A DNA stretch of 64,000 nucleotides from Candidatus Altiarchaeales archaeon (GTDB lineage Archaea > Altiarchaeota > Altiarchaeia > IMC4 > QMZM01), in assembly GCA_963749405.1 (NCBI GenBank), contig CAVVMY010000013.1, forward strand, positions 1 to 64,000, written 5' to 3'. The notes below the pieces were generated by a model. The model made no database searches, had not been told where the DNA came from, and saw nothing but the letters and a program-made list of their open reading frames with translations. This document shows positions 1-64,000 of the stretch, one piece after another. Both the position numbers and the translations under genes were made by a program. Positions within the stretch are counted from its first letter, which is position 1; every line of letters begins with the position of its first letter.

Positions 1-3002
<3,002 letters not shown>

Positions 3003-3003
3003 G

Positions 3004-4823
3004 TTACACCACGTCCTGTAATTTCAGTCTTGGGGCGATGCCCATGCTCTTCATCTCGTCCAGCAGGAGCTTGAACGCGTAACTCATCTCGACCGAGTAG
3101 ATGTCGGTCTCGTTGCCGCAGGCAAGGCAGCGGGTCATGTTGCGCTTGCGGTCGAGCATGGCGACCATGCCGCAGTGGGCGCAGACATATTCGTTCACCT
3201 TGTCCGATTCATCGAGCAGGCGTTCCTTGAGTGCCATGGCGGCGCCGTGGCCGATCATGACATCCCGCTCCATCTCACCGAACCGGAGACCGCCTTCACG
3301 GGCACGGCCTTCGGTCGGCTGGCGGGTCAGGACCTGCACCGGTCCGCGGGACCGGGCGTGCATCTTGGACGAGACCATGTGGTAGAGTTTCTGGTAGTAG
3401 ATCACGCCGATGTAGACATCGGCCTTGAAGACTTTGCCGGTGATGCCGTCATACATGACCTCCCGGCCGTTGTGGGAGAAACCGAGTTTCTTTAAGGATG
3501 CACGGATATCCGCCTCGCTCTCGCCGCCGAATGCGGTGCCGTTGATGCGCCGGCCTTCGAGGGCGCCGACCTTGCCGCCGATCATCTCGAGCATGTGCCC
3601 GATGGTCATACGGCTCGGGATCGCATGGGGGTTGATGACGAGGTCGGGGGTGAGGCCGCTCTCGGTGAAGGGCATGTCTTCCTGGTGGGCGATGAGGCCG
3701 ACGACACCCTTCTGCCCGTGCCGGGACGCGAACTTGTCGCCGACTTCCGGGCACGCGGAGGTCGCGGGTCCGGACTTTCACGAGGCGGGAACTGTTCTCG
3801 CCCTCGGTGATGATGACCGTGTCGACAATGCCGTGCTCGTTGCTGCGCATCGTGACGGAGGTGTCGCGGCGCTTCTCGACCGCAATCAGTTCACCGGACG
3901 GTTCCTCGAGGAACCGCGGCGGGGAGGTCTTGCCGATCAGCACATCCTTCTCTGCGACAACGGTCTCGGGGTTGATCACGCCGTCTTCGTCAAGGTTCTT
4001 GTAGGACTCGGCACCGTGGGCACCGGCAACGTCCTCTTCGGGGACTTCGATCCGGTCGATCTGGCCGCCGGGATACCGGCGCTCTTCGCCTTCGTAGGTC
4101 CTGAAGAAGTGGGAACGGCCGAGGCCGCGCTCGATCGAGGCCTTGTTGAAGATGAGCGCATCTTCAATATTGTAGCCTTCGTACGAGAGGATGGCGACGA
4201 CGAAGTTCTGGCCTGCAGGCCGGTCGTCGGATCCGATCAGTTCCGAGGTCTGGGTGTGGGTGAGCGGTTTCTGCACGTAGTGGAGCAGGTGGCCGCGGGT
4301 GTCGGGGCGGAGCTTCATGTTCGCCGCGCCGAAACCGAGCGCCTGCTTGACCATGCCTGCGCCCATCGTGACACGCGGACTCGCATTGTGCTCGGGGAAC
4401 GGGACGTGTGCCGCACCGATACCGAGGATCAGGGAGGGGTCGATCTCGAGGTGGGTGTGGTCGGGGGTCGCGTTCTCGGGAAGTCCATGGCGATGAGGAG
4501 GTCTTCCTCCTCTTCTGCATCGATGAACTCGATCATGCCGCGCTGGACAAAGGAGGAGATATCGATCTCCTTCTTCGCGAGCTTGCTAGAGGTCCTCGTC
4601 GGTGATCAGGGGCTCGCCGTTTTTCAGGACGATGAGGGGGCGGCGCGCACGGCCGCGGTCGGTCAGGATCACGACATCGCCGTTGTATTCCTTGTGGGAG
4701 ACGTTCACTTCCGGCGAGATCGCTCCCTGCCGGCGCATGCTGCGGATATTGGCGACCAGTGCCTTCGGGTCGTCGACAAGGCCGATGAGGGCACCGTCAA
4801 CAAATACGCGTGACTTTCTTCAT
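3004..4823 (-). CDS. rpoB1: RNA polymerase subunit B' (C-terminal half of split RpoB), with several frameshifts (at start codon homopolymer, ~4366-4800, ~3700-3800)
   Basis: C-terminal ORF 3004..3675 (…[51 protein letters not shown]) and ORF 3449..4366 are RpoB' segments. Another frame at ~4600-4800 gives the B' N-terminus [40 protein letters not shown]. The ATG overlaps the B'' stop (ATGA) at 4821-4825. Confidence 0.85.
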
Positions 4824-5350
4824 CAGACCTCACCCCGGATGTGCTCGACACCAAGGTTATGCAGGATGCGCATGATCTCTTCCTCGTCATCGACACCCTT
4901 GCTGATCTCCACCATCTGGGCAAAGTTCTTGACAAGGCCGCAATTCGGCCCTTCGGGAGTCTCGCTCGGGCAGATCCGGCCCCACTGGGTCGGGTGCAGG
5001 TCACGGGCCTCGAAATGGGGCTGTGAGCGCGAGAGCGGGGAGATCACGCGGCGGAGGTGCGAGAGCACGGCCATGTGGTCGACCCGGTCGAGGAGCTGCG
5101 AGACACCGGTCCTCCCGCCCACCCAGTTGCCGGTAGCAAGCGGGTGGAGCAGGCGTTCGGTGAGCACGTCGGCACGCACTGCGGTCGCGATCGAGAGATC
5201 GCGGTGGCGCATGCTGGCGCGCTCGAGCTGGTACTTGATATCACGGGTGAGCCGGTTGAGCGAGATACGGAAGAGGTCCTCCATCAGGTCGCCCGCAAGT
5301 TTCAGCCTCTTGTTCGAGTAGTGGTCCTTGTCATCGATCCTGCGCCGGCG
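4823..5350 (-). CDS. rpoB2: RNA polymerase subunit B'' C-terminal fragment, 5'-truncated at a sequence breakpoint near 5350
   Basis: ORF 4823..5284 (…GRICPSETPEGPNCGLVKNFAQMVEISKGVDDEEEIMRILHNLGVEHIRGEV). In-frame upstream sequence RRRRIDDKDHYSNKRLKLAGDLMEDLF matches the B'' DDRDHYGNKRLKLAGDL motif and ends at an in-frame stop at ~5351. No B''-like sequence lies beyond that. Confidence 0.8.
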   Translation of the reverse strand, partial: RRRRIDDKDHYSNKRLKLAGDLMEDLFRISLNRLTRDIKYQLERASMRHRDLSIATAVRADVLTERLLHPLATGNWVGGRTGVSQLLDRVDHMAVLSHLRRVISPLSRSQPHFEARDLHPTQWGRICPSETPEGPNCGLVKNFAQMVEISKGVDDEEEIMRILHNLGVEHIRGEV

Positions 5351-5415
5351 TCATAAGCGAACTCGACTCGCAGACAGGGAATGCCCAAGCAGGCTCAACA
5401 AGCGACCTGACGGCG

Positions 5416-6474
5416 TTGAAGACGGTCTTCCAGGACAACGGAATCACTCTCTCAGACTATGCCCGCGTAGAAAAAGGCAGCGGCAAATGGTCGGTCATCG
5501 ACGGGGACAGAAATTACGACATCTACGCAGACGACAAAGGCGGACTAAACGTAATAAACATGGGCTTTGCTTCAGTCTCACTGGCAGAGGACGACTTCAA
5601 AAACGGCCTGCTACAGGTAAAGACCTTCTTCAAAGACCTGCTGATACCCATGTCACCCAATGTAGTAGAAAACAAATCAGCAGCAGACCCGGTCTGTTAC
5701 ACCATGAATATCACATTCAGGAGGCCGTCAATACTATCTGTGGAGGTGTCCCCGAGCGGGTACACGATACCTGCAGGAACACGGGTCACTGCCACCTCTA
5801 AACTCGCACTCTATGACGGAACGCCCCTGCCCAACGAGAAAATATATGTAGACTTGTCAGGGACAAATATATGGGACCTCTCGCCCCAGGGAGTGTACAA
5901 GGACTACATGTTCTCCTACGAGGAGCTAAGCAGCAGCACAGAGCAGCAGGCAAGGCTCAGAGATTATCTTATCAGTCTGGGATATCCAGACATCGCCCAG
6001 GAATTGGACGGAGCTCAATACTCTGCAGACGGCGCAGACAAGATAGAGATAACTACATCAGGTGTTGACCCGACGCTTGAAGCAGTAGACGGCGTATCCC
6101 ACCTCAAGCTCGACAATGGCCAGGACATCATAGTCGGAGTAACCGAAAACTACAACGGCAAACTACTGGTATACGAATCAGAGGAACAGAAAAGCCTCGC
6201 ATATGCGATAACGGACGCAAGCGGCATCGCCAAATACTCATTTATACCTACGGGCAGCACCTCAGTGGGCAATTCCTATCCTGGAGGAAACATATCGTCG
6301 CCTACCCAGGCCAGCGTAGGGATACACACTGTTAGCGTCAAGTCGCCTCTTTTCTCAGGGGAGTTCCTGCTCCTGGCGCTGATACTCGTATTCGGGGTGT
6401 TCTCCTACAAATACTTCGGAAGCAGGAAACTTGACTTCTATTCATGGTGGAGGGACTTCAGAGGCAGAAAATGA
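5416..6474 (+). CDS. Surface/exported protein with C-terminal transmembrane anchor and basic tail (possibly 5'-truncated by the breakpoint)
   Basis: 352-aa ORF ends GEFLLLALILVFGVFSYKYFGSRKLDFYSWWRDFRGRK, a TM plus basic tail of the archaeal C-terminal anchor type. No N-terminal signal peptide is visible and the frame stays open upstream into the rpoB'' remnant. Its stop overlaps the next gene's start (ATGA at 6471-6474). Confidence 0.5.
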   Translation: MKTVFQDNGITLSDYARVEKGSGKWSVIDGDRNYDIYADDKGGLNVINMGFASVSLAEDDFKNGLLQVKTFFKDLLIPMSPNVVENKSAADPVCYTMNITFRRPSILSVEVSPSGYTIPAGTRVTATSKLALYDGTPLPNEKIYVDLSGTNIWDLSPQGVYKDYMFSYEELSSSTEQQARLRDYLISLGYPDIAQELDGAQYSADGADKIEITTSGVDPTLEAVDGVSHLKLDNGQDIIVGVTENYNGKLLVYESEEQKSLAYAITDASGIAKYSFIPTGSTSVGNSYPGGNISSPTQASVGIHTVSVKSPLFSGEFLLLALILVFGVFSYKYFGSRKLDFYSWWRDFRGRK

Positions 6475-7808
6475 AAAACAAAATAATAACATTCCTGGTA
6501 ATAGCATTATTCTTCGCACCCTACATGCCAATACCAACGGTCGCAGCCGCGGACGCGGGAGAGCATGGAAGCACGAACCCCCTGAGCTATTATAACTACC
6601 TGAACAAGGACTGGAACGATTTCAGCGAATTCATGACTGCGGAAAACGCGGAGCATGCAAGACTCATATTGTATCTGCTCGTGCTTGGAATGTATACCTG
6701 GAACGTAACCTCAGACATCCTGCTAAACCTGCAGAACTATGTGCTCCTGAATCCCTCGCCTCTGGAGCCTTCGGTCCTGAACGTGATGAACTTTTTTATT
6801 TTCAACCTGCAGATAGCCTACATACTGGCCATCACAGCAACCGCATTCTACATAATATTCGCATCAACGCACCCCAAGAAACGCGCAAGAGCCAAGGGCA
6901 TGCTGGGAAGACTCATAATCGGAATGCTCCTCGTAAGCATATCCCCCTACCTCATCAATATATTCTTTAATTTCTCCTCAGGGCTCACGGCAACCATACT
7001 GGCCCAGACAGACAGCTCAGTCGCAGCCACGGTCTACACAGACCTGCTATGGAAAACATACTGGCCCAGCGTAGTAATAATAATGGCTCCGATGATAGGA
7101 CACTCGCTGGAATACAACACCCACCATGCGATAGAGCACGGAGTAATGCCCAACCTGGAAACACAATACGCAAAAGAACTCCAGATGGGCACCCCAAGCG
7201 AGCAAAGAGACCTTGCAGTAGAAGACCTGCTGGCCCAGGGGAATCCCGAGGCGATAATATCCGATACGGCAGACCAGATGATGAAAGACCAGCAGAGCCT
7301 CATTAAGAGTAATGCCGAGACAATGGCTCAGTCAACCGTGTGGGGGAAACTTGAGGGTGTACTGGATAGCGGACTTATCAAAATCGAGCCCAAACCTGAG
7401 CAGACCTTTGCATTTCTCATGGCCGAGATAGCGATGATATTTGCCTTGTACGGCTTCCTTGCACTGCGCTTCCTCATGCTCATGATATGGACCATACTGT
7501 TCCCGCTGAGCATATTCCTATCCACCTTCGAGCTCACAAAAGGCGTAGGCAGGAACATGATAGAGCAGACAGTATTCTGGACGATACTGCAGATATTCTA
7601 CGCCGTGAGCATAGACACCATAGCCGTAGGATTCATGATCCTGCCTTCGGGATTCAATTATTTCGGCATTGGCTTGCAGTTCGGGGGATTTGAGGTGTTC
7701 TTCGTCAGTTTCTTTTCCATAGCTGCCGCACTGCTGCTGATGCTGACTCCGATTTTGATGCTCATGCTGTCTCAGAGGTTGACGCAGATGGATTTGAATA
7801 TGGGTTAA
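6471..7808 (+). CDS. Polytopic membrane protein, paralog 1 of 5 (signal peptide, N-terminal ectodomain, ~5-6 TM)
   Basis: MKNKIITFLVIALFFAPYMPIPTVAAADAG signal peptide. Shares motifs with the next four ORFs: IAYILAITATAFYIIFASTHPKKRARAKGMLGRLIIGMLLVSISP and WTILFPLSIFLSTFELTKGVGRNMIEQTVFWTILQIFYAV. Confidence 0.75.
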   Translation: MKNKIITFLVIALFFAPYMPIPTVAAADAGEHGSTNPLSYYNYLNKDWNDFSEFMTAENAEHARLILYLLVLGMYTWNVTSDILLNLQNYVLLNPSPLEPSVLNVMNFFIFNLQIAYILAITATAFYIIFASTHPKKRARAKGMLGRLIIGMLLVSISPYLINIFFNFSSGLTATILAQTDSSVAATVYTDLLWKTYWPSVVIIMAPMIGHSLEYNTHHAIEHGVMPNLETQYAKELQMGTPSEQRDLAVEDLLAQGNPEAIISDTADQMMKDQQSLIKSNAETMAQSTVWGKLEGVLDSGLIKIEPKPEQTFAFLMAEIAMIFALYGFLALRFLMLMIWTILFPLSIFLSTFELTKGVGRNMIEQTVFWTILQIFYAVSIDTIAVGFMILPSGFNYFGIGLQFGGFEVFFVSFFSIAAALLLMLTPILMLMLSQRLTQMDLNMG

Positions 7809-7827
7809 GAGGCATAGACACAAAAAT

Positions 7828-9021
7828 ATGTCAAACAAGAAGATAGTAACCGGGTTTTTGGTATTGGTTGTAGTCTCCTGCACGTTTAGTGCCTATGCTG
7901 CGGAAGAGACAGGGGGTGGAAATATTCTTAGCGGTGTTTTTTCAACCCCGTCTGCGGAAGAGACCTTTTGGTTTGTTAAGAGGAGTTTATATGCCTTCAC
8001 ATCCCTTGACTACAGCAAGGAGGATATGGGGTTCATCGTGAATAATCTGTCAGACCTCATACTGCTGAACCCGGACGCGCAGGGGTCTGAGGTGCAGAAC
8101 GGCCTTGGATTTATCCTGGGGCTTATACAGCCGCTTTATGTCTTATCGATAGCTGCCACCGCCTTTTATCTGATATTCGTGACGGGCTCTCCTTCGGGAA
8201 GGGCGAAGGCTAAGTCTCTTATGAAAGACCTGGTGGTCGGGATGATAATCATATCTCTTTCATCCCTCCTACTGGAAGCACTTCTTAATTTCTCAGCCAC
8301 GGCAACAGATGCGGTTTTAAAACAGACTGACATCTCCGTGGTAACGGATAACCTGCAGATAGTATTCGGCTCTCCGAGTGATAAGTCGGTAACGGACGTA
8401 GCAGTCAACTCCTTGCTGAGCGAGTCATCCATGGGCTTATTGGGCGACTCAACTGCTATGCCGGATTATTTAATGTCCCATTCATGCACCCTGTGCCTTA
8501 TGCATTTGATGGCGACATTTGTTGAAATCGAATTGGGATACTATACCTTCCTTCCGTTCATGCTGATGATATGGGGGCTGGGGGTATACTTTTTCCTGCG
8601 CTTCGCCATGGTGACTCTGTGGCTTATCCTGTTCCCTCTCTCCATACTCCTATACTCTTTTGAGACTACGAAAAGCGTAGGCAGGAACATGCTTGAGCAG
8701 ACGATAATGTGGATATTCATACAGGTATTCAACGCAGTCATCGTGGTGGCAATAGCTCTATGCATAATACAGAGCAAACCCGGTTACATGACCGTTCCGG
8801 CTCTTCCTCAATGGGTATCACAGCCTCTGGCCTCTGGCCTGGTCCAGGCCGTGATGGGGGCAATACCAGTGAGCGCTGTTGGCCCGGCACAGGATGTCAC
8901 TACTCTGATTGCCGGCAAGCTCTCGATGCCGTTGGTAGAGTTCATACCCTTCGTAGGCTGCTTTGTGATGCTTATAGCACCCTTATTCATTATGAGGCTG
9001 TTCAAAGGATTCCTGCCCTGA
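7828..9021 (+). CDS. Polytopic membrane protein, paralog 2 of 5
   Basis: MSNKKIVTGFLVLVVVSCTFSAYAAEE signal peptide. Motifs LYVLSIAATAFYLIFVTGSPSGRAKAKSLMKDLVVGMIIISLSS and WLILFPLSILLYSFETTKSVGRNMLEQTIMWIFIQVFNAV. Confidence 0.75.
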   Translation: MSNKKIVTGFLVLVVVSCTFSAYAAEETGGGNILSGVFSTPSAEETFWFVKRSLYAFTSLDYSKEDMGFIVNNLSDLILLNPDAQGSEVQNGLGFILGLIQPLYVLSIAATAFYLIFVTGSPSGRAKAKSLMKDLVVGMIIISLSSLLLEALLNFSATATDAVLKQTDISVVTDNLQIVFGSPSDKSVTDVAVNSLLSESSMGLLGDSTAMPDYLMSHSCTLCLMHLMATFVEIELGYYTFLPFMLMIWGLGVYFFLRFAMVTLWLILFPLSILLYSFETTKSVGRNMLEQTIMWIFIQVFNAVIVVAIALCIIQSKPGYMTVPALPQWVSQPLASGLVQAVMGAIPVSAVGPAQDVTTLIAGKLSMPLVEFIPFVGCFVMLIAPLFIMRLFKGFLP

Positions 9022-9022
9022 A

Positions 9023-10348
9023 ATGAAAAACAAAAAAATATTCATATTGATGGCCGCAGTCGCGCTAATGATGCTAGCATCAGCCCTGGCAGCGGAAGCC
9101 CAGGATACCTCCGGGGGAACCGGCAGCGGAGGAACACCAGCATTATCTGCGCCTTCAGAAACGCCGGCATTACCCCCCGGCCCAAAACCCCTGGAGCTTC
9201 CACCGGGAGAAAGTCTCCCACAACTCCCATCAGGAGAAAGTTTTCCGCAACTCCCCTCAGGGGAAAAACCGGCTCTTCCGCCGGGCAGCCCACCCGGCTG
9301 GGAAGACCCAATCGCACAAGCGGCTGAAGGAGCTGCCGAAGCAACTGCAAAATATTTCGTCGTCGACGTCGCAGTAAGGCTGATATACCAATACAGCGTA
9401 ATGTATCCCTGGATGCTTACATACGGAGAATCCTTCTCCAACAACTACGAAAAAGCAATACTTGCAAATCCGTCGCTCCTGGACCCCTCATCCGAAGGAT
9501 ACAACCCCCTGATAACAAATGCCATCGCATTCTCCGTAAGAATCATGCTGCCCTTCTACGTCATGGCCATAGTCCTCACAGGCGCTTACATGATATTCAT
9601 TTCCAACTCCCCTGAAGCCCGGGGAGATGCAAAAAACCTCCTTAAAAGGCTAATCATCTCAATGGTCGCATTCTCCATGTCACCCCTCATAGTCGAAACA
9701 ATGCTTGCAACATCCCAAAACATATCATCAGCAATCATAAGCCAAGCCGATCCGACAAACGTAAAGATGGTCCTGGACGGAGGCATATGGGGCTCCTATA
9801 TTATATTCTGCAAACTTGGGATTACAGATCTGGAGATAGCAATCGCTTACTGGACTTCTCTATTTGTCATGGCCTGGCTCCCCTATATGGTGATAGGGAT
9901 GAGGCATATAATGATCACCTTGTTCTGCATGGCATTTCCCGTAGGAATAGCCCTCTACTCCTTTGTCTACTTAAGGAACATAGGCAGAAAGATACTCGAA
10001 CAGACAATAGTCTGGATATACCTGCAGGCATTTATTGCGGTAGCAATAGTCGTCATATCCCTTGGCGCAAGCTACTATTACATACTCCCCCCGGACCAGA
10101 ACCCCAAGCTCACCAACTTCCCAATACCCGCAGTAATGGACAAAGGCGCTCTATCACTTATACAGATGCTCGGCATAAACATCGGAGCAAGCCAGACACC
10201 TGTAACAATACCCGGCTTAGGGGTCGCACCCCCGATGGTATTCGGCATCACCTCAATCCTTTCATACGCAATCGGCGCCATGGCCTACGGACTACTCGTG
10301 GCAGTTCCGTTCATGATGCTGCGGCTGCTGAATAATTTCCTGCCTTAA
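9023..10348 (+). CDS. Polytopic membrane protein, paralog 3 of 5 (with Pro-rich repeat insert after the signal peptide)
   Basis: MKNKKIFILMAAVALMMLASALAAEA signal peptide, then PPGPKPLELPPGESLPQLPSGESFPQLPSGEKPALPPGSPPG. Motifs FYVMAIVLTGAYMIFISNSPEARGDAKNLLKRLIISMVAFSMSP and FCMAFPVGIALYSFVYLRNIGRKILEQTIVWIYLQAFIAV. Start lies 2 nt after the previous stop. Confidence 0.75.
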   Translation: MKNKKIFILMAAVALMMLASALAAEAQDTSGGTGSGGTPALSAPSETPALPPGPKPLELPPGESLPQLPSGESFPQLPSGEKPALPPGSPPGWEDPIAQAAEGAAEATAKYFVVDVAVRLIYQYSVMYPWMLTYGESFSNNYEKAILANPSLLDPSSEGYNPLITNAIAFSVRIMLPFYVMAIVLTGAYMIFISNSPEARGDAKNLLKRLIISMVAFSMSPLIVETMLATSQNISSAIISQADPTNVKMVLDGGIWGSYIIFCKLGITDLEIAIAYWTSLFVMAWLPYMVIGMRHIMITLFCMAFPVGIALYSFVYLRNIGRKILEQTIVWIYLQAFIAVAIVVISLGASYYYILPPDQNPKLTNFPIPAVMDKGALSLIQMLGINIGASQTPVTIPGLGVAPPMVFGITSILSYAIGAMAYGLLVAVPFMMLRLLNNFLP

Positions 10349-10354
10349 GAAAGA

Positions 10355-11410
10355 ATGGAAAAACAAAAACAAAAAATCATAGCATTAATGATAATCGGAA
10401 TGCTGATACTCCTGCCCTGGGTATACGCAGAAGAAGACGACGAGGACACGGAAGACGAGGGAGGGTCATTATCACAGATAGCCGGCGCAGAAACAGTCAA
10501 GCTGTTAGCCAAGGCATGGATAGACGGCGCAGCAGGAGACCTATACGACGTCCTGGCAAAGATCACAGGCCAGCTGCGGGAATACATAACGGCAAATCCG
10601 CCCATGAACGACATAAAGCGGATACAGGCCTTCTTCATAGGACTCATGCAGCCCTTCTTCATACTTGGAATAGTTCTCAGTTCCGCATATCTCCTGCTGT
10701 ACTCGGAATCCCCGAGGGGGAGAGCCAAGTCCAAAGCAGCCCTTGTAAGACTCATATACGCACTCATACTTGTCTCCATATCCCCCCTGATAATATGGCT
10801 GCTTCTGACCTTTTCTTCGAGCCTGACAAATGCGATACTGGACAACACCGACCTCTATTACGCAGGGCAGGTAATATATGTCGGAGCCCATTATATGTTC
10901 AATATGTTCTTCTGGCTAACCATGATACATCGTACCGGAGGAGTAGAACTACTACTGCTCTGGGAAACATTCATGCTAATCATAAACTTTGTAATAGCCA
11001 TGAGATACCTCCTCGTAATACTCTGGTGCGTCATGTTCCCTGTAAGCCTTCTCTTGTTCTCTTTCACACCTACAAAAACCATAGGAAAAAAATTCCTACA
11101 CCAGACATTCCTATGGACATTCGTACAAGTAGGCTGGGCCCTCGCAATCATGCTCATATGCGCATCAGTCAAAGGAATGGACGCAGTAATGCCCGGCTAC
11201 CCCATCGGAAAGATCGGCATCACCTGCATATTCCTGTTCCTTGCAACCCCAAGGGTGGTATTCGGGCTGATGGACTGGCTGAGCCTCGGCGTAGAGGTAG
11301 TGGAGATAGTAAACGCAGCGCCGCTGTCGATGGGCGCGCTCACATTGGACGAGATGAAGGTCGAAAGAGAGGTCATCCTGGAAGAGCCCTCGCTGGAGGG
11401 CGTATTATAA
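10355..11410 (+). CDS. Polytopic membrane protein, paralog 4 of 5
   Basis: MEKQKQKIIALMIIGMLILLPWVYAEEDDEDTEDEGG signal peptide. Motifs FFILGIVLSSAYLLLYSESPRGRAKSKAALVRLIYALILVSISP and WCVMFPVSLLLFSFTPTKTIGKKFLHQTFLWTFVQVGWAL. Confidence 0.75.
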   Translation: MEKQKQKIIALMIIGMLILLPWVYAEEDDEDTEDEGGSLSQIAGAETVKLLAKAWIDGAAGDLYDVLAKITGQLREYITANPPMNDIKRIQAFFIGLMQPFFILGIVLSSAYLLLYSESPRGRAKSKAALVRLIYALILVSISPLIIWLLLTFSSSLTNAILDNTDLYYAGQVIYVGAHYMFNMFFWLTMIHRTGGVELLLLWETFMLIINFVIAMRYLLVILWCVMFPVSLLLFSFTPTKTIGKKFLHQTFLWTFVQVGWALAIMLICASVKGMDAVMPGYPIGKIGITCIFLFLATPRVVFGLMDWLSLGVEVVEIVNAAPLSMGALTLDEMKVEREVILEEPSLEGVL

Positions 11411-11414
11411 GACC

Positions 11415-12677
11415 ATGAAAAAAACAATAAAATACTCCGGCCTAAAGGCCGGAGTATTGCTCTCAAAAGCGGCAGAGATAGGTATGGATAAACCCCTGCC
11501 TCAAAGGCAGGGGTATTCTGCCGCTTTTGTGATAAACAAAAAAACAAGAAAAAAAATCCTGATATCAGCATCAGTAATCCTCGTCATAGCATTGATCATC
11601 AATACTTCGGCGATAATCCCCGCAGCCTTGGCCTTGGCTGCCGAGTACTTCACCGAAAGATACCAAGCGGCATTGCCCGGCGCTGTAGCGATGGAAGCAG
11701 GCCACTGGCTTTCTGCTGCAACTATCCGCATAATATTTGCGTACTTCGTATACTGGGGGTTCTTTTCAAAGTACGCGGACTTATGCAACCATTTGCCTGA
11801 GCTGATACTAATGAATCCCAAGATTATGATAGCAGATGATCGCGGCAACTACTACGGAAATCCGCCCATGGAAGAGCTTGTCGATTCGTTCATCCGCATA
11901 ACCCAGCCGTTTTACGTCTTTGCCATAATGCTGGTCGCATTCTACCTCCTGTTCGTCTCAGGTTCGCCTCTGGGACGGGCCAGGGCAAAGTCCAGCCTGA
12001 TAAGACTGGTCCTCTCAATGGGCGTTATAGTGCTAACCATACCCATCATCCAGCTCTGCCTGGACTTCTCGGAAGTGCTTTCAGGGAGCATCCTGAACAT
12101 GCAGGACATAGCACCCGGCATAGCAGTCCTCCAGGAAGCAGTCTACGGGCTATGGCAGAACTATTTCACCGCAATCGTCTTCAACTACTGGAACTCGGTA
12201 TATCTGCTGATGTTTTCCGCAGTGATGTTCTTCCTGCCATTCGCAATAATTGCGCTGAGATATTTTATGATAATATACTTCACCGCACTCTTCCCGCTGA
12301 CAGTGCTATTCTACGCCTTCTACTTCACCAGAAACATGGGCGGACACATATTCAGAGAAACATTCCGATGGATATTCATCCAGCCGCTCTGGGCCATGAT
12401 ACTCGTGGCAATATCTGCGGCCGCAGTCTCGATGCCCTTCATAAACACCGACGCCACAGCACGCATGGGCTTCGGCCTTGCAGGATTCATAGTGCTTACA
12501 ATAGCGCCCCTCATAGTGGTAAAAGTCATGGACTGGCTCGCAATGCTCATGATAATGCTGACGGCAATAGAATTCCCGGGCATGCACGGCGTAGTAGGCA
12601 TGATAGACGAATTACAAGTAGAAGGTCCGGAAACACAGGAAATAACCCCGCCGCCGCCCATAAGGCCCAGGGCCTAA
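11415..12677 (+). CDS. Polytopic membrane protein, paralog 5 of 5 (true start uncertain; possibly GTG ~11529 downstream of a structured element)
   Basis: Motifs FYVFAIMLVAFYLLFVSGSPLGRARAKSSLIRLVLSMGVIVLTIP and FTALFPLTVLFYAFYFTRNMGGHIFRETFRWIFIQPLWAM. The first ~38 codons of the ORF overlap nested hairpins that recur in a non-coding context at 59028-59174. Confidence 0.7.
   Translation: MKKTIKYSGLKAGVLLSKAAEIGMDKPLPQRQGYSAAFVINKKTRKKILISASVILVIALIINTSAIIPAALALAAEYFTERYQAALPGAVAMEAGHWLSAATIRIIFAYFVYWGFFSKYADLCNHLPELILMNPKIMIADDRGNYYGNPPMEELVDSFIRITQPFYVFAIMLVAFYLLFVSGSPLGRARAKSSLIRLVLSMGVIVLTIPIIQLCLDFSEVLSGSILNMQDIAPGIAVLQEAVYGLWQNYFTAIVFNYWNSVYLLMFSAVMFFLPFAIIALRYFMIIYFTALFPLTVLFYAFYFTRNMGGHIFRETFRWIFIQPLWAMILVAISAAAVSMPFINTDATARMGFGLAGFIVLTIAPLIVVKVMDWLAMLMIMLTAIEFPGMHGVVGMIDELQVEGPETQEITPPPPIRPRA
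11432..11528 (+). ncRNA. Structured intergenic element, copy A (terminal hairpin ATACTCCGGC-loop-GCCGGAGTAT plus outer stem AAAAGCGGCAGA…TCTGCCGCTTTT enclosing inner hairpin CCCCTGCC-TCAAA-GGCAGGGG)
   Basis: Read directly. Same architecture and near-identical first hairpin recur at 59028-59174. Confidence 0.45.
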
Positions 12678-12735
12678 AGTATAATAAATGCAGTATATAT
12701 TCCAGAATATAGTATAATTATGTAAATTAAAAGCA

Positions 12736-14025
12736 ATGGCAGCAATACCCATACAGGAAGAATCCCAGGCCACAATCGAACGCGATAGAGAACAGGAAAA
12801 ATTAATAAGAGTGCAGGGAGGATTCTCCTTAGACCCTCAGACCCTGGCAGTGATAATAGACGCAGCCCTGATAATCTTCTTCCTATTCTTCTACCCACCC
12901 AACCAGCCAGTCTCTTTCCCCTACGGAATCAGCATCCAGCCAAACGTCCTCATACCCCTGCTGACAGTGCTTCTGATAGGCCTGATAATAAACAAATCCA
13001 TAGTCAACTTCATGGAATACGAACGAGGCGTCGTATTCAAATGGGGCAAATTCAACAGGATAGCAGGCCCAGGCTGGGAAATAATATTCCCCCTGATGGA
13101 GCGATACATCAAAGTCGACCTGCGGCTGGAAGTAATAAGCCTGCCGCCCCACGAAGTAGTCACAAAAGACAAGGTACGCTTCCTCGTATCCCCTGAGATA
13201 TTCATGTACGTCTCCAACCCAAAAGACGCCATACTAAACGTGCAGAACTACAAGAAAGCAACAATACAATACGTAACAAGCGCCCTCACCCACACACTGG
13301 GCGACTCGACCTCAGACTACATAGTCGCGCACATGAACGAAATATCCGACACCCTCGGACACTCAGTAGAACACATAACAAACACGCCCGGAAAAGAATG
13401 GGGCATCGTCGTACCCAGAGTCAAACTGGCATTCATCCGCTTCCCGGACGAGGTACAGTCCGCAATGCACAAAAAAGTAGCAAGCGAACAACTGAAACTC
13501 GCAGCCCATGAAAAAGCCGAGGCAATAAAAGTGGAAATAGACGCAATAAGAGAAGCAGGAGGAAAACTCACAGACCCGGCCCTGACATACATGTACCTCG
13601 AATCCCTCGACAAAGTAGCCAAAGGAAAAGCCACAAAAATAGTCCTACCCCTCGAAATATCCAAGATGGCAGAAACCATCACCAGAAGAACCAGCGGAGC
13701 AATAGGAAGCGGAAAACAGGAATTAAACCTGCCACCCGACGTAGTCCAAAGATATGCAGAGATCGCAGACAACTACGACAAAAGGCTCAAGGACATAGAA
13801 GGCAAACTCACAGCCTCCGAAGGAAGAGAGGAGCGCAACCGGATGCTAAGAGACGAATACAGGAGAAAGGAGTTGGAAGACAAAACCGGAAAACCAGAAG
13901 ACTCCGCGGAAAAAGAAGGACCGGAAAATACGGAAAAACCGCAGACAAGCCGGAAAGAAGACAGCGAATTAAAAGAATACAAAGACCGGATACGCGAGAT
14001 AAAGAAGAGAGTAGGCATAGACTAA
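12736..14025 (+). CDS. SPFH/band-7 (stomatin/prohibitin/HflK-C-like) membrane protein with long charged coiled-coil C-terminal tail
   Basis: N-terminal TM segments, then FKWGKFNRIAGPGWEIIFPLMERYIKVDLRLEVISLPPHEVVTKDKVRFLVSPEIFMYVSNPKDAILNVQNYKKATIQYVTSALTHTLGD (SPFH core). E/K/R-rich tail to 429 aa. Confidence 0.8.
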   Translation: MAAIPIQEESQATIERDREQEKLIRVQGGFSLDPQTLAVIIDAALIIFFLFFYPPNQPVSFPYGISIQPNVLIPLLTVLLIGLIINKSIVNFMEYERGVVFKWGKFNRIAGPGWEIIFPLMERYIKVDLRLEVISLPPHEVVTKDKVRFLVSPEIFMYVSNPKDAILNVQNYKKATIQYVTSALTHTLGDSTSDYIVAHMNEISDTLGHSVEHITNTPGKEWGIVVPRVKLAFIRFPDEVQSAMHKKVASEQLKLAAHEKAEAIKVEIDAIREAGGKLTDPALTYMYLESLDKVAKGKATKIVLPLEISKMAETITRRTSGAIGSGKQELNLPPDVVQRYAEIADNYDKRLKDIEGKLTASEGREERNRMLRDEYRRKELEDKTGKPEDSAEKEGPENTEKPQTSRKEDSELKEYKDRIREIKKRVGID

Positions 14026-14030
14026 AAAAA

Positions 14031-14300
14031 ATGGCGGAGAAAATAGACACAGACAACATATACATAGACGAGGAGGAGAACTTTGTCGCAGTGAAGGTGA
14101 ATACGAAACTGTACAGGATACATGCCATAATGAATGCTGCGGATGAGTTCCTGGAGGAATCAAATTTCATAGTGGACGGCGACCCTGACAAGGAGATAAT
14201 AGTCAAATTCGTCCCCAAGAGGCGGTTCAGCCGCCAGCAGCTCGCAGACCTGGCCCATAAGTTCTGCACCCTCCTTGTCACATTCAGCTCAACCCGGTGA
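14031..14300 (+). CDS. Small hypothetical protein (89 aa, acidic)
   Basis: ORF MAEKIDTDNIYIDEEENFVAVKVNTKLYRIHAIMNAADEFLEE..., tightly packed between the SPFH and bPH-like genes. No recognisable motif. Confidence 0.35.
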   Translation: MAEKIDTDNIYIDEEENFVAVKVNTKLYRIHAIMNAADEFLEESNFIVDGDPDKEIIVKFVPKRRFSRQQLADLAHKFCTLLVTFSSTR

Positions 14301-14922
14301 AAAAATGACTTTCCAAGAAGAGATAAAAAAGCTTGACTACAAGGGAATAGGACTCCTGATGGCAATCGCGCTGGTCCTGGGAGTGATATACGGAGCCTTC
14401 TTCATACACAACATGTTTTTTGGGATAGTTGCGATGGTCATAGCAGTATTCGGATGCTATTACGTCATGTCGTCGTTCTTTGAAGAAGAAAAACCAGTCA
14501 GCCTGGAGCCAGGAGAGAAAATGATCCTGCGCACATTGGACCGCGCCTATCTGCTGCTGCCGAAAAAAGGAGGATTTCTCACCACGCAATCGCAGAGAGA
14601 CCTTTCCGTGTACCTTACCAACAGGAGGATATTTGCCAAGAAATCTTCCGGGGAAACGGTATTCGAAAAACCTATAACTGACCTGTCGGGAGTTACGTCT
14701 GAGAAGAGGCTCATGACAAGTTATCTGCGCCTGAGGTATTATTCTGAAGGAAAAGAAAAAGACGTCCTGCTATTCGTCGGGGACAGCGGCATCTGGATAA
14801 AGAGGCTGGGCGAACTGGGCGTGAGAGAAAAAGACGAATTCGAAACAGACAAGGCGGAAAAAGACAAATTCGTGGAAGACTCAAAGAAATTGAAAAACAA
14901 GATAGACCGAAAAACAAAATAG
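14296..14922 (+). CDS. Membrane protein with two TM helices and a bacterial-PH-like (DUF304/YdbT-like) domain; start probably MTFQEE at 14296
   Basis: GIGLLMAIALVLGVIYGAFFIHNMFFGIVAMVIAVFGCYYV TM hairpin, then a ~120-aa beta-rich domain and a K/E tail. ORF 14275 is in the same frame. Confidence 0.45.
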   Translation, partial: GEKMTFQEEIKKLDYKGIGLLMAIALVLGVIYGAFFIHNMFFGIVAMVIAVFGCYYVMSSFFEEEKPVSLEPGEKMILRTLDRAYLLLPKKGGFLTTQSQRDLSVYLTNRRIFAKKSSGETVFEKPITDLSGVTSEKRLMTSYLRLRYYSEGKEKDVLLFVGDSGIWIKRLGELGVREKDEFETDKAEKDKFVEDSKKLKNKIDRKTK

Positions 14923-14930
14923 GAGAGAAT

Positions 14931-15644
14931 ATGACAGAAAACAAGGTTACCCTAAATAGAAAATTCTTCGCCTTGCTGTCGATACTGCTGGCATCCGCAG
15001 CAGTCATGGAAACACATGCGGACAGTTACTACGTATGCATGAGCGGAAAATGGACCCTTGCGGCGATGAGTCAATACTGCGCATCCGACTGCTACGACCT
15101 GGACACCGCAACCTGCTCGGCGCAGCCTGCCCCTACAAGCAAGATTAGTTTAACGTCCGACTGCGGCGCAGACTCAAGAGCATTAGGCGGAAAATGCGTA
15201 GTCGTAAAAGCCGGTGAATCGGCTCCGCAAGATACGACAGCGTCGCCTGCGGCCTTTTCCACAACTACGACAACTGCATCCTCAAGTTCCCCGTCAGCTC
15301 AATCCGGCGCAGAAGAAGCAGGCTTTCAGACAGCGAATTGCCAATGCACCTGCGGCGCCAAGACAATAAATGCGACAGGAATCTACAAGCCAGGATCCTT
15401 CCTGGGCATAACCAACCCCCTTGACACGATGACTGCTGCGACGAAGTGTCAGGAGCAGTGTGCGAGGACATGCGGCGGATTCACCACCTGCGCGAATCAG
15501 ACGGACGCTGATTGCGATACCTGCTGCACGAATTATTGCGCAACCAGCTACAGCAGTGGCTCGGGGACGACGTCATCTGGGAGTGGTACTGAGAACCATG
15601 CAATACCTCATGCAAGAGCACCTGTAAATTCCGGGGAACCGTGA
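14931..15644 (+). CDS. Secreted Cys-rich, Ser/Thr-rich protein
   Basis: Signal peptide FFALLSILLASAAVMETHA. About 20 Cys in patterned spacing (CQCTCGAKT, CQEQCARTCGGFTTCANQTDADCDTCCTNYC). STTTTTASSSS linker. Confidence 0.55.
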   Translation: MTENKVTLNRKFFALLSILLASAAVMETHADSYYVCMSGKWTLAAMSQYCASDCYDLDTATCSAQPAPTSKISLTSDCGADSRALGGKCVVVKAGESAPQDTTASPAAFSTTTTTASSSSPSAQSGAEEAGFQTANCQCTCGAKTINATGIYKPGSFLGITNPLDTMTAATKCQEQCARTCGGFTTCANQTDADCDTCCTNYCATSYSSGSGTTSSGSGTENHAIPHARAPVNSGEP

Positions 15645-15850
15645 ACGGGATAACTGACATAATCTACATGGCGGCAGGCATCCTTGGAGCGCTCATGATA
15701 GCAATACACGGTATAAGGATGGCAACCTCACAGGACCCGAATGAAAGGGACGCATCCAAAAGCAGCATAATCCATGTCATACTCGCGCTGATCATAATCG
15801 CCATGGCGGCGGCCCTTGTCAACATGTTCATAAGCATGGGCGGGGTATGA
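15641..15850 (+). CDS. Small two-TM membrane protein (69 aa), translationally coupled to the upstream gene (4-nt overlap)
   Basis: MNGITDIIYMAAGILGALMIAIHGIRMATSQDPNERDASKSSIIHVILALIIIAMAAALVNMFISMGGV: two hydrophobic helices with a short polar loop. Size and shape resemble VirB2/TrbC/CedA1-type subunits (inference only). Confidence 0.5.
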   Translation: MNGITDIIYMAAGILGALMIAIHGIRMATSQDPNERDASKSSIIHVILALIIIAMAAALVNMFISMGGV

Positions 15851-15860
15851 AACGGGCCTT

Positions 15861-17621
15861 TCAGAATTTTTTTATGTTAACGTGTCCGTCGGCGGTCAGT
15901 TTTTCAATTATGTATTCTACAGCTTCAGGCGTGAGCCTGGTCTCTTTGGCCAGTTCGTCGACTGTCTTTTTGCCGTCGACTCTTTCTATTACCTTTATTA
16001 TCTGAGGATACTTGGCATACTTTAATTTATCCAGAAGGCCGATCTTTTTCTTAAATTCTGGCACCTCTGGCCTGGGGCGCTGCTGGGGCTTCTGTGCCGC
16101 TGCTTGGGCTGCCTGGATTAGTTCCTCTTTTTTGATTACTATCTCCCGGGTATTCTGCGGCTCCTGCGGTGTCTGCTGCGTCTTTGGTTCTTCCTGCGGC
16201 GCGGCTGAATCGGGCAGAGGCTCTTTTGATTCCTGTGGCTGGGCTGCTAACTTATTTTCATCAGGCGCATTCCCAGCAGTTTCCTGCGGTGCTCCTCCTA
16301 TGCCTACAAAGTGTTTCTTTCTCTTGTCCCATCCCCAGTATACGTCGGCATTTTTATTAAGATCGCGTATCTCTGATGTGGTCTTGTCCACGAGCTCCTC
16401 GGATGATTCGTTACTGGCTTCGTTTGTGATCGGTGCCTGTTCCTCTGCTGCCGGCGATTCTGGTTCTGTGTTCGCAGGGGCTGTGGCGTTCTGCTCGGGT
16501 GCTTCTTCCTGCAACTGCGCAGGTGCGGTTGCCGGGGGGCTTTCGTTGCTTGGCTTCTGGCTGCCCTCAGACGGCGTCTCGGACTTTTTCGCTTCTTTCT
16601 TCTTTTTAAGCCTCTGGAGTGTGGCATTTGCCCTCGTTAGCCATTCATCACTAGAGGCTTTGGGCGTTTGAGCAGCAGATGACTCCTCCCTATCTAAGAT
16701 TCCCTTTTGTGTAATGCGTTGATGCGTCCGCCCAAGTATGGCATCGCGCACCTGTTCATTGAAATCCTCTGACTGCGTCTTCTCTGACGAAGCAGGCGTT
16801 TCTTCCTGCTCCTCGGTTTCCGCAGCAGGCTCCGGGGTTTCTGGCTCTGCTTCTTCCTTCTCTTTCTCTTCTGCCGCAGCCATGGGAGATTCTTCAGTTA
16901 TCCTCTCCCAGGGATCCTCGCGGAGTATCATCTCATCAAGGGATTTTTCGTCAGGGGAGTCTTCCATGCTCTTTGAAGGCTCAGCATAACTTTTCTGAGA
17001 ATCCATGCCCTCTGCTTGGGCATCGCCGGCCTGTGCAGTCTGTGCTTGCTCCTCGGAAGACGGTTTAGATTCCTTAACAGTTTCTGCAGGCTCTGGGCTG
17101 GCTGCCGGGACTTCTTTATGCTCTGACTTCTCTTCCCCCGAGACTTTATCCTCTGAGGGCTCTTCTGGGGCAGGAATATCAACGTTTACCTTGTAGGAGC
17201 GGTCCCTTAGGTCTCCTTTCAGTATCATCTCCAGATAAGGCTTCTCCCTTTCCTCGAACTGCTTCCATTTAGCTTCGAAATCCTTCCACTGTGCCTCAAG
17301 ACTGAAGAGACCTTCTTTGCGTACATCCACATCCACTCTCCCGATATCCCCAAGGGTCTTTCCAAGGTCTCTTACCAGTTCAAGAAGAGACGAGTCCTTC
17401 CCGCCCAGGTACGACTTAAAGCCTTCATCTGAAAGCTCATAGGCAACAACTTCGCCGGAGGACTCTTTTATGTAATCCAATATCCCCTGAAAAGCCTCTT
17501 CGCCGAATATCTGGGTCGACTCGGCAGGGCATTTCAGGGACGCAGCTATTATGAAATTATTCTGCAATATAAGCTCCGCCTCATAAGATCTCTGCTCACA
17601 GGACATCTTCATCCGGACCAC
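15861..17621 (-). CDS. Highly acidic low-complexity protein with folded N-terminal domain and C-terminal winged-helix-like domain
   Basis: 586 aa. N-terminal ~110 aa structured (…GEVVAYELSDEGFKSYLGG…). Long E/P/S/A/Q-rich acidic middle. C-terminus KKIGLLDKLKYAKYPQIIKVIERVDGKKTVDELAKETRLTPEAVEYIIEKLTADGHVNIKKF is HTH-like. Confidence 0.5.
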   Translation of the reverse strand: MVRMKMSCEQRSYEAELILQNNFIIAASLKCPAESTQIFGEEAFQGILDYIKESSGEVVAYELSDEGFKSYLGGKDSSLLELVRDLGKTLGDIGRVDVDVRKEGLFSLEAQWKDFEAKWKQFEEREKPYLEMILKGDLRDRSYKVNVDIPAPEEPSEDKVSGEEKSEHKEVPAASPEPAETVKESKPSSEEQAQTAQAGDAQAEGMDSQKSYAEPSKSMEDSPDEKSLDEMILREDPWERITEESPMAAAEEKEKEEAEPETPEPAAETEEQEETPASSEKTQSEDFNEQVRDAILGRTHQRITQKGILDREESSAAQTPKASSDEWLTRANATLQRLKKKKEAKKSETPSEGSQKPSNESPPATAPAQLQEEAPEQNATAPANTEPESPAAEEQAPITNEASNESSEELVDKTTSEIRDLNKNADVYWGWDKRKKHFVGIGGAPQETAGNAPDENKLAAQPQESKEPLPDSAAPQEEPKTQQTPQEPQNTREIVIKKEELIQAAQAAAQKPQQRPRPEVPEFKKKIGLLDKLKYAKYPQIIKVIERVDGKKTVDELAKETRLTPEAVEYIIEKLTADGHVNIKKF

Positions 17622-17957
17622 TCCCCTAAAACTCTCAGGCAGGCCCCCTCAAAAGAGAGCCAACACTCTTAAGGTCCCCTGCCAACTTCCTTTTCTCCGG
17701 AGAAAAATCCATCCTAGGATCCACATTCACACTCCATACAAAGCAGCCAACTATGCCATTAAATTTTATACGTTATGAGAATATATACTTCCAAACCGCG
17801 TGGTGGACGAGCCACCACCCAGTTTTTGGTATTTGCAGGCATGGCCTGCATCCCTTGGGACCTGACCCTCCCCCGGGTAGGTCTAAAGACCTACTGCCGA
17901 CGAGGAAAATCAATCTCATCACAAAAAATAGGCCCCTGTTAATCTATTAGAAGAAAA

Positions 17958-18887
17958 TCATTTCAAAAAGTGTTCATAACCTTTTTTCTCAAAGGGCTGC
18001 CCCTTCCCATCAGATACCAAAACAACGCCTTTTCCTTCAACTACGCCTATCTCGGTCGTATCAATATATCCCTGAATCCTGGCATAATGCTTCCCTGGCA
18101 TGGTATAGACCAACTCATAGTCTCCGCCGCCGTAGAGAGCCAGGTCAAGGGGCGAAATATCCGCCCGCCTGGCAACCCGTCTGGTAGACGCGGATATTGG
18201 AACCCTGTCTGCAAATATTTTCATCCCTGTGCCGCTCATGGTTGCCATGTCATGGACGCACATGGAAAGGCTGTCTGAGGTGTCGGTGAGGGCATTTGCG
18301 TATTTGCCTATGATCCTGCCCTCCTTTACCCTGGCAACAGGCTCAAGCGCTTTCCTGACCGCGCCGCCGGAACCCGGATAATTCAGGCCCTTCAGAAGCA
18401 TATGCACGCCCAAGGAAGCCGCACCCAGGCTGCCGGTTACAGCTACTACGTCGCCTCTCCTGGCGCCGGATCTGGTAACAGGCCTCCTGGTTTTGCCCAA
18501 GCAGAAACCAGCCAAGGTAAGCATATCCGATTCCTTGGTGTCCCCGCCGACGTATTTAGCGCCATATCTGCGGCACTGCTTTTCCGCGGCGCGCAGGACC
18601 CTTTCAAAGACTTGGTATTCGGTTTCCCTCGGCATGCCGCAGGCCATCAAAAACGCAACCGGCTCTGCGCCCATAGCTGCTACGTCGCTTACGTTCACGC
18701 TCACAATGAGGCAGCCGATCTGTTCTGCTGTCATGCCCGGGAGGATGTGTGTTTTTTGGAATATCATGTCCGTTGTGAGCACGAGGTATTCGCCGCCGTG
18801 GGGGATGCATGCTGCGTCATCTCTGACGTCGAGAAAGGAGCCAAGCCTCTTTACTATTTCTTTTTCCCCTAATTCTGATAGTTTCAT
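17958..18887 (-). CDS. thiL: Thiamine-monophosphate kinase (AIR-synthase-related PurM-like family)
   Basis: GEKEIVKRL…DDAACIPHGGEYLVLTTDMIFQKTHI…IVSVNVSDVAAMGAEPVAFLMACGMP, the ThiL N-terminal signature. 309 aa. Confidence 0.65.
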   Translation of the reverse strand: MKLSELGEKEIVKRLGSFLDVRDDAACIPHGGEYLVLTTDMIFQKTHILPGMTAEQIGCLIVSVNVSDVAAMGAEPVAFLMACGMPRETEYQVFERVLRAAEKQCRRYGAKYVGGDTKESDMLTLAGFCLGKTRRPVTRSGARRGDVVAVTGSLGAASLGVHMLLKGLNYPGSGGAVRKALEPVARVKEGRIIGKYANALTDTSDSLSMCVHDMATMSGTGMKIFADRVPISASTRRVARRADISPLDLALYGGGDYELVYTMPGKHYARIQGYIDTTEIGVVEGKGVVLVSDGKGQPFEKKGYEHFLK

Positions 18888-18932
18888 CGCAATTTAACCC
18901 CTTAATCCAAGAATTATTAGTATCGTTAGATA

Positions 18933-20492
18933 ATGAAATTTGATACTAAAGACATCAGGGCCAGAGCAAAGGAAGACTTTGAGAAGACCTGGAACGAAAC
19001 TGCGAGAATGCTGCCTGAGAAAAGCGGAAAGGAATACGTCGGAGGAACTGGCCTGGTCCACCCATTGAATGCATTGATACAGGACGTGCGCAAGATATTC
19101 ATAAGCATAGGCTTTTCAGAAGCAGAGAATCCTTTGTTCGTCCCAGAGGAAGAAGTATACTTGCAATACGGACCAGAGGCTCCTGTCATACTCGACAGAT
19201 GCTACTACCTGGCCGGCCTACCCAGACCCGACATAGGCCTCGGCAAAACAGAGATAGAAAAAATCCACGCCATACACCAGGGGATAAAGACCGAAAAAGT
19301 AAAAGAGATACTCAGAGCCTACCGCGAAGGAACGATAGAAGGCGACAACCTCCTGGAAGAGATGGTCGGGCAATTAGGCATCTCCACAGGTGAAGCTGCA
19401 AAGATACTGGACATATTCCCGCAATTCCGGGGCCTGATCGCAGTCTCAGAAAAGATGACCCTAAGGTCGCACATGACCGCCGGCTGGTTCCCCACACTCA
19501 AAGCGCTCGTAGACAAGGAAGAGATGCCTGTGCGCCTGTTCTCAATCGGCCTGCGTTTCCGCAGGGAGCAGAAGGTTGATGCGACGCATCTGCGAGCCCA
19601 CTACGGCGCATCCTGTGTCATCATGGACCCTGATGTAAGCTTTGAAGCCGGCAAAAATGTCTCGGCAAAGGTGCTTGAGCGCCTAGGTTTCAAGGACATC
19701 AATTACACAAAGAAGAAAGCAACCTCTAATTACTACGCACCGGGCACGGAATACGAGATATTCTCAGGCAACGTGGAGGTCGCAGACTGCGGCATGTACT
19801 CTCCGGTGGCCTTGGCCAATTACGGCATAGAATACCCGGTATTCAACATAGGATTCGGCCTGGAACGCATACTCATGGTAAAGAAAAAGCTTACAGACGT
19901 GCGCGAACTACTATACCCACAGTTCTACAAGCAAGTATCCTACACAGACAAAGAACTCGCAGAACAGGTATCAATAGAGCGCACACCCCAGACCGATGAA
20001 GGAAAAGCACTCGCCCTCAGCATTGCAAAAGCCGCCCGCAAAAACGCGGCTACGCCCTCACCCTGCAAATACGCAGCATACGAAGGAAAACTCCTAGGGA
20101 AAAACATCACAGTCTCAGTACTGGAAAAAGAAGAAGGAACCAAACTACTCGGCCCGGCAGCACTCAACAACATATACGCATACCAGGGAGGACTCTACGG
20201 CCTCCCGGACGACATGAGCGCACTGAAAAAAGACCTGACAGAAGCAAAAGAAAAAGGAGTCCGAGCATCATTCGGCTTCCTTGACGCATTATCCAACCAG
20301 TTCGCAGCCGAAATAGAAAAAGAAGTAGCCGAAGGCAAAACCTCAGGCACATTCTCAGCCAAGATGGCCAAAACACCAGGAGAGATAAACATATCCATAA
20401 CAGATGCCGCCAGAAGATTCATAGGCGGAAAAAACCAGCCGATAGCCCTGAAAGGGCCTGTTTTTATGTCCGTTGAATTTATGCTTAAATAG
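18933..20492 (+). CDS. sepS: O-phosphoserine--tRNA(Cys) ligase (SepRS)
   Basis: 519 aa PheRS-alpha-like class II synthetase with VILDRCYYLAGLPRPDIGLG, TLRSHMTAGWF, HLRAHYGASCVI, SPVALANYGIEYPVFNIGFGLERILMV, LLYPQFY. These match the SepRS family (e.g. MJ1660) from memory. Confidence 0.85.
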   Translation: MKFDTKDIRARAKEDFEKTWNETARMLPEKSGKEYVGGTGLVHPLNALIQDVRKIFISIGFSEAENPLFVPEEEVYLQYGPEAPVILDRCYYLAGLPRPDIGLGKTEIEKIHAIHQGIKTEKVKEILRAYREGTIEGDNLLEEMVGQLGISTGEAAKILDIFPQFRGLIAVSEKMTLRSHMTAGWFPTLKALVDKEEMPVRLFSIGLRFRREQKVDATHLRAHYGASCVIMDPDVSFEAGKNVSAKVLERLGFKDINYTKKKATSNYYAPGTEYEIFSGNVEVADCGMYSPVALANYGIEYPVFNIGFGLERILMVKKKLTDVRELLYPQFYKQVSYTDKELAEQVSIERTPQTDEGKALALSIAKAARKNAATPSPCKYAAYEGKLLGKNITVSVLEKEEGTKLLGPAALNNIYAYQGGLYGLPDDMSALKKDLTEAKEKGVRASFGFLDALSNQFAAEIEKEVAEGKTSGTFSAKMAKTPGEINISITDAARRFIGGKNQPIALKGPVFMSVEFMLK

Positions 20493-20570
20493 GGACAATA
20501 TTTAAATACTTACGTCCTAATATTAAACAATATTCTAAATAGTGGAGTATCCTAAAGTATTATACCAAAG

Positions 20571-21215
20571 ATGAAAACAGTCCTCCAAGTATCCCTCAAC
20601 TCCCTAAACCTGCAGGAAGCACTAAGCATAGCAGAAAAAGCCTCAAACGAGGGAATCACATGGATAGAAGCCGCAAGCACCCTCATAAAAGCAGCAGGAC
20701 TCGCCTCCGTAACAGAAATAAGAAAAAGATACCCCAACGCAACAATAACCGCGGACATGAAGATGATCCGCTCGCCTGAAGAAGTAGCCGCAGCCGCAGA
20801 TGCCGGGGCGAACATAGTGATGTTCTATTCCGAAAGCGACGACGACCTGATACGCAGGTACGTTGAGAAAGCCAAGGAAAAAAACATCGAATTAATGGCT
20901 GACATATACGCCAGCGTTTTCCCTGCAAGAGACGCAAAACGATTCCAAGACCTCGGCGTAAACTACCTCTTCGTAAGGTCCCGGGACCTCAAAGCAGTCG
21001 CATCCGCAGTACAGATACCCGTGGCAGTCCCCATAGGAAGAGATGCGGAAGCTGCGAAAAGAGCTTGTCGAAAACGGGGCAAAGATACTAAACATAAGCG
21101 ATTTCCCAGACACGGAAAGAATAAACGGCATATCAGAAAAAATACCGGAACTGCGGGAAAGCCAAAAACAACCAACCGCGGCCAAGCCGGAAACCATAGC
21201 TGCTACATCCAATAA
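20571..21215 (+). CDS. HPS/KGPDC/OMPDC-family TIM-barrel protein (3-hexulose-6-phosphate synthase-like), divergent; 3' end uncertain (~21100-21215)
   Basis: MKTVLQVSLNSLNLQEALSIAEKAS…ITADMKMIRS…GANIVMFY… aligns to HPS MKLQVALDLVNLEEAL…ADLKTMDAG. Conserved Asp positions read N/S/R here. The ORF tail (RKRGKDTKHKRF…) looks like out-of-frame read-through overlapping the next gene. Confidence 0.5.
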   Translation: MKTVLQVSLNSLNLQEALSIAEKASNEGITWIEAASTLIKAAGLASVTEIRKRYPNATITADMKMIRSPEEVAAAADAGANIVMFYSESDDDLIRRYVEKAKEKNIELMADIYASVFPARDAKRFQDLGVNYLFVRSRDLKAVASAVQIPVAVPIGRDAEAAKRACRKRGKDTKHKRFPRHGKNKRHIRKNTGTAGKPKTTNRGQAGNHSCYIQ

Positions 21216-24200
21216 TTCTACGCCGCAGGCTACCAACACAAGCCAGACGCATGTCCTTTCCGAATTCGAAAGGCTCAACAAGCTGTTCTCGGACCTTGAA
21301 GAAAGACGAAAACTCGAAGAAAACCGAAGGATACTCCTTGAAAAAAAGCTGGAAGACAAAGAAAAAGAATACCAGCAGATGCTGGAAACAGAGCGAAGCA
21401 AGGTAGACGCCGAAATAGCAAAGATCGAAACAGAAAAAGAAGACATCCGCAGATACCGTGAAAAACTTGAAAAAGCCTCCGAAGAAACCGAAAAGCAACG
21501 GATGCGCATAATCGAGGAATGGGGCAGGATAAAACAGGCAGAGATATCATTCGAAGACACCCAAAAGAAAAAGCTCGAAGAATACAATTCCAGAAAAGAG
21601 GAAATATGGAAAAAATGGGAAGACGAGCAGAAAAAGCGATGGATGAACGCCTCAGCAGAGATAGAAGAAGCAAGACAGAAGCTTGCAGCACGCTGGGCCG
21701 ACGTAGAAGACTACTCCGAAAGAGCAGAAAATGCGAAAAAAGAGATAGAAGAACAAAGAGCACTGATCACACAAGACAAGGCGGAAGCCGAAAAGAAACT
21801 GCAGGAAGCGCTGAACCTGCACAAACTGCACGAGAGCAATGCAAAACTCCTGGAAGAAGACAAAAGAGAAACCGAGGAAAAGAAAAAATACATAGAAGAA
21901 CAAAAAAAGTACGTAGACGAGCAAAACGCATCATTCGAAAAAAGATGGGCAGACGCTAAAGCGCAACTGGAAAACAGCCTGGAAGAGCGGGAAAAAAGCC
22001 TGGAAGCCCAAAAACTCATACTAGCCGAGGAAAAACTCCAGATAAAGTCAGAAAAACAAGATGCCGAGAGACTCAAACTGGACGTGAGTGCAGAACTGGA
22101 AAAAGCCCGGAAGCGAGAAGAAGAGGCTGAAAAATTACACAAGAAAATCGCAGAAGAACAAAAAGAAGCAGAGGAGCGAATAGCAAAAGAGCAAAAGAGA
22201 CTAGACGAAAAAGAGAAACAGATAGAAGCAAGAGAAACAGAAGCCGCCAAATCCGCAGACCTAATAGCGAAAGCTGCGAGCATAAAAGAAGAAAAGCTCA
22301 AGGCAGAGGAGGCGGCTGCAAAAGCTGCCCAGAAACTAAAGGAAGCATCCGAAGCCGAGGAAAGAATACGAAAAACAGAAAGAAAAATCGACGAACAGCA
22401 GAGAACAAGAAAACAGGAGCTGCAAGAACTGGAAAAAGAGCGCTGGATGCTCAACGACGAACTCAAAAAGATGGAGAACAGTTGGGCAACGCTCTCAGAG
22501 ATTGAGAAAAAACAGGAAGAAGAAAAGAGAATACTCGACGACATGCGCGCAGAAATAGAGGAACAGAGAAAGAGCATAGAAGAAAAATTCGAAAAACTGG
22601 AGAAAAAAGAAAAAGAACTAAAGGATGCGCAAGAAGCATCCGAAAAAAACCAGCAATACCACCTGGAAGAATACAAAAAGAAAGCAGACGAAGGCTGGGA
22701 ACACTGGGAAGACGAACAGAAAAACAAATGGAAAGACGAATACGCAAAGATTGAAGACGAGAAAAAGAAGCTCGCAGACGAAAAAACAGAACTAAAAGCA
22801 AGAATCGCCCAGATGGAACTGGAATCCTGGAAAACATCCGAAGAATCCCGGAAAATAGAAAAAAGACTGGAAGAAGCAACAGAAAAAGAACGCATAACAG
22901 AAGAAAACCTCAGAAAGATCACAGAAAAAGAGCAGAGCCAAAGAGGCCTCATAGAAGAAATAGAGAAAGAACGCTGGAGGATACACGACGAGCAGCAGAA
23001 GGCGGAAAAAAGCGGGGCGCAGATCCTGGAAATAGAGAAAAGATACGAAAACGACAAAGAATCGATAGCCAGGGACAAGGCATTCATAGAGGAACAGAAA
23101 AAGAAACTCGAAACAGACGAACAGAAACTGAAGGAAGAATGCAGAAAACTCCGGGACGATGCAAACTCGCAATTTTCCGGCCTGCAGGAAGACACGGTCG
23201 TCATAAGCGCTAAATGGGTGGAGATAAAAGACGCGGAAAAAAAGCTGGAAGAAGAAAGAAAAAACGCAGAACAGGAAAGAAAAGACCTGGACGACATCAA
23301 AAAGAGGATCGAAGAAGAAGCCTGCAAGCTGGAAGAGCGGATGATTGACGCAGCCGGGACCGAGGCAAAATACGCAGAGCAGCAGGCGGCGCTCGAGGGG
23401 ATAAGCAGAAAAGAGCAGGAGATAAGAGACTACGAAAAGAAGAAGGAAGAAGAAGCAGCCGCAAGAAAAGAGGAGACTGCGGAAATAGACCGCGAAAGGC
23501 GGAAGCTGAGCGATGAATTAAAAGAGGTAGAATCCAAGCGGGCGCAGATATCGGAAGCCGAAAAAGAACTGGAAGAAGAAAGACGCAGAACGGAAGACGA
23601 AAGAAAGGCTCTCGAAGGAGAAAAACAGAAAAGGAAGCAGGAAACAGAAAACGAAGACTCCGCCAGCATAGAAGAAAGAAAACAGGAACTCATCGGATTA
23701 TCAAATAAGATAGAAGAACAGCAGAAGATAAGAAAAGAGGAAGTAAGAGCCATAGAAATGGAGCGCTGGAGGCTCATAGACGAAGCAAAGAAGATAGAGC
23801 TGCACCAAAACAACATAGCCCGATCAGAGCAGGCATTCACAGAAGAAAAAGCCCGGATTGAAAAAGAGAGAACTGAACTTGCGGAAGAGAAGAAAAAAGT
23901 AAGCGGGCAAAGCGACCTATTGGAGAAAAAACTGGCAGAAATAAAGCTCGCAGAAGAGGAGATCACCAGGAAAAGAGCGTCCCAGGCGGAAGAATTAAAG
24001 AAAAAAGAAGAAGAGCTAATGCAACTGCACGGACAGACTCTTGAAGAAAAAACCAGAAGAAAAGAAGAAGCAGAAAGCATAGAAAAAGAGAGCTGGAAAC
24101 TAATCGACGCACAGAAGAAGCTGGAACTGCGCGAGAAACAAATAAGGGAAGCGGAGAAAAGATTCCTTGAAGAAAAAGAACTGATGGAGAAATCCAAGCA

Positions 24201-24631
24201 GAACCTTTCCGAACAGAAGAGAAAAATAGACGAGGAAAAAAGCCGCATGGAAAAAAAGGCCTTGGAACTAAAAGAACTGGAGCAGCAGGCCGCGCAAAAG
24301 GAAAAACTGGATGCCTACCGGAAAAAAAGAGAAGAAGAACTGGAATCCTCAGGCCTTAAAACCTCGGCAGAGCAATCCGAAGACAAGTTCCGCAAGGAGA
24401 GAAAGGATCCTGGAAATAGAGCGCTGGAGGCTCATGGACGAAGCAAAGAAGATAGAGAATCGGTGGGCGCAGATAAAGGAGGCAGAGAAAAAGCGCATGG
24501 GAGAAGAACAGGAACCTGTAGACGAGGTTCAGAACTCAACGGATAAGAAGCAGGACGCATTCAAGAAGACTGCAAGCCCGGTGGACGACCTGAAGATCCT
24601 TGAAGAAGAGCACTCCAAAAAGAAGACCTGA
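21043..24631 (+). CDS. Giant repetitive coiled-coil protein (~1190 aa, E/K/R-rich) with frameshift near ~24400
   Basis: Repeated modules EKERWMLNDELKKME, ERWRIHDEQQKAEK, EMERWRLIDEAKKIE, EKESWKLIDAQKKLE, plus EIWKKWEDEQKKRW and EGWEHWEDEQKNKWKDE. The EIERWRLMDEAKKIENRWAQIKEAEKK repeat continues in ORF 24311..24631 in another frame. No TM or NTPase motifs seen. Confidence 0.65.
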
Positions 24632-24658
24632 TGTCCAGTTTAACCTTGCAAGCCGAAA

Positions 24659-26479
24659 ATGCTAACCGACGTACTCAATATCCTGCTTGGGACGCTTCTA
24701 TTGTTTTTCGTCCCGGGATATGCCCTCGTTATCGCATTATTCCCAAAAAAAGGCCTCGACATCTATGAAAAGATATCGATTTCTATAATCTCCAGCATAT
24801 CCATAAATATCCTCCCGATATTTGTTTTGAACTATGTTTTCAAGATACCCATCAATTATTACACAGTCGTCGCCTCAGCCCTACTTTTCACTGCGGCGTG
24901 CATCATAATATATTTCCTGCGCACCCGCGAGATACCTGAATTCTATTACGAGATCCACGAATACGGCCTGCAGAAGGTCCTGCGGGTGCTCTGCGTTCTG
25001 GCCTTAGTGGCTGCGAATTTCCTGTTGGTATATTCCATACATCAAAACTATTCCTATCCCTACATGCTCGACGAATGGCAGCACATGGCAGAGGGCATAC
25101 AGGTGCAGGACAACGCAGGAATCGTCCTACAAAACCCGTACTACAAAGACGGAGGCGCAGGAATCGAATCCGGCTTTTTTGAGAAAGGCTTCCACGTATT
25201 CCTATCTGAGCTATTCATGCTGACCGGGCAGGATCCTGTCCGAATCTATGCGATAATGCCGGCACTCTTTGCAGCAATAACCGCGCTCATCGTATTCACT
25301 TTCGCCTACAAGACCACAAATAACTACGCCATCGGCCTGTTCACAATGCTCTTCTATGCTGCTCTGCGCAGCAACGTAAGCGTGCTGGGACCATGGTTCT
25401 ACGTCCCGCTGACCATGGGATTCGCATACATATACGCGATACTATACCTCTTTTCCGCAGGCCTGGAAAGATACCGCCTACGGCTGCTGCTCCTATCCTC
25501 GCTTTTCCTGCTCACACTGGCGCTGATACACCCATGGTCAGCAGCAGTCGTATTCCCGGCAATCATATTATACCCGTTCCTGCGTCCCGGAATCCTAAAA
25601 GAAAAGAACGTCCACCTGATAGCGGGGATAATGCTAATCCCTTTCCTTTCCCTAGGCTACATAATCAAGATTATGTGGCAGGGAACATTCGAGAAAACAC
25701 TGTCATACTTTACGGCAAACTTTCTCGTAAGCGGCCTAGGAATACCTGTAACAGAAGCCGCAAGCCCGGCATACATCATATCATTCTACGGCATAGTGCC
25801 TCTGCTGCTCGCTTTGGCAGGTGCGTACTACATCATAAAAAAGAAAAAAGGAATTGAAAGAATATTCCTGGCATGGGCAGCATTCATCGCCGCAATCATA
25901 ATAATGTTCCAGATAACCGGTAAAACCGTTCTGGCACCCTACGAAAGAATACTATACTACGCCTTCCTCTCATTCGTGCCCCTCTCAGCAATAGGCCTCT
26001 ATGCCGTCCTGGAATACCTGACCAAGAAGACCAAGAACACAAAAACAAGATTCCTGATCTCCCTGCTATGCATCGGCGCATTAGCATACATTCTTTTTGC
26101 GCCCTACTATGAAAGCCGCGCAGGCCTCTACAAAATAATAGACGACGACACATACTCAGGAATAAAAGCACTGGAAAAAACAGGCACACATCAAATAGTC
26201 CTAGCCAGGCCGGAAATCTCATCAGCGATCTACCCGATAACCAGAAACTACGTAATCTCGATAAACCCAGCCCAGCTAAGCGCAGGCAAACAAGCCCTGG
26301 AAGACAACAGAAGATTTTTCATGACAGACTGCGACGGAAAAAGCCAGATCCTCGAAAGATACGGCGTGGACTACATATTCGTCAGAGCGGAAGACGCCCA
26401 GGACTGCCCGGGAATGAAGCTGATTTATAGGGAAAAAGGCTCCTATATCTATGAGGCAGCAAAGAATGGAGGCACCTGA
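24659..26479 (+). CDS. GT-C-fold glycosyltransferase-like integral membrane protein (PMT/ArnT/AglB-like; ~13 TM plus C-terminal soluble domain)
   Basis: 606 aa, many TM helices. First extracellular loop contains YMLDEWQHMAEG, a DE acidic motif typical of GT-C transferases. C-terminal ~150 aa hydrophilic domain. Confidence 0.55.
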   Translation: MLTDVLNILLGTLLLFFVPGYALVIALFPKKGLDIYEKISISIISSISINILPIFVLNYVFKIPINYYTVVASALLFTAACIIIYFLRTREIPEFYYEIHEYGLQKVLRVLCVLALVAANFLLVYSIHQNYSYPYMLDEWQHMAEGIQVQDNAGIVLQNPYYKDGGAGIESGFFEKGFHVFLSELFMLTGQDPVRIYAIMPALFAAITALIVFTFAYKTTNNYAIGLFTMLFYAALRSNVSVLGPWFYVPLTMGFAYIYAILYLFSAGLERYRLRLLLLSSLFLLTLALIHPWSAAVVFPAIILYPFLRPGILKEKNVHLIAGIMLIPFLSLGYIIKIMWQGTFEKTLSYFTANFLVSGLGIPVTEAASPAYIISFYGIVPLLLALAGAYYIIKKKKGIERIFLAWAAFIAAIIIMFQITGKTVLAPYERILYYAFLSFVPLSAIGLYAVLEYLTKKTKNTKTRFLISLLCIGALAYILFAPYYESRAGLYKIIDDDTYSGIKALEKTGTHQIVLARPEISSAIYPITRNYVISINPAQLSAGKQALEDNRRFFMTDCDGKSQILERYGVDYIFVRAEDAQDCPGMKLIYREKGSYIYEAAKNGGT

Positions 26480-26972
26480 AGCCATAAGGACCAGAAGAAG
26501 CATCCGCGAATATTCCAAAAAAATCATCCCAAAAGAAAAAATAGAAAAAATACTCGTAGCCGAAGCAAGATGGGCTCCGTCAGGGATGAACAACCAGCCC
26601 TGGTGCTTCGTCATAGTCACGGACAAAAAGACAAAAGACCTCCTAGCAAAACAGACACACTACGAAGACACTATAAAATCCGCGCCAATGGCGATCTGCG
26701 TTTTCTACGACGCAGGCAGCGGATACGACCGCACAAAAGACGTTCTATCGATCGGCGCATGCATACAGAACATGCTCCTCGCAGCCCATTCCCAGGGCCT
26801 GGGCGCATGCTGGCTGGGAGAGATACTGAAAAACAAAGAAACAGTCGCTGCATTATTCAAAGCACCTGCAGGCTACGAACTGATGGCAGTAATAACCCTG
26901 GGCGAGCCTGCGGAAAACCCAAAGGAAACAAACAGAAAAGAGCTGAACGAACTAATATACAAATGGACCTGA
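26451..26972 (+). CDS. Nitroreductase-family NAD(P)H-flavin oxidoreductase
   Basis: RTRRSIREYSKKIIPKEKIEKILVAEARWAPSGMNNQPWCFVIV…, the classic nitroreductase N-terminal signature. 173 aa. Confidence 0.8.
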   Translation: MRQQRMEAPEAIRTRRSIREYSKKIIPKEKIEKILVAEARWAPSGMNNQPWCFVIVTDKKTKDLLAKQTHYEDTIKSAPMAICVFYDAGSGYDRTKDVLSIGACIQNMLLAAHSQGLGACWLGEILKNKETVAALFKAPAGYELMAVITLGEPAENPKETNRKELNELIYKWT

Positions 26973-27859
26973 AACTCAACCAAAACACCTACTCTGCGCT
27001 GGCGAAAATCAAAGGCGCAAAAGGCATATCCTCCACAGAATACAACCTGAAAGACAGGAAAGCATACGTCCTCGACATCGGAGTTACTGCACAGATAAAA
27101 GGGAAAGCCGCGGAAAAAATCGGACTTGCGATCGCTGACGCATCCATGGGCCTGCTTGGGAAAACATCCATCAAAGAAGGGATGCTCACAGTAGAGATAT
27201 CCAAACACCCGGTCATAGCAACGCTGGGATGCCAGCTGGCAGGCTGGTCCATAGAAATAGACGGAAAAAAACGCCTGGGCTCGGGACCTGCAAGAATCCT
27301 TGCAAGAAAACCCGGAAAGATAATAGACGCCGCAGGCTACTGCGAATCCTCGGACCAGGCCGCGCTAATACTGGAAACAAACCATCTGCCCGGAGAACAA
27401 GACTGCGAAAAGATACTCGAAGAAACCAAGGCAAAAGAGATCATAATAGCGGCATTCCGCGAAGACTCCCAAATCGGCCTCATAAACGTCCTTGCAAGGG
27501 TCGTCGAGGTAGGTATGTTTCGGCTCCACAACATAGGATACGACACCAAAAAAATCCTATGGGCCAAGGGCACGGTTCCAATCCCTCCGCTGGGAAAAGA
27601 CATAATGTACACCTCAAACGACGCCATAATATACAGAGGCACAGTCTCGATGGAAGCAGACGGCTGGGACCCTGCGTTCACAGACAAGGCAGTTTCAAAA
27701 TCCTCTGCATCCTATGGAAAAAGCTTCAAAGAAATATTCCAGGAAGCAGGGGGAGACTTCTACAAAATAGACGCCGGGATATTCGCCCCGGCACAGATAA
27801 AAATAAAAGACCTGCATGACGGGAAAAGCTACTCGGCAGGAAGCGTTTACGTATTTTAA
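26963..27859 (+). CDS. mch: Methenyltetrahydromethanopterin cyclohydrolase
   Basis: MDLKLNQNTYS… LGCQLAGWSIEIDGKKRLGSGPARILARKPGKIIDAAGYCESSDQAALILETNHLP matches the Mch family. ~299 aa. Overlaps the nitroreductase stop by 10 nt. The long ORF 26570..27859 is the same frame with a spurious upstream extension. Confidence 0.8.
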   Translation: MDLKLNQNTYSALAKIKGAKGISSTEYNLKDRKAYVLDIGVTAQIKGKAAEKIGLAIADASMGLLGKTSIKEGMLTVEISKHPVIATLGCQLAGWSIEIDGKKRLGSGPARILARKPGKIIDAAGYCESSDQAALILETNHLPGEQDCEKILEETKAKEIIIAAFREDSQIGLINVLARVVEVGMFRLHNIGYDTKKILWAKGTVPIPPLGKDIMYTSNDAIIYRGTVSMEADGWDPAFTDKAVSKSSASYGKSFKEIFQEAGGDFYKIDAGIFAPAQIKIKDLHDGKSYSAGSVYVF

Positions 27860-27910
27860 ACACATAATCCCTATGATAAGCCATTATAAATCCAAAGGTG
27901 GTCAGGAAAA

Positions 27911-28093
27911 ATGGTTGACATAAAAATAGACAAAGAAAAATGCACAGGATGCGGAACATGCGTAGACACCTGCCCAATGGGCATATACAGCCTGGACAAA
28001 GGCAAAGCAAAAGCCGGAGAAAAAGATGAATGCGTCATGTGCAGAGCCTGCGAAAGCGCCTGCCCCGCAGGGGCAATAGAAGTGACAGAATAA
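27911..28093 (+). CDS. 2x[4Fe-4S] ferredoxin (60 aa)
   Basis: CTGCGTCVDTCP and CVMCRACESACP cluster motifs. Confidence 0.8.
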   Translation: MVDIKIDKEKCTGCGTCVDTCPMGIYSLDKGKAKAGEKDECVMCRACESACPAGAIEVTE

Positions 28094-28128
28094 AAAAGCT
28101 CTTTTCCAAACTGCTTCTCAGAAGGGAA

Positions 28129-28422
28129 TCACAGCATCACAAACTGCGCATGCTTAACTCCGCCCACGACAAGCACGCACCCAGCATCGATTAGCCCGGC
28201 GGATACGGCATACTCCACAACCCGGTTGCCGGCAAGATTAGCGATAGTCGCGCCAGACAAAACAGAGGCAAGTTCATCCATGGGTGCAACACCCCGGCTG
28301 TAGAAAGACTCCTTTACTTCCAGCACAATCTCTCCTTCAAAGAACGTCCTGCCAAGTATCTCCCTATCGCATGCCGCAACAAGGACGTCATTTCCACAGG
28401 TATGTATCTTATAACAGAACAT
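28129..28422 (-). CDS. Conserved hypothetical protein (97 aa)
   Basis: ORF MFCYKIHTCGNDVLVAACDREILGRTFFEGEIVLEVKE…NLAGNRVVEYAVSAGLIDAGCVLVVGG. No confident family assignment. Confidence 0.3.
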   Translation of the reverse strand: MFCYKIHTCGNDVLVAACDREILGRTFFEGEIVLEVKESFYSRGVAPMDELASVLSGATIANLAGNRVVEYAVSAGLIDAGCVLVVGGVKHAQFVML

Positions 28423-28438
28423 AAAAAATCAAATGAAA

Positions 28439-28852
28439 TTATTTGATCTTGCGCAGAGGCCTCCAACCGCCGCATGCAGCGCACTTGATTATCCTCTGAC
28501 CCTCAAGCTCAGTGAACTTGGTATCAGGTTTCCTGCACTCAGCACATAAGACATACTCCAAGGCATAGGCTTCTATCTTCTGGTCTATGACGTGCTTACG
28601 CAAAGCCCTCTGGATGACCACGCGGCTACCATCAAGCGTCCCAGGGGCTGCAAGCTCCTTAAGCAGGAAAGTAAAGACATGCTTAGGATCCCTGCCCAAA
28701 AGGTCGGCAATCTCGGAAAAATTCTTTATAATGGTCTGATTACCCTCAATAAAGGTATTAGCCTGCGGGATATTGAAACGCTCATGACTCTTCAAACCAT
28801 CAGGCAAATGCTCCCATGCCCTATCCAAAAGCGTGTTATAATTATATTCCAT
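28439..28852 (-). CDS. eif2b: Translation initiation factor 2 subunit beta (aIF2-beta)
   Basis: …YVLCAECRKPDTKFTELEGQRIIKCAACGG C4 zinc ribbon, plus conserved N-terminal helical region. 137 aa. Confidence 0.8.
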   Translation of the reverse strand: MEYNYNTLLDRAWEHLPDGLKSHERFNIPQANTFIEGNQTIIKNFSEIADLLGRDPKHVFTFLLKELAAPGTLDGSRVVIQRALRKHVIDQKIEAYALEYVLCAECRKPDTKFTELEGQRIIKCAACGGWRPLRKIK

Positions 28853-29336
28853 CCTTGCAATCTTCTTTTACCGCGCCTTTATCAAAACGCGTCTCCTCTA
28901 TGTAATTAGGCGTGATAAACTTCCTGTTAACATCCCTGATAAGCGAATCACAATCCTGCTTGATCTTCTCCAGGTTGGCAACGATCCTCATCCTCTCCTG
29001 CTCCACGTCATCTATCATCTCATAAGGCTCAATAGCAGTCTTAAAATCATCCACCTCAACCATCGTATAATCAGAACGATTCATCTGCCTGGAAATCTTC
29101 CTGCAAACCTTCTCAAGCCACAGATTCATCTCAACCTTCACGCGGCCGCGGATCATCTTATCCTTGTCCAGCTCGTCCTTCATGATCCTCACAACAGGCG
29201 CCATGGCAAAGGCGAACTTGCTCTCGTCTATGACCTCTTCGCCGGCTATAGCCTCGGGGGCGGCAGCGACAGCGTCAGTCTCATCAGAAACATCTTCTTC
29301 CACATCTGCATCCGAATCCTTATCCACTTTGACCAT
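28842..29336 (-). CDS. Histone-fold domain protein with long acidic N-terminal tail (DUF1931-like)
   Basis: FAFAMAPVVRIMKDELDKDKMIRGRVKVEMNLWLEKVCRKISRQMNRSDYTMVEVDDFKTAIE resembles the archaeal histone-fold pattern (PIAPV.RIIK … TV..EDI..A). D/E-rich N-terminal 45 aa. Confidence 0.45.
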   Translation of the reverse strand: MVKVDKDSDADVEEDVSDETDAVAAAPEAIAGEEVIDESKFAFAMAPVVRIMKDELDKDKMIRGRVKVEMNLWLEKVCRKISRQMNRSDYTMVEVDDFKTAIEPYEMIDDVEQERMRIVANLEKIKQDCDSLIRDVNRKFITPNYIEETRFDKGAVKEDCKDGI

Positions 29337-29509
29337 CTTTTACAAGCCTCTTATATACTTTAAGATAATACTAAAAAGATACTATAATAGATAGAGAATA
29401 TATGAGATTACAGCCTAAAAAAGCCCGAAAAACCCCATAAAACACCCATAAGACACACAGGATTTAAAGATAAAAACGGAAGAATATTAACGCTATTTCT
29501 AACCAAAAA

Positions 29510-29583
29510 GCTGGGGTAGCCTAGCCCGGTCAGGCAGTCGCCTGCAGAGCGACCCCACAGGAGTTCAAATCTCTTCCCCAGCT
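29510..29583 (+). tRNA. tRNA-Cys (anticodon GCA)
   Basis: GCTGGGGTAGCCTAGCCCGGTCAGGCAGTCGCCTGCAGAGCGACCCCACAGGAGTTCAAATCTCTTCCCCAGCT. Cloverleaf with anticodon loop CTGCAGA and T-loop TTCAAAT. Confidence 0.85.
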
Positions 29584-29797
29584 AGCCTCCCCTCTTTAAA
29601 AAAGGGATTGCTAGGATCCCAAAAGAAAAAGGATGTGGGGTCTGAAGACCCCACTGGTTCGATTTATAACCTCTTGCTTATCTTTTTTTCCTTTGTTTTC
29701 TCTCCTTTTCGGTCTGCGCCGAACAAATCCGTCTGAGTTTTTATATAATGGCGTTAAGATAAGTAATCATCTAATCCGGTTTATTCACTTAAGAGAA

Positions 29798-31549
29798 ATG
29801 AAAGCAGGCGATTATGTTTTGATGCTGGCGGCTGCGGCAGCCATTCTTTTGGTATGCGGATGCGCTCAGAATAATGGTCCTGCGACAAATGCGACCAATG
29901 AAACAAGGCTCATCGGCGGGGATCGCGATGTGCACGGATGCCTTGGGCCTGCAGGATACAGCTGGAATGCATCGATCGGCGCATGCGTCCGGGAGTGGGA
30001 ACTGGATGCGAGCCAGCGGAGGGCGGTTATGGTCGCCGTAGCCCCCATTAGTTACCCTGTGACGGTGGTGGGCGTTGACTCCATTGATCGTTGCGTGAAC
30101 TGCTACGTCGTGCATCTGCAGAGGAACGACAACGGGAACACGTTGGACATATCTGTTGAAGACGGTAGAATAGTGCAGCAGCATGAGATCAAAAACATGT
30201 CCCTCGCGGAGGCGATGCAGATAGCCGCCGGCAGCGACTGCGTGAAGGAAGGAAAGCTCCTTGACACCAATACCTATAATTCATACACGAATACGTGGTG
30301 GATAGACCTCGACGTCAAAAAGGAGGGATGCAGTCCTGCATGCGTCGTCAGCGAAGAAACAAGGACTGCGGAGATAAACTGGAGATGCACAGGGCTTATG
30401 CCTCCGATTAATTCAACTACTCCAGAGACTGTCGCCGCCGGAAACAACCAGTTCGCATTGGATCTCTACTCCAAATACAAGTCTGACGACGGCAACGTCT
30501 TCTTCTCTCCTTACAGTATTGAGACTGCGCTTGCTATGACCTATGAAGGCGCGAGAGGGCAGACAGCCGATGAAATGCAGTCTGTCCTGCATTTCCCGAA
30601 AGATGATCAGGAGAGAAGGAACGGTTTTGCGGCAATTTATGAGCAGATCAATCGGAAGGACAAGAACTATACTCTCAGCACTGCGAATGCTTTGTGGGCG
30701 CAGAAGGATTATTACTTCCTGCCTGACTACTTGGACATTACCGGGAAATACTACGACGGGAATGTGACGAACCTTGATTTTGTTAGAGATGCCGAGAATT
30801 CCAGACTGACGATAAACAGTTGGGTTGAGAATCAGACAAACGACAAGATAACGGACCTTATACCTCCGGGAGTAATCGATGCGTCAACCCGTCTTGTCCT
30901 GACAAATGCCATCTATTTCAAAGGAACATGGGTCAAGCAGTTCGACAAAGATAATACCCAGGAGCAGGACTTCAGAGTAAGCCCCAGCACGACAGTTAAA
31001 GCCCAGATGATGAGCCTCACAGGAGAAGATGCCGTCTTCAACTACACAGAAACCGATCAGGCGCAGATACTGGAGCTTCCGTATGCAGGAAACGATCTAT
31101 CCATGCTCATATTTTTGCCCAAAGGAGACGATATAAATTCTCTGGAGGGGTCGCTTAGTGCAGGAAATCTCGCAGCCTGGGAAAACAGCATGAGCGAAGA
31201 GAACGTCAACGTCTACATGCCAAAATACAAATTCGAGACAAAGTATTACATGACTGACACCCTCAAAGAGATGGGCATGCCGACCGCGTTCTCAGGCGAT
31301 GCGGATTTCTCTGGGATGACAGGGAAAAAGGATCTGTTCATAAGCGACGTGATACATCAGGCATACATTGAAGTCAACGAAGAAGGAACAGAAGCAGCTG
31401 CGGCAACCGGGGTGATAATGGGAGCAACATCCGTCGGGCCAAGCCAGGTAAAGACGTTCAACGCAGATCATCCCTTCATATTCCTGATACAGGACAAGAC
31501 GACAGGAGCGATCCTTTTCATGGGGCGGGTGAATGATCCGACGAAATAG
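29798..31549 (+). CDS. Serpin (serine protease inhibitor) lipoprotein with extra ~250-aa N-terminal Cys-containing domain
   Basis: C-terminal EVNEEGTEAAAATGVIMGATS (hinge/RCL) and FNADHPFIFLIQDKTTGAILFMGRVNDP (serpin signature). N-terminal MKAGDYVLMLAAAAAILLVCGCAQNN looks like a lipobox-type signal peptide. The ORF-track start at 29633 is a spurious upstream extension. Confidence 0.8.
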   Translation: MKAGDYVLMLAAAAAILLVCGCAQNNGPATNATNETRLIGGDRDVHGCLGPAGYSWNASIGACVREWELDASQRRAVMVAVAPISYPVTVVGVDSIDRCVNCYVVHLQRNDNGNTLDISVEDGRIVQQHEIKNMSLAEAMQIAAGSDCVKEGKLLDTNTYNSYTNTWWIDLDVKKEGCSPACVVSEETRTAEINWRCTGLMPPINSTTPETVAAGNNQFALDLYSKYKSDDGNVFFSPYSIETALAMTYEGARGQTADEMQSVLHFPKDDQERRNGFAAIYEQINRKDKNYTLSTANALWAQKDYYFLPDYLDITGKYYDGNVTNLDFVRDAENSRLTINSWVENQTNDKITDLIPPGVIDASTRLVLTNAIYFKGTWVKQFDKDNTQEQDFRVSPSTTVKAQMMSLTGEDAVFNYTETDQAQILELPYAGNDLSMLIFLPKGDDINSLEGSLSAGNLAAWENSMSEENVNVYMPKYKFETKYYMTDTLKEMGMPTAFSGDADFSGMTGKKDLFISDVIHQAYIEVNEEGTEAAAATGVIMGATSVGPSQVKTFNADHPFIFLIQDKTTGAILFMGRVNDPTK

Positions 31550-31550
31550 G

Positions 31551-32115
31551 ATTTATTTTTATCGTAATACCCCGCTGCTTGCAGCGGGGTCGTTCCCCTT
31601 GCAAGTAAATAGGTTTTGTGTGTAAATAATTGTGTGGATTTAGGTAGGGCTTCGCATTGTGTGTATAAGATTAGGTATCATATGGTTTTGTGTGTGAAGT
31701 ATCGCAAGGGGCTGATTAGGGGGGAGTTGGAATCGTATCTCTGTGAAGTTTTGAAGGGTATTGGCGATAGGTATGAGTTTGAGTTGGATGCCGTTGGTTG
31801 CGACGGTAATCACGTGCACGCCTTTGTTGGGGCTGCTCCCAGGTATGCCCCTGCCAGGGTGATGCAGGTGATGAAAAGCGTATCTGCCCGCCTGCTCTTT
31901 GAGCGTTTTCCAGAGGTTAGGAAAACGCTTTGGGGAGCAGAGTTTTGGAGTGATGGCGGATACGTAGGAACTGTTGGAGACGGCGTAACAGAGGACATAA
32001 TCAGAAGATATGTTGAGCAGCAAGGCTCCCCTGAAGAGAAAGAAGATTACGCTCAAATGAAGCTTACCACGTTTACGTCGTAAATACCCCGCAGCTTGCT
32101 GCGGGGATATTTATT
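31551..32115 (+). mobile_element. IS200/IS605-family insertion sequence, copy 1 (tnpA only, ~565 bp, subterminal hairpins)
   Basis: Identical to 34496..35060 over 565 bp. Left hairpin CCCCGCTGCTTGCAGCGGGG, right hairpin CCCCGCAGCTTGCTGCGGGG. Encodes a Y1 HUH transposase. Confidence 0.85.
31616..32083 (+). CDS. tnpA: IS200/IS605 TnpA (Y1 HUH transposase)
   Basis: YHMVLCVKYRKGLIRGELESYLCEVL…GNHVHAFVGAAPRYAPARVMQVMKSVSARLLFERFPEVRKTLWGAEFWSDGGYVGTVG, with HxH and catalytic Y motifs. 155 aa. Confidence 0.85.
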   Translation: MCVNNCVDLGRASHCVYKIRYHMVLCVKYRKGLIRGELESYLCEVLKGIGDRYEFELDAVGCDGNHVHAFVGAAPRYAPARVMQVMKSVSARLLFERFPEVRKTLWGAEFWSDGGYVGTVGDGVTEDIIRRYVEQQGSPEEKEDYAQMKLTTFTS

Positions 32116-32141
32116 ATTATAAAACAAAGATTTCTACAACA

Positions 32142-32372
32142 ATGACCCCGCCATTAGAACCCCCACTTGGGCGAGAGATGATCCTGGGAATAATCCATCC
32201 CTTCTTTGTATATACACTCCTCATAGTCATAATCTTGGCGTTGATATTCTACTGGCTCATAAGGAACACAGGAAAGAAAGAGTCATCCCTTGAACTTCTT
32301 AAAAAGAGATACGCCAGCGGAAAAATAGACCGTGAGACGTTCAATGCAATGAAAAAAGACCTTGCAGAGTGA
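32142..32372 (+). CDS. SHOCT-domain small membrane protein (76 aa)
   Basis: One TM (ILGIIHPFFVYTLLIVIILALIFYWLI) plus C-terminal LELLKKRYASGKIDRETFNAMKKDLAE, a SHOCT-like short C-terminal domain. Confidence 0.6.
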   Translation: MTPPLEPPLGREMILGIIHPFFVYTLLIVIILALIFYWLIRNTGKKESSLELLKKRYASGKIDRETFNAMKKDLAE

Positions 32373-32575
32373 GAATATCTTCGAGTCTGAAGGAAAAAGC
32401 TGGAAATACCCACTTTTAAGTATTAAATCCAAGTATATATCCGACGTAGGTGCATTTTTAGAAAAATATTGCTTTTTTCTTTGCAAGTTTTCTAACAGAC
32501 ACCTGCGATATATAAAAGAGGTAAATAAACGAAAATGGCATATGGAGACAACAAAGGCGGCTACGGAGACGAGAG

Positions 32576-32698
32576 ATGCATAAAGTAACCTGCTCCGACT
32601 GCGGAAAAGAAACGGAAGTTCCGTTCAAGCCGTCAGGTGACAGACCTGTATATTGCAAGGAATGTTACCAGAAACACAGACCACCGAGAAGATACTAA
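32576..32698 (+). CDS. Small zinc-ribbon protein (40 aa; below ORF-track cutoff)
   Basis: MHKVTCSDCGKETEVPFKPSGDRPVYCKECYQKHRPPRRY: CxxC-x17-CxxC, basic C-terminus. ATG at 32576, TAA at 32696. Confidence 0.45.
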   Translation: MHKVTCSDCGKETEVPFKPSGDRPVYCKECYQKHRPPRRY

Positions 32699-34495
32699 AA
32701 GATATCTCAGAATCAAAAATATTTTTCTTCGGTAATTTTTTTCTTTTTATTTTACACTAATCCTTCTCATTACGAGTAGTAATCCTTGTTTGTCGGATAC
32801 CAATTCCCATCCAGGCACAGAACTTTGTCGATGGCTGTGTGTTCCTTGTGGATGTACATTGTCGTCATCCATTCAAGGTCGTTTGATCCGTCGCTGTATA
32901 CGTATGATGTAAGGGTTGGATTCATGCTTGGGAAGTCGTTTACTATGTCGGTCTGGGTTTCTCCGTATGTTCCCATAGCGAATTTGCAGAAATTCTCCAT
33001 GTTCGTCGCCTCCCACCGGATATAAGGCAGACTTGTCCAGCACGCCACATGCGATATCATCGTGGTCGTAGTAGTTGTAGATGGCCTAGTAGTAGTCGTC
33101 GTAGTTGATGTGCTTGTGGTGCTGGAAGAGGATGTGGTCGTAGTGGACGTAGTCAGTGAGGTGCTTTCACGTAGAATATCCAGAATTTACCCTGCGCTTG
33201 GAGCGCAGCTTCGGCCTGCATTATATGGGAAAACAGGCGCATTTACACCGTCTGTGCAATTCGCAGTCCAACCATACATGCCTTCAGGCACGTTGTTAAG
33301 TATAAAATAGTTAATTTCTAGTTTGTTAACGCCTGTATACGTTTTATCGATTTTCCAACTGCCAGACACATTCGTCCACAAAGAACAATTCAACTTATCC
33401 GTATTATCATCCGTCACGTTAAACTTCAAAGTCCCAAACGAGTATACAAAGTGGTCGAAGTAGGATGAGTAGTGGTTGTAGTAGTTGTGCTTGTCGTCGT
33501 AGGATGAGTAGTGGTGGTAGTAGTATAGCATTCTATATAATCGACGTCCACCCCCCAAGCGGTTCCTGACGCGTCTGATGTAAATGTCAACCATACAGCG
33601 TTCTCATAAGTGTTTCTCAACGCATGGCTTGATTGGCTTCCTGACCAGCTTCCGCTGTCTCCGTTGCTTGCAGCATAACCGAACCAGTCGTTGGAGGCCA
33701 CGGAATAATTATCGTCTATCATCAAAATGGCTCCTTTTGGGCAGGTGTATGTTCCTGACACGCAGTTCATGCTGTTGCCGTAGGGATGTGGTGTTCTGAA
33801 GTATATACTATTTACTCCAGCTACGAGAGTAACGGAAGGGGAGTAAGTACATGAAGCAGGAGTCGTAGTAGTTGTGGTTGTAGTAGCTTTGGTGGTTGTT
33901 GTAGTTGGATGAGTTGTGGTTGTAGTGGCTTTGGTGGTCGTAGTGGTGGAAACACATGAGTTGTTGACTTGTACGTTAATCGTTTCCAAATTAGTCCAGC
34001 CGTCTGCCTGTGGGATGGTGAACGAACCTATCTCGCATGCACTGCTCCTCCACGAGCCGTTCAGGTCGGGACAGAAGTCTATTTGTAAGGTGTCATCTTT
34101 GTCTTCTGAGCAGAAGGCGTTTATGTCATCAATATAGAGAGTATAATTATGCCCTGCAGTGACGCTTGAAAATACGTTGCTGATATAGTTGTTAATAGTG
34201 TTCATGCAACCATACGGAGCCTGGTACAACTGAGTAGTTGATGAATTGCCTATCAAATCGCTTCTGAGAATAATATTACCTCCTGTGCACTCATTGTTCG
34301 CAGGGCCGCATGAGTTAGCAAATGCGCCTATCTGGGATCCTGATTCGAACGTCCATGCGACCAGCATAGGAGTACTGCTCCAACTCCAATCAGACCCTCC
34401 TCTTCCGTTGTTACAGTGGAAAGTCACCCCGCTTATGCTGTCGATGCTTACGCTGTCTCCCGGGCATAGGAGCAGGTTGTGGTTGGTCGGATTCC

Positions 34496-35060
34496 ATTTA
34501 TTTTTATCGTAATACCCCGCTGCTTGCAGCGGGGTCGTTCCCCTTGCAAGTAAATAGGTTTTGTGTGTAAATAATTGTGTGGATTTAGGTAGGGCTTCGC
34601 ATTGTGTGTATAAGATTAGGTATCATATGGTTTTGTGTGTGAAGTATCGCAAGGGGCTGATTAGGGGGGAGTTGGAATCGTATCTCTGTGAAGTTTTGAA
34701 GGGTATTGGCGATAGGTATGAGTTTGAGTTGGATGCCGTTGGTTGCGACGGTAATCACGTGCACGCCTTTGTTGGGGCTGCTCCCAGGTATGCCCCTGCC
34801 AGGGTGATGCAGGTGATGAAAAGCGTATCTGCCCGCCTGCTCTTTGAGCGTTTTCCAGAGGTTAGGAAAACGCTTTGGGGAGCAGAGTTTTGGAGTGATG
34901 GCGGATACGTAGGAACTGTTGGAGACGGCGTAACAGAGGACATAATCAGAAGATATGTTGAGCAGCAAGGCTCCCCTGAAGAGAAAGAAGATTACGCTCA
35001 AATGAAGCTTACCACGTTTACGTCGTAAATACCCCGCAGCTTGCTGCGGGGATATTTATT
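34496..35060 (+). mobile_element. IS200/IS605-family insertion sequence, copy 2 (identical to copy 1)
   Basis: 100% identical 565 bp. Inserted inside the surface-protein gene. Same orientation as copy 1, 2380 bp downstream. Confidence 0.85.
34561..35028 (+). CDS. tnpA: IS200/IS605 TnpA (Y1 HUH transposase), second copy
   Basis: Protein identical to 31616..32083. Confidence 0.85.
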   Translation: MCVNNCVDLGRASHCVYKIRYHMVLCVKYRKGLIRGELESYLCEVLKGIGDRYEFELDAVGCDGNHVHAFVGAAPRYAPARVMQVMKSVSARLLFERFPEVRKTLWGAEFWSDGGYVGTVGDGVTEDIIRRYVEQQGSPEEKEDYAQMKLTTFTS

Positions 35061-35420
35061 TATATCCAGTCGGGCCAGAGACGTCGACGTTGTAGGTGAT
35101 GGTGCCGGATTTATAAGTCAGCCATTGACAGTGATTGCCGGTCAGGATTCTCCAGCTGCATAGCGTAGCTGATGTATTCTGAGACAAGGGTACCAGCAAA
35201 AAGGCAGCTATTAGGAGGAGCATCATTACCTGATTTTTTTCCTCACATAAGCCTTTTATTTTTTTGTTTCCTTTTTCCTGCTTCTTCTTTTTTCTTAGTA
35301 AGCTTTGTAAAAACTTGTCGTCATCCATTGAGCCAAAATACACAGACTGCGCAATAAACAAACAAACCAAAAAACAAACAAGCAATCTCTTGGACATTTT
35401 AAAACCCGACACTTTTACAT

Positions 35421-35460
35421 TATATATTAGGTAAATAGTTTATATATTAGGTAAATAGTT
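35421..35460 (+). repeat. Perfect tandem duplication of a 20-bp AT-rich unit (tatatattaggtaaatagtt x2) in the ftr promoter region
   Basis: Direct reading. A related motif tatataaattaggtaaatg sits at 63137-63155 upstream of the radical-SAM gene. Confidence 0.6.
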
Positions 35461-35530
35461 TAAATAAAATACATTACATTAATCAAACCATACGGCAGAA
35501 TTGATATCTGCAAAAAAGATAAATAAGAAA

Positions 35531-36427
35531 ATGGATCTGAAAATCAACAACGTAGCGGTGGAAGACACATACTGCGAAGCATTCGACGGACTGTATGCGC
35601 GGCTCCTCATCACTGCAAGGGACGATAAACGGCTCAGGAAGGCAGCTGAAGGATCCACTGCACTGCCCTGCACGGTCTTCGGGGAATCCGAAGGCGGAGT
35701 AGAGAGATATCTCTCCAAAAAGGAGACACCGGACGGACGAGCTGGGGCGATCATACAAATCTGGGTCGGCGCAGGGAGCAGCGGACCTGCAAAACTCGAA
35801 TACGAACTGGGAAAGAGGATAAGGCAGGGCATACTGGTCGTACCAACGACGAGGATATTTGACTGCTCAGACAGCCCGGACAAAATGGACATGATGGCAA
35901 AGGTGGGCCACTGCGGAGACGGATACGAGCATGTCGAGACGCGGTATGGACGGGAAATGATAAACATCCCCCTGATGATGGGAGAATTCCTGATAGAAAG
36001 ACGGATCGGCTACTCTAAAGGCGTCATGGGCGGAAACATCTGGATAATGTGCGAAACCGAGGACGCCGGCCTGAAAGCAGGGGATGCGGCAGTCGAAGCC
36101 GTTAACAGGACAGAAGGAACTATCGCATCATTCGACGTCTGCTCTGCGGGATCGAAAGTCGAGACACGGTATCCGGAGATCGGACCCACCACCAATCACC
36201 CATACTGCCCGACGCTTAAGGGGAAGATACCGGACTACAGGGTACCGGAAGGGGTTACGTCTATACCTGAGATCGTGATAAACGGGACGACGCTGGATGC
36301 TGTAAAAGAGGCGATGAAAGCCGGACTGTCGGCGGCTGCGAACGTCAAAGGAGTTAAAAAATTGTCGGCTGGGAATTACTGGGGGAAACTGGGGAGACAC
36401 CACATTTACCTGAAGGACCTTATTTAA
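35531..36427 (+). CDS. ftr: Formylmethanofuran--tetrahydromethanopterin N-formyltransferase
   Basis: [29 protein letters not shown]… matches the Ftr N-terminus (MEINGVEIEDTFAEAFD…). ~298 aa. The ORF-track start at 35501 is probably an upstream extension. Confidence 0.8.
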
Positions 36428-36449
36428 GAGTCCTTCTAATTAATAATAG

Positions 36450-36902
36450 ATGAAAACCAGCAACATCCACTCGGCCGCAACGATAATCCTCGGCCTGCTG
36501 TTTTTGATAAACATACCCTTTGCTTTCCAAGTAAAATACTTATGCGACGGCGTTGAAGTCCCTGATTGCGCATCATGCCATGGAACAGGCTGCGGCCAAG
36601 ACTATAGGTATTCATTCACCTCAATCCTGTTATTTGACTGCCCTTTCCTGTTGTTCCTGACCGGACTGATCACGCTAGTCTATTACCAAGTAAAAAAGAA
36701 AGACCCTGATGCAAGGTGGCTAAGCGCACTCAACCTGGTACCGCTCATAATACTTACTGGAAGCGCAGGCTTTTTCAGTGTATGCGTTCTTGGATTGTGC
36801 TCCAATATACTTAACTTAGGCGTGAACGCTCTAATATTAGGACTGAACATCATATACGCCGTATGGTTATTACGTCGGACAAGAACTGCCACAAAGATTT
36901 AA
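36450..36902 (+). CDS. Hypothetical membrane protein with CxxC motifs (150 aa)
   Basis: 4 predicted TM. DCASCHGTGCGQ Cys cluster in the first loop. Confidence 0.4.
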   Translation: MKTSNIHSAATIILGLLFLINIPFAFQVKYLCDGVEVPDCASCHGTGCGQDYRYSFTSILLFDCPFLLFLTGLITLVYYQVKKKDPDARWLSALNLVPLIILTGSAGFFSVCVLGLCSNILNLGVNALILGLNIIYAVWLLRRTRTATKI

Positions 36903-36936
36903 AAAGGCTAAATACGTATCTTAATTCTATCAAAAC

Positions 36937-37011
36937 GGGCCCGTGGCTCAGCTTGGTTAGAGCACCTGACTGATAATCAGGGGGTCTGGAGTTCAAATCT
37001 CCACGGGCCCA
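36937..37011 (+). tRNA. tRNA-Ile (anticodon GAT)
   Basis: GGGCCCGTGGCTCAGCTTGGTTAGAGCACCTGACTGATAATCAGGGGGTCTGGAGTTCAAATCTCCACGGGCCCA. Anticodon loop CTGATAA. Confidence 0.85.
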
Positions 37012-37102
37012 AAAGCTTTTTCTTTCTTAAGAAGAAATAAAAAGCTTTTCAAGCAAAAAGAAAGAACGTGCCATCTTCGATGGCACTGACGGTTTCAAAC
37101 GA

Positions 37103-37166
37103 CAGGGGGTCTGGATGCCCAACAGGGCATGCAGGCGAAGCCTGCATTCAAATCTCTATGGGCCCA
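37103..37166 (+). other. Diverged partial duplicate of the tRNA-Ile 3' half (variable/T-arm/acceptor 3' strand) carrying a ~31-nt hairpin-forming insertion; not a complete tRNA
   Basis: CAGGGGGTCTGGA[TGCCCAACAGGGCATGCAGGCGAAGCCTGCA]TTCAAATCTCTATGGGCCCA versus the tRNA's CAGGGGGTCTGGAGTTCAAATCTCCACGGGCCCA. No matching 5' half upstream. Both copies are followed by the 17-bp palindromic direct repeat tctttcttaagaagaaa (37021-37037 and 37181-37197). Confidence 0.6.
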
Positions 37167-37259
37167 CTTGTACCCTCTTCTCTTTCTTAAGAAGAAAGAA
37201 TGTGCTATCTAGTGCCGAGGAATAGATAAAACTGCGCCGTCTGCCCTTAATCAGCCGCT

Positions 37260-37664
37260 TCAATGGCCTATCCTGTTTTTCCCGTTTTTTTGGGTTTGGA
37301 TGTGTTCTGGTTTTTTTATTCCTGTCTTCTCTCTTAGTTTTTTCAGGGTTCCGGAAACAGTCAGCGTATGGTAAGCTGCCGTGTGCTTGTTTTCTTCCTT
37401 CTTTATTTCCGTAATCAGGGTCAATGCCGCCTTTATGTCGTCTACCGACCTGTGGTTTACTTTTATTATGCCTCTCTGCATGTCCTGGTCCCAGTCCATG
37501 ATCCACATGCTTGTCTGGCTTGTTCCTTTTTCGCCCAGGTATCTTAGGGAGGCGTTCCAGGCGGCTTTCACTACTTCGTCGCGGGAGAATTTCTGGTCTG
37601 ATATTATCTCAAATGCCAGGTAGCGGTTCTTTTCTCTTAGCGTTGGGGGGAGTAGTTTAGGCAT
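37260..37664 (-). CDS. rnp2: RNase P protein component 2 (Pop5/Rpp14 homolog)
   Basis: MPKLLPPTLREKNRYLAFEIISDQKFSRDEVVKAAWNASLRYLGEKGTS matches the archaeal Pop5 N-terminus (LPPTLR.K.RYIAFE…). Confidence 0.8.
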   Translation of the reverse strand: MPKLLPPTLREKNRYLAFEIISDQKFSRDEVVKAAWNASLRYLGEKGTSQTSMWIMDWDQDMQRGIIKVNHRSVDDIKAALTLITEIKKEENKHTAAYHTLTVSGTLKKLREKTGIKKPEHIQTQKNGKNRIGH

Positions 37665-37748
37665 TTTCTTATATTAGATATAGGTATTGTAGATTTTATA
37701 GGTAGTTTCCCTTCTATTTAAATGTAGTAGTATCATCGTATCAGGCGT

Positions 37749-40700
37749 ATGTTATCCACTGAGAAAGAGTATGGCTTGGATCTTCTGGGTGTAAGGAATG
37801 CCCAGGATGGATTTGACCGGCTGGTTAAGGCTTTTGGTTTGTCCCCTACTGCAATAGTTGTTTTAAATCCTGGGGGAATTATCGAGTACGCTAATTCCGC
37901 TTTTCTGTCGATGGGTGGTTCTACTGATCCTGGCGTAGTTATTGGTAAGCCTTTTGCTTCTTTTATGGACTTGGAAGGCCGAAGCAGGCTTGCCGGCGAG
38001 ATTTTTCCTGTGCTTCTTTCCAAGAAGACATGGAGTGGAGAGCTAACCCTTAAGAGGAAGGACGGTTCAGCATGTGTGGCAGAGATGCGTTGTTCTGTCA
38101 TCGTCGACGACGCGGGAGAGCCTGCTCATTTCCTGTTTAACCTGTACGACATCACTGAACGTAAGACGGCAGAGGAAATGGTGGAGGAAAGCGAGTCGAT
38201 GTATCGGGCGCTTATTGAAACAACAGGTACCGGTTATGTGATTATCGACGATAAGGGCAGGGTTATTGATGCCAACCCTGAATACGTCCGGCTCACCGGC
38301 CACTCTGACCTGAATGAAATACGCGGCAACTCTGTTCTTGATTGGACTGCCGATTATGAGAAAGAAAAAAACGCCGAGGCTGTCGCAAAGTGCGCAAGAG
38401 ACGGATATATCAAAAATTTAGAGATCGATTACGTCGACAAGCTCGGGAAGATCACCCCAATTGAGCTAAATGCGAAAGTGATGGTCAGGGATAATAAGCC
38501 GCAGATACTTACGCTATGCCGCGACATCACAGAGCGCAGGAAGAGCGAAGAGGCGTTGCAGGAGAGCGAAGAGAAATATCGCCAGTTGGTCGAGAGGGCG
38601 AATGATGGCATTACCATAATCCAGGACGGGGTCATCAAGTATGTCAACCGCCGTCTGCTGGAGCTATGGGGCGGAACGAGCGATACAGTAGTACGCAGTC
38701 CTTTTATTGATTTCATCCATCCTGATGAGCGTCTCAAGGTGATGGAACTCTACAAGCAGCGTATTGCAGGTGGCAGTGCCGATTCAGTTTATGAGACTGC
38801 GGTTATTAACCGCGAGGGCCGTAAGATACCTGTCGAATTAAACGCAGGCATAATCAGGTATCAGGGCAAGCCCGCAGATATGGTCTTCGTCCGCGACATC
38901 ACAGAGCGTAAGAAGGTTGAGGAGGCGTTAAAGGAAAAGGAGGTTGCTATAGAGTCCATGGTTCAGAGCTCTGCCGTAGCTACCTTTGTCATAGACTCAG
39001 ACCATAAAGTGCTTTACTGGAACAAAGCCTGCGAAGAACTGACCGGCGCCAAAGCAAAGGACTTGATAGGCACTTGCGACCACTGGAAGGCGTTCTATGA
39101 CCACAAACGCTACTGCGTTGCAGACTTGATCATCGACAACAGGTTTGAGGATATGACGAAACTCTATAAGGTCTATGCAAGGTCCACGCTCATACCAAAC
39201 GGCTTGCACGCCGAAGGATGGTATCCTAATCTCGGAGGAAAAAATCGGTACATAGTATTCGATGCTGCACCGATATACAATGCCGCCGGGAAGCTGACAG
39301 GAGCCATAGAAACTCTGCATGACATTACAGGGCATAAGACGACAGAGGATGCGCTGAGAGAGACGAGCGAATACCTGGAAAATCTGGTAAACTACGCCAA
39401 TGCGCCGATAATCGTCTGGAATCTGGAATCCAAGATCACCAGGTTCAATCATGCCTTCGAGCATCTCACTGACTACGCTGCCGGCGAGGTCATAGGCAAA
39501 GAACTGAGAATGCTATTCCCGGAGGCGAATAGGGATGACTCTCTTAAGAAGATTGCCCGCACGCTGAGCGGTGAACGCTGGGAATCAGTGGAAATCCCGA
39601 TCCTTTGCAGGGATGGGAAGACAAAGACCTTGCTTTGGAATTCGGCAAACATCTATGACAAAGAAGGCAGGTCTCTTTTAGCGACTATCGCCCAGGGAGT
39701 GGACATCACAGGCCTCAAGAAGGCTGAAGAGGCTACGGGTATGCAATTGTTTAAATTCAAAGTCCTTTACGAACTGGCCCTGAACCTGCAGGAAAAGACC
39801 CTTGAAGAAAACCTCAGATACATCGTGGAAAAGGCACGAGAACTGCTCAACTCAGACACTGCATACATAGGCCTATGCGACGACGACTACAAGGAGATGT
39901 ACATGCATACCCTATCAGGCATCAATACCGACGCATTCAAGAATATGCGCCTCCCATACGGAAAAGGCCTTGGGGGACTGGTTATGCAGACCCGCAAGGG
40001 CTATATCATAGAAGATTATTTTAATGACCCCCAGATAACACGTGCTGTCGACAAAATCGTCATAGACGAGGGAGTAATTTCCGGAATGGCTGCCCCGGTA
40101 CATGCCGGACCCATAAACCTGGGCGTTCTATATGTATTCAACCGCACAAAAACCAAGTACACCGAGGAAGACCTCGCAACCCTGATGCTGCTCGGAAACC
40201 TGGCAGCAATAGAGATAACAAACAAAAGATCGCAGCAGGCATTGGAGGATTCACGGCAGCGCATGGCAGACATCATAAACTTTTTACCGGATGCTACAGT
40301 CGTCATAGACAAAGACTGCAAAGTCATAGCCTGGAACAAGGCCATAGAAGAACTAACCGGCCTGAAAGCTGAAAACATAATCGGCAAAGGAGAATACGAG
40401 TACGGCATCCCCTTCTACGGCGAAAAGAGGCCCATATTCATAGACCTCATAGGAAAGCCGCTTGAAGAAATAGCATCCCTCGGCTATACCTCCCTGACAA
40501 AAGAAGGAGACACCCTGTTTGCCGAAGTGCCTGTAAAACTAAACGGAAAAGAGACAGAAACATACCTATGGCTCAAGGCGTCGCCGATCTACGACACCAA
40601 AGGACAACGCATCGGCTCCATTGAATCAATGAGAGACGTAACCAGCAGGAAAAAAGTAGATAACGCCTTAGGCGAGGACCTTAAGAAACAGGAAGCCATT

Positions 40701-42017
40701 TCCAAAATTTCTTCCATATACCTGGGCTTGGAAAACTTTGATGAGAATACCAATAACGTACTTAAAATACTTGGAGAATTAACAGGTGTTTCAAGGGTCT
40801 ATGTCTTTGAGGACTATGACGAAGGCAGGAAGACAAGGAACACATATGAATGGGTTAATACCGGCATAACGCCTCAAATAAGCAACATGCAGGACCTGTC
40901 CTATGACATAATGCCCTCCTTTAGAAAGACGCTGGATGAAAAAGGCGTCATTTCCTCATCTGATACCAAGATGTTCCCAAAAGACTTCCACGACATCCTC
41001 TCACCCGAAGAAATCAAATCTGTTTACGTGCTACCCTTGATGGTACACAACAAGTTCTACGGCTTCATAGGCCTGGAAGACTGCAAAACAAACAGGGAAT
41101 GGACCTACCCGGACATCACATTGTTCCACACAGTCTCACAGATAATATCAGAAGCATTTGAAAGGAAAATAGTGGAAGAACAGATACGCAAGAGAAACGA
41201 AGACCTTGAGACAAGAAAACAAGTCATCATGGACATAATGGAAGACCTCAAACACTCGCTCGAAGAACAGAAAAAACTGGAAAAGATCAAGACAGAGTTC
41301 CTAAGCATCACAAGCCATGAGCTGCGAACACCCATAACCCCCATGAAGGCGCAGCTACAGATGATGCTAAACAAGTATTTCGGAAACCTTACCGAAGAAC
41401 AGAAGACCAGCCTGGATATGATACTGAGAAACTCCGAAAGGCTGGACCGGCTGATAAGCGACATATTAGACATATCAAAACTGGAGTCAGGGAACATGAA
41501 GTTCAACCCGAGCAAAGAAGATCTAAATGAAATAATCAAAAATTCCGTGGAGACAATGAAATATCCTGCCAATGACAGACACATAAAAATACGGATGACC
41601 CTTGAAAACAATATCCCCCCCATACCATTGGACAAGGACAAGATAACCCAGGTGATGCTAAACCTCCTGAGCAACGCAGTAAAGTTCACAGATCCGGGCA
41701 CGCAGATAAGCATCAAAACCATCGACTGCAAGGATAAGGCCCTCGTGGAAGTAGCAGACACAGGCATAGGGATACCGGAAGACGCGCAAAAGAAACTGTT
41801 CACGCCTTTCTTCCAAGCTGACTCAAGCATGAACCGCTATCACGAAGGAACCGGCCTGGGACTTGCCATCTGCAAAGGCATAATAATGAACCACGGCGGA
41901 GAAATAGGGGTTAGAAGCGATCCCGGCAAGGGTTCTGTCTTTTACTTTACCCTGCCGTACAAGGAAACCGCAACCGGGGCAGTAAGGGAAGTAGAGTTAT
42001 TTAAGCTTAATAAATAG
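37749..42017 (+). CDS. Multi-domain sensor histidine kinase (multiple PAS/PAC + GAF domains, HisKA, HATPase_c), 1422 aa
   Basis: Repeated PAS-type segments (…DITERK… motifs). HisKA H-box ITSHELRTPITPMKAQLQMM. ATPase motifs NLLSNAVKFT, DTGIGIP, GTGLGLAICKGI. Confidence 0.85.
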   Translation: MLSTEKEYGLDLLGVRNAQDGFDRLVKAFGLSPTAIVVLNPGGIIEYANSAFLSMGGSTDPGVVIGKPFASFMDLEGRSRLAGEIFPVLLSKKTWSGELTLKRKDGSACVAEMRCSVIVDDAGEPAHFLFNLYDITERKTAEEMVEESESMYRALIETTGTGYVIIDDKGRVIDANPEYVRLTGHSDLNEIRGNSVLDWTADYEKEKNAEAVAKCARDGYIKNLEIDYVDKLGKITPIELNAKVMVRDNKPQILTLCRDITERRKSEEALQESEEKYRQLVERANDGITIIQDGVIKYVNRRLLELWGGTSDTVVRSPFIDFIHPDERLKVMELYKQRIAGGSADSVYETAVINREGRKIPVELNAGIIRYQGKPADMVFVRDITERKKVEEALKEKEVAIESMVQSSAVATFVIDSDHKVLYWNKACEELTGAKAKDLIGTCDHWKAFYDHKRYCVADLIIDNRFEDMTKLYKVYARSTLIPNGLHAEGWYPNLGGKNRYIVFDAAPIYNAAGKLTGAIETLHDITGHKTTEDALRETSEYLENLVNYANAPIIVWNLESKITRFNHAFEHLTDYAAGEVIGKELRMLFPEANRDDSLKKIARTLSGERWESVEIPILCRDGKTKTLLWNSANIYDKEGRSLLATIAQGVDITGLKKAEEATGMQLFKFKVLYELALNLQEKTLEENLRYIVEKARELLNSDTAYIGLCDDDYKEMYMHTLSGINTDAFKNMRLPYGKGLGGLVMQTRKGYIIEDYFNDPQITRAVDKIVIDEGVISGMAAPVHAGPINLGVLYVFNRTKTKYTEEDLATLMLLGNLAAIEITNKRSQQALEDSRQRMADIINFLPDATVVIDKDCKVIAWNKAIEELTGLKAENIIGKGEYEYGIPFYGEKRPIFIDLIGKPLEEIASLGYTSLTKEGDTLFAEVPVKLNGKETETYLWLKASPIYDTKGQRIGSIESMRDVTSRKKVDNALGEDLKKQEAISKISSIYLGLENFDENTNNVLKILGELTGVSRVYVFEDYDEGRKTRNTYEWVNTGITPQISNMQDLSYDIMPSFRKTLDEKGVISSSDTKMFPKDFHDILSPEEIKSVYVLPLMVHNKFYGFIGLEDCKTNREWTYPDITLFHTVSQIISEAFERKIVEEQIRKRNEDLETRKQVIMDIMEDLKHSLEEQKKLEKIKTEFLSITSHELRTPITPMKAQLQMMLNKYFGNLTEEQKTSLDMILRNSERLDRLISDILDISKLESGNMKFNPSKEDLNEIIKNSVETMKYPANDRHIKIRMTLENNIPPIPLDKDKITQVMLNLLSNAVKFTDPGTQISIKTIDCKDKALVEVADTGIGIPEDAQKKLFTPFFQADSSMNRYHEGTGLGLAICKGIIMNHGGEIGVRSDPGKGSVFYFTLPYKETATGAVREVELFKLNK

Positions 42018-42050
42018 GATGCATTAAAATATATAAGAGGATAACCGACC

Positions 42051-42458
42051 GTGGATGAACAAAAAATGACCAGTAGGATAATGATAGTAGACGACAACAA
42101 AGATATTGTAGACTCTCTCAGGACCATTATGAAAAAAGAGGGCTACATGACTTGCATAGCGTATAACGGTGAAGAATTCCTGAAAAAAGTAGATGAGTTC
42201 AGACCGGATATCGTCCTACTCGATGTGATGATGCCCGGCCTTACCACGGAACAGATAATGGAGCGCCTAAAACAAAGGGGCTTTGGCAACCTGAAAGTTA
42301 TTCTTGTCACAGTCGTGAGATTCTCCGAGGAGGAGAGAAAGATGCTGTACGAAGTATTGAACATAACGGATTACATAACAAAGCCTTTTGACATATTCGA
42401 ACTCGTAGGCAAAGTCAACCAGCACCTCAATAAGCCAGTCAGTATGCAGGCGAAATAA
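42051..42458 (+). CDS. CheY-like response regulator receiver domain protein
   Basis: RIMIVDDNKDIVDSLRTIMKKEGYMTCIAYNGEEFLKKVDEFRPDIVLLDVMMPG…KPF. Confidence 0.8.
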   Translation: MDEQKMTSRIMIVDDNKDIVDSLRTIMKKEGYMTCIAYNGEEFLKKVDEFRPDIVLLDVMMPGLTTEQIMERLKQRGFGNLKVILVTVVRFSEEERKMLYEVLNITDYITKPFDIFELVGKVNQHLNKPVSMQAK

Positions 42459-42465
42459 AGCAAAA

Positions 42466-43065
42466 ATGGAAGACGAACACGGGATTTCCGACATAAACTA
42501 CTGGATTGACGTAAAAGATATTACAAACGTTGTATCTACGAGCAAGGGGATAATCCTGATAGTCCATAACTACGTAGCATTCGAAGACTTCATCGATTTC
42601 ATAAACCGGCTGCCCGGCCCGGAACAAAGCACCATAGTCTATATCTCATTAAACAAGACATACGATTACATTAAGCGCTATCTCCAACAGATAAAGCCAA
42701 AGATATTCATCGTTGACGGCGTCTCAGCAGGCTTGTTCGCCAAGATTAAAGAGTTTGAGGGTGCGAGTTTCGTTGCGCCGCCCCTGACATTGAATAACCT
42801 TTTTGACGTGATAGAGACGTATTATAAGCAAAAGATGCCGGATTACATATTCGTAGACGCCATGTCCCAGCTTTTGGATTTCTCGTCCGTATCCTATGAC
42901 CCTGGAGGGTTTGCCCTCTTTTCAGACAAACTGCATGCGATGCTGGGCACGGGACATACGAAGCTGGTCTTCTTATACGGCGCAGGCAATTACATGCATC
43001 TAAATCTTCCGAAGACGCATGTAGAGCAGATGATCAGGATGGACGTCTACAAGTCCAGGGTGTGA
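42466..43065 (+). CDS. Hypothetical protein (199 aa), likely associated with the two-component pair
   Basis: ORF directly abuts the receiver gene. No confident motif. Confidence 0.3.
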   Translation: MEDEHGISDINYWIDVKDITNVVSTSKGIILIVHNYVAFEDFIDFINRLPGPEQSTIVYISLNKTYDYIKRYLQQIKPKIFIVDGVSAGLFAKIKEFEGASFVAPPLTLNNLFDVIETYYKQKMPDYIFVDAMSQLLDFSSVSYDPGGFALFSDKLHAMLGTGHTKLVFLYGAGNYMHLNLPKTHVEQMIRMDVYKSRV

Positions 43066-43147
43066 GGTTTTCGTGCCGGAAAATAGGCATTTCTGCCTTT
43101 TTTTAGCGCATTCTCAATAATTATATTATATGCGTATTTTTTCTAAA

Positions 43148-44500
43148 ATGGCCACAGAAAACACTAAAATCGTATTGGATGAAAACGAGATGCCCAAGAA
43201 ATGGTACAACATAAATCCCGACCTGCCTAAGCCGCTTCCTGCGCCGCTGCATCCTGGAACGCATGAGCCGCTCACCCCGAAAGACCTTGCTCCTTTGTTC
43301 CCTATGGAGCTGATAAGGCAGGAGATGAGCATGGAGCGCAATATCCCAATTCCCGATGAGGTGCTGGGAATCTACAGGCTGTGGAGGCCTTCGCCGCTTT
43401 ATCGGGCAAGGAGGCTGGAAAAGGCTCTCAAGACCAAGGCAAAAATCTACTATAAATGGGAGGGCGTAAGCCCTGCCGGCAGCCATAAGCCGAATACTGC
43501 CATCCCACAGGCATATTACAACATGAAAGAAGGCGTCGAAAGGCTTACAACCGAGACCGGCGCGGGTCAGTGGGGTTCGGCTCTTGCCCTTGCAACATGT
43601 CTTTTCGGCCTCAAATGCACTGTCTACATGGTCAAAGTCAGCTATGAGCAGAAGCCTTACAGGAAAATAATGATGGAGACCTGGGGCGCGGAAGTGTTCC
43701 CAAGCCCGACAGAGAGGACGGAAGCAGGCAAAGTGATACTCAAAGAGGACCCAACCAGTCCGGGCAGTCTTGGCATTGCAATATCCGAGGCGGTCGAAGA
43801 CGCTGTTAAGAGCGGCGCTAAATACTCGCTTGGTAGTGTCCTAAATCATGTGCTGATGCATCAGAGCATAATCGGCTTGGAGGCGAAAAAAGCCCTTGAA
43901 TCCATCGACCAGTATCCCGACATAGTCATAGGCTGCTTCGGCGGAGGAAGCAATTTCTCAGGCCTTGCCTTCCCGTTCATGCATGACAAATTGAAAGGCG
44001 ATAAAGAAGATCTTAGAGCGATTGCCTGCGAGCCTACTGCCTGCCCGAAGCTTTCCAAGGGTGTGTATGCTTATGATTTCGGAGACACCGTCGGGCTTAC
44101 GCCTCTGGTAAAGATGTACACCCTGGGCCACACGTTCGTTCCTCCTGGGATACATGCAGGAGGCCTGCGTTACCACGGAGGAGCGCCGCAGGTCTCGCTT
44201 CTGGAAGCCGAAGGCAAGGTAGAAGTAAAGGATGTGAACCAGACCGATGCATTCAAAGCCGCGGAATTGTTCGCAAGGACTGAGGGGATAATCATAGCGC
44301 CTGAGACCGCTCATGCCGTGCAGGGAGTGATAGAAGAAGCCAAGAGATGCCAGGAGGAAAAAGTAATACTCTTCAACTGCTCCGGGCACGGCAACTTCGA
44401 TCTCGCGTCATACGATGCATTCCACCATGGAAAATTGAAGGACTTCGAATACCCCTCTGAGAAGGTCAAAGAGGCCTTAAAGCACCTGCCGAAGATGTAA
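43148..44500 (+). CDS. trpB2: TrpB2-type tryptophan synthase beta-like PLP enzyme
   Basis: …[48 protein letters not shown]…, a TrpB-like PLP lysine region, plus the long N-terminal extension typical of TrpB2. ~450 aa. Confidence 0.75.
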
Positions 44501-45130
44501 ATGGATTACCTGGGCGCATTGTTATTGCTTGGCATCGGTTTTGCAGTAGGGCTTTCCGGCGCAATGATGCCGGGCCCTCTTCTTATTTACACCGTGCAGG
44601 AATCATTAAAAAGGGGCAAATGGGTGGGCGCACTTGTTATACTCGGCCATGCCATCGTCGAAGTATTCGTATTCCTGTTGCTCGTATTTGGTTTCTTATC
44701 ATTTTTATCGACTCCTGATTTTACAAGAGCAGTCAGCATCATCGGAGGAGTTTCGCTCATACTGATGGCTGCGCGTTCCCTGAAAGACACCGGCTCAAAA
44801 GTCGAATTGAAAATCAAAAAAGAAAAGCACGGGCTCATAGCAGGCGGCATCATATTCACTGCATTCAATCCCGGCTTTCCCGTTTGGTGGATGACTGCGG
44901 GGACGCGGCTACTGATGGAGGGCTTCGATCGGATGGGAGTCTGGGGAATGGTATTCGTCCTTGTCGGCCACTGGGGCGCAGACCTCGGATGGTTTCTACT
45001 CGTATCTCTTACAGCATCGAAGGGCAGCAGGTTTCTGTTCGAGAAAGGCTGGTATAGGAGGGTGAGGATAGCGCTTTCCGGGATATTGTCTATACTCGGC
45101 GCATATTTTCTATGGACTGGGATCAGATAA
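44501..45130 (+). CDS. LysE/RhtB-type amino-acid exporter family membrane protein
   Basis: MDYLGALLLLGIGFAVGLSGAMMPGPLLIYTVQESLKRGKWVGALVILGHAIVEVFVFLLLVFG, the LysE-type translocator N-terminal signature. 6 TM. Confidence 0.7.
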   Translation: MDYLGALLLLGIGFAVGLSGAMMPGPLLIYTVQESLKRGKWVGALVILGHAIVEVFVFLLLVFGFLSFLSTPDFTRAVSIIGGVSLILMAARSLKDTGSKVELKIKKEKHGLIAGGIIFTAFNPGFPVWWMTAGTRLLMEGFDRMGVWGMVFVLVGHWGADLGWFLLVSLTASKGSRFLFEKGWYRRVRIALSGILSILGAYFLWTGIR

Positions 45131-45153
45131 AAAAATATAAGCGGAAAAAGAAA

Positions 45154-45648
45154 TCAGTTGAGCTTTTTCTCGATCTCTGCAAGTTCGTTATCGAATGCCG
45201 CCATCTGTTCGTGGATGGAGAGTAGTTTCTTGCGCATTAGCGTTATCGCAGTTTTCAGGTCTGGTGCGGTTGCTATTGATTGCTGTAATGGGATTGCTGT
45301 CTGTGTCTGTGGTGCTGCCGGCATGGCTGCTTGCTGCTGCGGAGCCTGTTGTTGGGTCGGTGTTCCCTGTTTGAATGCGTTCTCAACCCATCTGAGTCTG
45401 GAGTTCAGGTTTGCGGCAGGTGATGAGTGGTCTATGCTCATCCATCTGGGATTTGCAGCGCTTGGCGCTGCTCCTGAGGGGGAGTTCTCACGTATTGCGG
45501 TGTTGGCTATCCTTGTTAGGAATGTTGACGTATTGACAGGCTTTGCAGGGGCTGCTGGCGCTTTCGGCGAGGGTATCGGTGCCGCAGGCTTGGCATTTGT
45601 CGTGCTTCCGTTCAGGGAGTATCTTCTTCTTTGGTTGTCGTCTACCAT
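45154..45648 (-). CDS. P/A/Q-rich low-complexity protein with C-terminal coiled-coil (164 aa)
   Basis: ORF immediately downstream of sepF on the same strand. Ends …LKTAITLMRKKLLSIHEQMAAFDNELAEIEKKLN. Confidence 0.35.
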   Translation of the reverse strand: MVDDNQRRRYSLNGSTTNAKPAAPIPSPKAPAAPAKPVNTSTFLTRIANTAIRENSPSGAAPSAANPRWMSIDHSSPAANLNSRLRWVENAFKQGTPTQQQAPQQQAAMPAAPQTQTAIPLQQSIATAPDLKTAITLMRKKLLSIHEQMAAFDNELAEIEKKLN

Positions 45649-45664
45649 TTTGTTTTTCTCGTGT

Positions 45665-46054
45665 TTATTCCTCTCCGGGTTCGCTGGACGATGGATATGC
45701 TATTTCCATCCCTTCGGGCAGTATCATTATCTTTACCTGGGAAACCCTTGCTATGTCTCCGCCGTTGGCTTGGCAGTATTTCTTTACTGCACTTATCCTT
45801 TTATATAGTTCTGCCTGGTCTTTTGCGAGTTTTGTAAGGTCTGCTATGACAATGTTGCCTGCCTTGAATTCTTTCTTTACGTCTTCGATTGCGGTTTCTG
45901 TGTCCAGGTCTATGGGTTTTACATAGATCATCCCTTCCTGTTCTATGAAGCCGTCTTCACCTACTTTGAGGCTGTCTACGTAGTTTTCTACGTCTACGGA
46001 TTCCTCAACGCTTTTCTTGGTTTTACCCCACGGAAACGGATTCCAGTTCGTCAC
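45665..46054 (-). CDS. sepF: Cell-division protein SepF (DUF552)
   Basis: …MIYVKPIDLDTETAIEDVKKEFKAGNIVIADLTKL…ISAVKKYCQANGGDIARVSQVKIMILPEGMEI matches the SepF family pattern. Sits beside ftsZ. Confidence 0.7.
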   Translation of the reverse strand: MTNWNPFPWGKTKKSVEESVDVENYVDSLKVGEDGFIEQEGMIYVKPIDLDTETAIEDVKKEFKAGNIVIADLTKLAKDQAELYKRISAVKKYCQANGGDIARVSQVKIMILPEGMEIAYPSSSEPGEE

Positions 46055-46346
46055 TTTCCATCACCTTCTTTTTAGACTTGTGCAAGTCTTTATGCGGTCT
46101 AGCCTTTGTCAGTATTATGTCGCCTACGCTTGTAACTCCGTCGTAGTTTATCCCTTCCTCCTTTAGAACTCTTTTCAGTTCGCTGGAATCAGCAGATACT
46201 CCGTTGAGGGGTTTTAGGTATAGCGACATCGCTATGCCTTCTTCAAGGTTCAATAAAATATCCTCTACTTTCCCTATATATCCTCCGCTCGTGGAGTATA
46301 TGTCAAGTCCGTAGAGGCTTGAAAGCTTTTTACTCATTTTTATCAC
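46023..46346 (-). CDS. PRC-barrel domain protein
   Basis: LSSLYGLDIYSTSGGYIGKVEDILLNLEEGI…, a PRC-barrel signature. Lies between ftsZ and sepF as in many Euryarchaeota. Confidence 0.6.
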   Translation of the reverse strand: MIKMSKKLSSLYGLDIYSTSGGYIGKVEDILLNLEEGIAMSLYLKPLNGVSADSSELKRVLKEEGINYDGVTSVGDIILTKARPHKDLHKSKKKVMESDELESVSVG

Positions 46347-46372
46347 CTGAGAATAATAAAATAAAATTAGGT

Positions 46373-47455
46373 CTATATCGACCTAATCTTTAGGTCATAT
46401 ATCTCCTGCGTGTATATGTAGGGCTCGTCTGAGTCTCTGTCTTTTTCCTTGCCCATTATGTGCTGGGATTTCACGCCTGTTGCTATCGTTATGATCTCTA
46501 CTCTGTCTTTCAGGCGCGGGTCTATTCTTGCACCCCACATGACGTTTGCCGTTGGGTCGAATTCCTGCGTTATGAGTTCGCCTATTCTGTTGGCGTCTCC
46601 CAGGGTTAGGTCTTCTCCTCCGGTTATGTGGATTAGCGCTCCTTTCGCTCCCTTGTAGTCTATGTCCAGCAGCGGGTGGTCTAGTGTGTTCTTTACGCCC
46701 ATCTCTACTTTCTCAGGGCCTTCTCCGTCTCCGACTGATATGACTGAGACTTTTCCTCCTCCAAGGACTGATTTTATGTCTGCGAAGTCCAGGTTTATCA
46801 GGGAAGGCGCTTTTATGGTTTCGGTTATGCCCTTTACTGCCCTGGCAACGATCTCGTCTGCTACGAGGAAGGCTTTGTCTATGGGCAAATTCGGCACGTA
46901 ACCCACAAGCTTGTTGTTGTCGATGACGATGACCGTGTCTGCTGCTCTTCTAAGCCGGTCGATTCCTTCGCGTGCTTTTTCAATCCTTGATCGCTCGAGG
47001 TTGAAGGGGAATGTTACTATGGCAACTACTATTGCGCCGCAGTCTCTTGCGACTTCTGCTATGACGGGTGCTGCTCCTGTTCCGGTTCCTCCGCCCATTC
47101 CTGCGCACAGGAATATTAAGTGGGTTCCTTCGAGGTAGTTTCTTATCTCGTTGCTGCTTGCTTCGGCGGCTTTCATGCCTATCTCTGGAAATCCACCTGC
47201 TCCAAGTCCTTTGGTCAGCTTGGAACCTATCAGGATCTTGGTTATGCCCTGGTCTATCTTTCTTAGGTCTTGAGCGTCGGTATTGCAGGCTGCGAGCTCG
47301 GCACCGATTATCCCTATCCTGGATAACCTGTTTACGGTGTTTCCTCCTCCACCGCCTGCGCCCATTACCACAATCCTTAGCTGGTTGCTTTCATCAAATC
47401 CGTCTGTCACGTCTTGGGCTTCCCCCTCCAGTGCTTCATCGACAAATGCCTTCAT
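46373..47455 (-). CDS. ftsZ: Cell-division GTPase FtsZ
   Basis: RIVVMGAGGGGGNTVNRL… and GMGGGTGTGAAPVIAEVARDCGAIVVAIVTFPFNLE tubulin/FtsZ signatures. Confidence 0.9.
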   Translation of the reverse strand: MKAFVDEALEGEAQDVTDGFDESNQLRIVVMGAGGGGGNTVNRLSRIGIIGAELAACNTDAQDLRKIDQGITKILIGSKLTKGLGAGGFPEIGMKAAEASSNEIRNYLEGTHLIFLCAGMGGGTGTGAAPVIAEVARDCGAIVVAIVTFPFNLERSRIEKAREGIDRLRRAADTVIVIDNNKLVGYVPNLPIDKAFLVADEIVARAVKGITETIKAPSLINLDFADIKSVLGGGKVSVISVGDGEGPEKVEMGVKNTLDHPLLDIDYKGAKGALIHITGGEDLTLGDANRIGELITQEFDPTANVMWGARIDPRLKDRVEIITIATGVKSQHIMGKEKDRDSDEPYIYTQEIYDLKIRSI

Positions 47456-47716
47456 TTTTTCACCTTTTATTTCGCATATTTACAAAATTAATCGAAGATT
47501 AGTCAAAAAAACGCCTTGTTAAATATTTTACGTTCTTCTATTTATTTCATGTATTATTCTACTATTTCATGAATTATATTACTTTAGTATTTAGTTCTAA
47601 CTAATATATAAATGCGAACCAATAGGTCGAACCGATTAACGGAATAAATGCGGCTGTAAAAATAATTCTTGTGCTATTTATACGTCTATGCATATTTGTT
47701 TCTACTAAAGGGCCAA
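47456..47716. promoter_or_regulatory. AT-rich divergent promoter region between ftsZ (-) and the MFS transporter (+)
   Basis: ~260 bp at roughly 25% GC with multiple TATA-like tracts (tttatttcatgtattattc, taatatataaatg). Confidence 0.35.
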
Positions 47717-49087
47717 ATGAAAAAAAGCGCACTCAGGGAGGGAAGGCAGAAGAGTCTGGAATACTCGGTAAAGGACGGAGCAGCGTTCTCAATTATGACC
47801 GGTTTTGGCGAACAATATTTCACTCCGCTGGCAATCGAACTGGGGGCATCCAACATTGGAATCGGCCTGCTGGCATCTCTTCCCCCGTTCATAGCCTCCC
47901 TGCCTCAATTGTTCACTTCCAAGGCCACAGGGTACCTTAAAAGCAGGAAGAAGACCATATTGATAGCCGTGCTGCTGCAGATACTTACATGGATTCCTTT
48001 GGCTGCGATACCCCTCCTCTGGCCTGAGAACGGTGTAACATTGCTGATAGTCTTCGTATCTTTGTATTTTATGTTCGGTCAGTTCGCAAACCCCACATGG
48101 AACAGCCTCATGGGCGACCTAGTCAACGAAGAAGCAAGGGGCAGATTCTTCGGGATGAGAAACAAGATAACAGGGGCTGTGGCATTCGTTTCCATATTCG
48201 CGGCCGGGTACCTGCTGAGCCTTTTTACCAAGGAAACAGTATTATACGGCTTCACAATTATCTTCTTAGTGGCATTCGCGGCCAGGATAATATCCTGGCA
48301 TTATCTTTCCCTGATGGAAGACCCTCCCATGAAGGCTGATGGAGCGGTTGCATTCTCGTTCACCCAGTATCTCAGAAGGCTGCGCAAGACCAATTACGGG
48401 AGATTCGCCCTGTATTACGGTCTCATGAATTTTTCAGTATACGTCGCATCTCCCTTCTTTGCTGTATACATGCTAAGAGACTTGCAGTTCACATATTTCG
48501 AATATACCATAGCTACGGCGGCGATGTCTCTGACGACTTTCCTAGCTATGACATATTGGGGTAACCTCGCGGACAGATACGGGAACAAGAAGATAATCAG
48601 CCTCTGCGGCACATCTCTTGCAGTCATACCTATCATATGGCTGTTTTCTTCCGACCTTCTGTCCGTGATACTGATACAGGTGCTCGCAGGTCTCGTATGG
48701 TCTGGATTCAACCTCTCGGCCATAAACATAGTATACGACAACGTAAAGCCTGAGAACAGGACCCGGGTCTTTGCATACCACAACATACTAACTGCTTCCT
48801 CAGTATTCCTTGGAGCCATGTTCGGAGCGCTGATCGCAGGCTATGGAGCCGGCTATGGGATATTCTATTACGGCCTGCAGATGCTCTTCCTCATATCTGG
48901 AATACTTCGGCTTATGACCTCGGTTCTGTTCCTGCCGCAGATAAGGGAGAGACGTAATGTGGAGCCAATCAGCGAAAAAGACTTCTTTATAAAATACAGC
49001 GGCACAGGCCCTGCAATCGGCCTGACGTATCGGGCAGTGACCGGCCTGCACAAATCCATAAGGCACATCGGGAAAAGAGAAAGCTGA
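47717..49087 (+). CDS. Major facilitator superfamily transporter
   Basis: 12 TM. MFS-like motif GMRNKITGAVAFVSI in loop 2-3. The ORF-track start at 47669 is an upstream extension; ATG is at 47717. Confidence 0.7.
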   Translation: MKKSALREGRQKSLEYSVKDGAAFSIMTGFGEQYFTPLAIELGASNIGIGLLASLPPFIASLPQLFTSKATGYLKSRKKTILIAVLLQILTWIPLAAIPLLWPENGVTLLIVFVSLYFMFGQFANPTWNSLMGDLVNEEARGRFFGMRNKITGAVAFVSIFAAGYLLSLFTKETVLYGFTIIFLVAFAARIISWHYLSLMEDPPMKADGAVAFSFTQYLRRLRKTNYGRFALYYGLMNFSVYVASPFFAVYMLRDLQFTYFEYTIATAAMSLTTFLAMTYWGNLADRYGNKKIISLCGTSLAVIPIIWLFSSDLLSVILIQVLAGLVWSGFNLSAINIVYDNVKPENRTRVFAYHNILTASSVFLGAMFGALIAGYGAGYGIFYYGLQMLFLISGILRLMTSVLFLPQIRERRNVEPISEKDFFIKYSGTGPAIGLTYRAVTGLHKSIRHIGKRES

Positions 49088-49117
49088 TGATTTAAATAGT
49101 TTTTCCTAAATAGTACC

Positions 49118-50191
49118 ATGGAAAGATACATTCTTCCAGTTATCATACTTCTGCTCCTATGCGGCTGCGCGTCAAATCCCCCGGAAAATGAAAAACCAGT
49201 AGCCAATGCTACTTCGAGCACGCAGGCTGCAGCGAATATCACAACCACGTCGTTTTCTACCACCACCCGGATAACAACGACCACGACGCAGATAACAACC
49301 CTTCACCCTACGACAACACCGCCTACCACGACCACGACGCTGATACTCAATGTGGAGAAAAACAAATGGGTCATAGAACAAGGCGTAAGGGTCGCAGATG
49401 CCTTCTCCCCTGCAGTGATCAAACTGGATTCAGGCATATACCGGATGTTTGCGTCTGCAAAGGAGGGCATAAATTCATATACCTCAACAGACGGCCTAAA
49501 ATTCGTAGCCGAGAAAAAGAACATACTCTCAGAAGGATACGACCCCAGGGTATACAAAATAAGCGACACCAGATACCTGATGGTATACAACAATGCAGAG
49601 ACGCTGGCAGGCTCAGGAGACCGCAAAAAGCTATACTACAAATCCGCAAGCTCGTCAGACGGCCTGAATTTCTACACAGACATGGAGATATACCTGCAAA
49701 GCGAAGTCCTGAGAACTCCTATCCTCGTTTCCAGCCCGGAAATAGTGAGAATGCCCAACGGCACACTCAGGATGTACTACACAGGAGACCTCTTCACGCC
49801 GGAAATAGGGAACAACAACAAAAAAATAAAAAGCGCAATATCCCCTGACAAAGGCGCAACCTGGATGCGGGAAGACGGGACCCGGATAGATGCAGAAGCA
49901 CTGGACCCATGCGCCGTTATGCTCCCAGACGGCAGAATCAGGATGTATTATTCAGCCTATGACAGCCCCGACTCAGATGATAATATGAGCATATACTCCG
50001 CAATATCCTCTGACGGCCTAAACTACACAATTGAAGGAAAGGTGCTGTCACCTGAAAACAACGGAACAAAATACATGGACCCGCGGGTAATTGCGATACC
50101 CGGAGGATACAGGATGTATTATACCGAAGTCACAGGACCCAACGTAAATGAAACCACAGCAATCAAGAGCGCAGTATACATAACAGGATAA
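49118..50191 (+). CDS. Secreted lipoprotein-like beta-propeller protein (glycoside-hydrolase/BNR-like blades) with Thr-rich linker
   Basis: Signal peptide ILPVIILLLLCGCAS. TTTTQITTLHPTTTPPTTTTT linker. Repeated blade motifs SxDGLxF … YRMYYT(G/E) (x4-5). Confidence 0.5.
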   Translation: MERYILPVIILLLLCGCASNPPENEKPVANATSSTQAAANITTTSFSTTTRITTTTTQITTLHPTTTPPTTTTTLILNVEKNKWVIEQGVRVADAFSPAVIKLDSGIYRMFASAKEGINSYTSTDGLKFVAEKKNILSEGYDPRVYKISDTRYLMVYNNAETLAGSGDRKKLYYKSASSSDGLNFYTDMEIYLQSEVLRTPILVSSPEIVRMPNGTLRMYYTGDLFTPEIGNNNKKIKSAISPDKGATWMREDGTRIDAEALDPCAVMLPDGRIRMYYSAYDSPDSDDNMSIYSAISSDGLNYTIEGKVLSPENNGTKYMDPRVIAIPGGYRMYYTEVTGPNVNETTAIKSAVYITG

Positions 50192-50303
50192 CGTTTGATA
50201 TCTTGCAGCGGTTCTCTTCGCAGATCTGCTCCAAGTCTTCATGTCTGAGGATCTTTTTCTTGGCTAACCTGCTTTCGCTTATCACAAAACAGCATGGATT
50301 TTT

Positions 50304-51359
50304 TCACACCTTCCTAATCCAGCCGAATTTGTCCTGTTTTTCTCCGTATTGTATGCCTGTTATCTCATCATAGAGCATCTTAGAAAGCCTTTCCTTCTTT
50401 TTGCTCTTTATCTTCAGAGTAATCCCTTTGTGGGATATCTCTTCCACGGGTGTGATTACTGCGGCAGTTCCTGTGCCGAAGACTTCTTCCAGTAGGCCTT
50501 CTTTGGAAGCGGATATTATTTCATCTATCGGCAGCCGCCGTTCCTCCACCGGGATGCCCCATGCCTTGGCTATCCTTATCGCAGAGTCCCTTGTTACTCC
50601 GTCGAGGATGGTTCCTTCAAGCGACGGGGTTATGAGTTTTCCGTCTATGACTGCGAATATGTTCATTGTACCGACTTCTTCCAGGTATCGTCCTTCTAGG
50701 CCGTCCAGCCACAGCACCTGTGAGAATCCCTTTTTTTGGGCGAGTTCTGCCGGCATGAGGCTGGCGGCGTAATTCGCAGGGGTCTTTGCGCATCCCAGAC
50801 CTCCGCGGAAAGCCCTAACATATTCAGGAGCGGTTAACAGCTTCACAGGGCCTCCTCCGTAGTACGAGCCTACTGGCGACGTTATTATCATAAATCGGTA
50901 GGTATCCGAGACCTTGACTCCGAGGTATGGGTCTGAGGCGTATACGAACGGCCTTATATAGAGGGAGCAGCCCTTCTTTCTTGGAACCCATTCATGGTCG
51001 AGGCGCACAAGCGCACATAGAGCATCATAGAAGTCTTCCCAGCTTATTTTTGGGATGCACAGGCGCTCGCATGATCTGTTGAAGCGGTCATGATGCTTGT
51101 CTGCCCGGAATATGTTGATTGACCCGTCTACAGAGTAGAAGGCCTTTATTCCTTCGAAGACCGCCTGCCCGTAGTGGAAGACTGAAAGAGAAGGCTTGAC
51201 GCATATGTCCCCATATGGAGTTATCGCGGGATTCTGCCATTTGCCTCCGGCATACTCCATGGAGAACATGTGGTCAGAGAATATCCTCCCGAATCCCAGA
51301 TGGTCGTAATCGACATCCTGCAGCCTGCTTTTTTCCATCTTGGAAATTTTTATATCCAT
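50304..51359 (-). CDS. ilvE: Branched-chain amino-acid aminotransferase (PLP fold type IV)
   Basis: …HYGQAVFEGIKAF…IFRADKHHDRFNRSCERL…EVGTMNIFAVIDGKLITPSLEGTILDGVTRDSAIRIA… IlvE-family motifs. Confidence 0.85.
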   Translation of the reverse strand: MDIKISKMEKSRLQDVDYDHLGFGRIFSDHMFSMEYAGGKWQNPAITPYGDICVKPSLSVFHYGQAVFEGIKAFYSVDGSINIFRADKHHDRFNRSCERLCIPKISWEDFYDALCALVRLDHEWVPRKKGCSLYIRPFVYASDPYLGVKVSDTYRFMIITSPVGSYYGGGPVKLLTAPEYVRAFRGGLGCAKTPANYAASLMPAELAQKKGFSQVLWLDGLEGRYLEEVGTMNIFAVIDGKLITPSLEGTILDGVTRDSAIRIAKAWGIPVEERRLPIDEIISASKEGLLEEVFGTGTAAVITPVEEISHKGITLKIKSKKKERLSKMLYDEITGIQYGEKQDKFGWIRKV

Positions 51360-51380
51360 CTTGCATCCCTGCCTCAAAAT

Positions 51381-51770
51381 CTAATTTGCCTTTTTCTGTC
51401 TGAGAACATAGCCCATACCAGCCGTATAAATCGGAATAGACAGATAACGCAGGCCTATGTCCGTGAAATACTGGGTAAAAGACATCCTAAAGAAGCCAGT
51501 ATATACAAGCACGAGGTCGGCAGCCAGGCTGACCGCAAGCCACACAAGGCCGATAATTACGCCTACTCCGAAAAAGTCCTTCTTCACAGAGCCGAAATAC
51601 GCTACAGACAGCACAACTCCGGCCGCAGTCCCGACGACTACCATGATCGACTTAAAGAGCGTCTCAGGGACTGTGTAGTTCCCATGTGAGTCGACGAAGG
51701 GAAAAGACGCAAGGAAAGGCACTATCCAGAGGATAAGTCCATAGGATAACATCTTCAGAAGATTGCTCAT
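51381..51770 (-). CDS. Hypothetical membrane protein (4 TM, 129 aa)
   Basis: Hydrophobic ORF immediately downstream of ilvE. Confidence 0.4.
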   Translation of the reverse strand: MSNLLKMLSYGLILWIVPFLASFPFVDSHGNYTVPETLFKSIMVVVGTAAGVVLSVAYFGSVKKDFFGVGVIIGLVWLAVSLAADLVLVYTGFFRMSFTQYFTDIGLRYLSIPIYTAGMGYVLRQKKAN

Positions 51771-52145
51771 TTAAAACACCCGAGAGGATTAATTTATCCG
51801 CTTAGGAGCTTAAAACATCCGGCTTTTTTACGAAAGTGCCCTGAAAGGGCATTTGGGCTGAGCGACCGAAGGGAGCGAACCGTTAAAAAGCCTGTATGCA
51901 CCCATTAGGGTCGAGGAGCCCGCAGGCGACGAGAAGTTCAAAAACGCACCCTCCGTTCGTCATCTGCTGCCAGAGTTGCGTCATCAATTGGGGGATGAGG
52001 TGCCCGTAACGAGCGACAGGACAATTTAATCAAACCTCTATTTTTCCCGCGCTCTCTAGCCATTAATAAGATAAAACCTATTATATAAAATACGGGGTTA
52101 TATCAAAATTCTTAAAGGCTTTTTGGTACTATCCTAAAGATAAAG

Positions 52146-53522
52146 ATGGTAAAAAGCGATTTGCCCTTTGGAAGTGAGTTTTCACCCTCTCAAATTGATT
52201 TAGTGACTGTCTTAAAGATAGCAAAGGAGTCAAAAGGAGATTGGAGAGCGTTTGAAAAAACAATCAAAGAAAAATACTTTGCGAGCAACGACACTAATGA
52301 GTATAACAAAGGCAAATTAGCGAATAACTGTAAATTAGGGTTGATTGCATACGATTTAATCGACCGTGACACTAACCTAACGCTCGTGGGACAACACTTA
52401 TTGGATGTATCTGGAGACCCTGCAAAATTGTATGAAGATTTTGCTAAGCACATTCTTTTGAATAAGCGGGGGCTTATTCTAGTTCAGTGTGTAACGGATA
52501 TGTATGTTTCTGGTGGAAAAGTAGATTTAATAGCACTGCGGGAATGGCTTGCTGAAAGAGGGGTTAATTTTCCAAGAGGCGGGAAACATGCGAGTATAAT
52601 GCGCCTATGGCTGGAAAAGGCAGGCGTTTTCGAGAAAGACTCTTGGAGGGTAAATGAGAGGCGCCTCCAAGAGATATTAGGCGCGACGAGCGAGGAGATA
52701 GAGAATCTTACAAAATTAACAAAGGAGCAAATAGCATACGTTAAAGCTCTTGCAAATCTCGGAGGAAAAGGGCCCTTTGCTTCAAACGACATCGAGAAAT
52801 TAGCGACTGCAACTTATGGGATAAAGTTTAACGAGAAGAACCTTCCAAAGCAGGTACTGTATCCTTTACAAGAGACAGGTTATATAGAATTGCAACGAGG
52901 GACTAAAGCAGATGGCAGAGGAGCAAAGCCCTTTTTAGTATACCCTAAAGAAAAACTGGAAAAGGACATAGTACAGCCGATTCTTGCACAAATCGAAAAA
53001 CAGGTCGGTGACGACTTAAGACCTCTCTTGAGAAAATCCTTGGAAGAGGTCTTAGAGGAAATTGAATCAAAAGATAAATACGTAAAGGGCTTGGCTTTGG
53101 AAGCGCTCGCCTTCAAACTTCTTCGGTTAATCGATCTAACATATATAGCAACAAGGTTAAGGGGGACACAAACCGGCGGGGCTGAGGTTGATTTGATATT
53201 TGAAGGAACAAGATTAGTTTTCTCCCGATGGCAAATCCAATGTAAGAATACTTCTGTTGTAAGTCTTGATGATGTTGCCAAAGAAGTGGGTTTAACTCAC
53301 GCACTAAAGAGTAACGTCATCGTGATAGTGAGTACTGGGAAAATAGGCCCCGAGGCAAGAACCTTTTCTAATAGAATTATGCGGGACTCGAACAAAGACA
53401 TCATATTAGTAGATCAAGGTGATTTAGCTCGGATTGTTGAAAATCCGACGAGCATAATCGATATACTAAATCGTGAAGCTAAGAATGCGATGAAGATAAA
53501 GAAACTAGATTTAGGAGGCTAA
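52146..53522 (+). CDS. Type II restriction endonuclease, Mrr-like PD-(D/E)xK catalytic domain at C-terminus
   Basis: …LRGTQTGGAEVDLIFEGTRLVFSRWQIQCKNTS… matches the Mrr_cat-type motif (GG.D.GIDxx … QxK). Stop/start abuts the methyltransferase. Low-GC island. Confidence 0.65.
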   Translation: MVKSDLPFGSEFSPSQIDLVTVLKIAKESKGDWRAFEKTIKEKYFASNDTNEYNKGKLANNCKLGLIAYDLIDRDTNLTLVGQHLLDVSGDPAKLYEDFAKHILLNKRGLILVQCVTDMYVSGGKVDLIALREWLAERGVNFPRGGKHASIMRLWLEKAGVFEKDSWRVNERRLQEILGATSEEIENLTKLTKEQIAYVKALANLGGKGPFASNDIEKLATATYGIKFNEKNLPKQVLYPLQETGYIELQRGTKADGRGAKPFLVYPKEKLEKDIVQPILAQIEKQVGDDLRPLLRKSLEEVLEEIESKDKYVKGLALEALAFKLLRLIDLTYIATRLRGTQTGGAEVDLIFEGTRLVFSRWQIQCKNTSVVSLDDVAKEVGLTHALKSNVIVIVSTGKIGPEARTFSNRIMRDSNKDIILVDQGDLARIVENPTSIIDILNREAKNAMKIKKLDLGG

Positions 53523-53523
53523 A

Positions 53524-54465
53524 ATGACGGATGAGATTTTATATCGTACAGACTTGGGGAAGGCATATGTAGGCGATTCATTAGAAGTATTGCCAAAATT
53601 TGGAGACGAATCAGTAAACCTCATTATGACAAGCCCCCCGTTTGGGTTAGTGCGAAAGAAAGAGTATGGGAATGTCCCGGCAGAAGAATATGTCGAGTGG
53701 TTTAAGCCGTTTGGCAAAGAATTTAAGAGAATTTTAATGAAAGATGGAAGTTTCGTTATAGACATTGGTGGAAGCTGGATTCCTGGAAAGCCCTTAAAAA
53801 GTCTCTACCAATATGAGTTATTGATTATGCTATGCAAAGAGCTTGGTTTTAATCTCGCTCAGGAATTTTTTTGGTATAACCCCGCAAAACTTCCTTCGCC
53901 TGCCGAGTGGGTAACAGTTAGGAGAGTACGAGTAAAGGACGCTGTAAACTGTATTTGGTGGTTATCCAAAACTGATAAGCCCAAAGCAGACAATAAGAAA
54001 ATACTCGTTCCCTATTCTGAAAGCATGAAAAACCTGCTTAAGAACGGTTACAAAGCACAGTTAAGGCCATCAGGACATGACATCAGTAACAATTTTAGCA
54101 AGGATAACAACGGTGCCATACCTCCAAATTTGATAACCCTCGCAAATACTGAAAGCAATAGCAGATATTTTAAATATTGCAGGGCTAACAACATTAAACC
54201 GCACCCTGCAAGGTTCCCTGTAGCTTTACCGGAATATTTTATCAAGTTCCTTACCGATGAAGGCGATTTAGTTTTAGATCCCTTTGCAGGTTCTAACGCG
54301 ACGGGCGAAGCAGCGGAAAATCTGAACAGAAAATGGGCATCAGTAGAGTTGAATAAAGATTACCTATTACCTGGAAAAGTTCGTTTCAAGTCCGTTTATT
54401 CCGGCGTGGCGCCCCATTCCCCCGTTAAGTATTTATCAACGGAGGCGGCAGAGGCAGCCATATAA
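53524..54465 (+). CDS. DNA methyltransferase (N4-cytosine/N6-adenine, beta-class, SPPF motif)
   Basis: NLIMTSPPFGLV (motif IV), FVIDIGGSW, and C-terminal AdoMet region VLDPFAGSNATG (motif I). Confidence 0.8.
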   Translation: MTDEILYRTDLGKAYVGDSLEVLPKFGDESVNLIMTSPPFGLVRKKEYGNVPAEEYVEWFKPFGKEFKRILMKDGSFVIDIGGSWIPGKPLKSLYQYELLIMLCKELGFNLAQEFFWYNPAKLPSPAEWVTVRRVRVKDAVNCIWWLSKTDKPKADNKKILVPYSESMKNLLKNGYKAQLRPSGHDISNNFSKDNNGAIPPNLITLANTESNSRYFKYCRANNIKPHPARFPVALPEYFIKFLTDEGDLVLDPFAGSNATGEAAENLNRKWASVELNKDYLLPGKVRFKSVYSGVAPHSPVKYLSTEAAEAAI

Positions 54466-54547
54466 AATAACAATTCAGTATCCGTCTTAGGGGTGGGTTT
54501 TTGAATTGCGTTTAATCGGATTTATAGTGCCTAATATTAAATCAGAT

Positions 54548-55402
54548 ATGATGAAAAATCATGCACTCTTGGTCGTACTTGTATTTTCTCTGTTCTGTGC
54601 GGGGGCATATGCCGGGCAAAACGAGTCATGCTCGCTTGCAGGGGTCAGCCCGCCGTGCGACGAAATAACATTGAAAGAAGCGGTTTCTTATATAAACGTG
54701 TGGATAAGCGGAAACGCATCTATTGGAAGCGTCATACGCCTGCTGACGACCTATGCCACCCAGGAGGAAACCCTGAAAGAAATGTATCAGGCAGCGATAA
54801 GGGATGCAGAGATCGCAAATGAGAGCGAGATATACCGGGGCCTTACTCCGATAACTGAATCAAATCCTAATCTGACTTGGGAGGAAGACAACGGCTCATC
54901 GATGGTACTTGTCGTTACCTGGACTACGTGGAACGGATACGTCAACCAGACAAATAAGACCATGAACCTCTCAAAAGAGACTTGGGTAACTGTCTACCCT
55001 GAGGTGCGTAATTTCATAGAACAGAATAATCTGCCTGTGGATAAATGTAGTCTTCGACTGGAGCAATTGAACGGCATTCCCCCTAGGAATGGCAAGACCT
55101 GGTTCGTGGAATTGTTCGTTTCTCCGAAGGATATGTTCAGGCCCAGCCCCGATCCTGAGATCAATGATACAGAGGCGCAGCTTGTTTTCCCTGCTAATAC
55201 GAGCCAGGAACACATTGACTGGATAAACAATCTGATAAACGCATCCTATGGGCCTAACGGCTACCCTTGGACCCGGCTGGGATACACATATGATTGGGCG
55301 ACAAGCAGCCGAAACCACGTGGGCCTCAGCGAATACGTGATAAGACAGGGGTCTATCGTTAAGATACACGACACAATATCCACCCAGGAATACTGCAGCT
55401 GA
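54548..55402 (+). CDS. Secreted hypothetical protein (N-glycosylation-sequon rich)
   Basis: Signal peptide MMKNHALLVVLVFSLFCAGAYAG. Many N-x-S/T sequons. Confidence 0.4.
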   Translation: MMKNHALLVVLVFSLFCAGAYAGQNESCSLAGVSPPCDEITLKEAVSYINVWISGNASIGSVIRLLTTYATQEETLKEMYQAAIRDAEIANESEIYRGLTPITESNPNLTWEEDNGSSMVLVVTWTTWNGYVNQTNKTMNLSKETWVTVYPEVRNFIEQNNLPVDKCSLRLEQLNGIPPRNGKTWFVELFVSPKDMFRPSPDPEINDTEAQLVFPANTSQEHIDWINNLINASYGPNGYPWTRLGYTYDWATSSRNHVGLSEYVIRQGSIVKIHDTISTQEYCS

Positions 55403-55446
55403 TACCTGATATAAGTGCCGGATGACAAATATATAAGGGGGTTTTT

Positions 55447-56482
55447 ATGGATGCTGCTAATGTCTTCTTTAAACCTATCGATTCGTATTCCCAAACTGAA
55501 GAGATAAACCGCGGGGCAAGGAAATTACTGGAAAGCGTCGCTGCCGAAGAGAAGATAAAATTGGAGAAGAGGATTCCTTTGAAGGTGCACTTCGGCGAGA
55601 AGGGGAATACTACGTTCATCGGCCCGGAAAACTACGACGGCATAATAGATTACCTGGAGGAAAGAAAGATAGAGAGTCTGTTTCATCGAGACCAACGTTC
55701 TATATGTGAGTTCCCGCACCACGAAAAAAAGCCATATAGCTCTTGCAAAGGAGCACGGCTTCACCAGGCTGCCGGTGGTCATCGCAGACGGAGAAAAAGG
55801 GGAAGACTACATGGATGTGGAAATAGAGGGAAATCACTTCAGCAAATGCAAGATAGGCCGGCTTATAGCGGAAGAAAAACAGCTCATAGTTCTTTCACAC
55901 TATAAAGGACACATGCTGGCAGGCTTCGGAGGAGCGATAAAACAGCTTGGAATGGGATGCGCTGCCAGAGGAGGAAAACTGGACCAGCACGCAAACGCCC
56001 AGCCTGCACTGAATCCCGATAAATGCAAAAAATGCATGACATGCGTTTCCCACTGCCCCCGCAAAGCCATAGAAATATCAACCATACCAAAAATAGACAG
56101 AGAGAAATGCATCGGCTGCGCAGCCTGCATAGCCGCCTGCCCCCAGCAGGTATTCTACGTAGACTGGACGGCAACCTCGCCCGCATCCTTCAGGCAAAAA
56201 CTTGCAGAATACGCACTCGCAGCCCAGAAAAACAAGAACAACATCTACATAAATTACGCCCTGAACATAACCAAAGACTGCGACTGCGACGGAAGACCCC
56301 AGAAACCCATCACAGAAGACATAGGAATATTCGCATCAACCGACCCGGTGGCAATAGACGCCGCCTGCTGCGACACCCTGAACAAAAGAGAAGGAAAACA
56401 GGTATTCACAGGCATGGACATCTTCGACTACGCAGAAGAAATAGGTCTCGGAACAACAGAATACGAGCTGACAGAGATATGA
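55447..56482 (+). CDS. DUF362-domain iron-sulfur protein (with 2x[4Fe-4S] ferredoxin insert); apparent frameshift ~55690-55735
   Basis: ORF1 …IPLKVHFGEKGNTTFIGPENY… and ORF2 …VVIADGEKGEDYMDVEIEGNHFSKCKIGRLIAEEKQLIVLSHYKGHMLAGFGGAIKQLGMGCAARGGKLDQH…CKKCMTCVSHCP…CIGCAACIAACP together match DUF362. Homopolymer cacgaaaaaaagcc lies at the shift. Confidence 0.7.
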
Positions 56483-57186
56483 GCACAATCTACTTCAACT
56501 GCCATTCAGGCATAAGCGGCGACATGGTCGTAGGATTTCTCCTGGACCTTGGAATAGAGGTATATTACCTGAAAGTCGAACTCGGAAAACTCAGCCTCTC
56601 CGGCTATTCAATAAACGCAAAAAAGGTGAACAAAAAAGGAATCACGGCAACCAAATTCGACGCAGTCACAGAAGAGAGCCAACCCCAAAGGTGCCTGCCA
56701 GAGGTCTATTCCATCATAGAAAAAAGCACCCTCCCCAAAAAGGTAAAGACACTCTCACAGGAAATATTCCGGCATCTGGCACTATCCGAAGCATCAGCCC
56801 ACAACACCAGCATCGAAAAAGTACGCTTCCACGAAGTAGGAGAACTAGACTCCATAATAGACATAGTCTCTGCTGCGATCCTTCTAAACAGGCTGGACAT
56901 ATCCGAAGCATACTGTAGCACAATATCCCTGGGACGCGGAAAAACCATGACAGACCACGGAGTAATGGAGATACCGGCTCCTGCCGTAAGATATCTGTTA
57001 AGAGACGTACCCACCACAGAAACGGACATCACCGCAGAACTGACGACGCCAACAGGAGCCGCAATAATAAAGACTATCGCGGAAAAATACACCGACACCC
57101 AGCCGGAAACCGGAAAAAAAGGATACGGCGCAGGCACAAAAGACCTGCCGATACCAAACGTGCTGGAAGCCAAACTAATAATCTAA
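56479..57186 (+). CDS. LarC-like (DUF111) nickel-insertion protein, N-terminal domain only (LarC1-type split)
   Basis: MSTIYFNCHSGISGDMVVGFLLDLG… matches the DUF111/LarC start (M..LY.DCFSGISGDM). Confidence 0.6.
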   Translation: MSTIYFNCHSGISGDMVVGFLLDLGIEVYYLKVELGKLSLSGYSINAKKVNKKGITATKFDAVTEESQPQRCLPEVYSIIEKSTLPKKVKTLSQEIFRHLALSEASAHNTSIEKVRFHEVGELDSIIDIVSAAILLNRLDISEAYCSTISLGRGKTMTDHGVMEIPAPAVRYLLRDVPTTETDITAELTTPTGAAIIKTIAEKYTDTQPETGKKGYGAGTKDLPIPNVLEAKLII

Positions 57187-57247
57187 AAAAATCCCAGCTC
57201 AATATTATTTTAAAGACTATTACCCAGTTATTTCTGAGATAAAAAAA

Positions 57248-58459
57248 GTGGACGAGATTCTAAAGGGGGAATATGACGTAGTCATAGTGGGAGCAGGACC
57301 CGCAGGAAGCTATGCAGCAAAAATACTAGCCGAAAACGGCGTCAAGACGCTGGTAGTAGACAAACGACAGGAAATAGGAGCGCCTAAAAGATGCGCCGAA
57401 GGCATAAACTGCGCAGACCTGAAAAAAGTCGGGATAAGGCCTGACCCGGCCTGGGCCATGCAGGAAATAAAAGGCGCAGTAATATATTCTCCATCTGGAA
57501 GACCTCTTGCCGTGAAACCCAAGGATGCCCGCGGCTACATAGTGGAAAGAAAGATATTCGAAAAACACCTGGCACGCGACGCTATCAAAGCAGGAGCCAG
57601 ATACATGGTCAAAACCCTGGCAACCGGCGTAATAAAAGAAGAGGGCAGAGTCTGCGGAATAAGAGCAAATCAAATGGGAAAAGAATACGCCATCAGGTCC
57701 AAGATAGTGATAGCAGCCGACGGCACGGACTCCAAGATCGCCAGAAGCGCGGGCTTGGACACCTCTAATCCTCTCAAAGACTATCACTCAGGCTTCCAGT
57801 ACGAGATGGCGGGCCTGAAGAACTACGACCCGGAGATGCTGCACATCTACTTCGGTAACGGCCTGAAACCTGTAAGCTACATCTGGATTTTCCCAAAAAG
57901 CCGAAGCACGGCAAACGTGGGAATAGGCATAATCAGCAAACACTCAGAAGAGGGGAACAAGGCAAAAGACTACCTGGACAGGTTCATAGAAAAACACCCG
58001 GAGATATTCGAAGACGCAAGCCCCATAGAAATAAACACCGGAGGAATACCAGTAGGCTCGGCCATAGACACGCTGGCAATCGATGGCCTGATGGTTGTCG
58101 GAGACGCAGCCCATCAGGTGAACCCCATACACGGCGGCGGCATAGCTCTCGCCATGCGCGCGGCGAAGATAGCTGCAGAAGTCGCATCACAGGCCGTTGC
58201 AGAAGGAGATTATTCTAAAAGGCGTCTTTCCGAATACGAGGCAATATGGAGGAAAACAGATGGCGCAAAGATAGAGCGACTGCTTAAACTGCGGCTGTTC
58301 CTTGAAAAACTGGAAGACAAAGACCTGGAAATGTTTCCGGATATTCTTACAAGCGAGGATATGATAAAGATAACAGGAGGAGACTACAAAGCCCTGGCAA
58401 TAAAAATAATGAAAAATGCGCCAAGGATAATGCCTCTGGCAAGAAAATTTTTAACATAA
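57248..58459 (+). CDS. Geranylgeranyl reductase family FAD-dependent oxidoreductase (digeranylgeranylglycerophospholipid reductase-like)
   Basis: YDVVIVGAGPAGSYAAKILAENGVKTLVVDKRQEIGAPKRCAEGIN… Rossmann FAD motif plus conserved C (GGR family). Confidence 0.75.
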   Translation: MDEILKGEYDVVIVGAGPAGSYAAKILAENGVKTLVVDKRQEIGAPKRCAEGINCADLKKVGIRPDPAWAMQEIKGAVIYSPSGRPLAVKPKDARGYIVERKIFEKHLARDAIKAGARYMVKTLATGVIKEEGRVCGIRANQMGKEYAIRSKIVIAADGTDSKIARSAGLDTSNPLKDYHSGFQYEMAGLKNYDPEMLHIYFGNGLKPVSYIWIFPKSRSTANVGIGIISKHSEEGNKAKDYLDRFIEKHPEIFEDASPIEINTGGIPVGSAIDTLAIDGLMVVGDAAHQVNPIHGGGIALAMRAAKIAAEVASQAVAEGDYSKRRLSEYEAIWRKTDGAKIERLLKLRLFLEKLEDKDLEMFPDILTSEDMIKITGGDYKALAIKIMKNAPRIMPLARKFLT

Positions 58460-58465
58460 GCATAA

Positions 58466-59041
58466 ATGAAAAAACTGAAAGCCTGGATGCTCAACAGGAA
58501 AGCATCTACTCCGAAAAGCAAGCCCGACGAGATAATGAACAGCCTGGCATTGCAGCCGGGACAGAATATCGCAGACATCGGAACAGGCGGAGGCTATTTT
58601 TCACTCCGATTTGCCGAAGCAGTAGAAAACCAGGGAATCGTATACGCAGTGGACACCGACAAGGCTTTTCTCGATATGCTGACAGATAATGCAAGAAAAA
58701 AAGGCGCAAACAATATAAAAACAGTTCTAGCAGCCTCAATAAAGTCGTCCATACCACAGCAAAGCCTGGACTACGTTTTCCTGAGAAACGCATACCACCA
58801 CCTCCAAAACAGGATACAATACTTCAAAGAACTCTCAACCCTCCTCAAACCCACAGGAAAAATCGCAATCATAGAATACACGAAAAACGGCAAAAGAAGG
58901 CCCAAGGGCCACTACGTTCCAAAAGAAAAAATAATAGAAGAGATGAACGAAGCCGGATACAAAGAAGAAAAAAGCTACGACTACCTGCCAGAGCAATCCT
59001 TTACAATCTACGCCAAAAAGAAATCAGATACTCCGGCTTGA
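58466..59041 (+). CDS. Class I SAM-dependent methyltransferase
   Basis: IADIGTGGGYFSLRFAEAV…VYAVDTD motif I / post-I. Confidence 0.7.
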   Translation: MKKLKAWMLNRKASTPKSKPDEIMNSLALQPGQNIADIGTGGGYFSLRFAEAVENQGIVYAVDTDKAFLDMLTDNARKKGANNIKTVLAASIKSSIPQQSLDYVFLRNAYHHLQNRIQYFKELSTLLKPTGKIAIIEYTKNGKRRPKGHYVPKEKIIEEMNEAGYKEEKSYDYLPEQSFTIYAKKKSDTPA

Positions 59042-59174
59042 AAGCCGGAGTATGTGCCCAAAGGGCATGCCAGTAGGCACTTAAAAATCGGCAACGATAC
59101 GTCATTCTGTCCCCCAAGGGGACATGCCGCGCACGGCATCTGCGGGCTAAAGCCCGCAGTATCTGCCGATTTTT
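59028..59174 (+). ncRNA. Structured intergenic element, copy B (ATACTCCGGC-TTGAAA-GCCGGAGTAT; outer stem AAAATCGGCAA…TATCTGCCGATTTT enclosing hairpins GTCCCCCAAGGGGAC, ATGCCGCGCACGGCAT, CTGCGGGCTAAAGCCCGCAG)
   Basis: Read directly. First hairpin overlaps the last codons of the SAM-MTase gene. Followed by a T-run. Confidence 0.45.
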
Positions 59175-59199
59175 AATAAAAAAACTTTAAATCTGCAAC

Positions 59200-59634
59200 T
59201 CACTGGCTTCTCAACTTATAAATCCGCTCCTCCATGACCCTCACCAGAGCAGCCCTTGTCTCCTCAGGGCTCTTCAACTGGACTTTCTCCACTTTCGAGC
59301 CAAGCCACCAGTCGCCTACAGCATCTTTTATCCACGCAGCAAAGTCGTTCCTGCCGCTCATGTGAAACACTATCGCATCCCCGGGCGCTTTCTTGATACC
59401 CTCACACAAGCCCTCCAACACCGTTATCTCAGCTACTACATTGTTGTGATCAGTCTTCAGTTTGAAGGCATGCTCTCCTTTCACGGCTTTCAGATATGGG
59501 TGCAATTCCTTCTTTTCTCCCACCACGGCAGTAACAGATTTCTTATTGCATGTTACCGGTGCGCTTTTCTTGTTTTTTACCCACCATAACGGTTTTGAAT
59601 GAGGCAAGCAGTTTGTTAGATAACTCTGCAGCAC
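59200..59634 (-). CDS. Hypothetical protein (144 aa)
   Basis: ORF only. No motif recognised. Confidence 0.3.
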   Translation of the reverse strand: MLQSYLTNCLPHSKPLWWVKNKKSAPVTCNKKSVTAVVGEKKELHPYLKAVKGEHAFKLKTDHNNVVAEITVLEGLCEGIKKAPGDAIVFHMSGRNDFAAWIKDAVGDWWLGSKVEKVQLKSPEETRAALVRVMEERIYKLRSQ

Positions 59635-59780
59635 TTACTTTATTTGTCGCCATTTTAAATCCTTATTACATAATTGTTAGAATGGTAATATAAATACTTT
59701 ACTAACGCCCTCTCTACTCCCTCTTACCGCTTAATCCAAATTTATAAACCTATAAATCAAGTATAATAGAACCGTTATAA

Positions 59781-59854
59781 GGGCCTATAGTCTAGTCGGT
59801 TATGACGTCGCCTTTACGAGGCGAAGATCCCCGGTTCGAATCCGGGTGGGCCCA
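59781..59854 (+). tRNA. tRNA-Val (anticodon TAC)
   Basis: GGGCCTATAGTCTAGTCGGTTATGACGTCGCCTTTACGAGGCGAAGATCCCCGGTTCGAATCCGGGTGGGCCCA. Anticodon loop TTTACGA. Confidence 0.85.
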
Positions 59855-60074
59855 AACTCCCTTAAAGGGACGTTGACGGAATAAAGAAAAAGAAGCCGGG
59901 GTCTGCGACCCCGCTGGATGAATTACTTTCAATCGCTTCAAAATGTGGGGTCGAAGATCCCAGATGGGAGGGGTCAGGTGCGCCTATGGCGCATGCAGGC
60001 CGTGGGCGATAGCCCTCCTGCGGTTTGACTGCTGATGGTTTTATATTCTGGTTCAGAATATATAATGCCCGACC

Positions 60075-60764
60075 ATGAAAAGGTTATCTCCCCTGTTTGT
60101 TTGTTTTTTTGTTCTGCTTCTGGTTACTGCGTCTTTTGCCCAGGACTCTGATCGTGAGGCTGTGTCGAAAGGTGCTGGCATACGTCATATCTTCGGCAGC
60201 TTCACTTGTAATATTTTCTGTTTTGTTTTTTTCTCTGTGGCTGGTGTGGCCTGCATTGTCATTATCTATTCTGGTTTGGGTTATCTCATGTCTAGGGATG
60301 TTTCGGAGAGGGACAATCTTAAGAGGAGGATCGTCTATGTTTTTGTGGGCTTGGTTCTTTTCGTGATTATGGTGCCTTTGGTGAATTATATCTCTGGTCT
60401 TGGCTCTACTAATCTGTCTCCTTTTGGCTGTAATTGCTTGAATGGCAGCATGGAGGAGTTTGCGGTTCCAGATGAGGGAACTACTTTGCCGGGTTTGAGG
60501 GCTATAATAGTTGCGCCTAAGGAGGGGGATGAGTTGGATATGGACAAGCTTGTGTCGTTCATTGGCAAGGGGTATGGCGGCACTGCTCCGTATAGTTATA
60601 AGTGGACTTCCAGTCTTGACGGCAACATAGGTTCAGCTGATACTTTTATGAATAATCTCTCACGTGGGAATCATACCATCACTTTAGAGCTTACTGATAA
60701 TGTTGGCAATTATTCTTCTGCTCAGGTGCATGTAAGCGTTATTGTGCCTAAGCCTCATCCCTAG
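60075..60764 (+). CDS. Secreted/membrane protein with C-terminal Ig/PKD-like domain
   Basis: Signal peptide, internal TM, and C-terminus …GNHTITLELTDNVGNYSSAQVHVSVIV, a PKD-like strand pattern. Confidence 0.4.
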   Translation: MKRLSPLFVCFFVLLLVTASFAQDSDREAVSKGAGIRHIFGSFTCNIFCFVFFSVAGVACIVIIYSGLGYLMSRDVSERDNLKRRIVYVFVGLVLFVIMVPLVNYISGLGSTNLSPFGCNCLNGSMEEFAVPDEGTTLPGLRAIIVAPKEGDELDMDKLVSFIGKGYGGTAPYSYKWTSSLDGNIGSADTFMNNLSRGNHTITLELTDNVGNYSSAQVHVSVIVPKPHP

Positions 60765-60776
60765 ACGGATAGGCTT

Positions 60777-61361
60777 TTATGAGGCATCCCATAGTCTCTG
60801 GAAGTATCGTTCGAAATATTCGGCTGTCTTCTCTGAGTAGATTACCACATCTACCTCATTGTTCTTTTCCAGTGCATAGTATGAGAAATTCGTGGACCCG
60901 AGTATGACGATTTTTCCGTCTATGACTATGAGCTTGGAGTGGGTCGTGGTATTGTTGGAATCGTATTTTATCTTTATCCCGTTTCTTTTCACGTATTCGT
61001 AGGCATTGGTGCTTGGGTCAGTGTCTGAGTACTCGTCAAGGACTATGCGGACGTCGACGCCTCTTTTTTCTGCTGCAATCAGGTCTGCGATTATCTGGTT
61101 TTCCAGGCTCGCATGGTAGTTGTCGTAATACAATAGCTCGAATGCTGTTATGTGTATGGATCTCTTGGCATTGGTTATTGCTTCGTGGACTGCGGGATAG
61201 TAGCCGCGGTCTGATACCGGGATTATCTCTGAGGAGTCTGTGGCGCAGTTCTTCTGGGGGCATGAGCGCATGTCTGCGGCGGTGATCAATGCGTAGGCGA
61301 GTATTATGCCTAGGAATATGCCGGTTAGTAGTCCGAATAATAGCGGTTTTTTTATTTTCAT
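60777..61361 (-). CDS. Membrane-anchored PLD-family (single HKD motif, Nuc-like) phosphodiesterase/nuclease
   Basis: N-terminal TM. HSKLIVIDGKIVILGSTNFS is an HxK(x4)D(x6)GSxN HKD motif. Confidence 0.7.
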   Translation of the reverse strand: MKIKKPLLFGLLTGIFLGIILAYALITAADMRSCPQKNCATDSSEIIPVSDRGYYPAVHEAITNAKRSIHITAFELLYYDNYHASLENQIIADLIAAEKRGVDVRIVLDEYSDTDPSTNAYEYVKRNGIKIKYDSNNTTTHSKLIVIDGKIVILGSTNFSYYALEKNNEVDVVIYSEKTAEYFERYFQRLWDAS

Positions 61362-61456
61362 GGAAAAATCAGAAAAAGATAATGAAAAGAGAACGGGCTG
61401 GGGATTTCCTTGGACCGGGCCTTTCGGCCCGGCCTTGGAGGACTTCTTTTTTTTGG

Positions 61457-63100
61457 TTATGGCTTGTCGTATGCTTTCAGGCCTGCTTCTTCAGCTATTT
61501 TCTTTGCTTCTGGACTCTGTATGAATATTCCTGCCTTCAGTTGTTTTGCAAGGGCGATTGATTCTGCGCTGTTGTCGTCCAGGCCTTTGTTTATGAGTTC
61601 GTTCACGTAGTCCCAGTCCTTTATCCAGATTATGTCTATCTTCCCGTCGTCTATGTGCTTCTTAAGCCGTCTTATCTTCCTGCTTGTTCCGGCGACTACG
61701 CATGGCCTCTTTTTGTTGATGAACTTGTCCAGGTCGTCGTCATTCTCTATGGCATTCAGGAAGTCTGCAGCTGCTACGTATCTCCTCTTCTTGGAGAGGT
61801 ATAAGAATAGAAGTGCCAGTAGCAGTACTATTATGAGTATCATAAGGATGTTCCCGAGGTCTCCGGATATGGATGTTATGTATCCTATCACTCCTCCGGT
61901 AGCGCAGGCTTTGCATGGTCCTCCGCAGTCGATTCCGGTTTCTCCTTGGTTCTTTACGCCGTCGCTGCAGGTAGGCGTTTTGCAGATGCCCTGATAGCAG
62001 TAATTGTTTGTGCAGTCGCTGTCAAGCTGGCATCTTTTGCCGTCGCTGCACTGCTTGCATGATCCGCCGCAGTCTACGTCGGTTTCGTCTCCGTTTCTTA
62101 TCTGGTCTGTGCAGTTGGGTGTTATCTCGCATCCTTTGTTTATCGCCTGGTTCGCGCATATGCCGTTTTGGCAGTAGTCGGTCGTGCAGTCTGAGTTTTT
62201 GCGGCATCTTTTGCCTATATCGCATTTGTCGCATGGTCCGCCGCAGTCTATGTCTGTTTCGTCCTGGTTTTGTATTCCGTCTGAGCATGATACTGTTGTG
62301 CAGATGCCGTAGTAGCAGTATTTGCTTTTGCAGTCGTTATCCTTTATGCAGTGTTTGCCATCATCGCAGGGCTGGCATATTAGTCCGCCGCAGTCCACGT
62401 CTGTTTCGCCGTAGTTTTTTATGCTGTCATTGCAGGAGGCTACTACTCTTCCCGGCTTGGCCGGGTATCCGCCGTCGTTTCCTCCTCCTACGTATTTCTT
62501 ATGTAGGGTTGTCGTGGTGCAGCAGTTAATGCAAGGTAAAGAGGTCGATGTTGTAGTAGTGAGATTAGTCGGCAGTGTTGTTGTGCTTCCAGGCGGGTGG
62601 GTCGTGGTTGTGGTGCTTGTTGTACTTGTAGTTGTGGTTACACACACTGTTGAGAATGCGGTTGCTGCAGATGTGCTTCCGACCGCGGTGTTAACCATTA
62701 TATCTGCTTCATATATCCCTTGCTGGAGGCTGGTGGGTATGTTCCAGGTTATCTGGTAGTTTACTGTGTTGCTTCCGCCGTATGTGTAGCAGTTGTCAGG
62801 GTTTGTCTCGGTTACTGTTACGTCGAGTTCGCAGTTGCCGTATGCGGGGTAGTAGCCGTAGCTTTTCGGGAGTGAACATGTGGTGCTGCCTATCATTAGT
62901 TTTACATCGTTGATTTGCTCGCATTCGGTTAATCTCACTGTTGCGTCGAAGTTTATCTGCCCCATGTGGCAGTAATTTTCCCTGTCTGTTTCTATTTCTG
63001 CCGACAGAGCGGCGAATGAGGTAGTGGCCATGCAGGCCAATATAATCAATATCACATACAGAAGCCTTCCTGTTTTTCTTGAACTGGGTATATCTTTCAT
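61457..63100 (-). CDS. Type-I membrane protein with four tandem ~42-aa 8-Cys modules, Thr-rich stalk, TM helix and ~130-aa cytoplasmic domain
   Basis: Signal peptide. Modules CSDGIQNQDETDIDCGGPCDKCDIGKRCRKNSDCTTDYCQNGICA x4. TTTSTTSTTTTTHPP stalk. TM LGNILMILIIVLLLALLFLYL. C-terminal domain …PCVVAGTSRKIRRLKKHIDDGKIDIIWIKDWDYV…. Confidence 0.6.
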   Translation of the reverse strand: MKDIPSSRKTGRLLYVILIILACMATTSFAALSAEIETDRENYCHMGQINFDATVRLTECEQINDVKLMIGSTTCSLPKSYGYYPAYGNCELDVTVTETNPDNCYTYGGSNTVNYQITWNIPTSLQQGIYEADIMVNTAVGSTSAATAFSTVCVTTTTSTTSTTTTTHPPGSTTTLPTNLTTTTSTSLPCINCCTTTTLHKKYVGGGNDGGYPAKPGRVVASCNDSIKNYGETDVDCGGLICQPCDDGKHCIKDNDCKSKYCYYGICTTVSCSDGIQNQDETDIDCGGPCDKCDIGKRCRKNSDCTTDYCQNGICANQAINKGCEITPNCTDQIRNGDETDVDCGGSCKQCSDGKRCQLDSDCTNNYCYQGICKTPTCSDGVKNQGETGIDCGGPCKACATGGVIGYITSISGDLGNILMILIIVLLLALLFLYLSKKRRYVAAADFLNAIENDDDLDKFINKKRPCVVAGTSRKIRRLKKHIDDGKIDIIWIKDWDYVNELINKGLDDNSAESIALAKQLKAGIFIQSPEAKKIAEEAGLKAYDKP

Positions 63101-63320
63101 TTTTTATACATTGTTTAGATATTATAAGAATTTATTGTATATAAATTAGGTAAATGTGTGTGTTTGTCGATTTACCCTTATATACTTAAAAGGTATAAAA
63201 GAGTCATACAATATTTACATATTATTGGAATTTATAGTATATAAATGTCAACTAACTATTTTTTTGAATATTATCCACGCAGAGTTTATAGATTAACCTA
63301 AAACACCAATAGTCTACTGT

Positions 63321-64000
63321 ATGGATAAAGAGCTTAATTCGCTTATAGCAGAAGCTGCAAGCATGTCCAGAAAAAACTTCAAGCCCGAGATAAATTTCTG
63401 CCATACTGGAAAAGGGTTTCCCGCCATATCTCTGACAGGTTCGAACTGCTCGCTTTCCTGCAAGCACTGCAAAAGAAAACTAATCGAAAGGCTTCCTCCT
63501 GCAATCACTTCCGAAGAACTCAAAAGAACCTGCATCAAGGCCGCTTCGCATGGAGCAAAAGGCGTCCTCCTAACAGGCGGCTGCACTGCCGAGGCCAAAG
63601 TCCCAATATACGATTTCCTGCAAACCATAAAAGAGATAAAAGAAGAGACCAATCTCTTAGTAATAGCCCACACAGGGATCGCAGACCTGGAAGAAGCCAG
63701 GCAAATCAAAGAGGCTGGAATAGACGGCGTATGCCTGGACGTTGTAGGCTCAGAGGAAACGACTGAAGAGATTTATGGGATAAGGATAACGCCCAAAATG
63801 TATAAGGAGACCCTTACAGCTTTTGAGAAGGCCGGGATAGGGAACATCACGCCTCACGTATGCGTCGGCCTACACTACGGCAGGCTGCATCATGAAATAA
63901 AGGCATTGGATTTGATCTCATGCATTAAGCCTTCGAACATAGTTATTACCGGCCTGACAGACTTGGAAGAAACTCCCATGACAGGCATAAAGATAAGCCC
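63321..64000 (+). CDS. Radical SAM domain protein (partial, continues beyond window end)
   Basis: MDKELNSLIAEAASMSRKNFKPEINFCHTGKGFPAISLTGSNCSLSCKHC… CX3CX2C motif. No stop before 64000. Confidence 0.6.
   Translation, partial: MDKELNSLIAEAASMSRKNFKPEINFCHTGKGFPAISLTGSNCSLSCKHCKRKLIERLPPAITSEELKRTCIKAASHGAKGVLLTGGCTAEAKVPIYDFLQTIKEIKEETNLLVIAHTGIADLEEARQIKEAGIDGVCLDVVGSEETTEEIYGIRITPKMYKETLTAFEKAGIGNITPHVCVGLHYGRLHHEIKALDLISCIKPSNIVITGLTDLEETPMTGIKIS

Follow-up and report, generated by a model that had tools for sequence, protein, structure and literature searches.

Genes and features of the two arms

The window, i.e. the whole stretch of 64,000 nucleotides analysed here, consists of a left arm (1-5348) that carries genes for RNA polymerase subunits on the minus strand and a right arm (5349-64000) that begins inside a plus-strand gene. 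The features are given below; L002 and L003 denote relatives of the left arm and L001 a contig that corresponds to the right arm.

1-361, minus strand: N-terminal part of a Methanoregulaceae-like rpoA'' (ATG at 361-359), which continues past the left end of the window
365-3002, minus strand: full-length rpoA', 879 codons once repaired, with Pfam Rpb1 domains 1-5 distributed among three ORFs, each in a different frame
3004-4823, minus strand: full-length rpoB', 604 codons once repaired, with Pfam Rpb2 domains 6 and 7 split
4823-5347, minus strand: C-terminal 174 codons of rpoB'' (residues 348-521 of 521 aa) with Pfam Rpb2 domain 3, and the stop codon at 4823-4825
5346-5348: junction, three bases (cgg) that can be assigned to neither parent sequence in the alignments with L002/L003 and L001
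5351-5353, minus strand: TGA that closes the rpoB'' frame, within Altiarchaeota-derived sequence
5349-6474, plus strand: 3' part of a gene, 374 codons and a stop; the product has a hydrophobic C-terminal tail, and no Pfam family was found for it
5349-64000: right arm, Altiarchaeota chromosomal DNA of about 48% GC, assigned by the relatives of Ftr and SepRS and by identity to Logan contigs

Pfam searches of the left arm revealed Rpb2 domain 3 (rpoB''), Rpb2 domains 6-7 (rpoB') and Rpb1 domains 1-5 (rpoA') in operon order, scattered across many short ORFs in differing frames. The Rpb2 domains 6 and 7 of rpoB' are divided between the ORFs 3004-3675 and 3449-4366. A scan in which each species was represented by a single genome yielded 80 loci related to the left arm. 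The best match was obtained with L002, the complete chromosome of the Methanoregulaceae MAG OY970361.1, which aligns with window positions 3-5345 (5343 nt, eight gaps) at 94.2% DNA identity, and the next relatives are all Methanoregula. In L002 the operon is made up of rpoH (83 aa), rpoB'' (521 aa), rpoB' (604 aa), rpoA' and rpoA''. The left arm resembles this archaeal split-B operon in gene order, in overlapping stop and start codons and in the encoded proteins, which are about 98-99% identical over the C-terminal part of B'', B', A' and the N-terminal part of A''. The segment of rpoB'' at 4823-5347 is free of indels and its product shows 99.4% amino acid identity to residues 348-521 of L002 RpoB''. 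For RpoA'' of L002, tblastn placed residues 1-32 at 364-269 and residues 27-121 at 285-1 in another frame.

In contrast to the L002 operon, there is no rpoH in the window, and rpoB'' is without its first 347 codons. When the L002 proteins were searched against the 64 kb by tblastn, residues 348-521 of RpoB'' gave the sole match of this protein (window 5347-4826), and no match was obtained anywhere in the 64 kb for residues 1-347 or for RpoH. Neither a second rpo copy nor a displaced N-terminal part of rpoB'' was detected elsewhere in the window by this search. The coding identity of rpoB'' on the minus strand ends at 5345-5348, and the TGA at 5351-5353 lies directly upstream of the frame, which reads ...RRRRIDDKDHYSNKRLKLAGDLMEDLF... 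behind this stop. These results agree with the first-pass annotation in that rpoB'' is cut off mid-gene at about 5350 and that no B''-like sequence exists beyond the break, the re-translated 64 kb being devoid of the N-terminal B'' part. That annotation had reckoned with the absence of roughly 450 B'' codons plus rpoH; rpoH is indeed absent, but the number of codons has to be corrected to 347, as B'' of the relative comprises 521 aa. Since the TGA resides within Altiarchaeota sequence, it is, by its position, incidental and no mutation of rpoB''.

The genes of the right arm are tightly packed and intact and include, according to Pfam, those for Ftr, Mch, SepRS, FtsZ and a serpin. A restriction-modification pair and a large histidine kinase of the PAS/GAF type are encoded as well, and three tRNA genes are present. 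Among named relatives, those closest to Ftr belong to Candidatus Altiarchaeia (78% identity), and the SepRS gene at 18933-20492 has its named relatives exclusively in Candidatus Altiarchaeota or Altiarchaeales. From the relatives of Ftr and SepRS it follows that the arms belong to different archaeal phyla. An assignment of the right arm to a lower-GC methanogen of the Methanomicrobiales, considered on account of its Mch and Ftr genes, was dropped in view of these same relatives of Ftr and SepRS.

The base composition switches at the same place. In 1-kb bins, the GC content is 0.62-0.635 for positions 1-5000 and 0.40-0.53 for positions 6001-64000, and for the left arm as a whole it is 0.626, as compared to 0.455-0.503 for the individual 5.3-kb chunks of the right arm. 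At a resolution of 100 nt, the drop starts at about 5250-5350, and values of about 0.45-0.52 are reached by 5500-5700. A fall in GC at about 5350 had been described correctly in the first-pass annotation, and its right-hand value of about 45% needs to be raised to the approximately 48% given above. In the tetranucleotide comparison suggested there, the usage of the left arm is uncorrelated with the right-arm mean (r = -0.04), whereas r ranges from 0.71 to 0.90 when the right arm is cut into ten chunks of 5.3 kb and these are compared with one another; with the rpo region of L002 the left arm correlates at r = 0.98 and with the L002 flanks at r = 0.85. Judged from homology and composition, the two arms are thereby shown to come from different organisms.

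The join and the unbroken plus-strand gene

The Logan assembly of run ERR11596056 is an independent assembly, whose run may or may not be the source of the deposited contig itself; a literature search found no publication on this run accession. Three of its contigs correspond to window positions 5349-9270, 12054-14235 and 18162-21063 at 100.000% identity, so that 9006 nt of the right arm can be compared with 0 mismatches and 0 gaps. The first of these contigs, L001, covers 5349-9270 and reaches 747 nt further upstream. In these 747 nt the plus-strand ORF goes on (...SVAQGKAADVISELDSQTG...) in place of rpoB'', and L001 positions 1-747 have no match within the 64-kb window. The gene in L001 is open over at least 623 codons, up to and including the hydrophobic C-terminal tail. 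In the window it is cut at exactly 5349 and at least 249 N-terminal codons are gone, while its frame extends into antisense rpoB'' and lacks a start codon. This truncation of the plus-strand gene at its 5' side, exactly at 5349, had been overlooked in the first-pass annotation.

Homology of the left arm to L002 and L003 stops at 5345, and from 5349 onwards the match to L001 is 100%. The join is thus blunt, with 0-3 nt of overlap, and the native sequences have no common k-mer there. As a result, rpoB'' and the plus-strand gene are joined head to head, each without its 5' part, and both taxonomy (Methanoregulaceae to Altiarchaeota) and composition change within 3 nt. No direct or inverted repeat, mobile element, integrase, IS, att site or target-site duplication was found at the join, and neither promoter-like nor terminator-like sites were found in 5000-5700. 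The tRNA gene nearest to the join is located at 29509, and IS200-like copies at 31.5 and 34.5 kb are also far away from it. The join contains no Ns. The junction 30-mer (5335-5364) had 0 exact matches in JGI metagenome contigs, and the same applies to a left-arm 31-mer adjacent to the join. Exact protein look-ups with the left-arm ORF 2130-3002 and several right-arm ORFs gave either no record or Logan contigs alone.

Lesions in the rpo genes

For a count of lesions, the left arm was aligned with 25 relatives that are 79.5-94% identical to it. Seven private frameshifting indel events (five insertions and two deletions) were found together with two private in-frame stops:

290, minus strand: 1-nt insertion in rpoA'', causing a frameshift
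after 1967 and after 2164, minus strand: 1-nt deletions in rpoA'
3752 (C), 4481-4482 (TT), 4585 (C) and 4813 (T), minus strand: insertions in rpoB', from the alignment with the 25 relatives
1790-1792, minus strand: TAG in rpoA', where relatives including L002 have TAC
4586-4588, minus strand: TAG in rpoB', where the closest relative, L002, has CAG

None of these frameshifts and stops, which the first-pass annotation had overlooked to the left of the break, occurs in any of the 25 relatives, L002 included. The relatives themselves display 0-3 private indel columns each, the non-zero values stemming almost all from MAGs labelled MFD, and the Illumina-derived relatives have zero private frameshifting indels. 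After removal of the indels and reversion of the stops, the frames for RpoB' (604 aa) and RpoA' (879 aa) are open throughout, and no exact match to either repaired protein was present in the protein collection searched.

Substitutions give a different picture from that of the indels. At 1228 invariant codons, the left arm has 0 private amino acid changes, the two stops aside, as compared to 3-131 private amino acid states per relative, and the private nucleotide states in the left arm number just 2, both of them the stop-creating changes. From L002 the left arm differs in 293 codons, 261 of them synonymously and 32 non-synonymously, which is, by this codon comparison, the pattern of a functional gene. 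Nine lesions in the 5348 nt of the left arm are to be set against 0 differences over the 9006 nt for which the right arm could be checked, and with an even spread over these 14.35 kb the binomial probability that all 9 would fall into the left arm by chance is about 1e-4. As the lesions are confined to the left arm, the arms would differ in consensus quality, i.e. in read support. Nearly all lesions are small indels, insertions outnumber deletions and a substitution load is missing, a pattern that suggests a long-read consensus with poor support and its errors, and not a pseudogene in decay.

Both private substitutions create a TAG inside CTAG, which random error would hardly lead one to expect, and of the seven indels five lie outside homopolymer runs; for these two peculiarities we offer no explanation beyond a noisy consensus. 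A recoding of amber codons, considered for the in-frame TAGs, is out, since 7 frameshifts are present in the same genes and the relatives use sense codons instead (in L002, CAG and TAC).

Origin of the join

Could the join reflect a biological event? Its blunt ends, which share no repeat, would fit illegitimate recombination, and since Methanoregulaceae and Altiarchaeota plausibly share anoxic habitats, a Methanoregulaceae fragment might recently have been integrated into the surface-protein gene of an Altiarchaeota genome, in a minor subpopulation or a single cell; the deposited contig does, after all, contain the join. If so, a few long reads would have captured the event, and DNA uptake across phyla would have been caught directly in an uncultured archaeon; even then the indels would be consensus errors, in this case due to the low coverage of a rare variant. 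We consider a genuine integration very unlikely, as the gene is unbroken at 100% identity in the ERR11596056 assembly, the junction 30-mer is missing from the JGI metagenome contigs, none of the usual traces (integrase, IS, att site, target-site duplication) is seen at the join and the other half of the disrupted plus-strand gene is not within the window. Moreover, a variant represented by one or a few reads is indistinguishable from a library chimera, which is a priori far commoner. The idea that the left arm is a degraded second (xenologous) rpo copy, i.e. a fragment of an operon acquired long ago and decaying as a pseudogene in Altiarchaeota, draws on the seven frameshifts, the two stops and the 5'-truncated rpoB'', which at first sight do resemble a pseudogene. 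Neutral decay is expected to yield many more substitutions than indels, but in the left arm the seven indels are accompanied by just two private nucleotide states and, at the 1228 invariant codons, by no private amino acid substitution. Its five insertions and two deletions are also the opposite of the deletion bias reportedly seen in prokaryotic pseudogenes, its composition is still fully Methanoregulaceae-like (r = 0.98 to the rpo genes of L002) and displays no amelioration, and the adjoining 9 kb do not differ at a single position from the lineage in which the gene is unbroken, so that there was no time for nine lesions to build up. Of the explanations discussed here, we therefore give decay of an old copy the lowest probability, close to nil.

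A technical origin other than long-read sequencing or assembly was considered as well. Chimeric contigs arise in short-read metagenome assemblies too, and a de Bruijn graph or a scaffolding step could have led to a misjoin via a repeat common to both genomes. Such a join needs a shared repeat, and its absence disfavours an origin from a de Bruijn or k-mer graph: there is no common k-mer where the one sequence ends (5345) and the other starts (5349), nor are there Ns. In addition, 1.3 indels per kb would be abnormal for a short-read consensus, the Illumina-derived relatives being without private frameshifting indels. A short-read misjoin is thus highly improbable, slightly more so than the recent integration and less so than the decaying copy. 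With genomic islands and pseudogenised xenologues the window has in common a foreign base composition beside native DNA and disrupted reading frames. Unlike these, it shows neither integration machinery nor repeats nor a tRNA target, it is devoid of substitution load, deletion bias and amelioration, and the uninterrupted native allele occurs at 100% identity in an independent Logan assembly.

In our judgement, the window very probably originates from a chimeric contig, that is, from an artefactual misjoin in sequencing or assembly and not from a biological event. The indel type of the errors and the blunt join suggest that the chimera probably came from a long-read assembly. Positions 1-5348 would then be a poor, indel-ridden consensus of a Methanoregulaceae rpoB'' (3' part)-rpoB'-rpoA'-rpoA'' region and positions 5349-64000 Altiarchaeota DNA with an accurate consensus. 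The join itself would have been made by a chimeric long read or by a misjoin of a long-read assembler, and the lesions in the left arm would be consensus errors owing to very low read support. We infer that this locus says nothing about how rpoB'' looks in living cells and that the break is not a real genomic feature. Among the readings offered in the first-pass annotation, the assembly chimera is thus retained, whereas an integration or recombination junction and a degraded xenologous rpo copy are judged unlikely; the term "binning chimera", also used there, is not applicable to a join that sits inside one contig.

The long-read assemblers metaFlye, metaMDBG and hifiasm-meta are documented to produce inter-phylum chimeric contigs, which can be recognised by abrupt changes of GC, coverage and gene-level taxonomy, and also indels that lack read support (Trigodet et al., bioRxiv 10.1101/2025.04.22.649783). 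The present case is similar to those of Trigodet et al. in having one breakpoint within a contig, a shift in GC and taxonomy, ORF-breaking indels and partners from different phyla. The mode of diagnosis differs, as Trigodet et al. relied on read clipping and coverage, whereas here L001 and comparative sequence analysis were employed. A chimera can therefore be diagnosed without reads, from an independent assembly, from private indels weighed against substitutions and from the truncation of both genes at the join.

The break as such has no biological significance, and the practical value of its analysis lies in the quality control of a public MAG. The deposited contig, presumably binned as an Altiarchaeota MAG, includes a minimum of 5.3 kb that stem from Methanoregulaceae and in which the rpoB and rpoA genes are broken, and the left arm may extend beyond these 5.3 kb in the contig. 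Partial proteins of the kind that gene calling would yield with a contig end at either end of the window had no exact match on record. Taken at face value, the contig would contaminate marker phylogenies of Altiarchaeota based on RpoB and RpoA and would suggest a false horizontal transfer or a false pseudogenisation of an essential gene. Spurious truncated proteins in databases are another consequence, and the frameshifted ORFs of the left arm are already on record, exclusively from the deposited contig of 103,484 nt (NCBI, ENA); right-arm proteins are on record from Logan too, besides the deposited contig.

Private substitutions and indels in the left arm and its references

Only two private nucleotide substitutions, that is, states seen in one sequence alone when compared with 25 relatives, were encountered in the 5.3-kb left arm (window 1-5348), and each of them creates a TAG stop within a CTAG tetranucleotide:

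1790-1792 and 4586-4588, minus strand, private TAG stops (TAC to TAG and CAG to TAG)

At the first of these sites, the relative has CTCCAG. The CTAG context of both substitutions is odd under random error, and a systematic basecalling error at a putative modified motif is conceivable.

In the Methanoregulaceae MAG OY970361.1, the closest reference for the left arm, rpoA' is broken into two ORFs by one private single-base insertion (at about 14334-14461 of its locus L002). The same 5.3-kb region contains one to three private indel columns in other MFD-labelled MAGs, and most non-MFD relatives have either no private indel or a single 3-base, in-frame one. From these counts, the background indel rate in the references is therefore roughly ten times below that of the left arm of the window.

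Predicted secreted proteins and other genes of the right arm

In the Altiarchaeota arm (window 5349-64000), the truncated surface-protein gene is followed by a run of five genes, and further features are encoded beyond it:

6444-12677, plus strand, five successive genes (454, 397, 441, 351 and 420 aa), none of them assigned to a Pfam family
18933-20492, plus strand, O-phosphoseryl-tRNA synthetase (SepRS) gene
21043-24546, plus strand, Glu/Lys-rich protein of 1167 aa (E 264, K 183) without a Pfam family
29509-29584, tRNA-Cys gene
52146-54465, plus strand, gene for a protein with an Mrr-type restriction endonuclease domain, then an N6/N4 DNA methylase gene

The start regions of all five genes of the run are A-rich and alike, and most of the encoded proteins have an N-terminal hydrophobic, signal-like segment. 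These genes look like a cluster of predicted secreted or membrane proteins and are possibly paralogous to each other. In the case of SepRS, Pfam detects nothing more than a class II PheRS-like core, and it is the homologues that identify the gene as such. Together with the tRNA-Cys gene, it is consistent with this Altiarchaeota lineage using the indirect route to Cys-tRNA. The 1167-aa protein has a coiled-coil-like composition, and the extreme AT skew of its region (0.6-0.7) is due to the Glu/Lys-rich sequence encoded there. The endonuclease/methylase gene pair sits in a 40% GC patch and probably represents a restriction-modification island.

Two candidate gene-model problems are found in 55447-57186 (plus strand). 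ORF 55706-56482, which is overlapped by the upstream ORF 55447-55905, matches DUF362 with a ferredoxin insert from profile position 46 onward only, and the nickel-insertion (LarC-like) domain of ORF 56023-57186 spans just positions 1-232 of the 375 in its profile. In both cases, either the short form is genuine or the right-arm sequence carries a frameshift.

IS200-like repeat pair

31551-32115 and 34496-35060, two direct repeats of 565 nt, 100% identical to each other

Both copies carry the gene of an IS200-like Y1 transposase, with a Pfam match to Y1_Tnp at E = 2.5e-34. The 2.4-kb segment between the copies is low in GC (about 40-46%) and contains a minus-strand ORF that overlaps degenerate short DNA repeats (33426-34427). 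The pair and the enclosed segment are either arranged like a composite transposon or the product of an erroneous duplication during assembly.

Follow-up and report, generated by a model that had tools for sequence, protein, structure and literature searches.

The Ced (Sulfolobales) and Ted (Thermoproteales) DNA import systems are archaeal, chromosomal T4SS derivatives that lack a relaxase (PMC9905601), and the altiarchaeal gene block described here resembles them in all of these respects. The altiarchaeal system shares with them a VirB2-like pilin, a VirB6-like polytopic protein and a VirB4-like ATPase, and in both cases the N-terminus of the VirB6-like protein appears homologous to the pilin (PMC9905601). 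However, Ced/Ted systems possess one CedA/TedA where the altiarchaeal system has five fixed paralogs, they lack the giant surface protein, SPFH protein and PH-like partner of the altiarchaeal block, and their small pilins are without the Cys-rich, PKD or enzyme fusions seen in the latter. The host phyla also differ.

A bacterial counterpart is the chromosomal T4SS of Patescibacteria/CPR, which has in common with the altiarchaeal system the pilin family PF18895, PrgI/VirB3-like and TrsD-like proteins, an MPF-FATA-like VirB4 and VirB6 homologues (PMC12102498). Both lack a relaxase, carry arrays of divergent pilin genes and are conserved within an uncultivated lineage, suggesting a co-opted, non-conjugative role (PMC12102498). 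In contrast, neither the expansion of VirB6 to a fixed five nor a giant adhesin or SPFH module is reported for the bacterial system, whose VirB6 homologues, unlike the altiarchaeal family, are found by standard VirB6 profiles (PMC12102498). Five divergent VirB6 paralogs (RvhB6) do occur in the Rickettsia rvh T4SS, some bearing large extensions, as do altiarchaeal relatives of 600-2,000 aa (PMC8035066). Nevertheless, rvh is a complete, effector-secreting P-type T4SS of diderm bacteria with VirB7-11 and VirD4, unlike the altiarchaeal block, and in Ehrlichia it has four VirB6 paralogs rather than five (PMC8035066). As no sequence relationship is detectable between RvhB6 and the altiarchaeal family, the two expansions are independent. 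In the R388 machine, TrwI/VirB6 (PDB 7o3v) is a homo-pentamer produced from one gene, as opposed to the five altiarchaeal genes; this pentamer matches the five-start pilus, recruits five VirB2 subunits and acts as the pilus base (PMC9259494).

The evidence presented below makes it very likely that the altiarchaeal block is T4SS-derived. It probably encodes one half, the membrane platform with its pilin, of an apparatus that Altiarchaeota carry on the chromosome and pass on vertically.

Organization of the locus

The block lies in a window of 64,000 nucleotides, the whole stretch of DNA analysed. All ORFs between ~5350 and 15850 are on the plus strand in the window's ORF list. Intergenic spacing is mostly tight, at 1 nt (9021/9023), 6 nt (10348/10355), 4 nt (11410/11415), 5 nt (14025/14031) and 8 nt (14922/14931), with the widest gaps being 19 nt (7808/7828) and 58 nt (12677/12736), and the start of paralog 1 overlaps the end of the first gene. 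An earlier note on this DNA had described an operon-like envelope module of eleven genes with five paralogous polytopic membrane proteins at its core. The orientation, spacing and paralogy are all upheld, but two of the eleven "genes" are artefactual and the block consists of ten genes, one truncated and one frameshifted (Table 1).

Table 1. Genes of the altiarchaeal block and its convergent neighbour
Feature	Coordinates	Strand	Evidence or remark
Giant Cys-rich surface protein, 3' fragment (last ~375 codons)	5349..6474	+	L004 identity and continuation; L001 ortholog
VirB6-like paralog 1	6444..7808 (start 6444 or 6471)	+	62% identity to L001 position 1
VirB6-like paralog 2	7828..9021	+	Paralog used for structure model
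VirB6-like paralog 3	9023..10348	+	63% identity to L001 position 3
VirB6-like paralog 4	10355..11410	+	71% identity to L001 position 4
VirB6-like paralog 5	11415..12677	+	73% identity to L001 position 5
SPFH/Band-7 (HflK-like) membrane scaffold	12736..14025	+	Pfam Band_7 8e-25
89-aa acidic soluble protein	14031..14300	+	86% identity to L001
PH-like domain protein, two TM helices	14305..14922 (alternative start TTG 14275)	+	Orthologs in ten loci
Cys/Thr-rich ectodomain and VirB2-type T4SS pilin hairpin, one gene	14931..15850	+	PF18895 3.3e-11
Acidic low-complexity protein with C-terminal winged HTH, convergent neighbour	15861..17621	-	HTH_24, MarR_2 ~2e-3

The first gene, previously read as a 352-aa surface protein, is evidently the C-terminal stub of a protein of ~2,200-2,500 aa. 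Locus L004, which comes from an independent assembly, matches window positions 5349-9270 at 100% identity and is unrelated upstream of them; its copy of the ORF extends upstream to give a protein of at least 623 aa, which aligns from end to end with residues 1575-2192 of the ortholog (2192 aa) in a related locus, L001. Because L004 departs at this point, GC content jumps (0.63 to 0.52 across the join at 5348/5349) and the orthologs are far longer, window positions 1-5348 are foreign sequence, brought in by a chimeric contig or a rearrangement. The TTG start assigned at 5416 is an artefact, as the ORF runs on upstream in L004. The window fragment is 57% identical to residues 1844-2192 of the L001 ortholog and keeps the C-terminal TM helix and basic tail, whilst the full L001 ortholog has an N-terminal signal peptide. 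Orthologs of 1,047-2,484 aa always stand first in the block, and searches of Pfam and NCBIfam matched the surface protein to no family. A resemblance to PGF/PEF-CTERM anchors, suggested earlier, was not borne out: the C-terminal fragment has no NCBIfam match at E <= 1, the tail following the TM helix is ~23 residues long and the motif is GEF, neither PGF nor PEF.

A VirB2-type pilin domain

At the far end of the block, a 69-aa part matches Pfam T4SS_pilin (PF18895) at 3.3e-11, its score of 43.5 bits lying above the gathering threshold (26.6), as well as Pfam TrbC/VirB2 (4.7e-5) and the NCBIfam model for the Mbov_0395 pilin-like conjugal transfer protein (1.2e-8). By these matches it is a genuine T4SS pilin domain of the VirB2 type. 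The earlier note had seen no pilin with a class III signal; a pilin is present, of the VirB2 type and not of class III. Nor is this part a gene of its own. Upstream of its GTG, the pilin frame of the window reads EPCNTSCKSTCKFRGTVNGITD, matching DLCKTSCKSTCKFKGTINGITG in the L001 counterpart; the frame is open from 15593, which puts a frameshift near 15590, and the ORF is undivided in relatives (228 aa in L001, 220 aa in L026). The stop and start at 15641/15644, taken to be a junction of two genes, thus reflect a frameshift inside a single gene, in which a signal peptide is followed by a Cys/Thr-rich ectodomain and a C-terminal pilin hairpin.

Such hairpins sit in proteins of 220-1,173 aa, at times mid-chain. 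This setting is atypical for polymerising pilins, and the hairpins may be membrane anchors only. Elsewhere the hairpin occurs as small pilins or is fused to PKD, lytic-transglycosylase (SLT) or transglutaminase domains, and small canonical pilins of 98-141 aa adjoin VirB4 in relatives.

Five paralogs with a VirB6-like fold

Pairwise BLASTP of the five paralogs, estimated by eye to be 25-35% identical, gives 27-37% identity (best-segment E 1e-12 to 1e-33). Sequence comparison places them in one Altiarchaeota-centred family with a pilin-like first TM hairpin. PF18895 matches this hairpin in 22 of 26 family members (best 5.6e-6), a Pfam scan of the window locates it at residues 174-225 of paralog 3 (0.012) and 88-147 of paralog 4 (0.099), and hhalign of the family profile against the pilin-domain profile returns a probability of 87% (E 3.9e-6). 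The same hairpin-pilin relationship has been published for CedA/CedA1 and VirB6/VirB2 (PMC9905601). Individual paralogs are distinguished by a ~90-aa insertion in the loop following the hairpin (paralog 1), a Pro-rich N-terminal ectodomain (paralog 3) and a longer N-terminus with TM 1 at ~residues 44-77 (paralog 5).

The structural search proposed in the earlier note, carried out with a model of paralog 2, returned VirB6 (R388 TrwI) as the top match. VirB6 was placed first by two independent fold-search methods, TrwI chains occupying ranks 1, 2, 4, 5 and 6 in Foldseek, at ~5-15% sequence identity to TrwI (PDB 7o3v) and with modest scores. VirB6 is consequently the best match to the modelled fold of the family. 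At the sequence level, support for VirB6 homology is thin: one long relative matches PF04610 TrbL/VirB6 at 0.0017, the Pfam TrbL model does not detect the five paralogs of the window, a precomputed 'weak' TrbL_3 match was not reproduced by independent hmmscan, and a search of PDB sequences with the family profile found no match. One long relative carries the NCBI label 'ABC transporter permease'. The likeness to VirB6 and CedA/CedA1, first offered as purely architectural, gains substance from the structural match and the pilin-like hairpin, and further backing from the assignment of the 69-aa protein to Pfam T4SS_pilin/TrbC and from the VirB3/VirB4 genes that adjoin the block in some relatives.

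Accessory genes and the link to VirB3/VirB4

In some genomes, VirB3-like and VirB4-family ATPase genes come directly after or before the block. At L014, it is followed by a PrgI/TrsD-like protein of 291 aa and a 761-aa ATPase (PF19044 6e-25, AAA_10 1e-13). Among NCBIfam models this ATPase scores 7.6e-96 with 'VirB4-like conjugal transfer ATPase, CD1110 family' and 7.7e-18 with CedB, and so is far nearer to the monoderm/ICE VirB4 models. At L024, two members of the family, 1665 and 682 aa long, immediately precede PrgI-VirB4 and a number of pilin genes. Most loci are without an adjacent ATPase; in the 64-kb window, tblastn for VirB4 was negative and none of the large ORFs qualifies as one, and a VirB4 in this organism's genome is assumed from relatives. 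The VirB4-type ATPase is retained throughout the phylum, with more than 100 clusters at 56-88% identity, from Altiarchaeota wherever named, and a PMT_2 glycosyltransferase is the constant neighbour of its locus.

The SPFH call is confirmed by the Band_7 match, to which an HflK match (1e-13) and an E/K-rich tail can be added. This gene is an accessory found in some lineages only, and in L025 it comes after VirB4 rather than after the paralogs, followed there by a homolog (E 1e-19) of the 89-aa acidic protein. The latter is the fixed partner of the SPFH gene; its HxsD-like NCBIfam match is weak (8e-4) and below cutoff. The next gene encodes a 215-aa product 73% identical to that of L001, with orthologs in L001, L005, L011, L012, L014, L015, L017, L018, L020 and L026, and a homolog follows the paralogs in all loci long enough except L019 and L008. 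Its designation as bPH-like is weakly backed, by bPH_3 at 0.0018 in three of eight orthologs and by weak GRAM and Vps36 matches; AlphaFold, run on the single sequence, gave a model too poor to use (pLDDT 59). The winged-HTH neighbour has orthologs at the corresponding place on the P0017 contig and in L001 (there with HTH_24 1e-5 and DUF2226), was not found at the L026 and L005 loci, recurs in the closest subclade only, and is a possible regulator outside the core.

The block could instead be an envelope module peculiar to this lineage and without any T4SS function, its paralogs being scaffolds or permeases that anchor or export the giant surface protein, its VirB2-like hairpin a reusable two-helix anchor and its VirB6 likeness a generic helical-bundle match. 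Such a module would fit the lack of a significant PDB-sequence match, the modest fold scores, the hairpins within large multidomain surface proteins (PKD, SLT, transglutaminase), the ATPase missing beside most loci and the permease name given to one long relative. It is unlikely, however, as VirB6 is top in both fold searches, the pilin domain passes the curated Pfam threshold, no family member matches ABC-2/permease Pfam families, L014 and L024 members directly adjoin VirB3/VirB4 and small pilin genes, and the SPFH pair alternates between VirB6 and VirB4 blocks.

A second proposal retains the T4SS ancestry and envisages a machine for envelope biogenesis, which would pull proteins anchored by hairpins out of the cytoplasmic membrane and pass them on to the outer membrane or cell surface, with no transfer pilus. 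The retention of the system across sampled Altiarchaeota loci with a highly conserved ATPase, the varied ectodomains fused to hairpins, the giant anchored protein that always opens the block and the constant PMT_2 neighbour are all compatible with this role, as are the double membrane of Altiarchaeota (PMC4460559) and the known pilin-dislocation activity of VirB4 (PMC9259494). Against this, the small canonical pilins beside VirB4 suit an ordinary pilus, and an outer membrane may not hold for the window's own clade; this proposal is considered rather improbable.

Conservation and chromosomal setting

Exactly five paralogs, in constant order and preceded by the giant surface protein, are present in 11 of 11 complete loci (ten loci of related genomes and that of the window), with one to three pilin-domain genes downstream wherever the contig reaches. 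In 550 comparisons, the best match of a paralog in another locus was its positional counterpart 469 times. Named homologs are all from Altiarchaeota, bar two distant loci (Euryarchaeota/Methanobacteriota in NCBI). The earlier note had held that a conserved locus in related genomes would count against a novel system; the block is such a locus, and its distribution shows a fixed lineage-specific system, not a known one. No published description of the module was found, in agreement with the same note's failure to recognise it.

These data also bear on whether the block is an integrated conjugative element, or its decaying remnant, and hence self-transferring mobile DNA rather than a host system. 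Its closest sequence families are conjugative (CD1110-type VirB4; Mycoplasma ICE pilin and ATPase models), the window pilin gene is frameshifted and MAG B80_G16 has two copies of the block. Yet this origin is highly improbable: in the window, L001 and the P0017 contig, three genomes whose blocks include SPFH, the block occupies one chromosomal position with common winged-HTH and ThiL neighbours, its GC content equals that of its housekeeping flanks, inspection of ~20 flanks revealed no integrase, relaxase or coupling protein and a search of plasmids gave no match. The positional orthology of the paralogs and the 56-88% identity of the ATPase across many Altiarchaeota likewise oppose it.

A proposed pilus or translocation platform

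The best reading is therefore a T4SS-like machine that has been domesticated as a pilus or a translocation platform, analogous to the Ced/Ted and Patescibacteria systems. The five non-redundant VirB6-like subunits might assemble, with about even odds, into a 1:1:1:1:1 hetero-pentameric ring in the cytoplasmic membrane, the counterpart of the R388 homo-pentamer. Their pilin-like hairpins would recruit VirB2-type hairpin proteins, which a VirB3/VirB4 ATPase with its gene at another site in the genome would extract from the membrane, to be stacked as a pilus-like conduit or shown on the surface. The formation of a pilus likewise has about even odds. The giant membrane-anchored Cys-rich protein would serve as an adhesin or contact factor, and the SPFH protein with its 89-aa partner, together with the PH-like membrane protein, as accessory organisers. 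As neither relaxase nor coupling protein was seen, contact-dependent exchange or uptake, as in Ced/Ted, or adhesion is the most likely use, ahead of classical conjugation; DNA import in particular is a tentative suggestion. The number of paralogs equals the size of the VirB6 ring in the sole solved bacterial machine, and the module is apparently an undescribed relative of the bacterial conjugation machine that has become fixed across the uncultivated phylum Altiarchaeota.

Five VirB6-like membrane proteins

Between approximately 5350 and 15850 the open reading frames (ORFs) of the window all lie on the plus strand and are closely spaced, with junction gaps that are mostly 1, 6, 4, 5 and 8 nt and wider ones of 19 nt at 7808/7828 and of 58 nt ahead of a gene for an SPFH protein. 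Five consecutive membrane proteins of this block (see table) had been described in the earlier note as members of one family, and pairwise BLASTP confirms them as true paralogs, with mutual identities of 27-37% and best-segment E-values of 1e-12 to 1e-33.

Positions of the five paralogous membrane protein genes of the block
Gene	Position	Strand	Product
Paralog 1	6444/6471-7808	+	block membrane protein
Paralog 2	7828-9021	+	block membrane protein
Paralog 3	9023-10348	+	block membrane protein
Paralog 4	10355-11410	+	block membrane protein
Paralog 5	11415-12677	+	block membrane protein

All five are composed of an N-terminal hydrophobic segment, a variable ectodomain and a two-helix hairpin whose loop harbours an invariant SPxGRAxAK motif; this is followed by a variable loop, two to three transmembrane (TM) helices around a (V/I)GRxxLEQT motif and a C-terminal TM helix. 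The Pfam pilin family T4SS_pilin (PF18895) matches the first hairpin weakly in three of the window paralogs and in 22 of 26 paralog-family members (best 5.6e-6), and a profile-profile comparison of the family with an alignment of altiarchaeal pilin domains gave a probability of 87% (E 3.9e-6) across the loop and second helix. The same hairpin relationship has been published for CedA and CedA1, and for VirB6 and VirB2 (PMC9905601).

When an AlphaFold2 model of paralog 2 (pLDDT 75, pTM 0.68) was searched with Foldseek, chains of TrwI, the VirB6 protein of plasmid R388 (PDB 7o3v), occupied ranks 1, 2, 4, 5 and 6, a modest fold match with a best E-value of 0.018 and TM-scores of 0.32-0.44. The paralog-family profile had no match among PDB sequences even at E <= 10, a Pfam TrbL/VirB6 match was obtained for one of 36 long relatives (0.0017), and a weak precomputed TrbL_3 match of a paralog from the related locus L005 was not reproduced by our own hmmscan. 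NCBI names one relative an ABC transporter permease, and the earlier note had regarded an ABC-2 permease identity as able to overturn its reading; neither the five paralogs nor 62 relatives have an ABC-2 / FtsX-type permease match in Pfam or NCBIfam. The analogy drawn earlier with type IV secretion systems (T4SSs) and the archaeal Ced DNA-import system is substantiated by the results described here, its weaker points being the modest scores of the predicted VirB6 fold and the lack of an ATPase in the window.

Distribution and gene order

The block is a real, conserved system. Named homologs of the paralogs all derive from metagenome-assembled genomes (MAGs) of Altiarchaeota, Altiarchaeales or Altiarchaeia, with the exception of two distant loci with two long family members each, one in the single-cell genome SCGC AAA252-I15 (clade pMC2A384) and one in a 'Methanobacteriota' MAG. 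In both of these loci the two genes form an adjacent pair, encoding proteins of 816-1,621 aa, beside housekeeping genes; this two-member form may be an ancestral or reduced version of the system. Word-indexed homolog searches gave 19-23 proteins, and an exhaustive profile search revealed a larger paralog family of 467 representative proteins, many of which are 600-2,000 aa long and carry the membrane domain N-terminally.

Eleven complete loci were compared, the window included, with L009 treated as L001 and L020 as L005. All eleven contain a giant surface protein followed by exactly five paralogs in a common order. In 469 of 550 comparisons a paralog has its best match in another locus at its own position. 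Each of the five positions thus constitutes an orthologous group, and the quintuplication is old, with every copy retained. A homolog of the 215-aa protein of the block follows the paralogs in the complete loci except L019, and one to three pilin-domain proteins end the locus wherever the contig reaches that far. The SPFH gene and its partner, encoding an 89-aa protein, come after the paralogs in the window, L001/L009 and L026, and in L011 an SPFH homolog is found on the opposite strand. L011 and L019 are both complete five-paralog blocks of a single MAG, B80_G16 (contigs QMZG01000030 and QMZG01000003, respectively), which reflects either duplication of the whole system or a bin that mixes two organisms.

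In the closest relatives the block sits beside the same neighbours, a winged helix-turn-helix (wHTH) gene and ThiL. The genes downstream of the block in L026 differ from those of the window, which makes the pilin gene the right-hand limit of the block. An origin of the block from a plasmid was rejected, as a tblastn search with paralog 2 had no match in 72,556 plasmids.

Both ends of the block require reinterpretation. GC content is 0.62 in positions 1-5348 and 0.49 elsewhere in the window, and L004, an independent assembly from the same organism, is 100% identical to window positions 5349-9270 and has unrelated sequence upstream. There, the first ORF of the block extends for at least 623 aa and aligns over its full length to residues 1575-2192 of the protein (2192 aa) encoded first in a related locus, and orthologs of the first gene encode 1,047-2,484 aa. 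These findings make the supposed 352-aa surface protein the C-terminal remnant of a giant protein. As the join at 5348/5349 is missing from L004, the public contig is probably chimeric at this point, or else the window is rearranged there. The GC-rich stretch itself carries minus-strand ORFs for archaeal RNA polymerase subunits, apparently fragmented or frameshifted. At the other end, the pilin frame can be read from as far upstream as 15593, ahead of its supposed GTG start, and there encodes EPCNTSCKSTCKFRGTVNGITD, which is homologous to DLCKTSCKSTCKFKGTINGITG of L001; in relatives, the Cys/Thr-rich protein and the pilin are encoded by one ORF (228 aa in L001, 220 aa in L026). The last two 'genes' of the block are hence a single gene, frameshifted near 15590 in the window by what may be either an assembly error or a real mutation. 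The first and last genes had therefore been parsed wrongly in the earlier note, and their annotation is incorrect.

The giant protein of L001 has a signal peptide, 3.2% Cys and a C-terminal TM anchor. The suggestion that the C-terminal end of the window fragment is an anchor of the PGF/PEF-CTERM archaeosortase type did not hold: 5416-6474 ends in SGEF and a TM helix followed by a tail of approximately 23 aa, and NCBIfam, sorting-signal models included, gave no match at E <= 1. The published hamus (grappling-hook) protein is soluble, 97 kDa in size and S-layer-like at its N-terminus, and apart from the N-terminal signal peptide no TM helix is predicted in it (PMC4460559); the giant protein was rejected as a hamus subunit on account of its length and C-terminal TM helix, no link having been found.

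Pilin and accessory proteins

The C-terminal 69-aa part of the last gene belongs to PF18895 (3.3e-11, 43.5 bits; gathering threshold 26.6). It also scores 4.7e-5 (24.0 bits vs 27.9) against PF04956, TrbC/VirB2, and 1.2e-8 against the NCBIfam model of a pilin-like conjugal transfer protein of Mycoplasma integrative and conjugative elements (ICEs). The block accordingly includes the two-helix hairpin with charged loop that is typical of VirB2/TrbC pilins. This hairpin is often joined to a large ectodomain, which is Cys-rich here and in other loci is of the PKD, SLT lytic transglycosylase, transglutaminase or MopE-like type. Genes for PKD-fused VirB2-like hairpins are divergent from the giant gene in L005 (1533-3509), L012 (1033-3930) and L015 (3-3476), all on the minus strand, with the addition of a VirB1-like SLT lytic transglycosylase (1e-14) in L005 and of a transglutaminase core in L012. 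That an archaeon should encode a peptidoglycan-type lytic enzyme suggests a bacterial target or a remnant of the ancestral T4SS.

The earlier assignment of the SPFH protein stands, with a Band_7 domain (PF01145, 8e-25, 88.3 bits; gathering threshold 23.6) after two N-terminal hydrophobic segments. The 215-aa protein, previously called a bPH-like membrane protein, does have two TM helices, and its PH-like matches are weak (bPH_3 0.0018 in three of eight orthologs; GRAM 0.036); its profile retrieved only noise from the PDB and its single-sequence AlphaFold model is poor (pLDDT 59). The sole match of the 89-aa protein is HxsD-like and below threshold.

A VirB4-type ATPase and its partners

Neither tblastn with the VirB4 protein of the related locus L014 nor Pfam scans of large ORFs detected a VirB4 or other candidate ATPase in the 64-kb window, which also has no VirB3/PrgI-like gene. 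Directly after the block in L014 lie genes for a 291-aa PrgI/TrsD-like protein and a 761-aa ATPase. The latter matches the NCBIfam model 'VirB4-like conjugal transfer ATPase, CD1110 family' (7.6e-96) with 322 bits, just under the cutoff of 325, and in Pfam matches PF19044 (6e-25, above cutoff) and AAA_10 (1e-13). Its match to the NCBIfam CedB model is far poorer than to monoderm VirB4 models (7.7e-18, 64 bits; cutoff 700). The PrgI/TrsD-like protein of related loci scores 2.8e-5 against PF12666, PrgI (25.0 bits vs 27), and 8.6e-7 against TrsD, with a further match to the N-terminal part of the Mbov_0397/ICE VirB4 models.

The VirB4-type ATPase is found in more than 100 clusters of 56-88% identity, from Altiarchaeota where named, and NCBI labels some of these proteins 'VirB4 family'. 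Both ex4484_2 and ex4484_96 encode it, with the five-paralog blocks on other contigs. The usual order of such loci is a PMT_2 glycosyltransferase, a small pilin (107-141 aa), the VirB3-like protein, VirB4 and further pilins. In L023, L025 and L014 the PMT_2-type (dolichyl-phosphate-mannose) glycosyltransferase gene lies a short distance ahead of the small pilin gene, which suggests that pilins or surface proteins are glycosylated. Directly upstream of VirB3/VirB4 in L024 are genes for two long paralog-family members, and in L025 VirB4 is followed at 12364-13810 by an SPFH gene and by a gene whose product is homologous to the 89-aa protein (E 1e-19). SPFH and its small acidic partner travel as a pair and so alternate between two loci, after VirB4 in the ex4484_2-like genome of L025 and after the paralogs in the window (12736-14300), L001 and L026; linkage of an SPFH scaffold to a T4SS-like machine is, to our knowledge, uncommon. 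Taken together, the adjacency in L014, the conservation of the ATPase, the family members in L024 and the SPFH pair in L025 connect the VirB6-like and VirB3/VirB4 blocks as parts of one system.

A KaiC-like ATPase (PF06745, 7e-21), whose gene separates the wHTH/DUF2226 gene from ThiL in L001 (20007-20726, minus strand) and on the P0017 contig of another relative, was rejected as the ATPase of the block: it lies on the opposite strand to the block in L001 and is missing from the window, where the wHTH and ThiL genes are 336 nt apart with no KaiC-like gene between them.

Other features of the window

An ORF of approximately 1,167 aa at 21043-24546, with no Pfam match, encodes an extremely E/K-rich coiled-coil protein and is the source of a very strong AT skew (0.5-0.7). 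This ORF probably starts further downstream in reality, as its 5' end runs into the OMP-decarboxylase-like gene before it. A 638-aa serpin (Pfam Serpin, 5e-130), a type of protein not common among archaea, is encoded at 29633-31549 and has an N-terminal extension of approximately 270 aa. Beyond it, two direct repeats (31551-31850 and 34496-34795), each 300 nt or longer, 100% identical and 2,945 nt apart, flank a repetitive Ser/Thr-rich minus-strand ORF (33426-34427) without a Pfam match; they could have arisen by duplication, belong to a mobile element or be an artefact of assembly.

Possible mechanism and role

In the R388 T4SS, a VirB6 pentamer binds five VirB2 subunits and templates a five-start pilus (PMC9259494). 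What the block itself shows is a set of parts and their conservation. By analogy with the R388 structure, the five VirB6-like paralogs, conserved, non-redundant and all equipped with a pilin-like hairpin, would form a hetero-pentameric version of the VirB6 platform, to which VirB2-type hairpin proteins would be recruited before being levered from the membrane by VirB4. Given the fusion of the hairpin to large ectodomains, the product may be either a pilus with decorations or a route for surface display, and the giant anchored protein is an obvious candidate for an adhesin. No relaxase, VirD4-type coupling protein or integrase was found in the window or in the flanks of approximately 20 related loci, and, given that neither a relaxase nor a coupling protein was seen, classical conjugation is unlikely. 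The main candidate roles are DNA import as in Ced/Ted, contact or adhesion, and delivery of envelope proteins, the data being compatible with each.

A more far-reaching version of the last option, which we consider improbable, relates to the double membrane of Altiarchaeota (PMC4460559). A T4SS would here have turned into a housekeeping envelope machine, in which a hetero-pentameric ring of five dedicated VirB6-like subunits, powered by VirB4, extracts hairpin-anchored proteins from the cytoplasmic membrane and delivers them to the outer membrane or surface. Its cargo would include the Cys-rich, PKD, lytic-transglycosylase and transglutaminase fusions together with the giant adhesin, and it would possibly also anchor surface appendages. 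We know of no outer-membrane biogenesis machinery in Altiarchaeota. If correct, this would be the first natural VirB6 pentamer split into five specialised subunits, and such splitting would explain the parallel five-fold expansion in Rickettsia.

Relationship to known systems and significance

Ced and Ted (PMC9905601) are among the systems closest to the block. A chromosomal T4SS of Patescibacteria (PMC12102498) shares the pilin family and likewise has PrgI, TrsD and a monoderm-type VirB4, and the five RvhB6 paralogs of Rickettsia offer the closest parallel for the expansion (PMC8035066). The altiarchaeal system is set apart from Ced/Ted, the Patescibacteria T4SS and rvh by its fixed five subunits, giant protein, PH-like partner, SPFH pair, fused pilins and host phylum. 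In an incomplete literature collection, such that an earlier description is possible, a full-text search found no paper pairing Altiarchae* with VirB4 or 'conjugal transfer', and no paper had both Altiarchaeota and 'type IV secretion' in its title or abstract.

VirB6 is pentameric in the only complete T4SS structure (PMC9259494), and five ordered VirB6-like orthologous groups in eleven complete loci make the idea of a hetero-pentamer directly testable. Five fixed paralogs also bear on why Rickettsia keeps five RvhB6 proteins, the use of which is still open (PMC8035066). The fusion of the VirB2 hairpin to large ectodomains and enzymes suggests that the pilin module can be used for targeting or anchoring; this would broaden the range of things that T4SS-like machines handle. 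Altiarchaeota have an unusual double membrane and are not cultivable, making genomic inference the main route to their cell biology, and the system described here would add a phylum-wide archaeal lineage to Ced and Ted as domesticated conjugation-type machinery.

Follow-up and report, generated by a model that had tools for sequence, protein, structure and literature searches.

Five tandem VirB6-like membrane proteins beside a pilin gene in Altiarchaeota suggest a pilus or channel apparatus not yet described

What do five neighbouring genes for related membrane proteins do in an archaeon, and to which known family, if any, do they belong? The question arises in a 64,000-nucleotide stretch of Altiarchaeota DNA (hereafter the window), where five tandem, co-directional paralogous genes occupy positions 6471-12677 of the + strand. 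Altiarchaeota, abundant and uncultured carbon fixers of the subsurface, possess a double membrane that is rare among archaea and surface appendages that are unexplained. A literature search returned nothing linking them to components of type IV secretion systems (T4SSs).

The five genes were compared with orthologs in related Altiarchaeota loci (L001 and others); related loci were sought through paralog-2 orthologs. Paralog 1 (6471..7808, 445 aa) lies in an open reading frame that is open from 6444 and is read from the ATG at 6471, where the L001 ortholog begins to align; its external loop carries an insertion of ~110 aa. Paralog 2 (7828..9021) encodes 397 aa, paralog 3 (9023..10348) encodes 441 aa with an extended, Pro-rich N-terminal ectodomain, and paralog 4 (10355..11410) is the minimal version with 351 aa. 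Paralog 5 ends at 12677 and probably starts at the GTG at 11529 (382 aa) rather than at the ATG at 11415 (420 aa). The genes are separated by only 1-19 nt, except for a 118-nt spacer before paralog 5.

Alignment of the five proteins with MAFFT yields 23 invariant columns. Pairwise identities range from 23 to 34%, and pairwise BLASTP E-values, scaled to a database of 1e9 residues, from 1e-27 to 8e-7, so that the similarity is far beyond chance. Three motifs recur in order from paralog 1 to paralog 5. An N-P motif is encoded at 6744-6758, 8062-8076, 9461-9475, 10589-10603 and 11808-11822; a short basic loop motif (STHPKKRARAKG / TGSPSGRAKAKS / SNSPEARGDAKN / SESPRGRAKSKA / SGSPLGRARAKS) at 6864-6899, 8182-8217, 9602-9637, 10703-10738 and 11958-11993; and an FP...Q bundle motif, which forms the TrbL-like core described below, at 7500-7592, 8632-8724, 9935-10027, 11036-11128 and 12291-12383. 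An earlier note on this DNA had aligned such motifs by eye, and MAFFT places all those it quoted at equivalent positions. Its consensus for the C-terminal bundle fits paralogs 1 and 2 well, whereas paralogs 3-5 match it only at F, P, F, G, T, W and Q. The topology it had proposed is likewise reproduced by hydropathy and AF2 models, which predict an N-terminal signal/anchor helix, an ectodomain, a transmembrane (TM) helix, the short basic loop and a second TM helix, followed in the C-terminal half by a variable loop and a bundle of three further long helices. The paralogs are thus predicted to be polytopic with a large extracytoplasmic region, where orientation follows the positive-inside rule. 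Their most variable parts are the external loops and ectodomains.

The five paralogs belong to a far larger family. An exhaustive HMM search recovered at least 462 cluster representatives, where a word-indexed homolog search gave 18-23 matches and badly under-reported the family. Every member that bears a taxon name is assigned to Altiarchaeota. The motifs are kept across 100 family representatives: the proline of the N-P motif is present in 100% of them, the loop reads S84 x S87 P85 x G76 R96 A70 x A87 K93, and the core reads R100 Y73 ... F89 P99 ... T79 (R/K)92 x x G98 ... W88, where each number is the percentage of the 100 representatives that hold the residue. This sharp conservation supports the earlier proposal that the short loops serve a particular mechanism and are more than generic membrane anchoring. 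With more than 460 cluster representatives behind it, the signature offers a basis for a family model with which to annotate Altiarchaeota genomes.

Comparison with known families places these proteins, at a distance, with VirB6. No Pfam or NCBIfam model reaches threshold on any of the five paralogs, and TrbL (PF04610) gives no match to them at E<=1. In the wider family, 5 of 100 members match TrbL at E<=0.01, the highest scores among relatives are 23.4 and 20.7 bits, below its cutoff of 25.9, and two relatives carry precomputed TrbL_3 matches. Structural models adopt the fold of the solved VirB6 protein TrwI of plasmid R388 (sequence NC_028464), which ranks first among PDB fold matches for two of the paralogs, and the superposition on TrwI and DotA extends beyond the hairpin to the whole protein, over ~200 residues. 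In profile-profile comparison with hhalign, family profile A5 reaches a probability of 50.5% (E 1.6e-4, 59 columns) against profile A7, built from VirB6 proteins, and aligns a helix-turn-helix core in which F-P...T-R of the family stands against G-P...T of VirB6. The shallow profile A3 reaches a probability of 2% against A7. Searches with profiles A1 and A5 against PDB sequences gave no significant VirB6 match, only low-complexity noise in the case of A5, and hhalign against the single TrwI sequence gave none either. The N-terminal hairpin alone is pilin-like: the loop of the pilin encoded in the cluster aligns with the paralog loops, and T4SS_pilin matches of only 13-16 bits occur in three of the five paralogs, with paralog 3 reaching E 0.012 over residues 174-225.

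We regard homology to VirB6 and VirB2 as supported by this evidence. Because fold matches, TrbL and T4SS_pilin matches in relatives, the precomputed TrbL_3 matches, hhalign and the T4SS gene neighbours point to the VirB6/TrbL branch, we consider it probable that the five proteins are very divergent archaeal VirB6/TrbL relatives, forming an anciently diverged, Altiarchaeota-specific subfamily of T4SS-derived membrane platform subunits. The earlier note had called the family distinct. It is indeed real and sharply conserved, and its five members in the window stay below the Pfam and NCBIfam thresholds, but it is probably a remote branch of VirB6/TrbL with a VirB2-pilin-like N-terminal hairpin, and in that measure it would join an annotated family.

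The array lies within a wider gene cluster. The array is preceded by the C-terminal ~375 aa of a giant surface protein (5349..6474, +), which measures ~2200 aa in relatives and whose left part is lost in the window at an assembly join (5348/5349); in tblastn, residues 1822-2192 of the L001 protein match window positions 5344-6471. The protein ends in a single TM anchor (residues 306-336 of the 352-aa ORF), and its gene also precedes the array in L004-L008. Downstream lie a gene for an SPFH/Band 7 protein that begins with two TM helices (12736..14025, +; PF01145, 88.3 bits) and, travelling with it, one for a small 89-aa protein (14031..14300, +) that is 86% identical to its L001 ortholog and has weak HxsD-like matches only. 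These are followed by a ~205-aa protein that combines a TM hairpin with a soluble domain at its C terminus (14305..14922, +), which is conserved in every cluster, with orthologs in L004, L006, L007 and L008, and for which a Pfam search gave no match. A VirB2-type pilin gene (14931..15850, +) then encodes a signal peptide, a Cys-rich ectodomain and a C-terminal T4SS_pilin hairpin (15641-15850; PF18895 43.5 bits against a cutoff of 26.6, TrbC 24 bits); in the window a frameshift near 15590 breaks the gene in two, and in L001 it forms one 228-aa ORF. Pilin-domain genes are also present in the L001, L006 and L007 clusters. A conserved divergent neighbour in the closest relatives encodes an acidic protein of 586 aa that carries a winged helix at its C-terminal end (15861..17621, -; weak HTH_24/MarR_2 matches) and is 45% identical to its L001 ortholog. 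A KaiC-like ATPase adjoins the cluster in L001 and was set aside as a core part since it is absent from the window.

The composition of the array is itself conserved. In all five genomes with a wholly readable array, the five-gene set is present with one-to-one orthology by position. Lying next to a conjugative-type pilin gene, this fixed set suggests that Altiarchaeota possess a pilus or channel apparatus not described so far. No VirB4-family ATPase gene was found in the window by a P-loop ORF search or within 10 kb of the array in L001-L008, and no VirB3, VirB4, VirB5 or VirB8 gene was found adjacent to the array. Among related Altiarchaeota loci, L023 and L009 do co-encode a VirB4-family ATPase, in L009 as a DUF87/AAA_10/TraG P-loop protein together with a PrgI-like one.

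By analogy with VirB6, the most likely function of the five proteins would be that of a platform or channel for pilin recruitment and assembly. Each would begin with a signal/anchor helix and a helical ectodomain ending in I-L-x-N-P, followed by the VirB2-pilin-like TM hairpin, whose short basic loop S-G-S-P-x-G-R-A-K-A-K would be cytoplasmic. Past the variable external loop, a TrbL-like core, R-Y ... F-P-x-T-I-F-L-Y-S-F-x-x-T-R-x-x-G-R ... Q-T ... W-x-F-x-Q, would carry a second short basic cytoplasmic turn before the final TM helix. The chromosomal, probably T4SS-derived cluster comprises the giant anchored surface protein, the five VirB6-like proteins, the ~205-aa two-TM protein and the fusion of VirB2-type pilin and ectodomain, with the SPFH protein as a part in some lineages. 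In the cytoplasmic membrane, the five VirB6-like proteins may recruit VirB2-like pilin subunits via TM-TM contacts, and the recruited subunits could be assembled on this platform into a pilus-like surface structure, a role paralleling that of VirB6 at the base of the T4SS stalk. Since VirB6 forms a pentamer in R388 (PMC12624023), a hetero-pentamer is conceivable. More specifically, one copy of each ortholog might form a hetero-pentameric ring, an asymmetric version of the homopentameric stalk base, at the foot of a hitherto unseen T4SS-derived surface filament or cell-cell channel in the double-membraned Altiarchaeota, which possibly uses an ATPase encoded elsewhere or none; we offer this as a tentative proposal and think it rather unlikely to hold in full.

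Other uses of the five genes have to be weighed against a shared platform. They might be alternative VirB6-like modules, each serving a different pilin, giant protein or substrate, or serving variation, an idea raised for the expanded VirB6 gene sets of Rickettsiales (PMC2653234). In Rickettsia the individual functions of the five virB6 copies are unknown (PMC2653234), other Altiarchaeota clusters hold one, two, three or four family members, so that five is not obligatory for the family, and the greatest variability falls in the external loops and ectodomains. We nevertheless hold alternative use to be unlikely, if a serious contender, because in this cluster type even deeply diverged genomes keep the five in constant number and order and with the same orthology, and the almost abutting genes suggest co-expression instead. 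An array of enlarged pilin-type subunits or anchors of a surface filament, in place of a VirB6 platform, appears improbable. It would account for the hairpin, and it has parallels in the tandem arrays of 2-11 divergent VirB2 genes of Patescibacteria (PMC12102498) and in the pilin hairpins of the present loci, which are fused to large PKD or Cys-rich domains. However, small two-helix pilins (PF18895, PF04956) measure ~70-120 aa when mature, and the paralogs have 351-454 aa and six helices; each has four membrane helices beyond the hairpin, it is the whole protein that superposes on TrwI and DotA, and a polytopic protein with cytoplasmic turns would be hard to extract into a filament.

Least probable of all, to the point of being very doubtful, is a membrane family unrelated to T4SSs and acting with the neighbouring SPFH protein, for instance in a microdomain or protease-regulating complex. 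The earlier note had raised an SPFH partnership, and the window and two relatives do have the SPFH gene directly 3' of the array (it is present in L001/L004 and ERZ1426824). Yet L006, L007 and L008 lack it in a cluster that is otherwise the same, and these make up three of the five genomes with a wholly readable array. SPFH was rejected as the core partner on synteny, and the obligatory co-occurrence expected of an SPFH-associated complex (NfeD/YqiJ-like partners) breaks down in the same loci. What stays constant beside the array is the pilin-domain gene, the giant surface protein and the two-TM protein, and fold and profile evidence points to VirB6.

Comparison with described systems brings out what is particular to the VirB6-like set. 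Like TrwI/VirB6 of R388 (PF04610, TrbL), these are polytopic helical membrane proteins with a large external region, encoded beside a VirB2-type pilin. Unlike TrwI, they are archaeal, come as five fixed paralogs rather than one gene, show no significant direct sequence match to it, and have far more strongly conserved hairpin loop and N-P motifs. The Ced and Ted systems, compared by their description, are also archaeal, chromosomal, domesticated T4SS derivatives, and the N-terminal part of their VirB6-like protein CedA/TedA is homologous to the cognate VirB2-like pilin (PMC9905601), as the hairpin of the present family is related to the pilins of its cluster; they differ in having just one VirB6-like gene and, close to it, a VirB4-like ATPase (CedB/TedB), where the Altiarchaeota cluster has five genes and no ATPase nearby. 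RvhB6a-e of Rickettsia are likewise five divergent VirB6-domain genes with variable flanking regions, conserved across their lineage (PMC2653234), but these bacterial proteins are far longer, at 674-1154 aa, are picked up by the TrbL Pfam model, and belong to a T4SS that is complete even if its genes are scattered. The two five-fold sets are independent duplications. DotA of the Legionella Dot/Icm T4BSS is much larger (857 residues in the matched PDB chain) and has no detectable sequence similarity. Patescibacteria T4SSs with VirB2 arrays share the PF18895 pilin family, tandem divergent paralogs, a chromosomal location and the lack of a relaxase (PMC12102498), but their arrayed genes are small pilins beside VirB4, whereas those of Altiarchaeota are VirB6-sized. 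A connection with the grappling-hook hami was considered and is at most a bare possibility. None with this cluster could be shown, and the hamus subunit, which is beta-rich, S-layer-like and 97 kDa in mass, is encoded in another contig context and is not related to pilins (PMC4460559).

The conserved chromosomal cluster would lengthen the short list of domesticated archaeal T4SS derivatives beyond Ced and Ted, and in it the five places of the VirB6 pentamer may have become genetically distinct in nature. If so, the cluster would give direct access to what each VirB6 protomer does and to the 5:6 mismatch in symmetry with VirB3/VirB4.

Two further features of the window were recorded. A second VirB2/TrbC-like pilin-domain protein of 229 aa is encoded elsewhere, at 60075..60764 (+; TrbC 28.8 bits against a cutoff of 27.9, T4SS_pilin 28.3 bits against 26.6). 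The spacer between paralogs 4 and 5 (11411..11528, +) is missing in the L001 ortholog cluster, where the two genes lie 4 nt apart; in the window it is strongly structured, with a 12-bp hairpin and a long nested stem (RNA fold -63 kcal/mol, z -9.2).

The five tandem membrane-protein genes (paralogs 1-5) are nearly touching ORFs on the same strand (+), located at 6444/6471-7808, 7828-9021, 9023-10348, 10355-11410 and 11415/11529-12677, with intergenic gaps of 19, 1, 6 and 4 nt when paralog 5 is counted from 11415. The start of paralog 5 is probably the GTG at 11529. MAFFT alignment of the five products, which are 23-34% identical, yields 23 invariant columns, among them N-P in the motif ending the ectodomain and P-x-x-R-x-x-x-K in the loop motif; the C-terminal motif contributes F-P ... 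F ... G ... T ... W ... Q. BLASTP comparison of paralog pairs gives E values of 1e-27 to 8e-7 (nominal database 1e9 residues). Every peptide quoted in the earlier note was found at equivalent alignment positions, and the topology proposed there is backed by hydropathy and two AlphaFold models. These indicate an N-terminal signal/anchor helix and a helical ectodomain, followed by a TM helix, a short basic turn, a second TM helix and a variable loop, which carries an insertion of ~110 aa in paralog 1. The C-terminal part consists of two long helices connected through another short basic turn, T-K/R-x-x-G-R/K, before a final TM helix. The earlier observation is thereby confirmed, with the qualification that the long consensus proposed for this bundle describes paralogs 1 and 2 and does not extend to all five.

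Four independent lines of evidence (fold, sequence, hairpin and gene context) point to a relationship, including a pilin-like N-terminal hairpin, with VirB6/TrbL, which spans the membrane several times in type IV secretion systems. For the AF2 model of paralog 4 (pLDDT 77.8), Foldseek ranks 1-4 are all TrwI, the VirB6 of plasmid R388, with probabilities of 0.99-1.0, and the remaining matches of comparable Z span far fewer residues. None of the five window paralogs reaches a Pfam threshold; weak T4SS_pilin matches in three of them are placed exactly on the TM-loop-TM hairpin. Among 100 family members, 33 match T4SS_pilin (best E 4.7e-7) and five match TrbL (best E 1.7e-5); P0191, a member at another Altiarchaeota locus (L009), scores 23.4 bits against TrbL, below the cutoff of 25.9. 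An HMM from the five-paralog group alone matches two Altiarchaeota proteins (E 6e-29 and 3e-30), both of which have precomputed PF19590 TrbL_3 hits. The 100-member family profile aligns with a profile assembled from 11 plasmid VirB6 proteins at E 1.6e-4 and 50% probability, pairing R-Y...F-P-x-T-I-F-L-Y-S-F-x-x-T-R of the family with A-K...G-P-I-F-I...F-x-x-T of VirB6; a shallower family profile gave no alignment with the same VirB6 profile. The earlier reading as a distinct family with a specific mechanism is partly supported: the family exists, yet it falls within the VirB6/VirB2 superfamily.

The family HMM matches bona fide pilins at the hairpin segment (E 5.6e-7 and 1.6e-5), and the loop of the cluster pilin, TSQDPNERDASKSS, aligns to S-x-S-P-x-G-R-A-K-A-K with P, R and K in common. 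Such a hairpin-pilin relation is already known for CedA/CedA1 and VirB6/VirB2 (PMC9905601). The cluster pilin ORF (15641-15850) scores 43.5 bits against T4SS_pilin, above the threshold of 26.6, and 24 bits against TrbC. In GCA_049299895.1 (locus L001) the corresponding sequence forms the C-terminal end of a Cys-rich secreted protein of 228 aa, encoded by a single ORF. The window gene (14931-15850) is broken by a frameshift near 15590: frame 3 stops at 15644, and from 15599 onward it is frame 2 that shows homology. This could reflect a sequencing error, decay to a pseudogene or programmed frameshifting. A second pilin-domain protein (60075-60764; 229 aa) has an extra C-terminal domain and scores above threshold against both TrbC (28.8 bits) and T4SS_pilin (28.3 bits). 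Its neighbours are a PLD-like nuclease-family gene (60777-61361, -) and a gene for a 547-aa Cys-repeat membrane protein (61457-63100, -).

The cluster opens with a giant surface protein, followed by the five paralogs, an SPFH gene with an about 88-aa protein gene, a ~205-aa 2-TM protein and finally the pilin-domain protein. Clusters with five paralogs also occur in GCA_049299895.1 (L001/L004) and in the far more divergent MAGs L006, L007 and L008. The listing for ERZ1426824 has identical gene order, with five genes at the array position; its shorter twin contig ends inside the fourth paralog. The top BLAST match of each window paralog is the same-position gene in all genomes compared, and we therefore infer that the five-fold duplication is old and each copy individually maintained. 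The SPFH and about 88-aa genes are present in some genomes only, and their absence from the cluster in L006-L008 leaves the proposed SPFH partnership unsupported. The KaiC-like ATPase of L001 was not found in the window. All loci examined pair the family with giant proteins of 1500-2600 aa, and at another Altiarchaeota locus (L024) a gene called as 8720 aa (18341-24653) follows the family members. A divergently transcribed gene lies 5' of the giant protein in L001 (1008-2003, -), L006 (1033-3930, -) and L007 (1-3476, -), and encodes a hairpin weakly similar to T4SS_pilin (E 1.7e-4 in L001). The L006 copy carries PKD and transglutaminase-like domains, and large-ectodomain pilin-hairpin proteins therefore flank the cluster on both sides.

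Database proteins with 100% identity and every named relative trace to MAGs of Candidatus Altiarchaeia, Altiarchaeales or Altiarchaeota, and the window elsewhere encodes archaeal housekeeping genes (Mch, PheRS, FtsZ and ThiL-like AIRS). Word-indexed homolog searches returned only about 20 relatives apiece. An exhaustive HMM search built on a 56-sequence alignment recovers 462 cluster representatives at E<=1e-3, of which 315 reach E<=1e-10 and 119 reach E<=1e-30; many of the recovered proteins are 600-2000 aa long with the family domain N-terminal. Across 100 representatives, the most conserved positions are the motifs first noticed by eye.

Genes for VirB4, VirB3 or a coupling protein were found neither in the window nor within 10 kb in the five-paralog cluster loci. 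At other Altiarchaeota loci, family members are joined to a full T4SS core. L009 encodes a pilin (45.5 bits), a 1878-aa protein with an N-terminal family domain, P0191, a PrgI/TraC-like (VirB3-like) protein and a VirB4-like ATPase (DUF87, AAA_10, TraG P-loop), and L023 has a pilin, two family members and PrgI/TraC-like genes. Cluster types other than the five-gene array hold 1-4 family members each.

In R388, VirB6 is a pentamer in the inner membrane at the stalk base, and its TM helices help bring in VirB2 pilins for pilus assembly (PMC12624023). We consider it likely that the five proteins form a VirB6-like membrane platform or channel. By homology, their most likely role would be within a domesticated, T4SS-like apparatus for polymerising or presenting the cluster's ectodomain-bearing pilin proteins, where the strictly conserved loops and TM faces may contact pilins, lipid headgroups or cytoplasmic partners. 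The apparatus may serve DNA movement as in Ced/Ted, protein movement or adhesion. A hetero-pentamer containing each paralog once is attractive because the number five is conserved, the order fixed and the orthology one-to-one. This reading is tempered by related clusters with fewer copies and by Rickettsia, where the stoichiometry of five VirB6 paralogs is not known (PMC2653234), and we regard such an assembly as rather unlikely.

The family shares the fold of VirB6, and presumably that of CedA and TedA, and would work like all three. It differs in that formal Pfam membership failed and in that canonical systems are defined by an adjacent VirB4, which the window cluster lacks. No literature tying Altiarchaeota to T4SS components was found, nor any link between the hami literature and the five-paralog cluster; hami are built from an S-layer-like beta protein whose anchoring is unknown (PMC4460559). 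The finding amounts to one lineage-specific VirB6-like subfamily that is fixed as an array of five genes within a chromosomal pilin cluster without VirB4.

Several further features of the window were observed. Positions 1-5348 are 62-63% GC, versus 46-52% in the remainder, and carry on the minus strand pieces of archaeal RNA polymerase A'/B genes split over several frames; truncation at 5348/5349 affects both rpoB and the gene for the giant surface protein. A contig from an independent assembly (L025) is 100% identical to 5349-9270, and to the left of that point its giant ORF goes on at 51% GC, which makes a chimeric assembly join at 5348/5349 very probable. Because of this join, the divergent upstream gene is lost from the window. 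Paralogs 4 and 5 are separated by a highly structured 118-nt spacer (11411-11528; -63 kcal/mol, z -9.2), in which a long nested stem accompanies a perfect 12-bp hairpin, UACUCCGGCC-UAAA-GGCCGGAGUA. L001 has no such spacer, its corresponding gap being 4 nt, and a similar hairpin lies at 59031-59050, directly 3' of a methyltransferase gene. The spacer could be a terminator, a processing element or a small inserted repeat. An 1167-aa ORF (21043-24546) consists almost entirely of Lys/Glu-rich coiled-coil repeats with no Pfam match, and its start overlaps the 3' end of an OMP-decarboxylase-like ORF (20571-21215). Directly 3' of tRNA-Cys (29509-29584), a gene at 29633-31549 encodes a 638-aa serpin (PF00079, E 5e-130) with an N-terminal extension of ~270 aa.

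Follow-up and report, generated by a model that had tools for sequence, protein, structure and literature searches.

Two loci in the window, by which we mean the whole 64,000-nucleotide stretch of Candidatus Altiarchaeales DNA analysed here, carry clusters of nested hairpins, one in an array of paralogous genes and the other at the end of a methyltransferase gene, raising the question of what kind of sequence they represent. An initial annotation had read them as a genome-specific repeated structured element, either of the REP/MITE kind or serving as a terminator, insulator or small RNA, lying downstream of a stop codon at each locus and, at the first, between paralogs 4 and 5. Our analysis suggests, with a probability of roughly 0.8, that both are non-autonomous elements of the IS200/IS605 single-strand ('peel-and-paste') type, resembling the palindrome-associated transposable elements (PATEs), MITEs of IS200/IS605 origin that received this name first in Haloquadratum walsbyi (PMC3119063).

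Two structured loci in the window share one hairpin

The quoted hairpin sequences were found where they had been placed at both loci. These have an identical hairpin in common, H1 (ATACTCCGGC-loop-GCCGGAGTAT), of which the window contains exactly two instances (11432-11457 and 59028-59053), compared to 0 expected from 100 shuffles. An inverted-repeat scan paired 13/13 and 14/15 positions in the H1 stems and detected an outer stem at each locus, at 11461-11476/11517-11532 in copy 1 (16 nt, 94%) and at 59081-59093/59164-59176 in copy 2 (13 nt, 100%). Folded as single-stranded DNA, copy 1 reaches -39.1 kcal/mol against a shuffle mean of -11.4, and copy 2 reaches -52.2 kcal/mol against -22.1, giving z = -10.3 in both cases; 0 of 200 shuffles folded equally well for either element. 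The two copies are homologous and vary in their inner hairpins, as had been proposed, and neither a pattern search nor short-word BLAST with 54 family members located a third copy in the window. While the sequences, the fold and the identity of H1 in the earlier description stand, its extents do not: comparison of insertion sites, by which we defined the true element boundaries, places them at 11427-11531 (105 nt) and 59023-59175 (153 nt).

Copy 1 is an in-frame insertion in paralog 5

Copy 1 and its host gene comprise the following features, where the top strand is the active-type strand, which for both elements is the minus strand of the window.

11415 to 12677, plus strand: paralog 5 gene with an in-frame 35-codon insertion; ancestral N-terminus MKKTI/NKKTRKK..., the slash marking the insertion point
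11427 to 11531, minus strand: element copy 1, short form, type I
11427 to 11430, minus strand: putative right cleavage tetranucleotide (CR), top strand TTAT, 4 nt past the H1 core stem, from the family logo and the IS608 code
11432 to 11457, no strand assigned: H1, the right-end subterminal hairpin (IPR), with a core 8-bp stem CTCCGGCC/GGCCGGAG and a 4-nt loop, extended by ATA/TAT
11455 to 11458, top strand: putative right guide (GR), AATA, from the IS608 code
11464 to 11529, no strand assigned: outer stem with arms 11464-11476 and 11517-11529, in which the left-end linker pairs with the H1-adjoining segment and encloses IPL
11493 to 11513, no strand assigned: left-end subterminal hairpin (IPL), CCCCTGCC-tcaaa-GGCAGGGG, 5 of 8 pairs showing compensatory changes in the family alignment
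11514 to 11517, minus strand: left guide (GL), plus-strand TATT, top-strand AATA, directly 5' of the IPL foot on the top strand
11532 to 11535, minus strand: retained target and left cleavage site (CL), plus-strand ATAA, top-strand TTAT, outside the element and present once in the empty site of a relative

A relative (L168) is syntenic with the whole paralog array at 78-82% identity and lacks the 105 bp, its empty site reading ...ATGAAAACAATAAACAAAAAAAC... where the window has ACAATAAA[...]GTGATAAACAAAAAAAC; copy 1 is an insertion. The pentamer ATAAA is present once in this empty site and twice in the filled site, one of the two being the subfamily-fixed end of the element. Insertion took place 3' of a retained T-N-A-T, without target duplication.

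The element falls after codon 5 of paralog 5, rather than in the intergenic space before it as had been described. That the ATG at 11415 is the true start follows from the orthologs, which begin MKTINKKTRKR...; the 13 orthologs are 370-390 residues long and most begin MK.I.KKTRKR. An earlier suspicion about the N-terminus of paralog 5 was therefore misplaced for the start codon itself, but justified for what follows, since 35 of the first 40 residues in the annotated protein are encoded by the element. The annotated 420-residue product is P0241 in public databases, and this public protein contains 35 transposon-encoded residues. An exact-protein look-up returned no record for paralog 4 or for the 420-residue paralog 5, and that of a neighbouring reductase led to the same genome, element included. 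Translation of paralog 5 from ATG 11415 would yield peptides of KYSGLKAGVLLSKAAEIGMDKPLPQRQGYSAAFVI, with GTG 11529 as a possible alternative start. The in-frame state of copy 1 could be due to chance, at about 6%.

Copy 2 supplies the stop codon of a methyltransferase gene

The second locus is organised as follows.

59023 to 59175, minus strand: element copy 2, long form, type II, with relatives in L007 and L004
59028 to 59053, no strand assigned: H1 (IPR) of copy 2, whose loop TGA (59039-59041) is the present methyltransferase stop
59054 to 59080, no strand assigned: two small hairpins that overlap (gtgccc aaa gggcat / tgcc agta ggca), an optional module found in some family members only
59081 to 59175, no strand assigned: outer stem, 59081-59093 with 59164-59175, enclosing hairpins 59108-59124 and 59125-59138 and IPL 59140-59159
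59160 to 59163, minus strand: left guide (GL), plus-strand TATC, top-strand GATA, one T fewer than the TATTC of L007 and L148 (equivalent to AATA)
59176 to 59179, minus strand: putative retained target, plus-strand ATAA, top-strand TTAT, from removal of the element at its junctions

Copy 2 is 88% identical to the L007 relative and 82% identical to the one in L004, in unrelated contexts. Owing to the missing T, its left guide has a G.T mismatch with its own target, and copy 2 is probably a decayed copy. The methyltransferase gene now spans 58466-59041; the hairpin had been placed downstream of its stop codon, but this present stop is given by the H1 loop of the element itself. Methyltransferase orthologs end in ...KK followed by the stop, without the extra SDTPA, and removal of copy 2 restores GCC AAA AAG AAA TAA, matching these ortholog ends. 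Judging from the junction removal and the orthologs, the TAA at 59177-59179 would be the ancestral methyltransferase stop, split by the insertion of copy 2. The annotated methyltransferase therefore owes its last five residues and its stop to the element.

Element ends follow a guide code

Read on the minus strand, a T-N-A-T target is followed by a 17-18-nt left linker (TACAAA...CAG), an N-A-T-A guide and IPL, a perfect 8-bp hairpin with a loop of roughly 4 nt; then come additional perfect hairpin modules in variable number, a segment complementary to the left linker, with which it forms the outer stem, a second N-A-T-A, H1, a 4-nt linker and the right cleavage tetranucleotide T-N-A-T. On this top strand IPL (for example CTGCGGCC-N4-GGCCGCAG) and H1 (CTCCGGCC-N4-GGCCGGAG) have the same orientation, each preceded by N-A-T-A, and the outermost sequences, TACAAA... 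and ...T-N-A-T, do not form inverted repeats.

In IS608, the guide pairs with its cleavage site in the register G1:C-3 and G2:C-4, and a changed GL results in a changed target (PMC5934647, PMC3201880). At 47 of 54 independent family sites, G1, the base right after the 'TAT' following IPL, is complementary to C-3, the third base of the flank, a count that none of 100,000 permutations reached (maximum 33); the states include 18 T:A, 16 C:G and 9 G:C. C-1 is T and C-2 is A at all 54 sites and C-4 is T at 48, with G2 = A accompanying C-4 = T at 48/54 and G4 = A accompanying C-1 = T at 54/54. The H1 end obeys the rule too, with AATA/TTAT in type I and CATA/TGAT in type II, and the left guide of copy 1 matches its target TTAT at 11532-11535. 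Exceptions number 7 of the 54 sites, including window copy 2 (G.T), and independent guide states are few (3 left, 2 right) because the subfamilies are clonal. On sequence evidence, this complementarity is the IS608 guide/cleavage-site code, which more than 50 independent natural insertions make readable straight from genomes, with three guide states, each with its matching target, in a poorly known archaeal lineage.

The pentamer adjoining H1 is fixed within each subfamily as ATAAA or ATCAA, and the pentamer on the other flank is A-T-N-A-N, unlike that on the H1 side. Cleavage distances deduced from the hairpin feet are 17-18 nt on the left and 8 nt on the right, compared to 19 and 10 nt in IS608.

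A mosaic family in related archaea

About 60 full copies, plus variants, were recovered from Altiarchaeia-like MAGs and sediment metagenomes: an exact-H1 scan detected full elements in the MAG loci L004, L007 and L012 and in more than 60 metagenome contigs, and family copies with H1 variants also exist. The search for further copies that had been recommended thus yielded dozens in related archaea, bearing out the proposal of a genome-specific, structured repeat of REP/MITE type. Chance bacterial terminator-like hairpins account for most of the 39 genome matches to H1 and for about half of the metagenome ones, and were excluded by their flanks; five H1 matches in viral contigs were all unrelated bacterial-type hairpins.

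Complete copies are 42-376 nt long and share their ends, and their composition is mosaic and modular, with a body of 0 to about 10 extra hairpins and a flanking GTA[CT] on one same side of all hairpin modules, indicating that IS200/IS605-type elements can build large hairpin mosaics. H1 is unchanged in 19 aligned copies, with compensated variants elsewhere, and this conserved hairpin is a convenient marker when these Altiarchaeia are to be binned or strain-typed. Stems keep pairing through compensatory changes in 12 pairs (40 cells), with 94.6% of cells paired compared to ~40% in slid controls, and 6 pairs of the outer helix seen in copy 1 are changed on both sides across copies. G-U makes up about 1% of paired cells, so that the stems are almost purely Watson-Crick, the 24 single mismatches include 1 G.T versus 2 A.C, and hairpin loops are present in both orientations among copies. 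The near absence of G-U and the occurrence of loops both ways fit DNA palindromes rather than RNA.

Family copies are enriched at gene ends and between convergent genes: 15 have convergent neighbours, 12 and 7 lie between co-directional genes of either orientation, and 5 between divergent ones. At least 6 other copies also donate the stop codon of the upstream ORF. An all-against-all comparison found no empty sites among family loci, as expected for loci that were all chosen by H1. Two loci (L063 and L145) share a left flank and differ in element body, a case of recombination or mis-assembly at the repeat.

A resident IS200 has ends of the same geometry

The window also contains an insertion sequence in two copies.

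31557 to 32114, plus strand: IS200-type insertion sequence with a Y1 HUH transposase (TnpA ORF 31616-32083; Pfam Y1_Tnp, E = 2.5e-34)
34502 to 35059, plus strand: second IS200 copy, 100% identical by sequence comparison

Both guides of this IS200 are AATA (GL = GR), both cleavage sites are TTAT (CL = CR), and the right end is arranged as G4-8bp-4nt-8bp-4nt-C4, as in the element. Guide, cleavage site, 8-bp stem, 4-nt loop and right-end spacing are therefore alike, with deduced cleavage distances of 13 nt on the left and an identical 8 nt on the right, whereas the stem sequences differ (CCCCGCAG versus CTCCGGCC). The IS200 TnpA is a candidate for the trans-acting transposase, or a relative of that enzyme, and cross-mobilisation by this IS200 stays putative because of the difference in hairpin stems. 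When 367 kb of family loci were searched by tblastn with the TnpA of the window as query, the only Y1 transposases detected were the window's own copies, and we found no autonomous element that has hairpins of the H1 type. An exact TnpA look-up returned only two ~1.1 kb contigs, which served to set the IS200 ends and revealed no parent element.

Mobilisation model and alternative readings

As a non-autonomous IS200/IS605-type element, each copy would be bound at both hairpins, on single-stranded DNA, by a Y1 HUH transposase supplied in trans, and cleaved where each guide pairs with its tetranucleotide; it would be excised as a single-stranded circle and re-inserted 3' of a T-N-A-T picked by the left guide. 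Paralog 5 gains an in-frame, strongly structured insertion of 35 residues after codon 5, and the methyltransferase a 5-residue C-terminal extension and a new stop codon, these gene effects being by-products of insertion. We infer both which transposase acts and the continued mobility of copies.

Shared with IS200/IS605 elements, as represented by IS608, are subterminal hairpins that lie on a single strand, a guide of 4 nt located 5' of each foot in the IS608 register, a left cleavage site outside the element that is kept as target, a right site inside and 3' of the hairpin, and the lack of terminal inverted repeats and of target duplication. In contrast to these systems, the element lacks a transposase gene and has perfect hairpins, unlike the imperfect ones of IS608; it also has a long-range stem between the left linker and the segment beside the right hairpin, and as many as about 10 additional hairpin modules. 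Neither the outer stem nor the arrays of additional hairpins belong to the features described for IS200/IS605 ends or PATEs, which counts against our main reading.

Several other systems share some of these properties. Archaeal palindromes akin to REPs and BIMEs, spread by a domesticated single-copy Y1 enzyme (RAYT) and possibly co-opted by the host, would likewise depend on the Y1/HUH enzyme family and would show abundant perfect hairpins with a fixed tetranucleotide beside each, a modular mosaic make-up, a preference for gene ends and for sites between convergent genes, and stop codons given to ORFs, as in bacterial REPs (PMC3733652). We nevertheless consider this unlikely: the copies are not isolated or inverted REP pairs but have defined ends, the left distinct from the right, that show IS200/IS605 asymmetry and leave the target in place, their modules all face the same way without BIME alternation, no RAYT-like gene was detected among the scanned window ORFs or in 367 kb of family loci, and the host is archaeal, while the REP/RAYT literature, in its accessible parts, describes bacterial genomes without an archaeal example. 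Another candidate is an omega-RNA guide scaffold for a TnpB or IscB nuclease, still encoded by a PATE whose body would be the scaffold and would end at the right end. PATEs that stem from IS605 elements with tnpB reportedly keep omega-RNA regions (PMC10055086), and the multi-hairpin body does end at the transposon right end; however, a Pfam scan of 30 window ORFs found none that is tnpB- or iscB-like, neither window element matched Rfam even at an E-value of 10, the body ranges from 0 to about 10 hairpins, and the stems are nearly devoid of G-U pairs, which makes a scaffold highly improbable.

Very stable folds, stems preserved by compensatory changes and frequent positions at gene 3' ends would also be expected from a functional structured RNA, be it a small RNA or a terminator or insulator setting differential expression in the paralog array, as the initial annotation had suggested, or an mRNA 3'-end stabiliser. 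H1 plus the T-rich tail TTTTATTGTTTT fits a terminator-like consensus, but on the minus strand, while the genes at copy 1 are on the plus strand, and oligo-T alone is known to suffice for archaeal termination. Rfam 15 detected three tRNAs only in the whole window, and permissive scans of both loci remained below threshold, the best at 26 bits compared to a gathering score of 55. The 54 copies occur in both orientations relative to neighbouring genes, loops are flipped between copies, G-U pairs stay at ~1%, and the lack of a G.T-over-A.C bias, uninformative as a strand test, argues against an RNA. Moreover, copy 1 lies within a coding sequence, is missing at the orthologous site of the close relative L168, and, like copy 2, has transposon signals at its ends, and there is no promoter-like AT-rich box within the element. 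An RNA as the primary nature of these loci is thus very unlikely. A classical MITE, with terminal inverted repeats, a DDE transposase and a short target-site duplication, is hardly credible, even though AAT stands at both junctions in most copies, ATAAA on both sides of window copy 1, and the outer stem provides a 13-16-bp inverted repeat. H1 sits outside this repeat at one end, for which reason we rejected a MITE with terminal inverted repeats. A duplication of AAT or ATAAA was rejected as well, since the two flanks of a copy differ systematically (ATAAA versus ATCA(N), or ATCAA versus AT[A/G]A(N)), and the variable flank base tracks the internal guide base, not the other flank.

Relation to PATEs and other palindromic repeats

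Our preferred reading, a PATE/MITE-like element family, is a known kind of system, not a new kind. Like PATEs, the elements are short, gene-less, multi-copy in an archaeon and bounded by IS200/IS605-type hairpin ends. They differ in that their ends are not identical in sequence to those of the one autonomous IS observed here, in their Altiarchaeia host lineage, and in their modular hairpin accretion and outer stem, both absent from the accessible parts of the PATE descriptions.

More tentatively, and with considerable doubt, the family may represent a novel IS200/IS605 variant, a 'self-synapsing' single-strand MITE that combines a helix clamp, module accretion and one-base retargeting. In the single-stranded form, the long-range helix of 13-16 bp, whose pairs show covariation from subfamily to subfamily, would hold the left end against the stretch that adjoins the right-end hairpin. 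Growth would proceed by addition of perfect guide-plus-hairpin-like modules, including into hairpin loops, as an archaeal counterpart of bacterial BIMEs, and the subfamilies would have shifted their targets naturally by one guide base (T-T-A-T, T-C-A-T, T-G-A-T).

Rickettsia palindromic elements (RPEs) are palindromic repeats that lie in frame in protein-coding genes, adding residues while leaving the ORF intact. Window copy 1 similarly adds 35 residues without breaking the ORF, but the elements described here are unrelated to RPEs in sequence, reside in another host domain and have another presumed mode of mobilisation, and the in-frame state concerns one copy only.

Two copies of a structured element in the window

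Position and form of the two copies in the window, with the gene entered by copy 1:
11427–11531, minus strand: copy 1, short form, 105 nt
11415–12677, plus strand: paralog 5, a member of the membrane-protein paralog array
59023–59175, minus strand: copy 2, long form, 153 nt

The initial annotation had described a nested-hairpin element at two sites with the same first hairpin. The sequences it quoted were found where it placed them, and this hairpin (H1, ATACTCCGGC-loop-GCCGGAGTAT, at the right end of the element) was matched at only these two places across the 64 kb, with 0 matches expected from shuffles. No third copy of the element was present within the window. An inverted-repeat scan placed H1 and both outer stems, the long-range helices that join the left end to the segment beside H1, among the strongest inverted repeats of the window, while single-stranded DNA folding gave −39.1 kcal/mol for copy 1 and −52.2 kcal/mol for copy 2 (z = −10.3 each), with none of the shuffles folding as well as either.

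The element belongs to a large repeat family

The suggestion that this is a repeated element was borne out by the search for further copies, which extended a pair of sites to a large family. When a single genome of each species was scanned for the H1 pattern, 39 loci were returned, most of them unrelated bacterial terminator-type hairpins. Four lie in two archaeal MAGs, 'Euryarchaeota archaeon AlinenSedimentsD2_bin-1345' and 'Candidatus Altiarchaeia archaeon MFD12011'; complete homologous elements are present at three (long form in L004 and L007, short form in L012), and the remaining one, L009, is truncated where its contig stops. Copy 2 is 88% identical to the element in L007 and 82% identical to that in L004, with unalignable flanks. 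In metagenome contigs the pattern was found at at least 120 loci, from which, after inspection of flanks, at least 61 complete elements were accepted and extracted (54 distinct sequences, mostly from one sediment metagenome set). Short-word BLAST added ~20 copies with a differing H1 inside the same family loci, some carrying compensated stem changes (CCAGCC/GGCTGG, CCTGCC/GGCAGG) and others additional hairpins within the H1 loop.

Complete copies are 42–376 nt long, and every member has the same order of parts. In the orientation of the initial annotation, A-T-[A/C]-A-A is followed by H1, a short linker, an outer-stem arm, 0 to ~10 perfect hairpin modules, some nested within the loops of others, T-A-T-N, the second outer-stem arm and G-T-A. 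When 19 short members are aligned, 94.6% of the cells are paired, compared with 27–43% when partners are slid, and both-sided changes affect 12 pairs and 40 cells; covarying pairs number 5 of 8 in the inner hairpin and 6 in the outer stem. Only ~1% of paired cells are G-U, the 24 single mismatches in 54 copies include one G.T and two A.C, and hairpin loops are found both ways round (TAAA/TTTA, TGAA/TTCA). Together, these features point to DNA palindromes rather than a selected RNA fold.

Further perfect hairpins sit in the H1 loop in L052 (1186–1395), L128 (2954–3163) and L078 (6238–6426), and L042, L105 and L129 have hairpin insertions in the left-end hairpin's loop. Often the new stems are built from the former loop sequence together with its inverse, which looks like the work of template switching. 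Between L063 (1–779) and L145 (126–901), the left flank and H1 are common (97.6% identity) and the element body and right flank differ; either the copies recombined or the contigs were mis-assembled at the repeat.

Insertion into genes and gene ends

Our ortholog search with paralog 5 recovered the 420-aa product of the window itself together with 13 orthologs (370–390 aa), most of which start MK.I.KKTRKR...; the closest (83% identity) starts MKTINKKTRKRLLISAS. Its contig, L168, is syntenic with window 5349–13020 at 78–82% nucleotide identity, and reads ...TAAgacATGAAAACAATAAACAAAAAAACAAG... at the junction where the window reads ATGAAAAAAACAATAAA[ATACTCC...CTTTTGTG]ATAAACAAAAAAAC. The L168 junction lacks the element, and with the ortholog starts this shows that copy 1 was inserted behind codon 5 of paralog 5, adding 105 bp. 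The insert keeps the reading frame and contains no stop codon, so the ORF of paralog 5 runs on through it. By this comparison, ATG 11415 is the true start, and 35 residues of the predicted product (KYSGL...AAFVI) are element-encoded; translation may proceed through the insert or restart at GTG 11529. With copy 1, paralog 5 gains 35 codons and 105 nt of very stable predicted structure near its beginning. Its expression could thereby be reduced or changed in comparison with the other paralogs, but nothing indicates selection for such an effect.

Copy 2 is located between convergent genes. Taking it out leaves GCC AAA AAG AAA TAA, precisely where 11 homologous methyltransferases end (...KK*); the window methyltransferase is longer by five residues (SDTPA), its stop codon being a TGA within the H1 loop, and copy 2 has rewritten this C-terminus. 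In a crude gene map of 54 copies, several other upstream ORFs likewise reach 19 nt into the element before ending within the loop of H1. Gene ends are the predominant location of the copies (15 convergent, 19 co-directional, 12 + 7 by orientation, and 5 divergent), and element orientation relative to transcription is not fixed.

A guide-target code at the element ends

The H1-side pentamer is constant within each subfamily (ATAAA or ATCAA), and the pentamer past the opposite end reads A-T-N-A-N. Since the former is fixed by subfamily and the latter usually differs from it, the likeness of the flanks is not a target duplication. A TIR/DDE MITE is contradicted by flank analysis.

At 47 of 54 independent sites, the variable flank base N is Watson-Crick complementary to the base after 'TAT' behind the last inner hairpin, with TATT facing ATAA at 18 sites, TATC facing ATGA at 16 and TATG facing ATCA at 9; none of 100,000 permutations reached 47 (maximum 33). 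On the window minus strand, a guide N-A-T-A lies directly 5' of the hairpin foot and the target reads T-N'-A-T. Guide position 1 pairs with target −3 and guide 2 (A) with −4 (T in 48/54), guide 4 (A) stands opposite −1 (T in 54/54), and −2 is A in 54/54. The same rule holds at the H1 end, where guide AATA accompanies TTAT in the short subfamily and CATA accompanies TGAT in the long subfamily. The left guide of copy 2 has one T fewer than in its closest relatives, L007 and L148, giving a G.T mismatch with the target; therefore, this copy may no longer be mobile.

In IS608, the guide AAAG pairs A+16:T-3 and A+17:T-4, the guide and not the protein recognises the cleavage site, and a changed left guide leads to a predictable new target (PMC5934647, PMC3201880). 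The element shares this register and the asymmetric layout, with the left site outside and the right site inside the element, but its left site lies 17–18 nt 5' of the hairpin rather than 19, and its right site ends 8 nt 3' of the hairpin rather than 10.

A resident IS200 as candidate source of transposase

Shared stretch of two 100% identical IS200-type insertion sequences in the window:
31551–32115: first copy
34496–35060: second copy

Their perfect identity suggests recent activity, and both carry a gene for a Y1 HUH transposase (Pfam Y1_Tnp, E = 2.5e-34). The copies are 2.9 kb apart and inserted 3' of (T)TTAT. Comparing four insertion sites, including those in L166 and L167, gave the ends TTAT|TTTTATCG... 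and ...ATATTTAT|, with AATA guides at both ends and TTAT cleavage sites; the right end reads guide(4)-stem(8)-loop(4)-stem(8)-linker(4)-site(4). Layout, guide and site are the same in the short-form element, whose stem sequences differ. This IS200 or a relative stands out as the candidate for mobilising the elements in trans. An autonomous element with H1-type hairpins was not found, and tblastn across 367 kb of family loci turned up no further Y1 gene.

Nature of the element

The best reading of these sequence comparisons is a selfish, non-autonomous element of IS200/IS605 type, PATE- or MITE-like, whose local effects would be by-products. The initial annotation had suggested a REP/MITE-like terminator or insulator, or a small RNA; a dedicated RNA or terminator role is contradicted by the variable orientation, the scarcity of G-U pairs and the orthologous site without the element, and Rfam gave no family match at gathering thresholds or in permissive scans of both loci. 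The Rfam result also speaks against a PATE bearing an omega-RNA, and neither TnpB nor IscB was seen among the ORFs scanned. Although a REP/BIME-RAYT-like system has the enzyme family and the mosaic look in common with these elements, it does not fit their asymmetric ends, retained target and uniformly oriented modules, and no RAYT was seen.

An IS200/IS605-derived element is of a kind already known from IS200/IS605 derivatives, PATEs and REP-like repeats. The searched literature appears to contain no description of this family or of its host lineage. Relative to the descriptions consulted, the family adds a long-range stem that fastens the left end to the segment adjacent to the right hairpin, and the accretion of many hairpin modules; that this architecture deserves the name of a distinct variant seems to us rather doubtful.

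Other features of the window

The window genes include archaeal RNA polymerase, methenyl-H4MPT cyclohydrolase and formyltransferase, and named relatives of the window proteins belong to Altiarchaeia or Altiarchaeota, marking the host as an Altiarchaeia-like archaeon. Further features are:
365–3002, minus strand: RNA polymerase subunit A' (Rpb1-like) gene, disrupted near 1965, where the frame shifts, and at 1790–1792 by an in-frame TAG (IEPG*TVERQ) within conserved domain 2
5416–12677: conserved array of five paralogous multi-pass membrane proteins without Pfam match, behind a very large secreted protein and syntenic in a relative (L168 1–11152)
21043–24546: ORF of 1167 aa composed of numerous diverged repeats with a high content of E, K and W (ERW..DE motifs)
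32537–32698: small zinc-ribbon gene (MAYGE...CxxC...CxxC)
37011–37049: A/T-rich inverted repeat (18 nt, 94% complementary) directly behind tRNA-Ile (36937–37011)
52146–54465: Mrr-type restriction endonuclease domain protein, then an N6/N4 DNA methylase
61457–63100, minus strand: large secreted protein with repeated cysteine-rich modules and threonine-rich linkers

The break in the RNA polymerase gene could be an assembly error, a pseudogene or recoding. TrbC/VirB2 and T4SS_pilin models matched by distant homologs of the paralog array and by a nearby ORF (60075–60764) hint at a type-IV-secretion- or pilus-like apparatus. The 1167-aa product is probably a long coiled-coil protein, and the endonuclease and methylase are likely a restriction-modification pair. 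Large secreted protein with the same kinds of module and linker is also encoded in L004 (1140–4385), where one such protein adjoins a family element. The zinc-ribbon gene has an ortholog in L012 (2693–2853), where a short-form element lies directly upstream; this element is absent in the window, and the upstream genes differ too.
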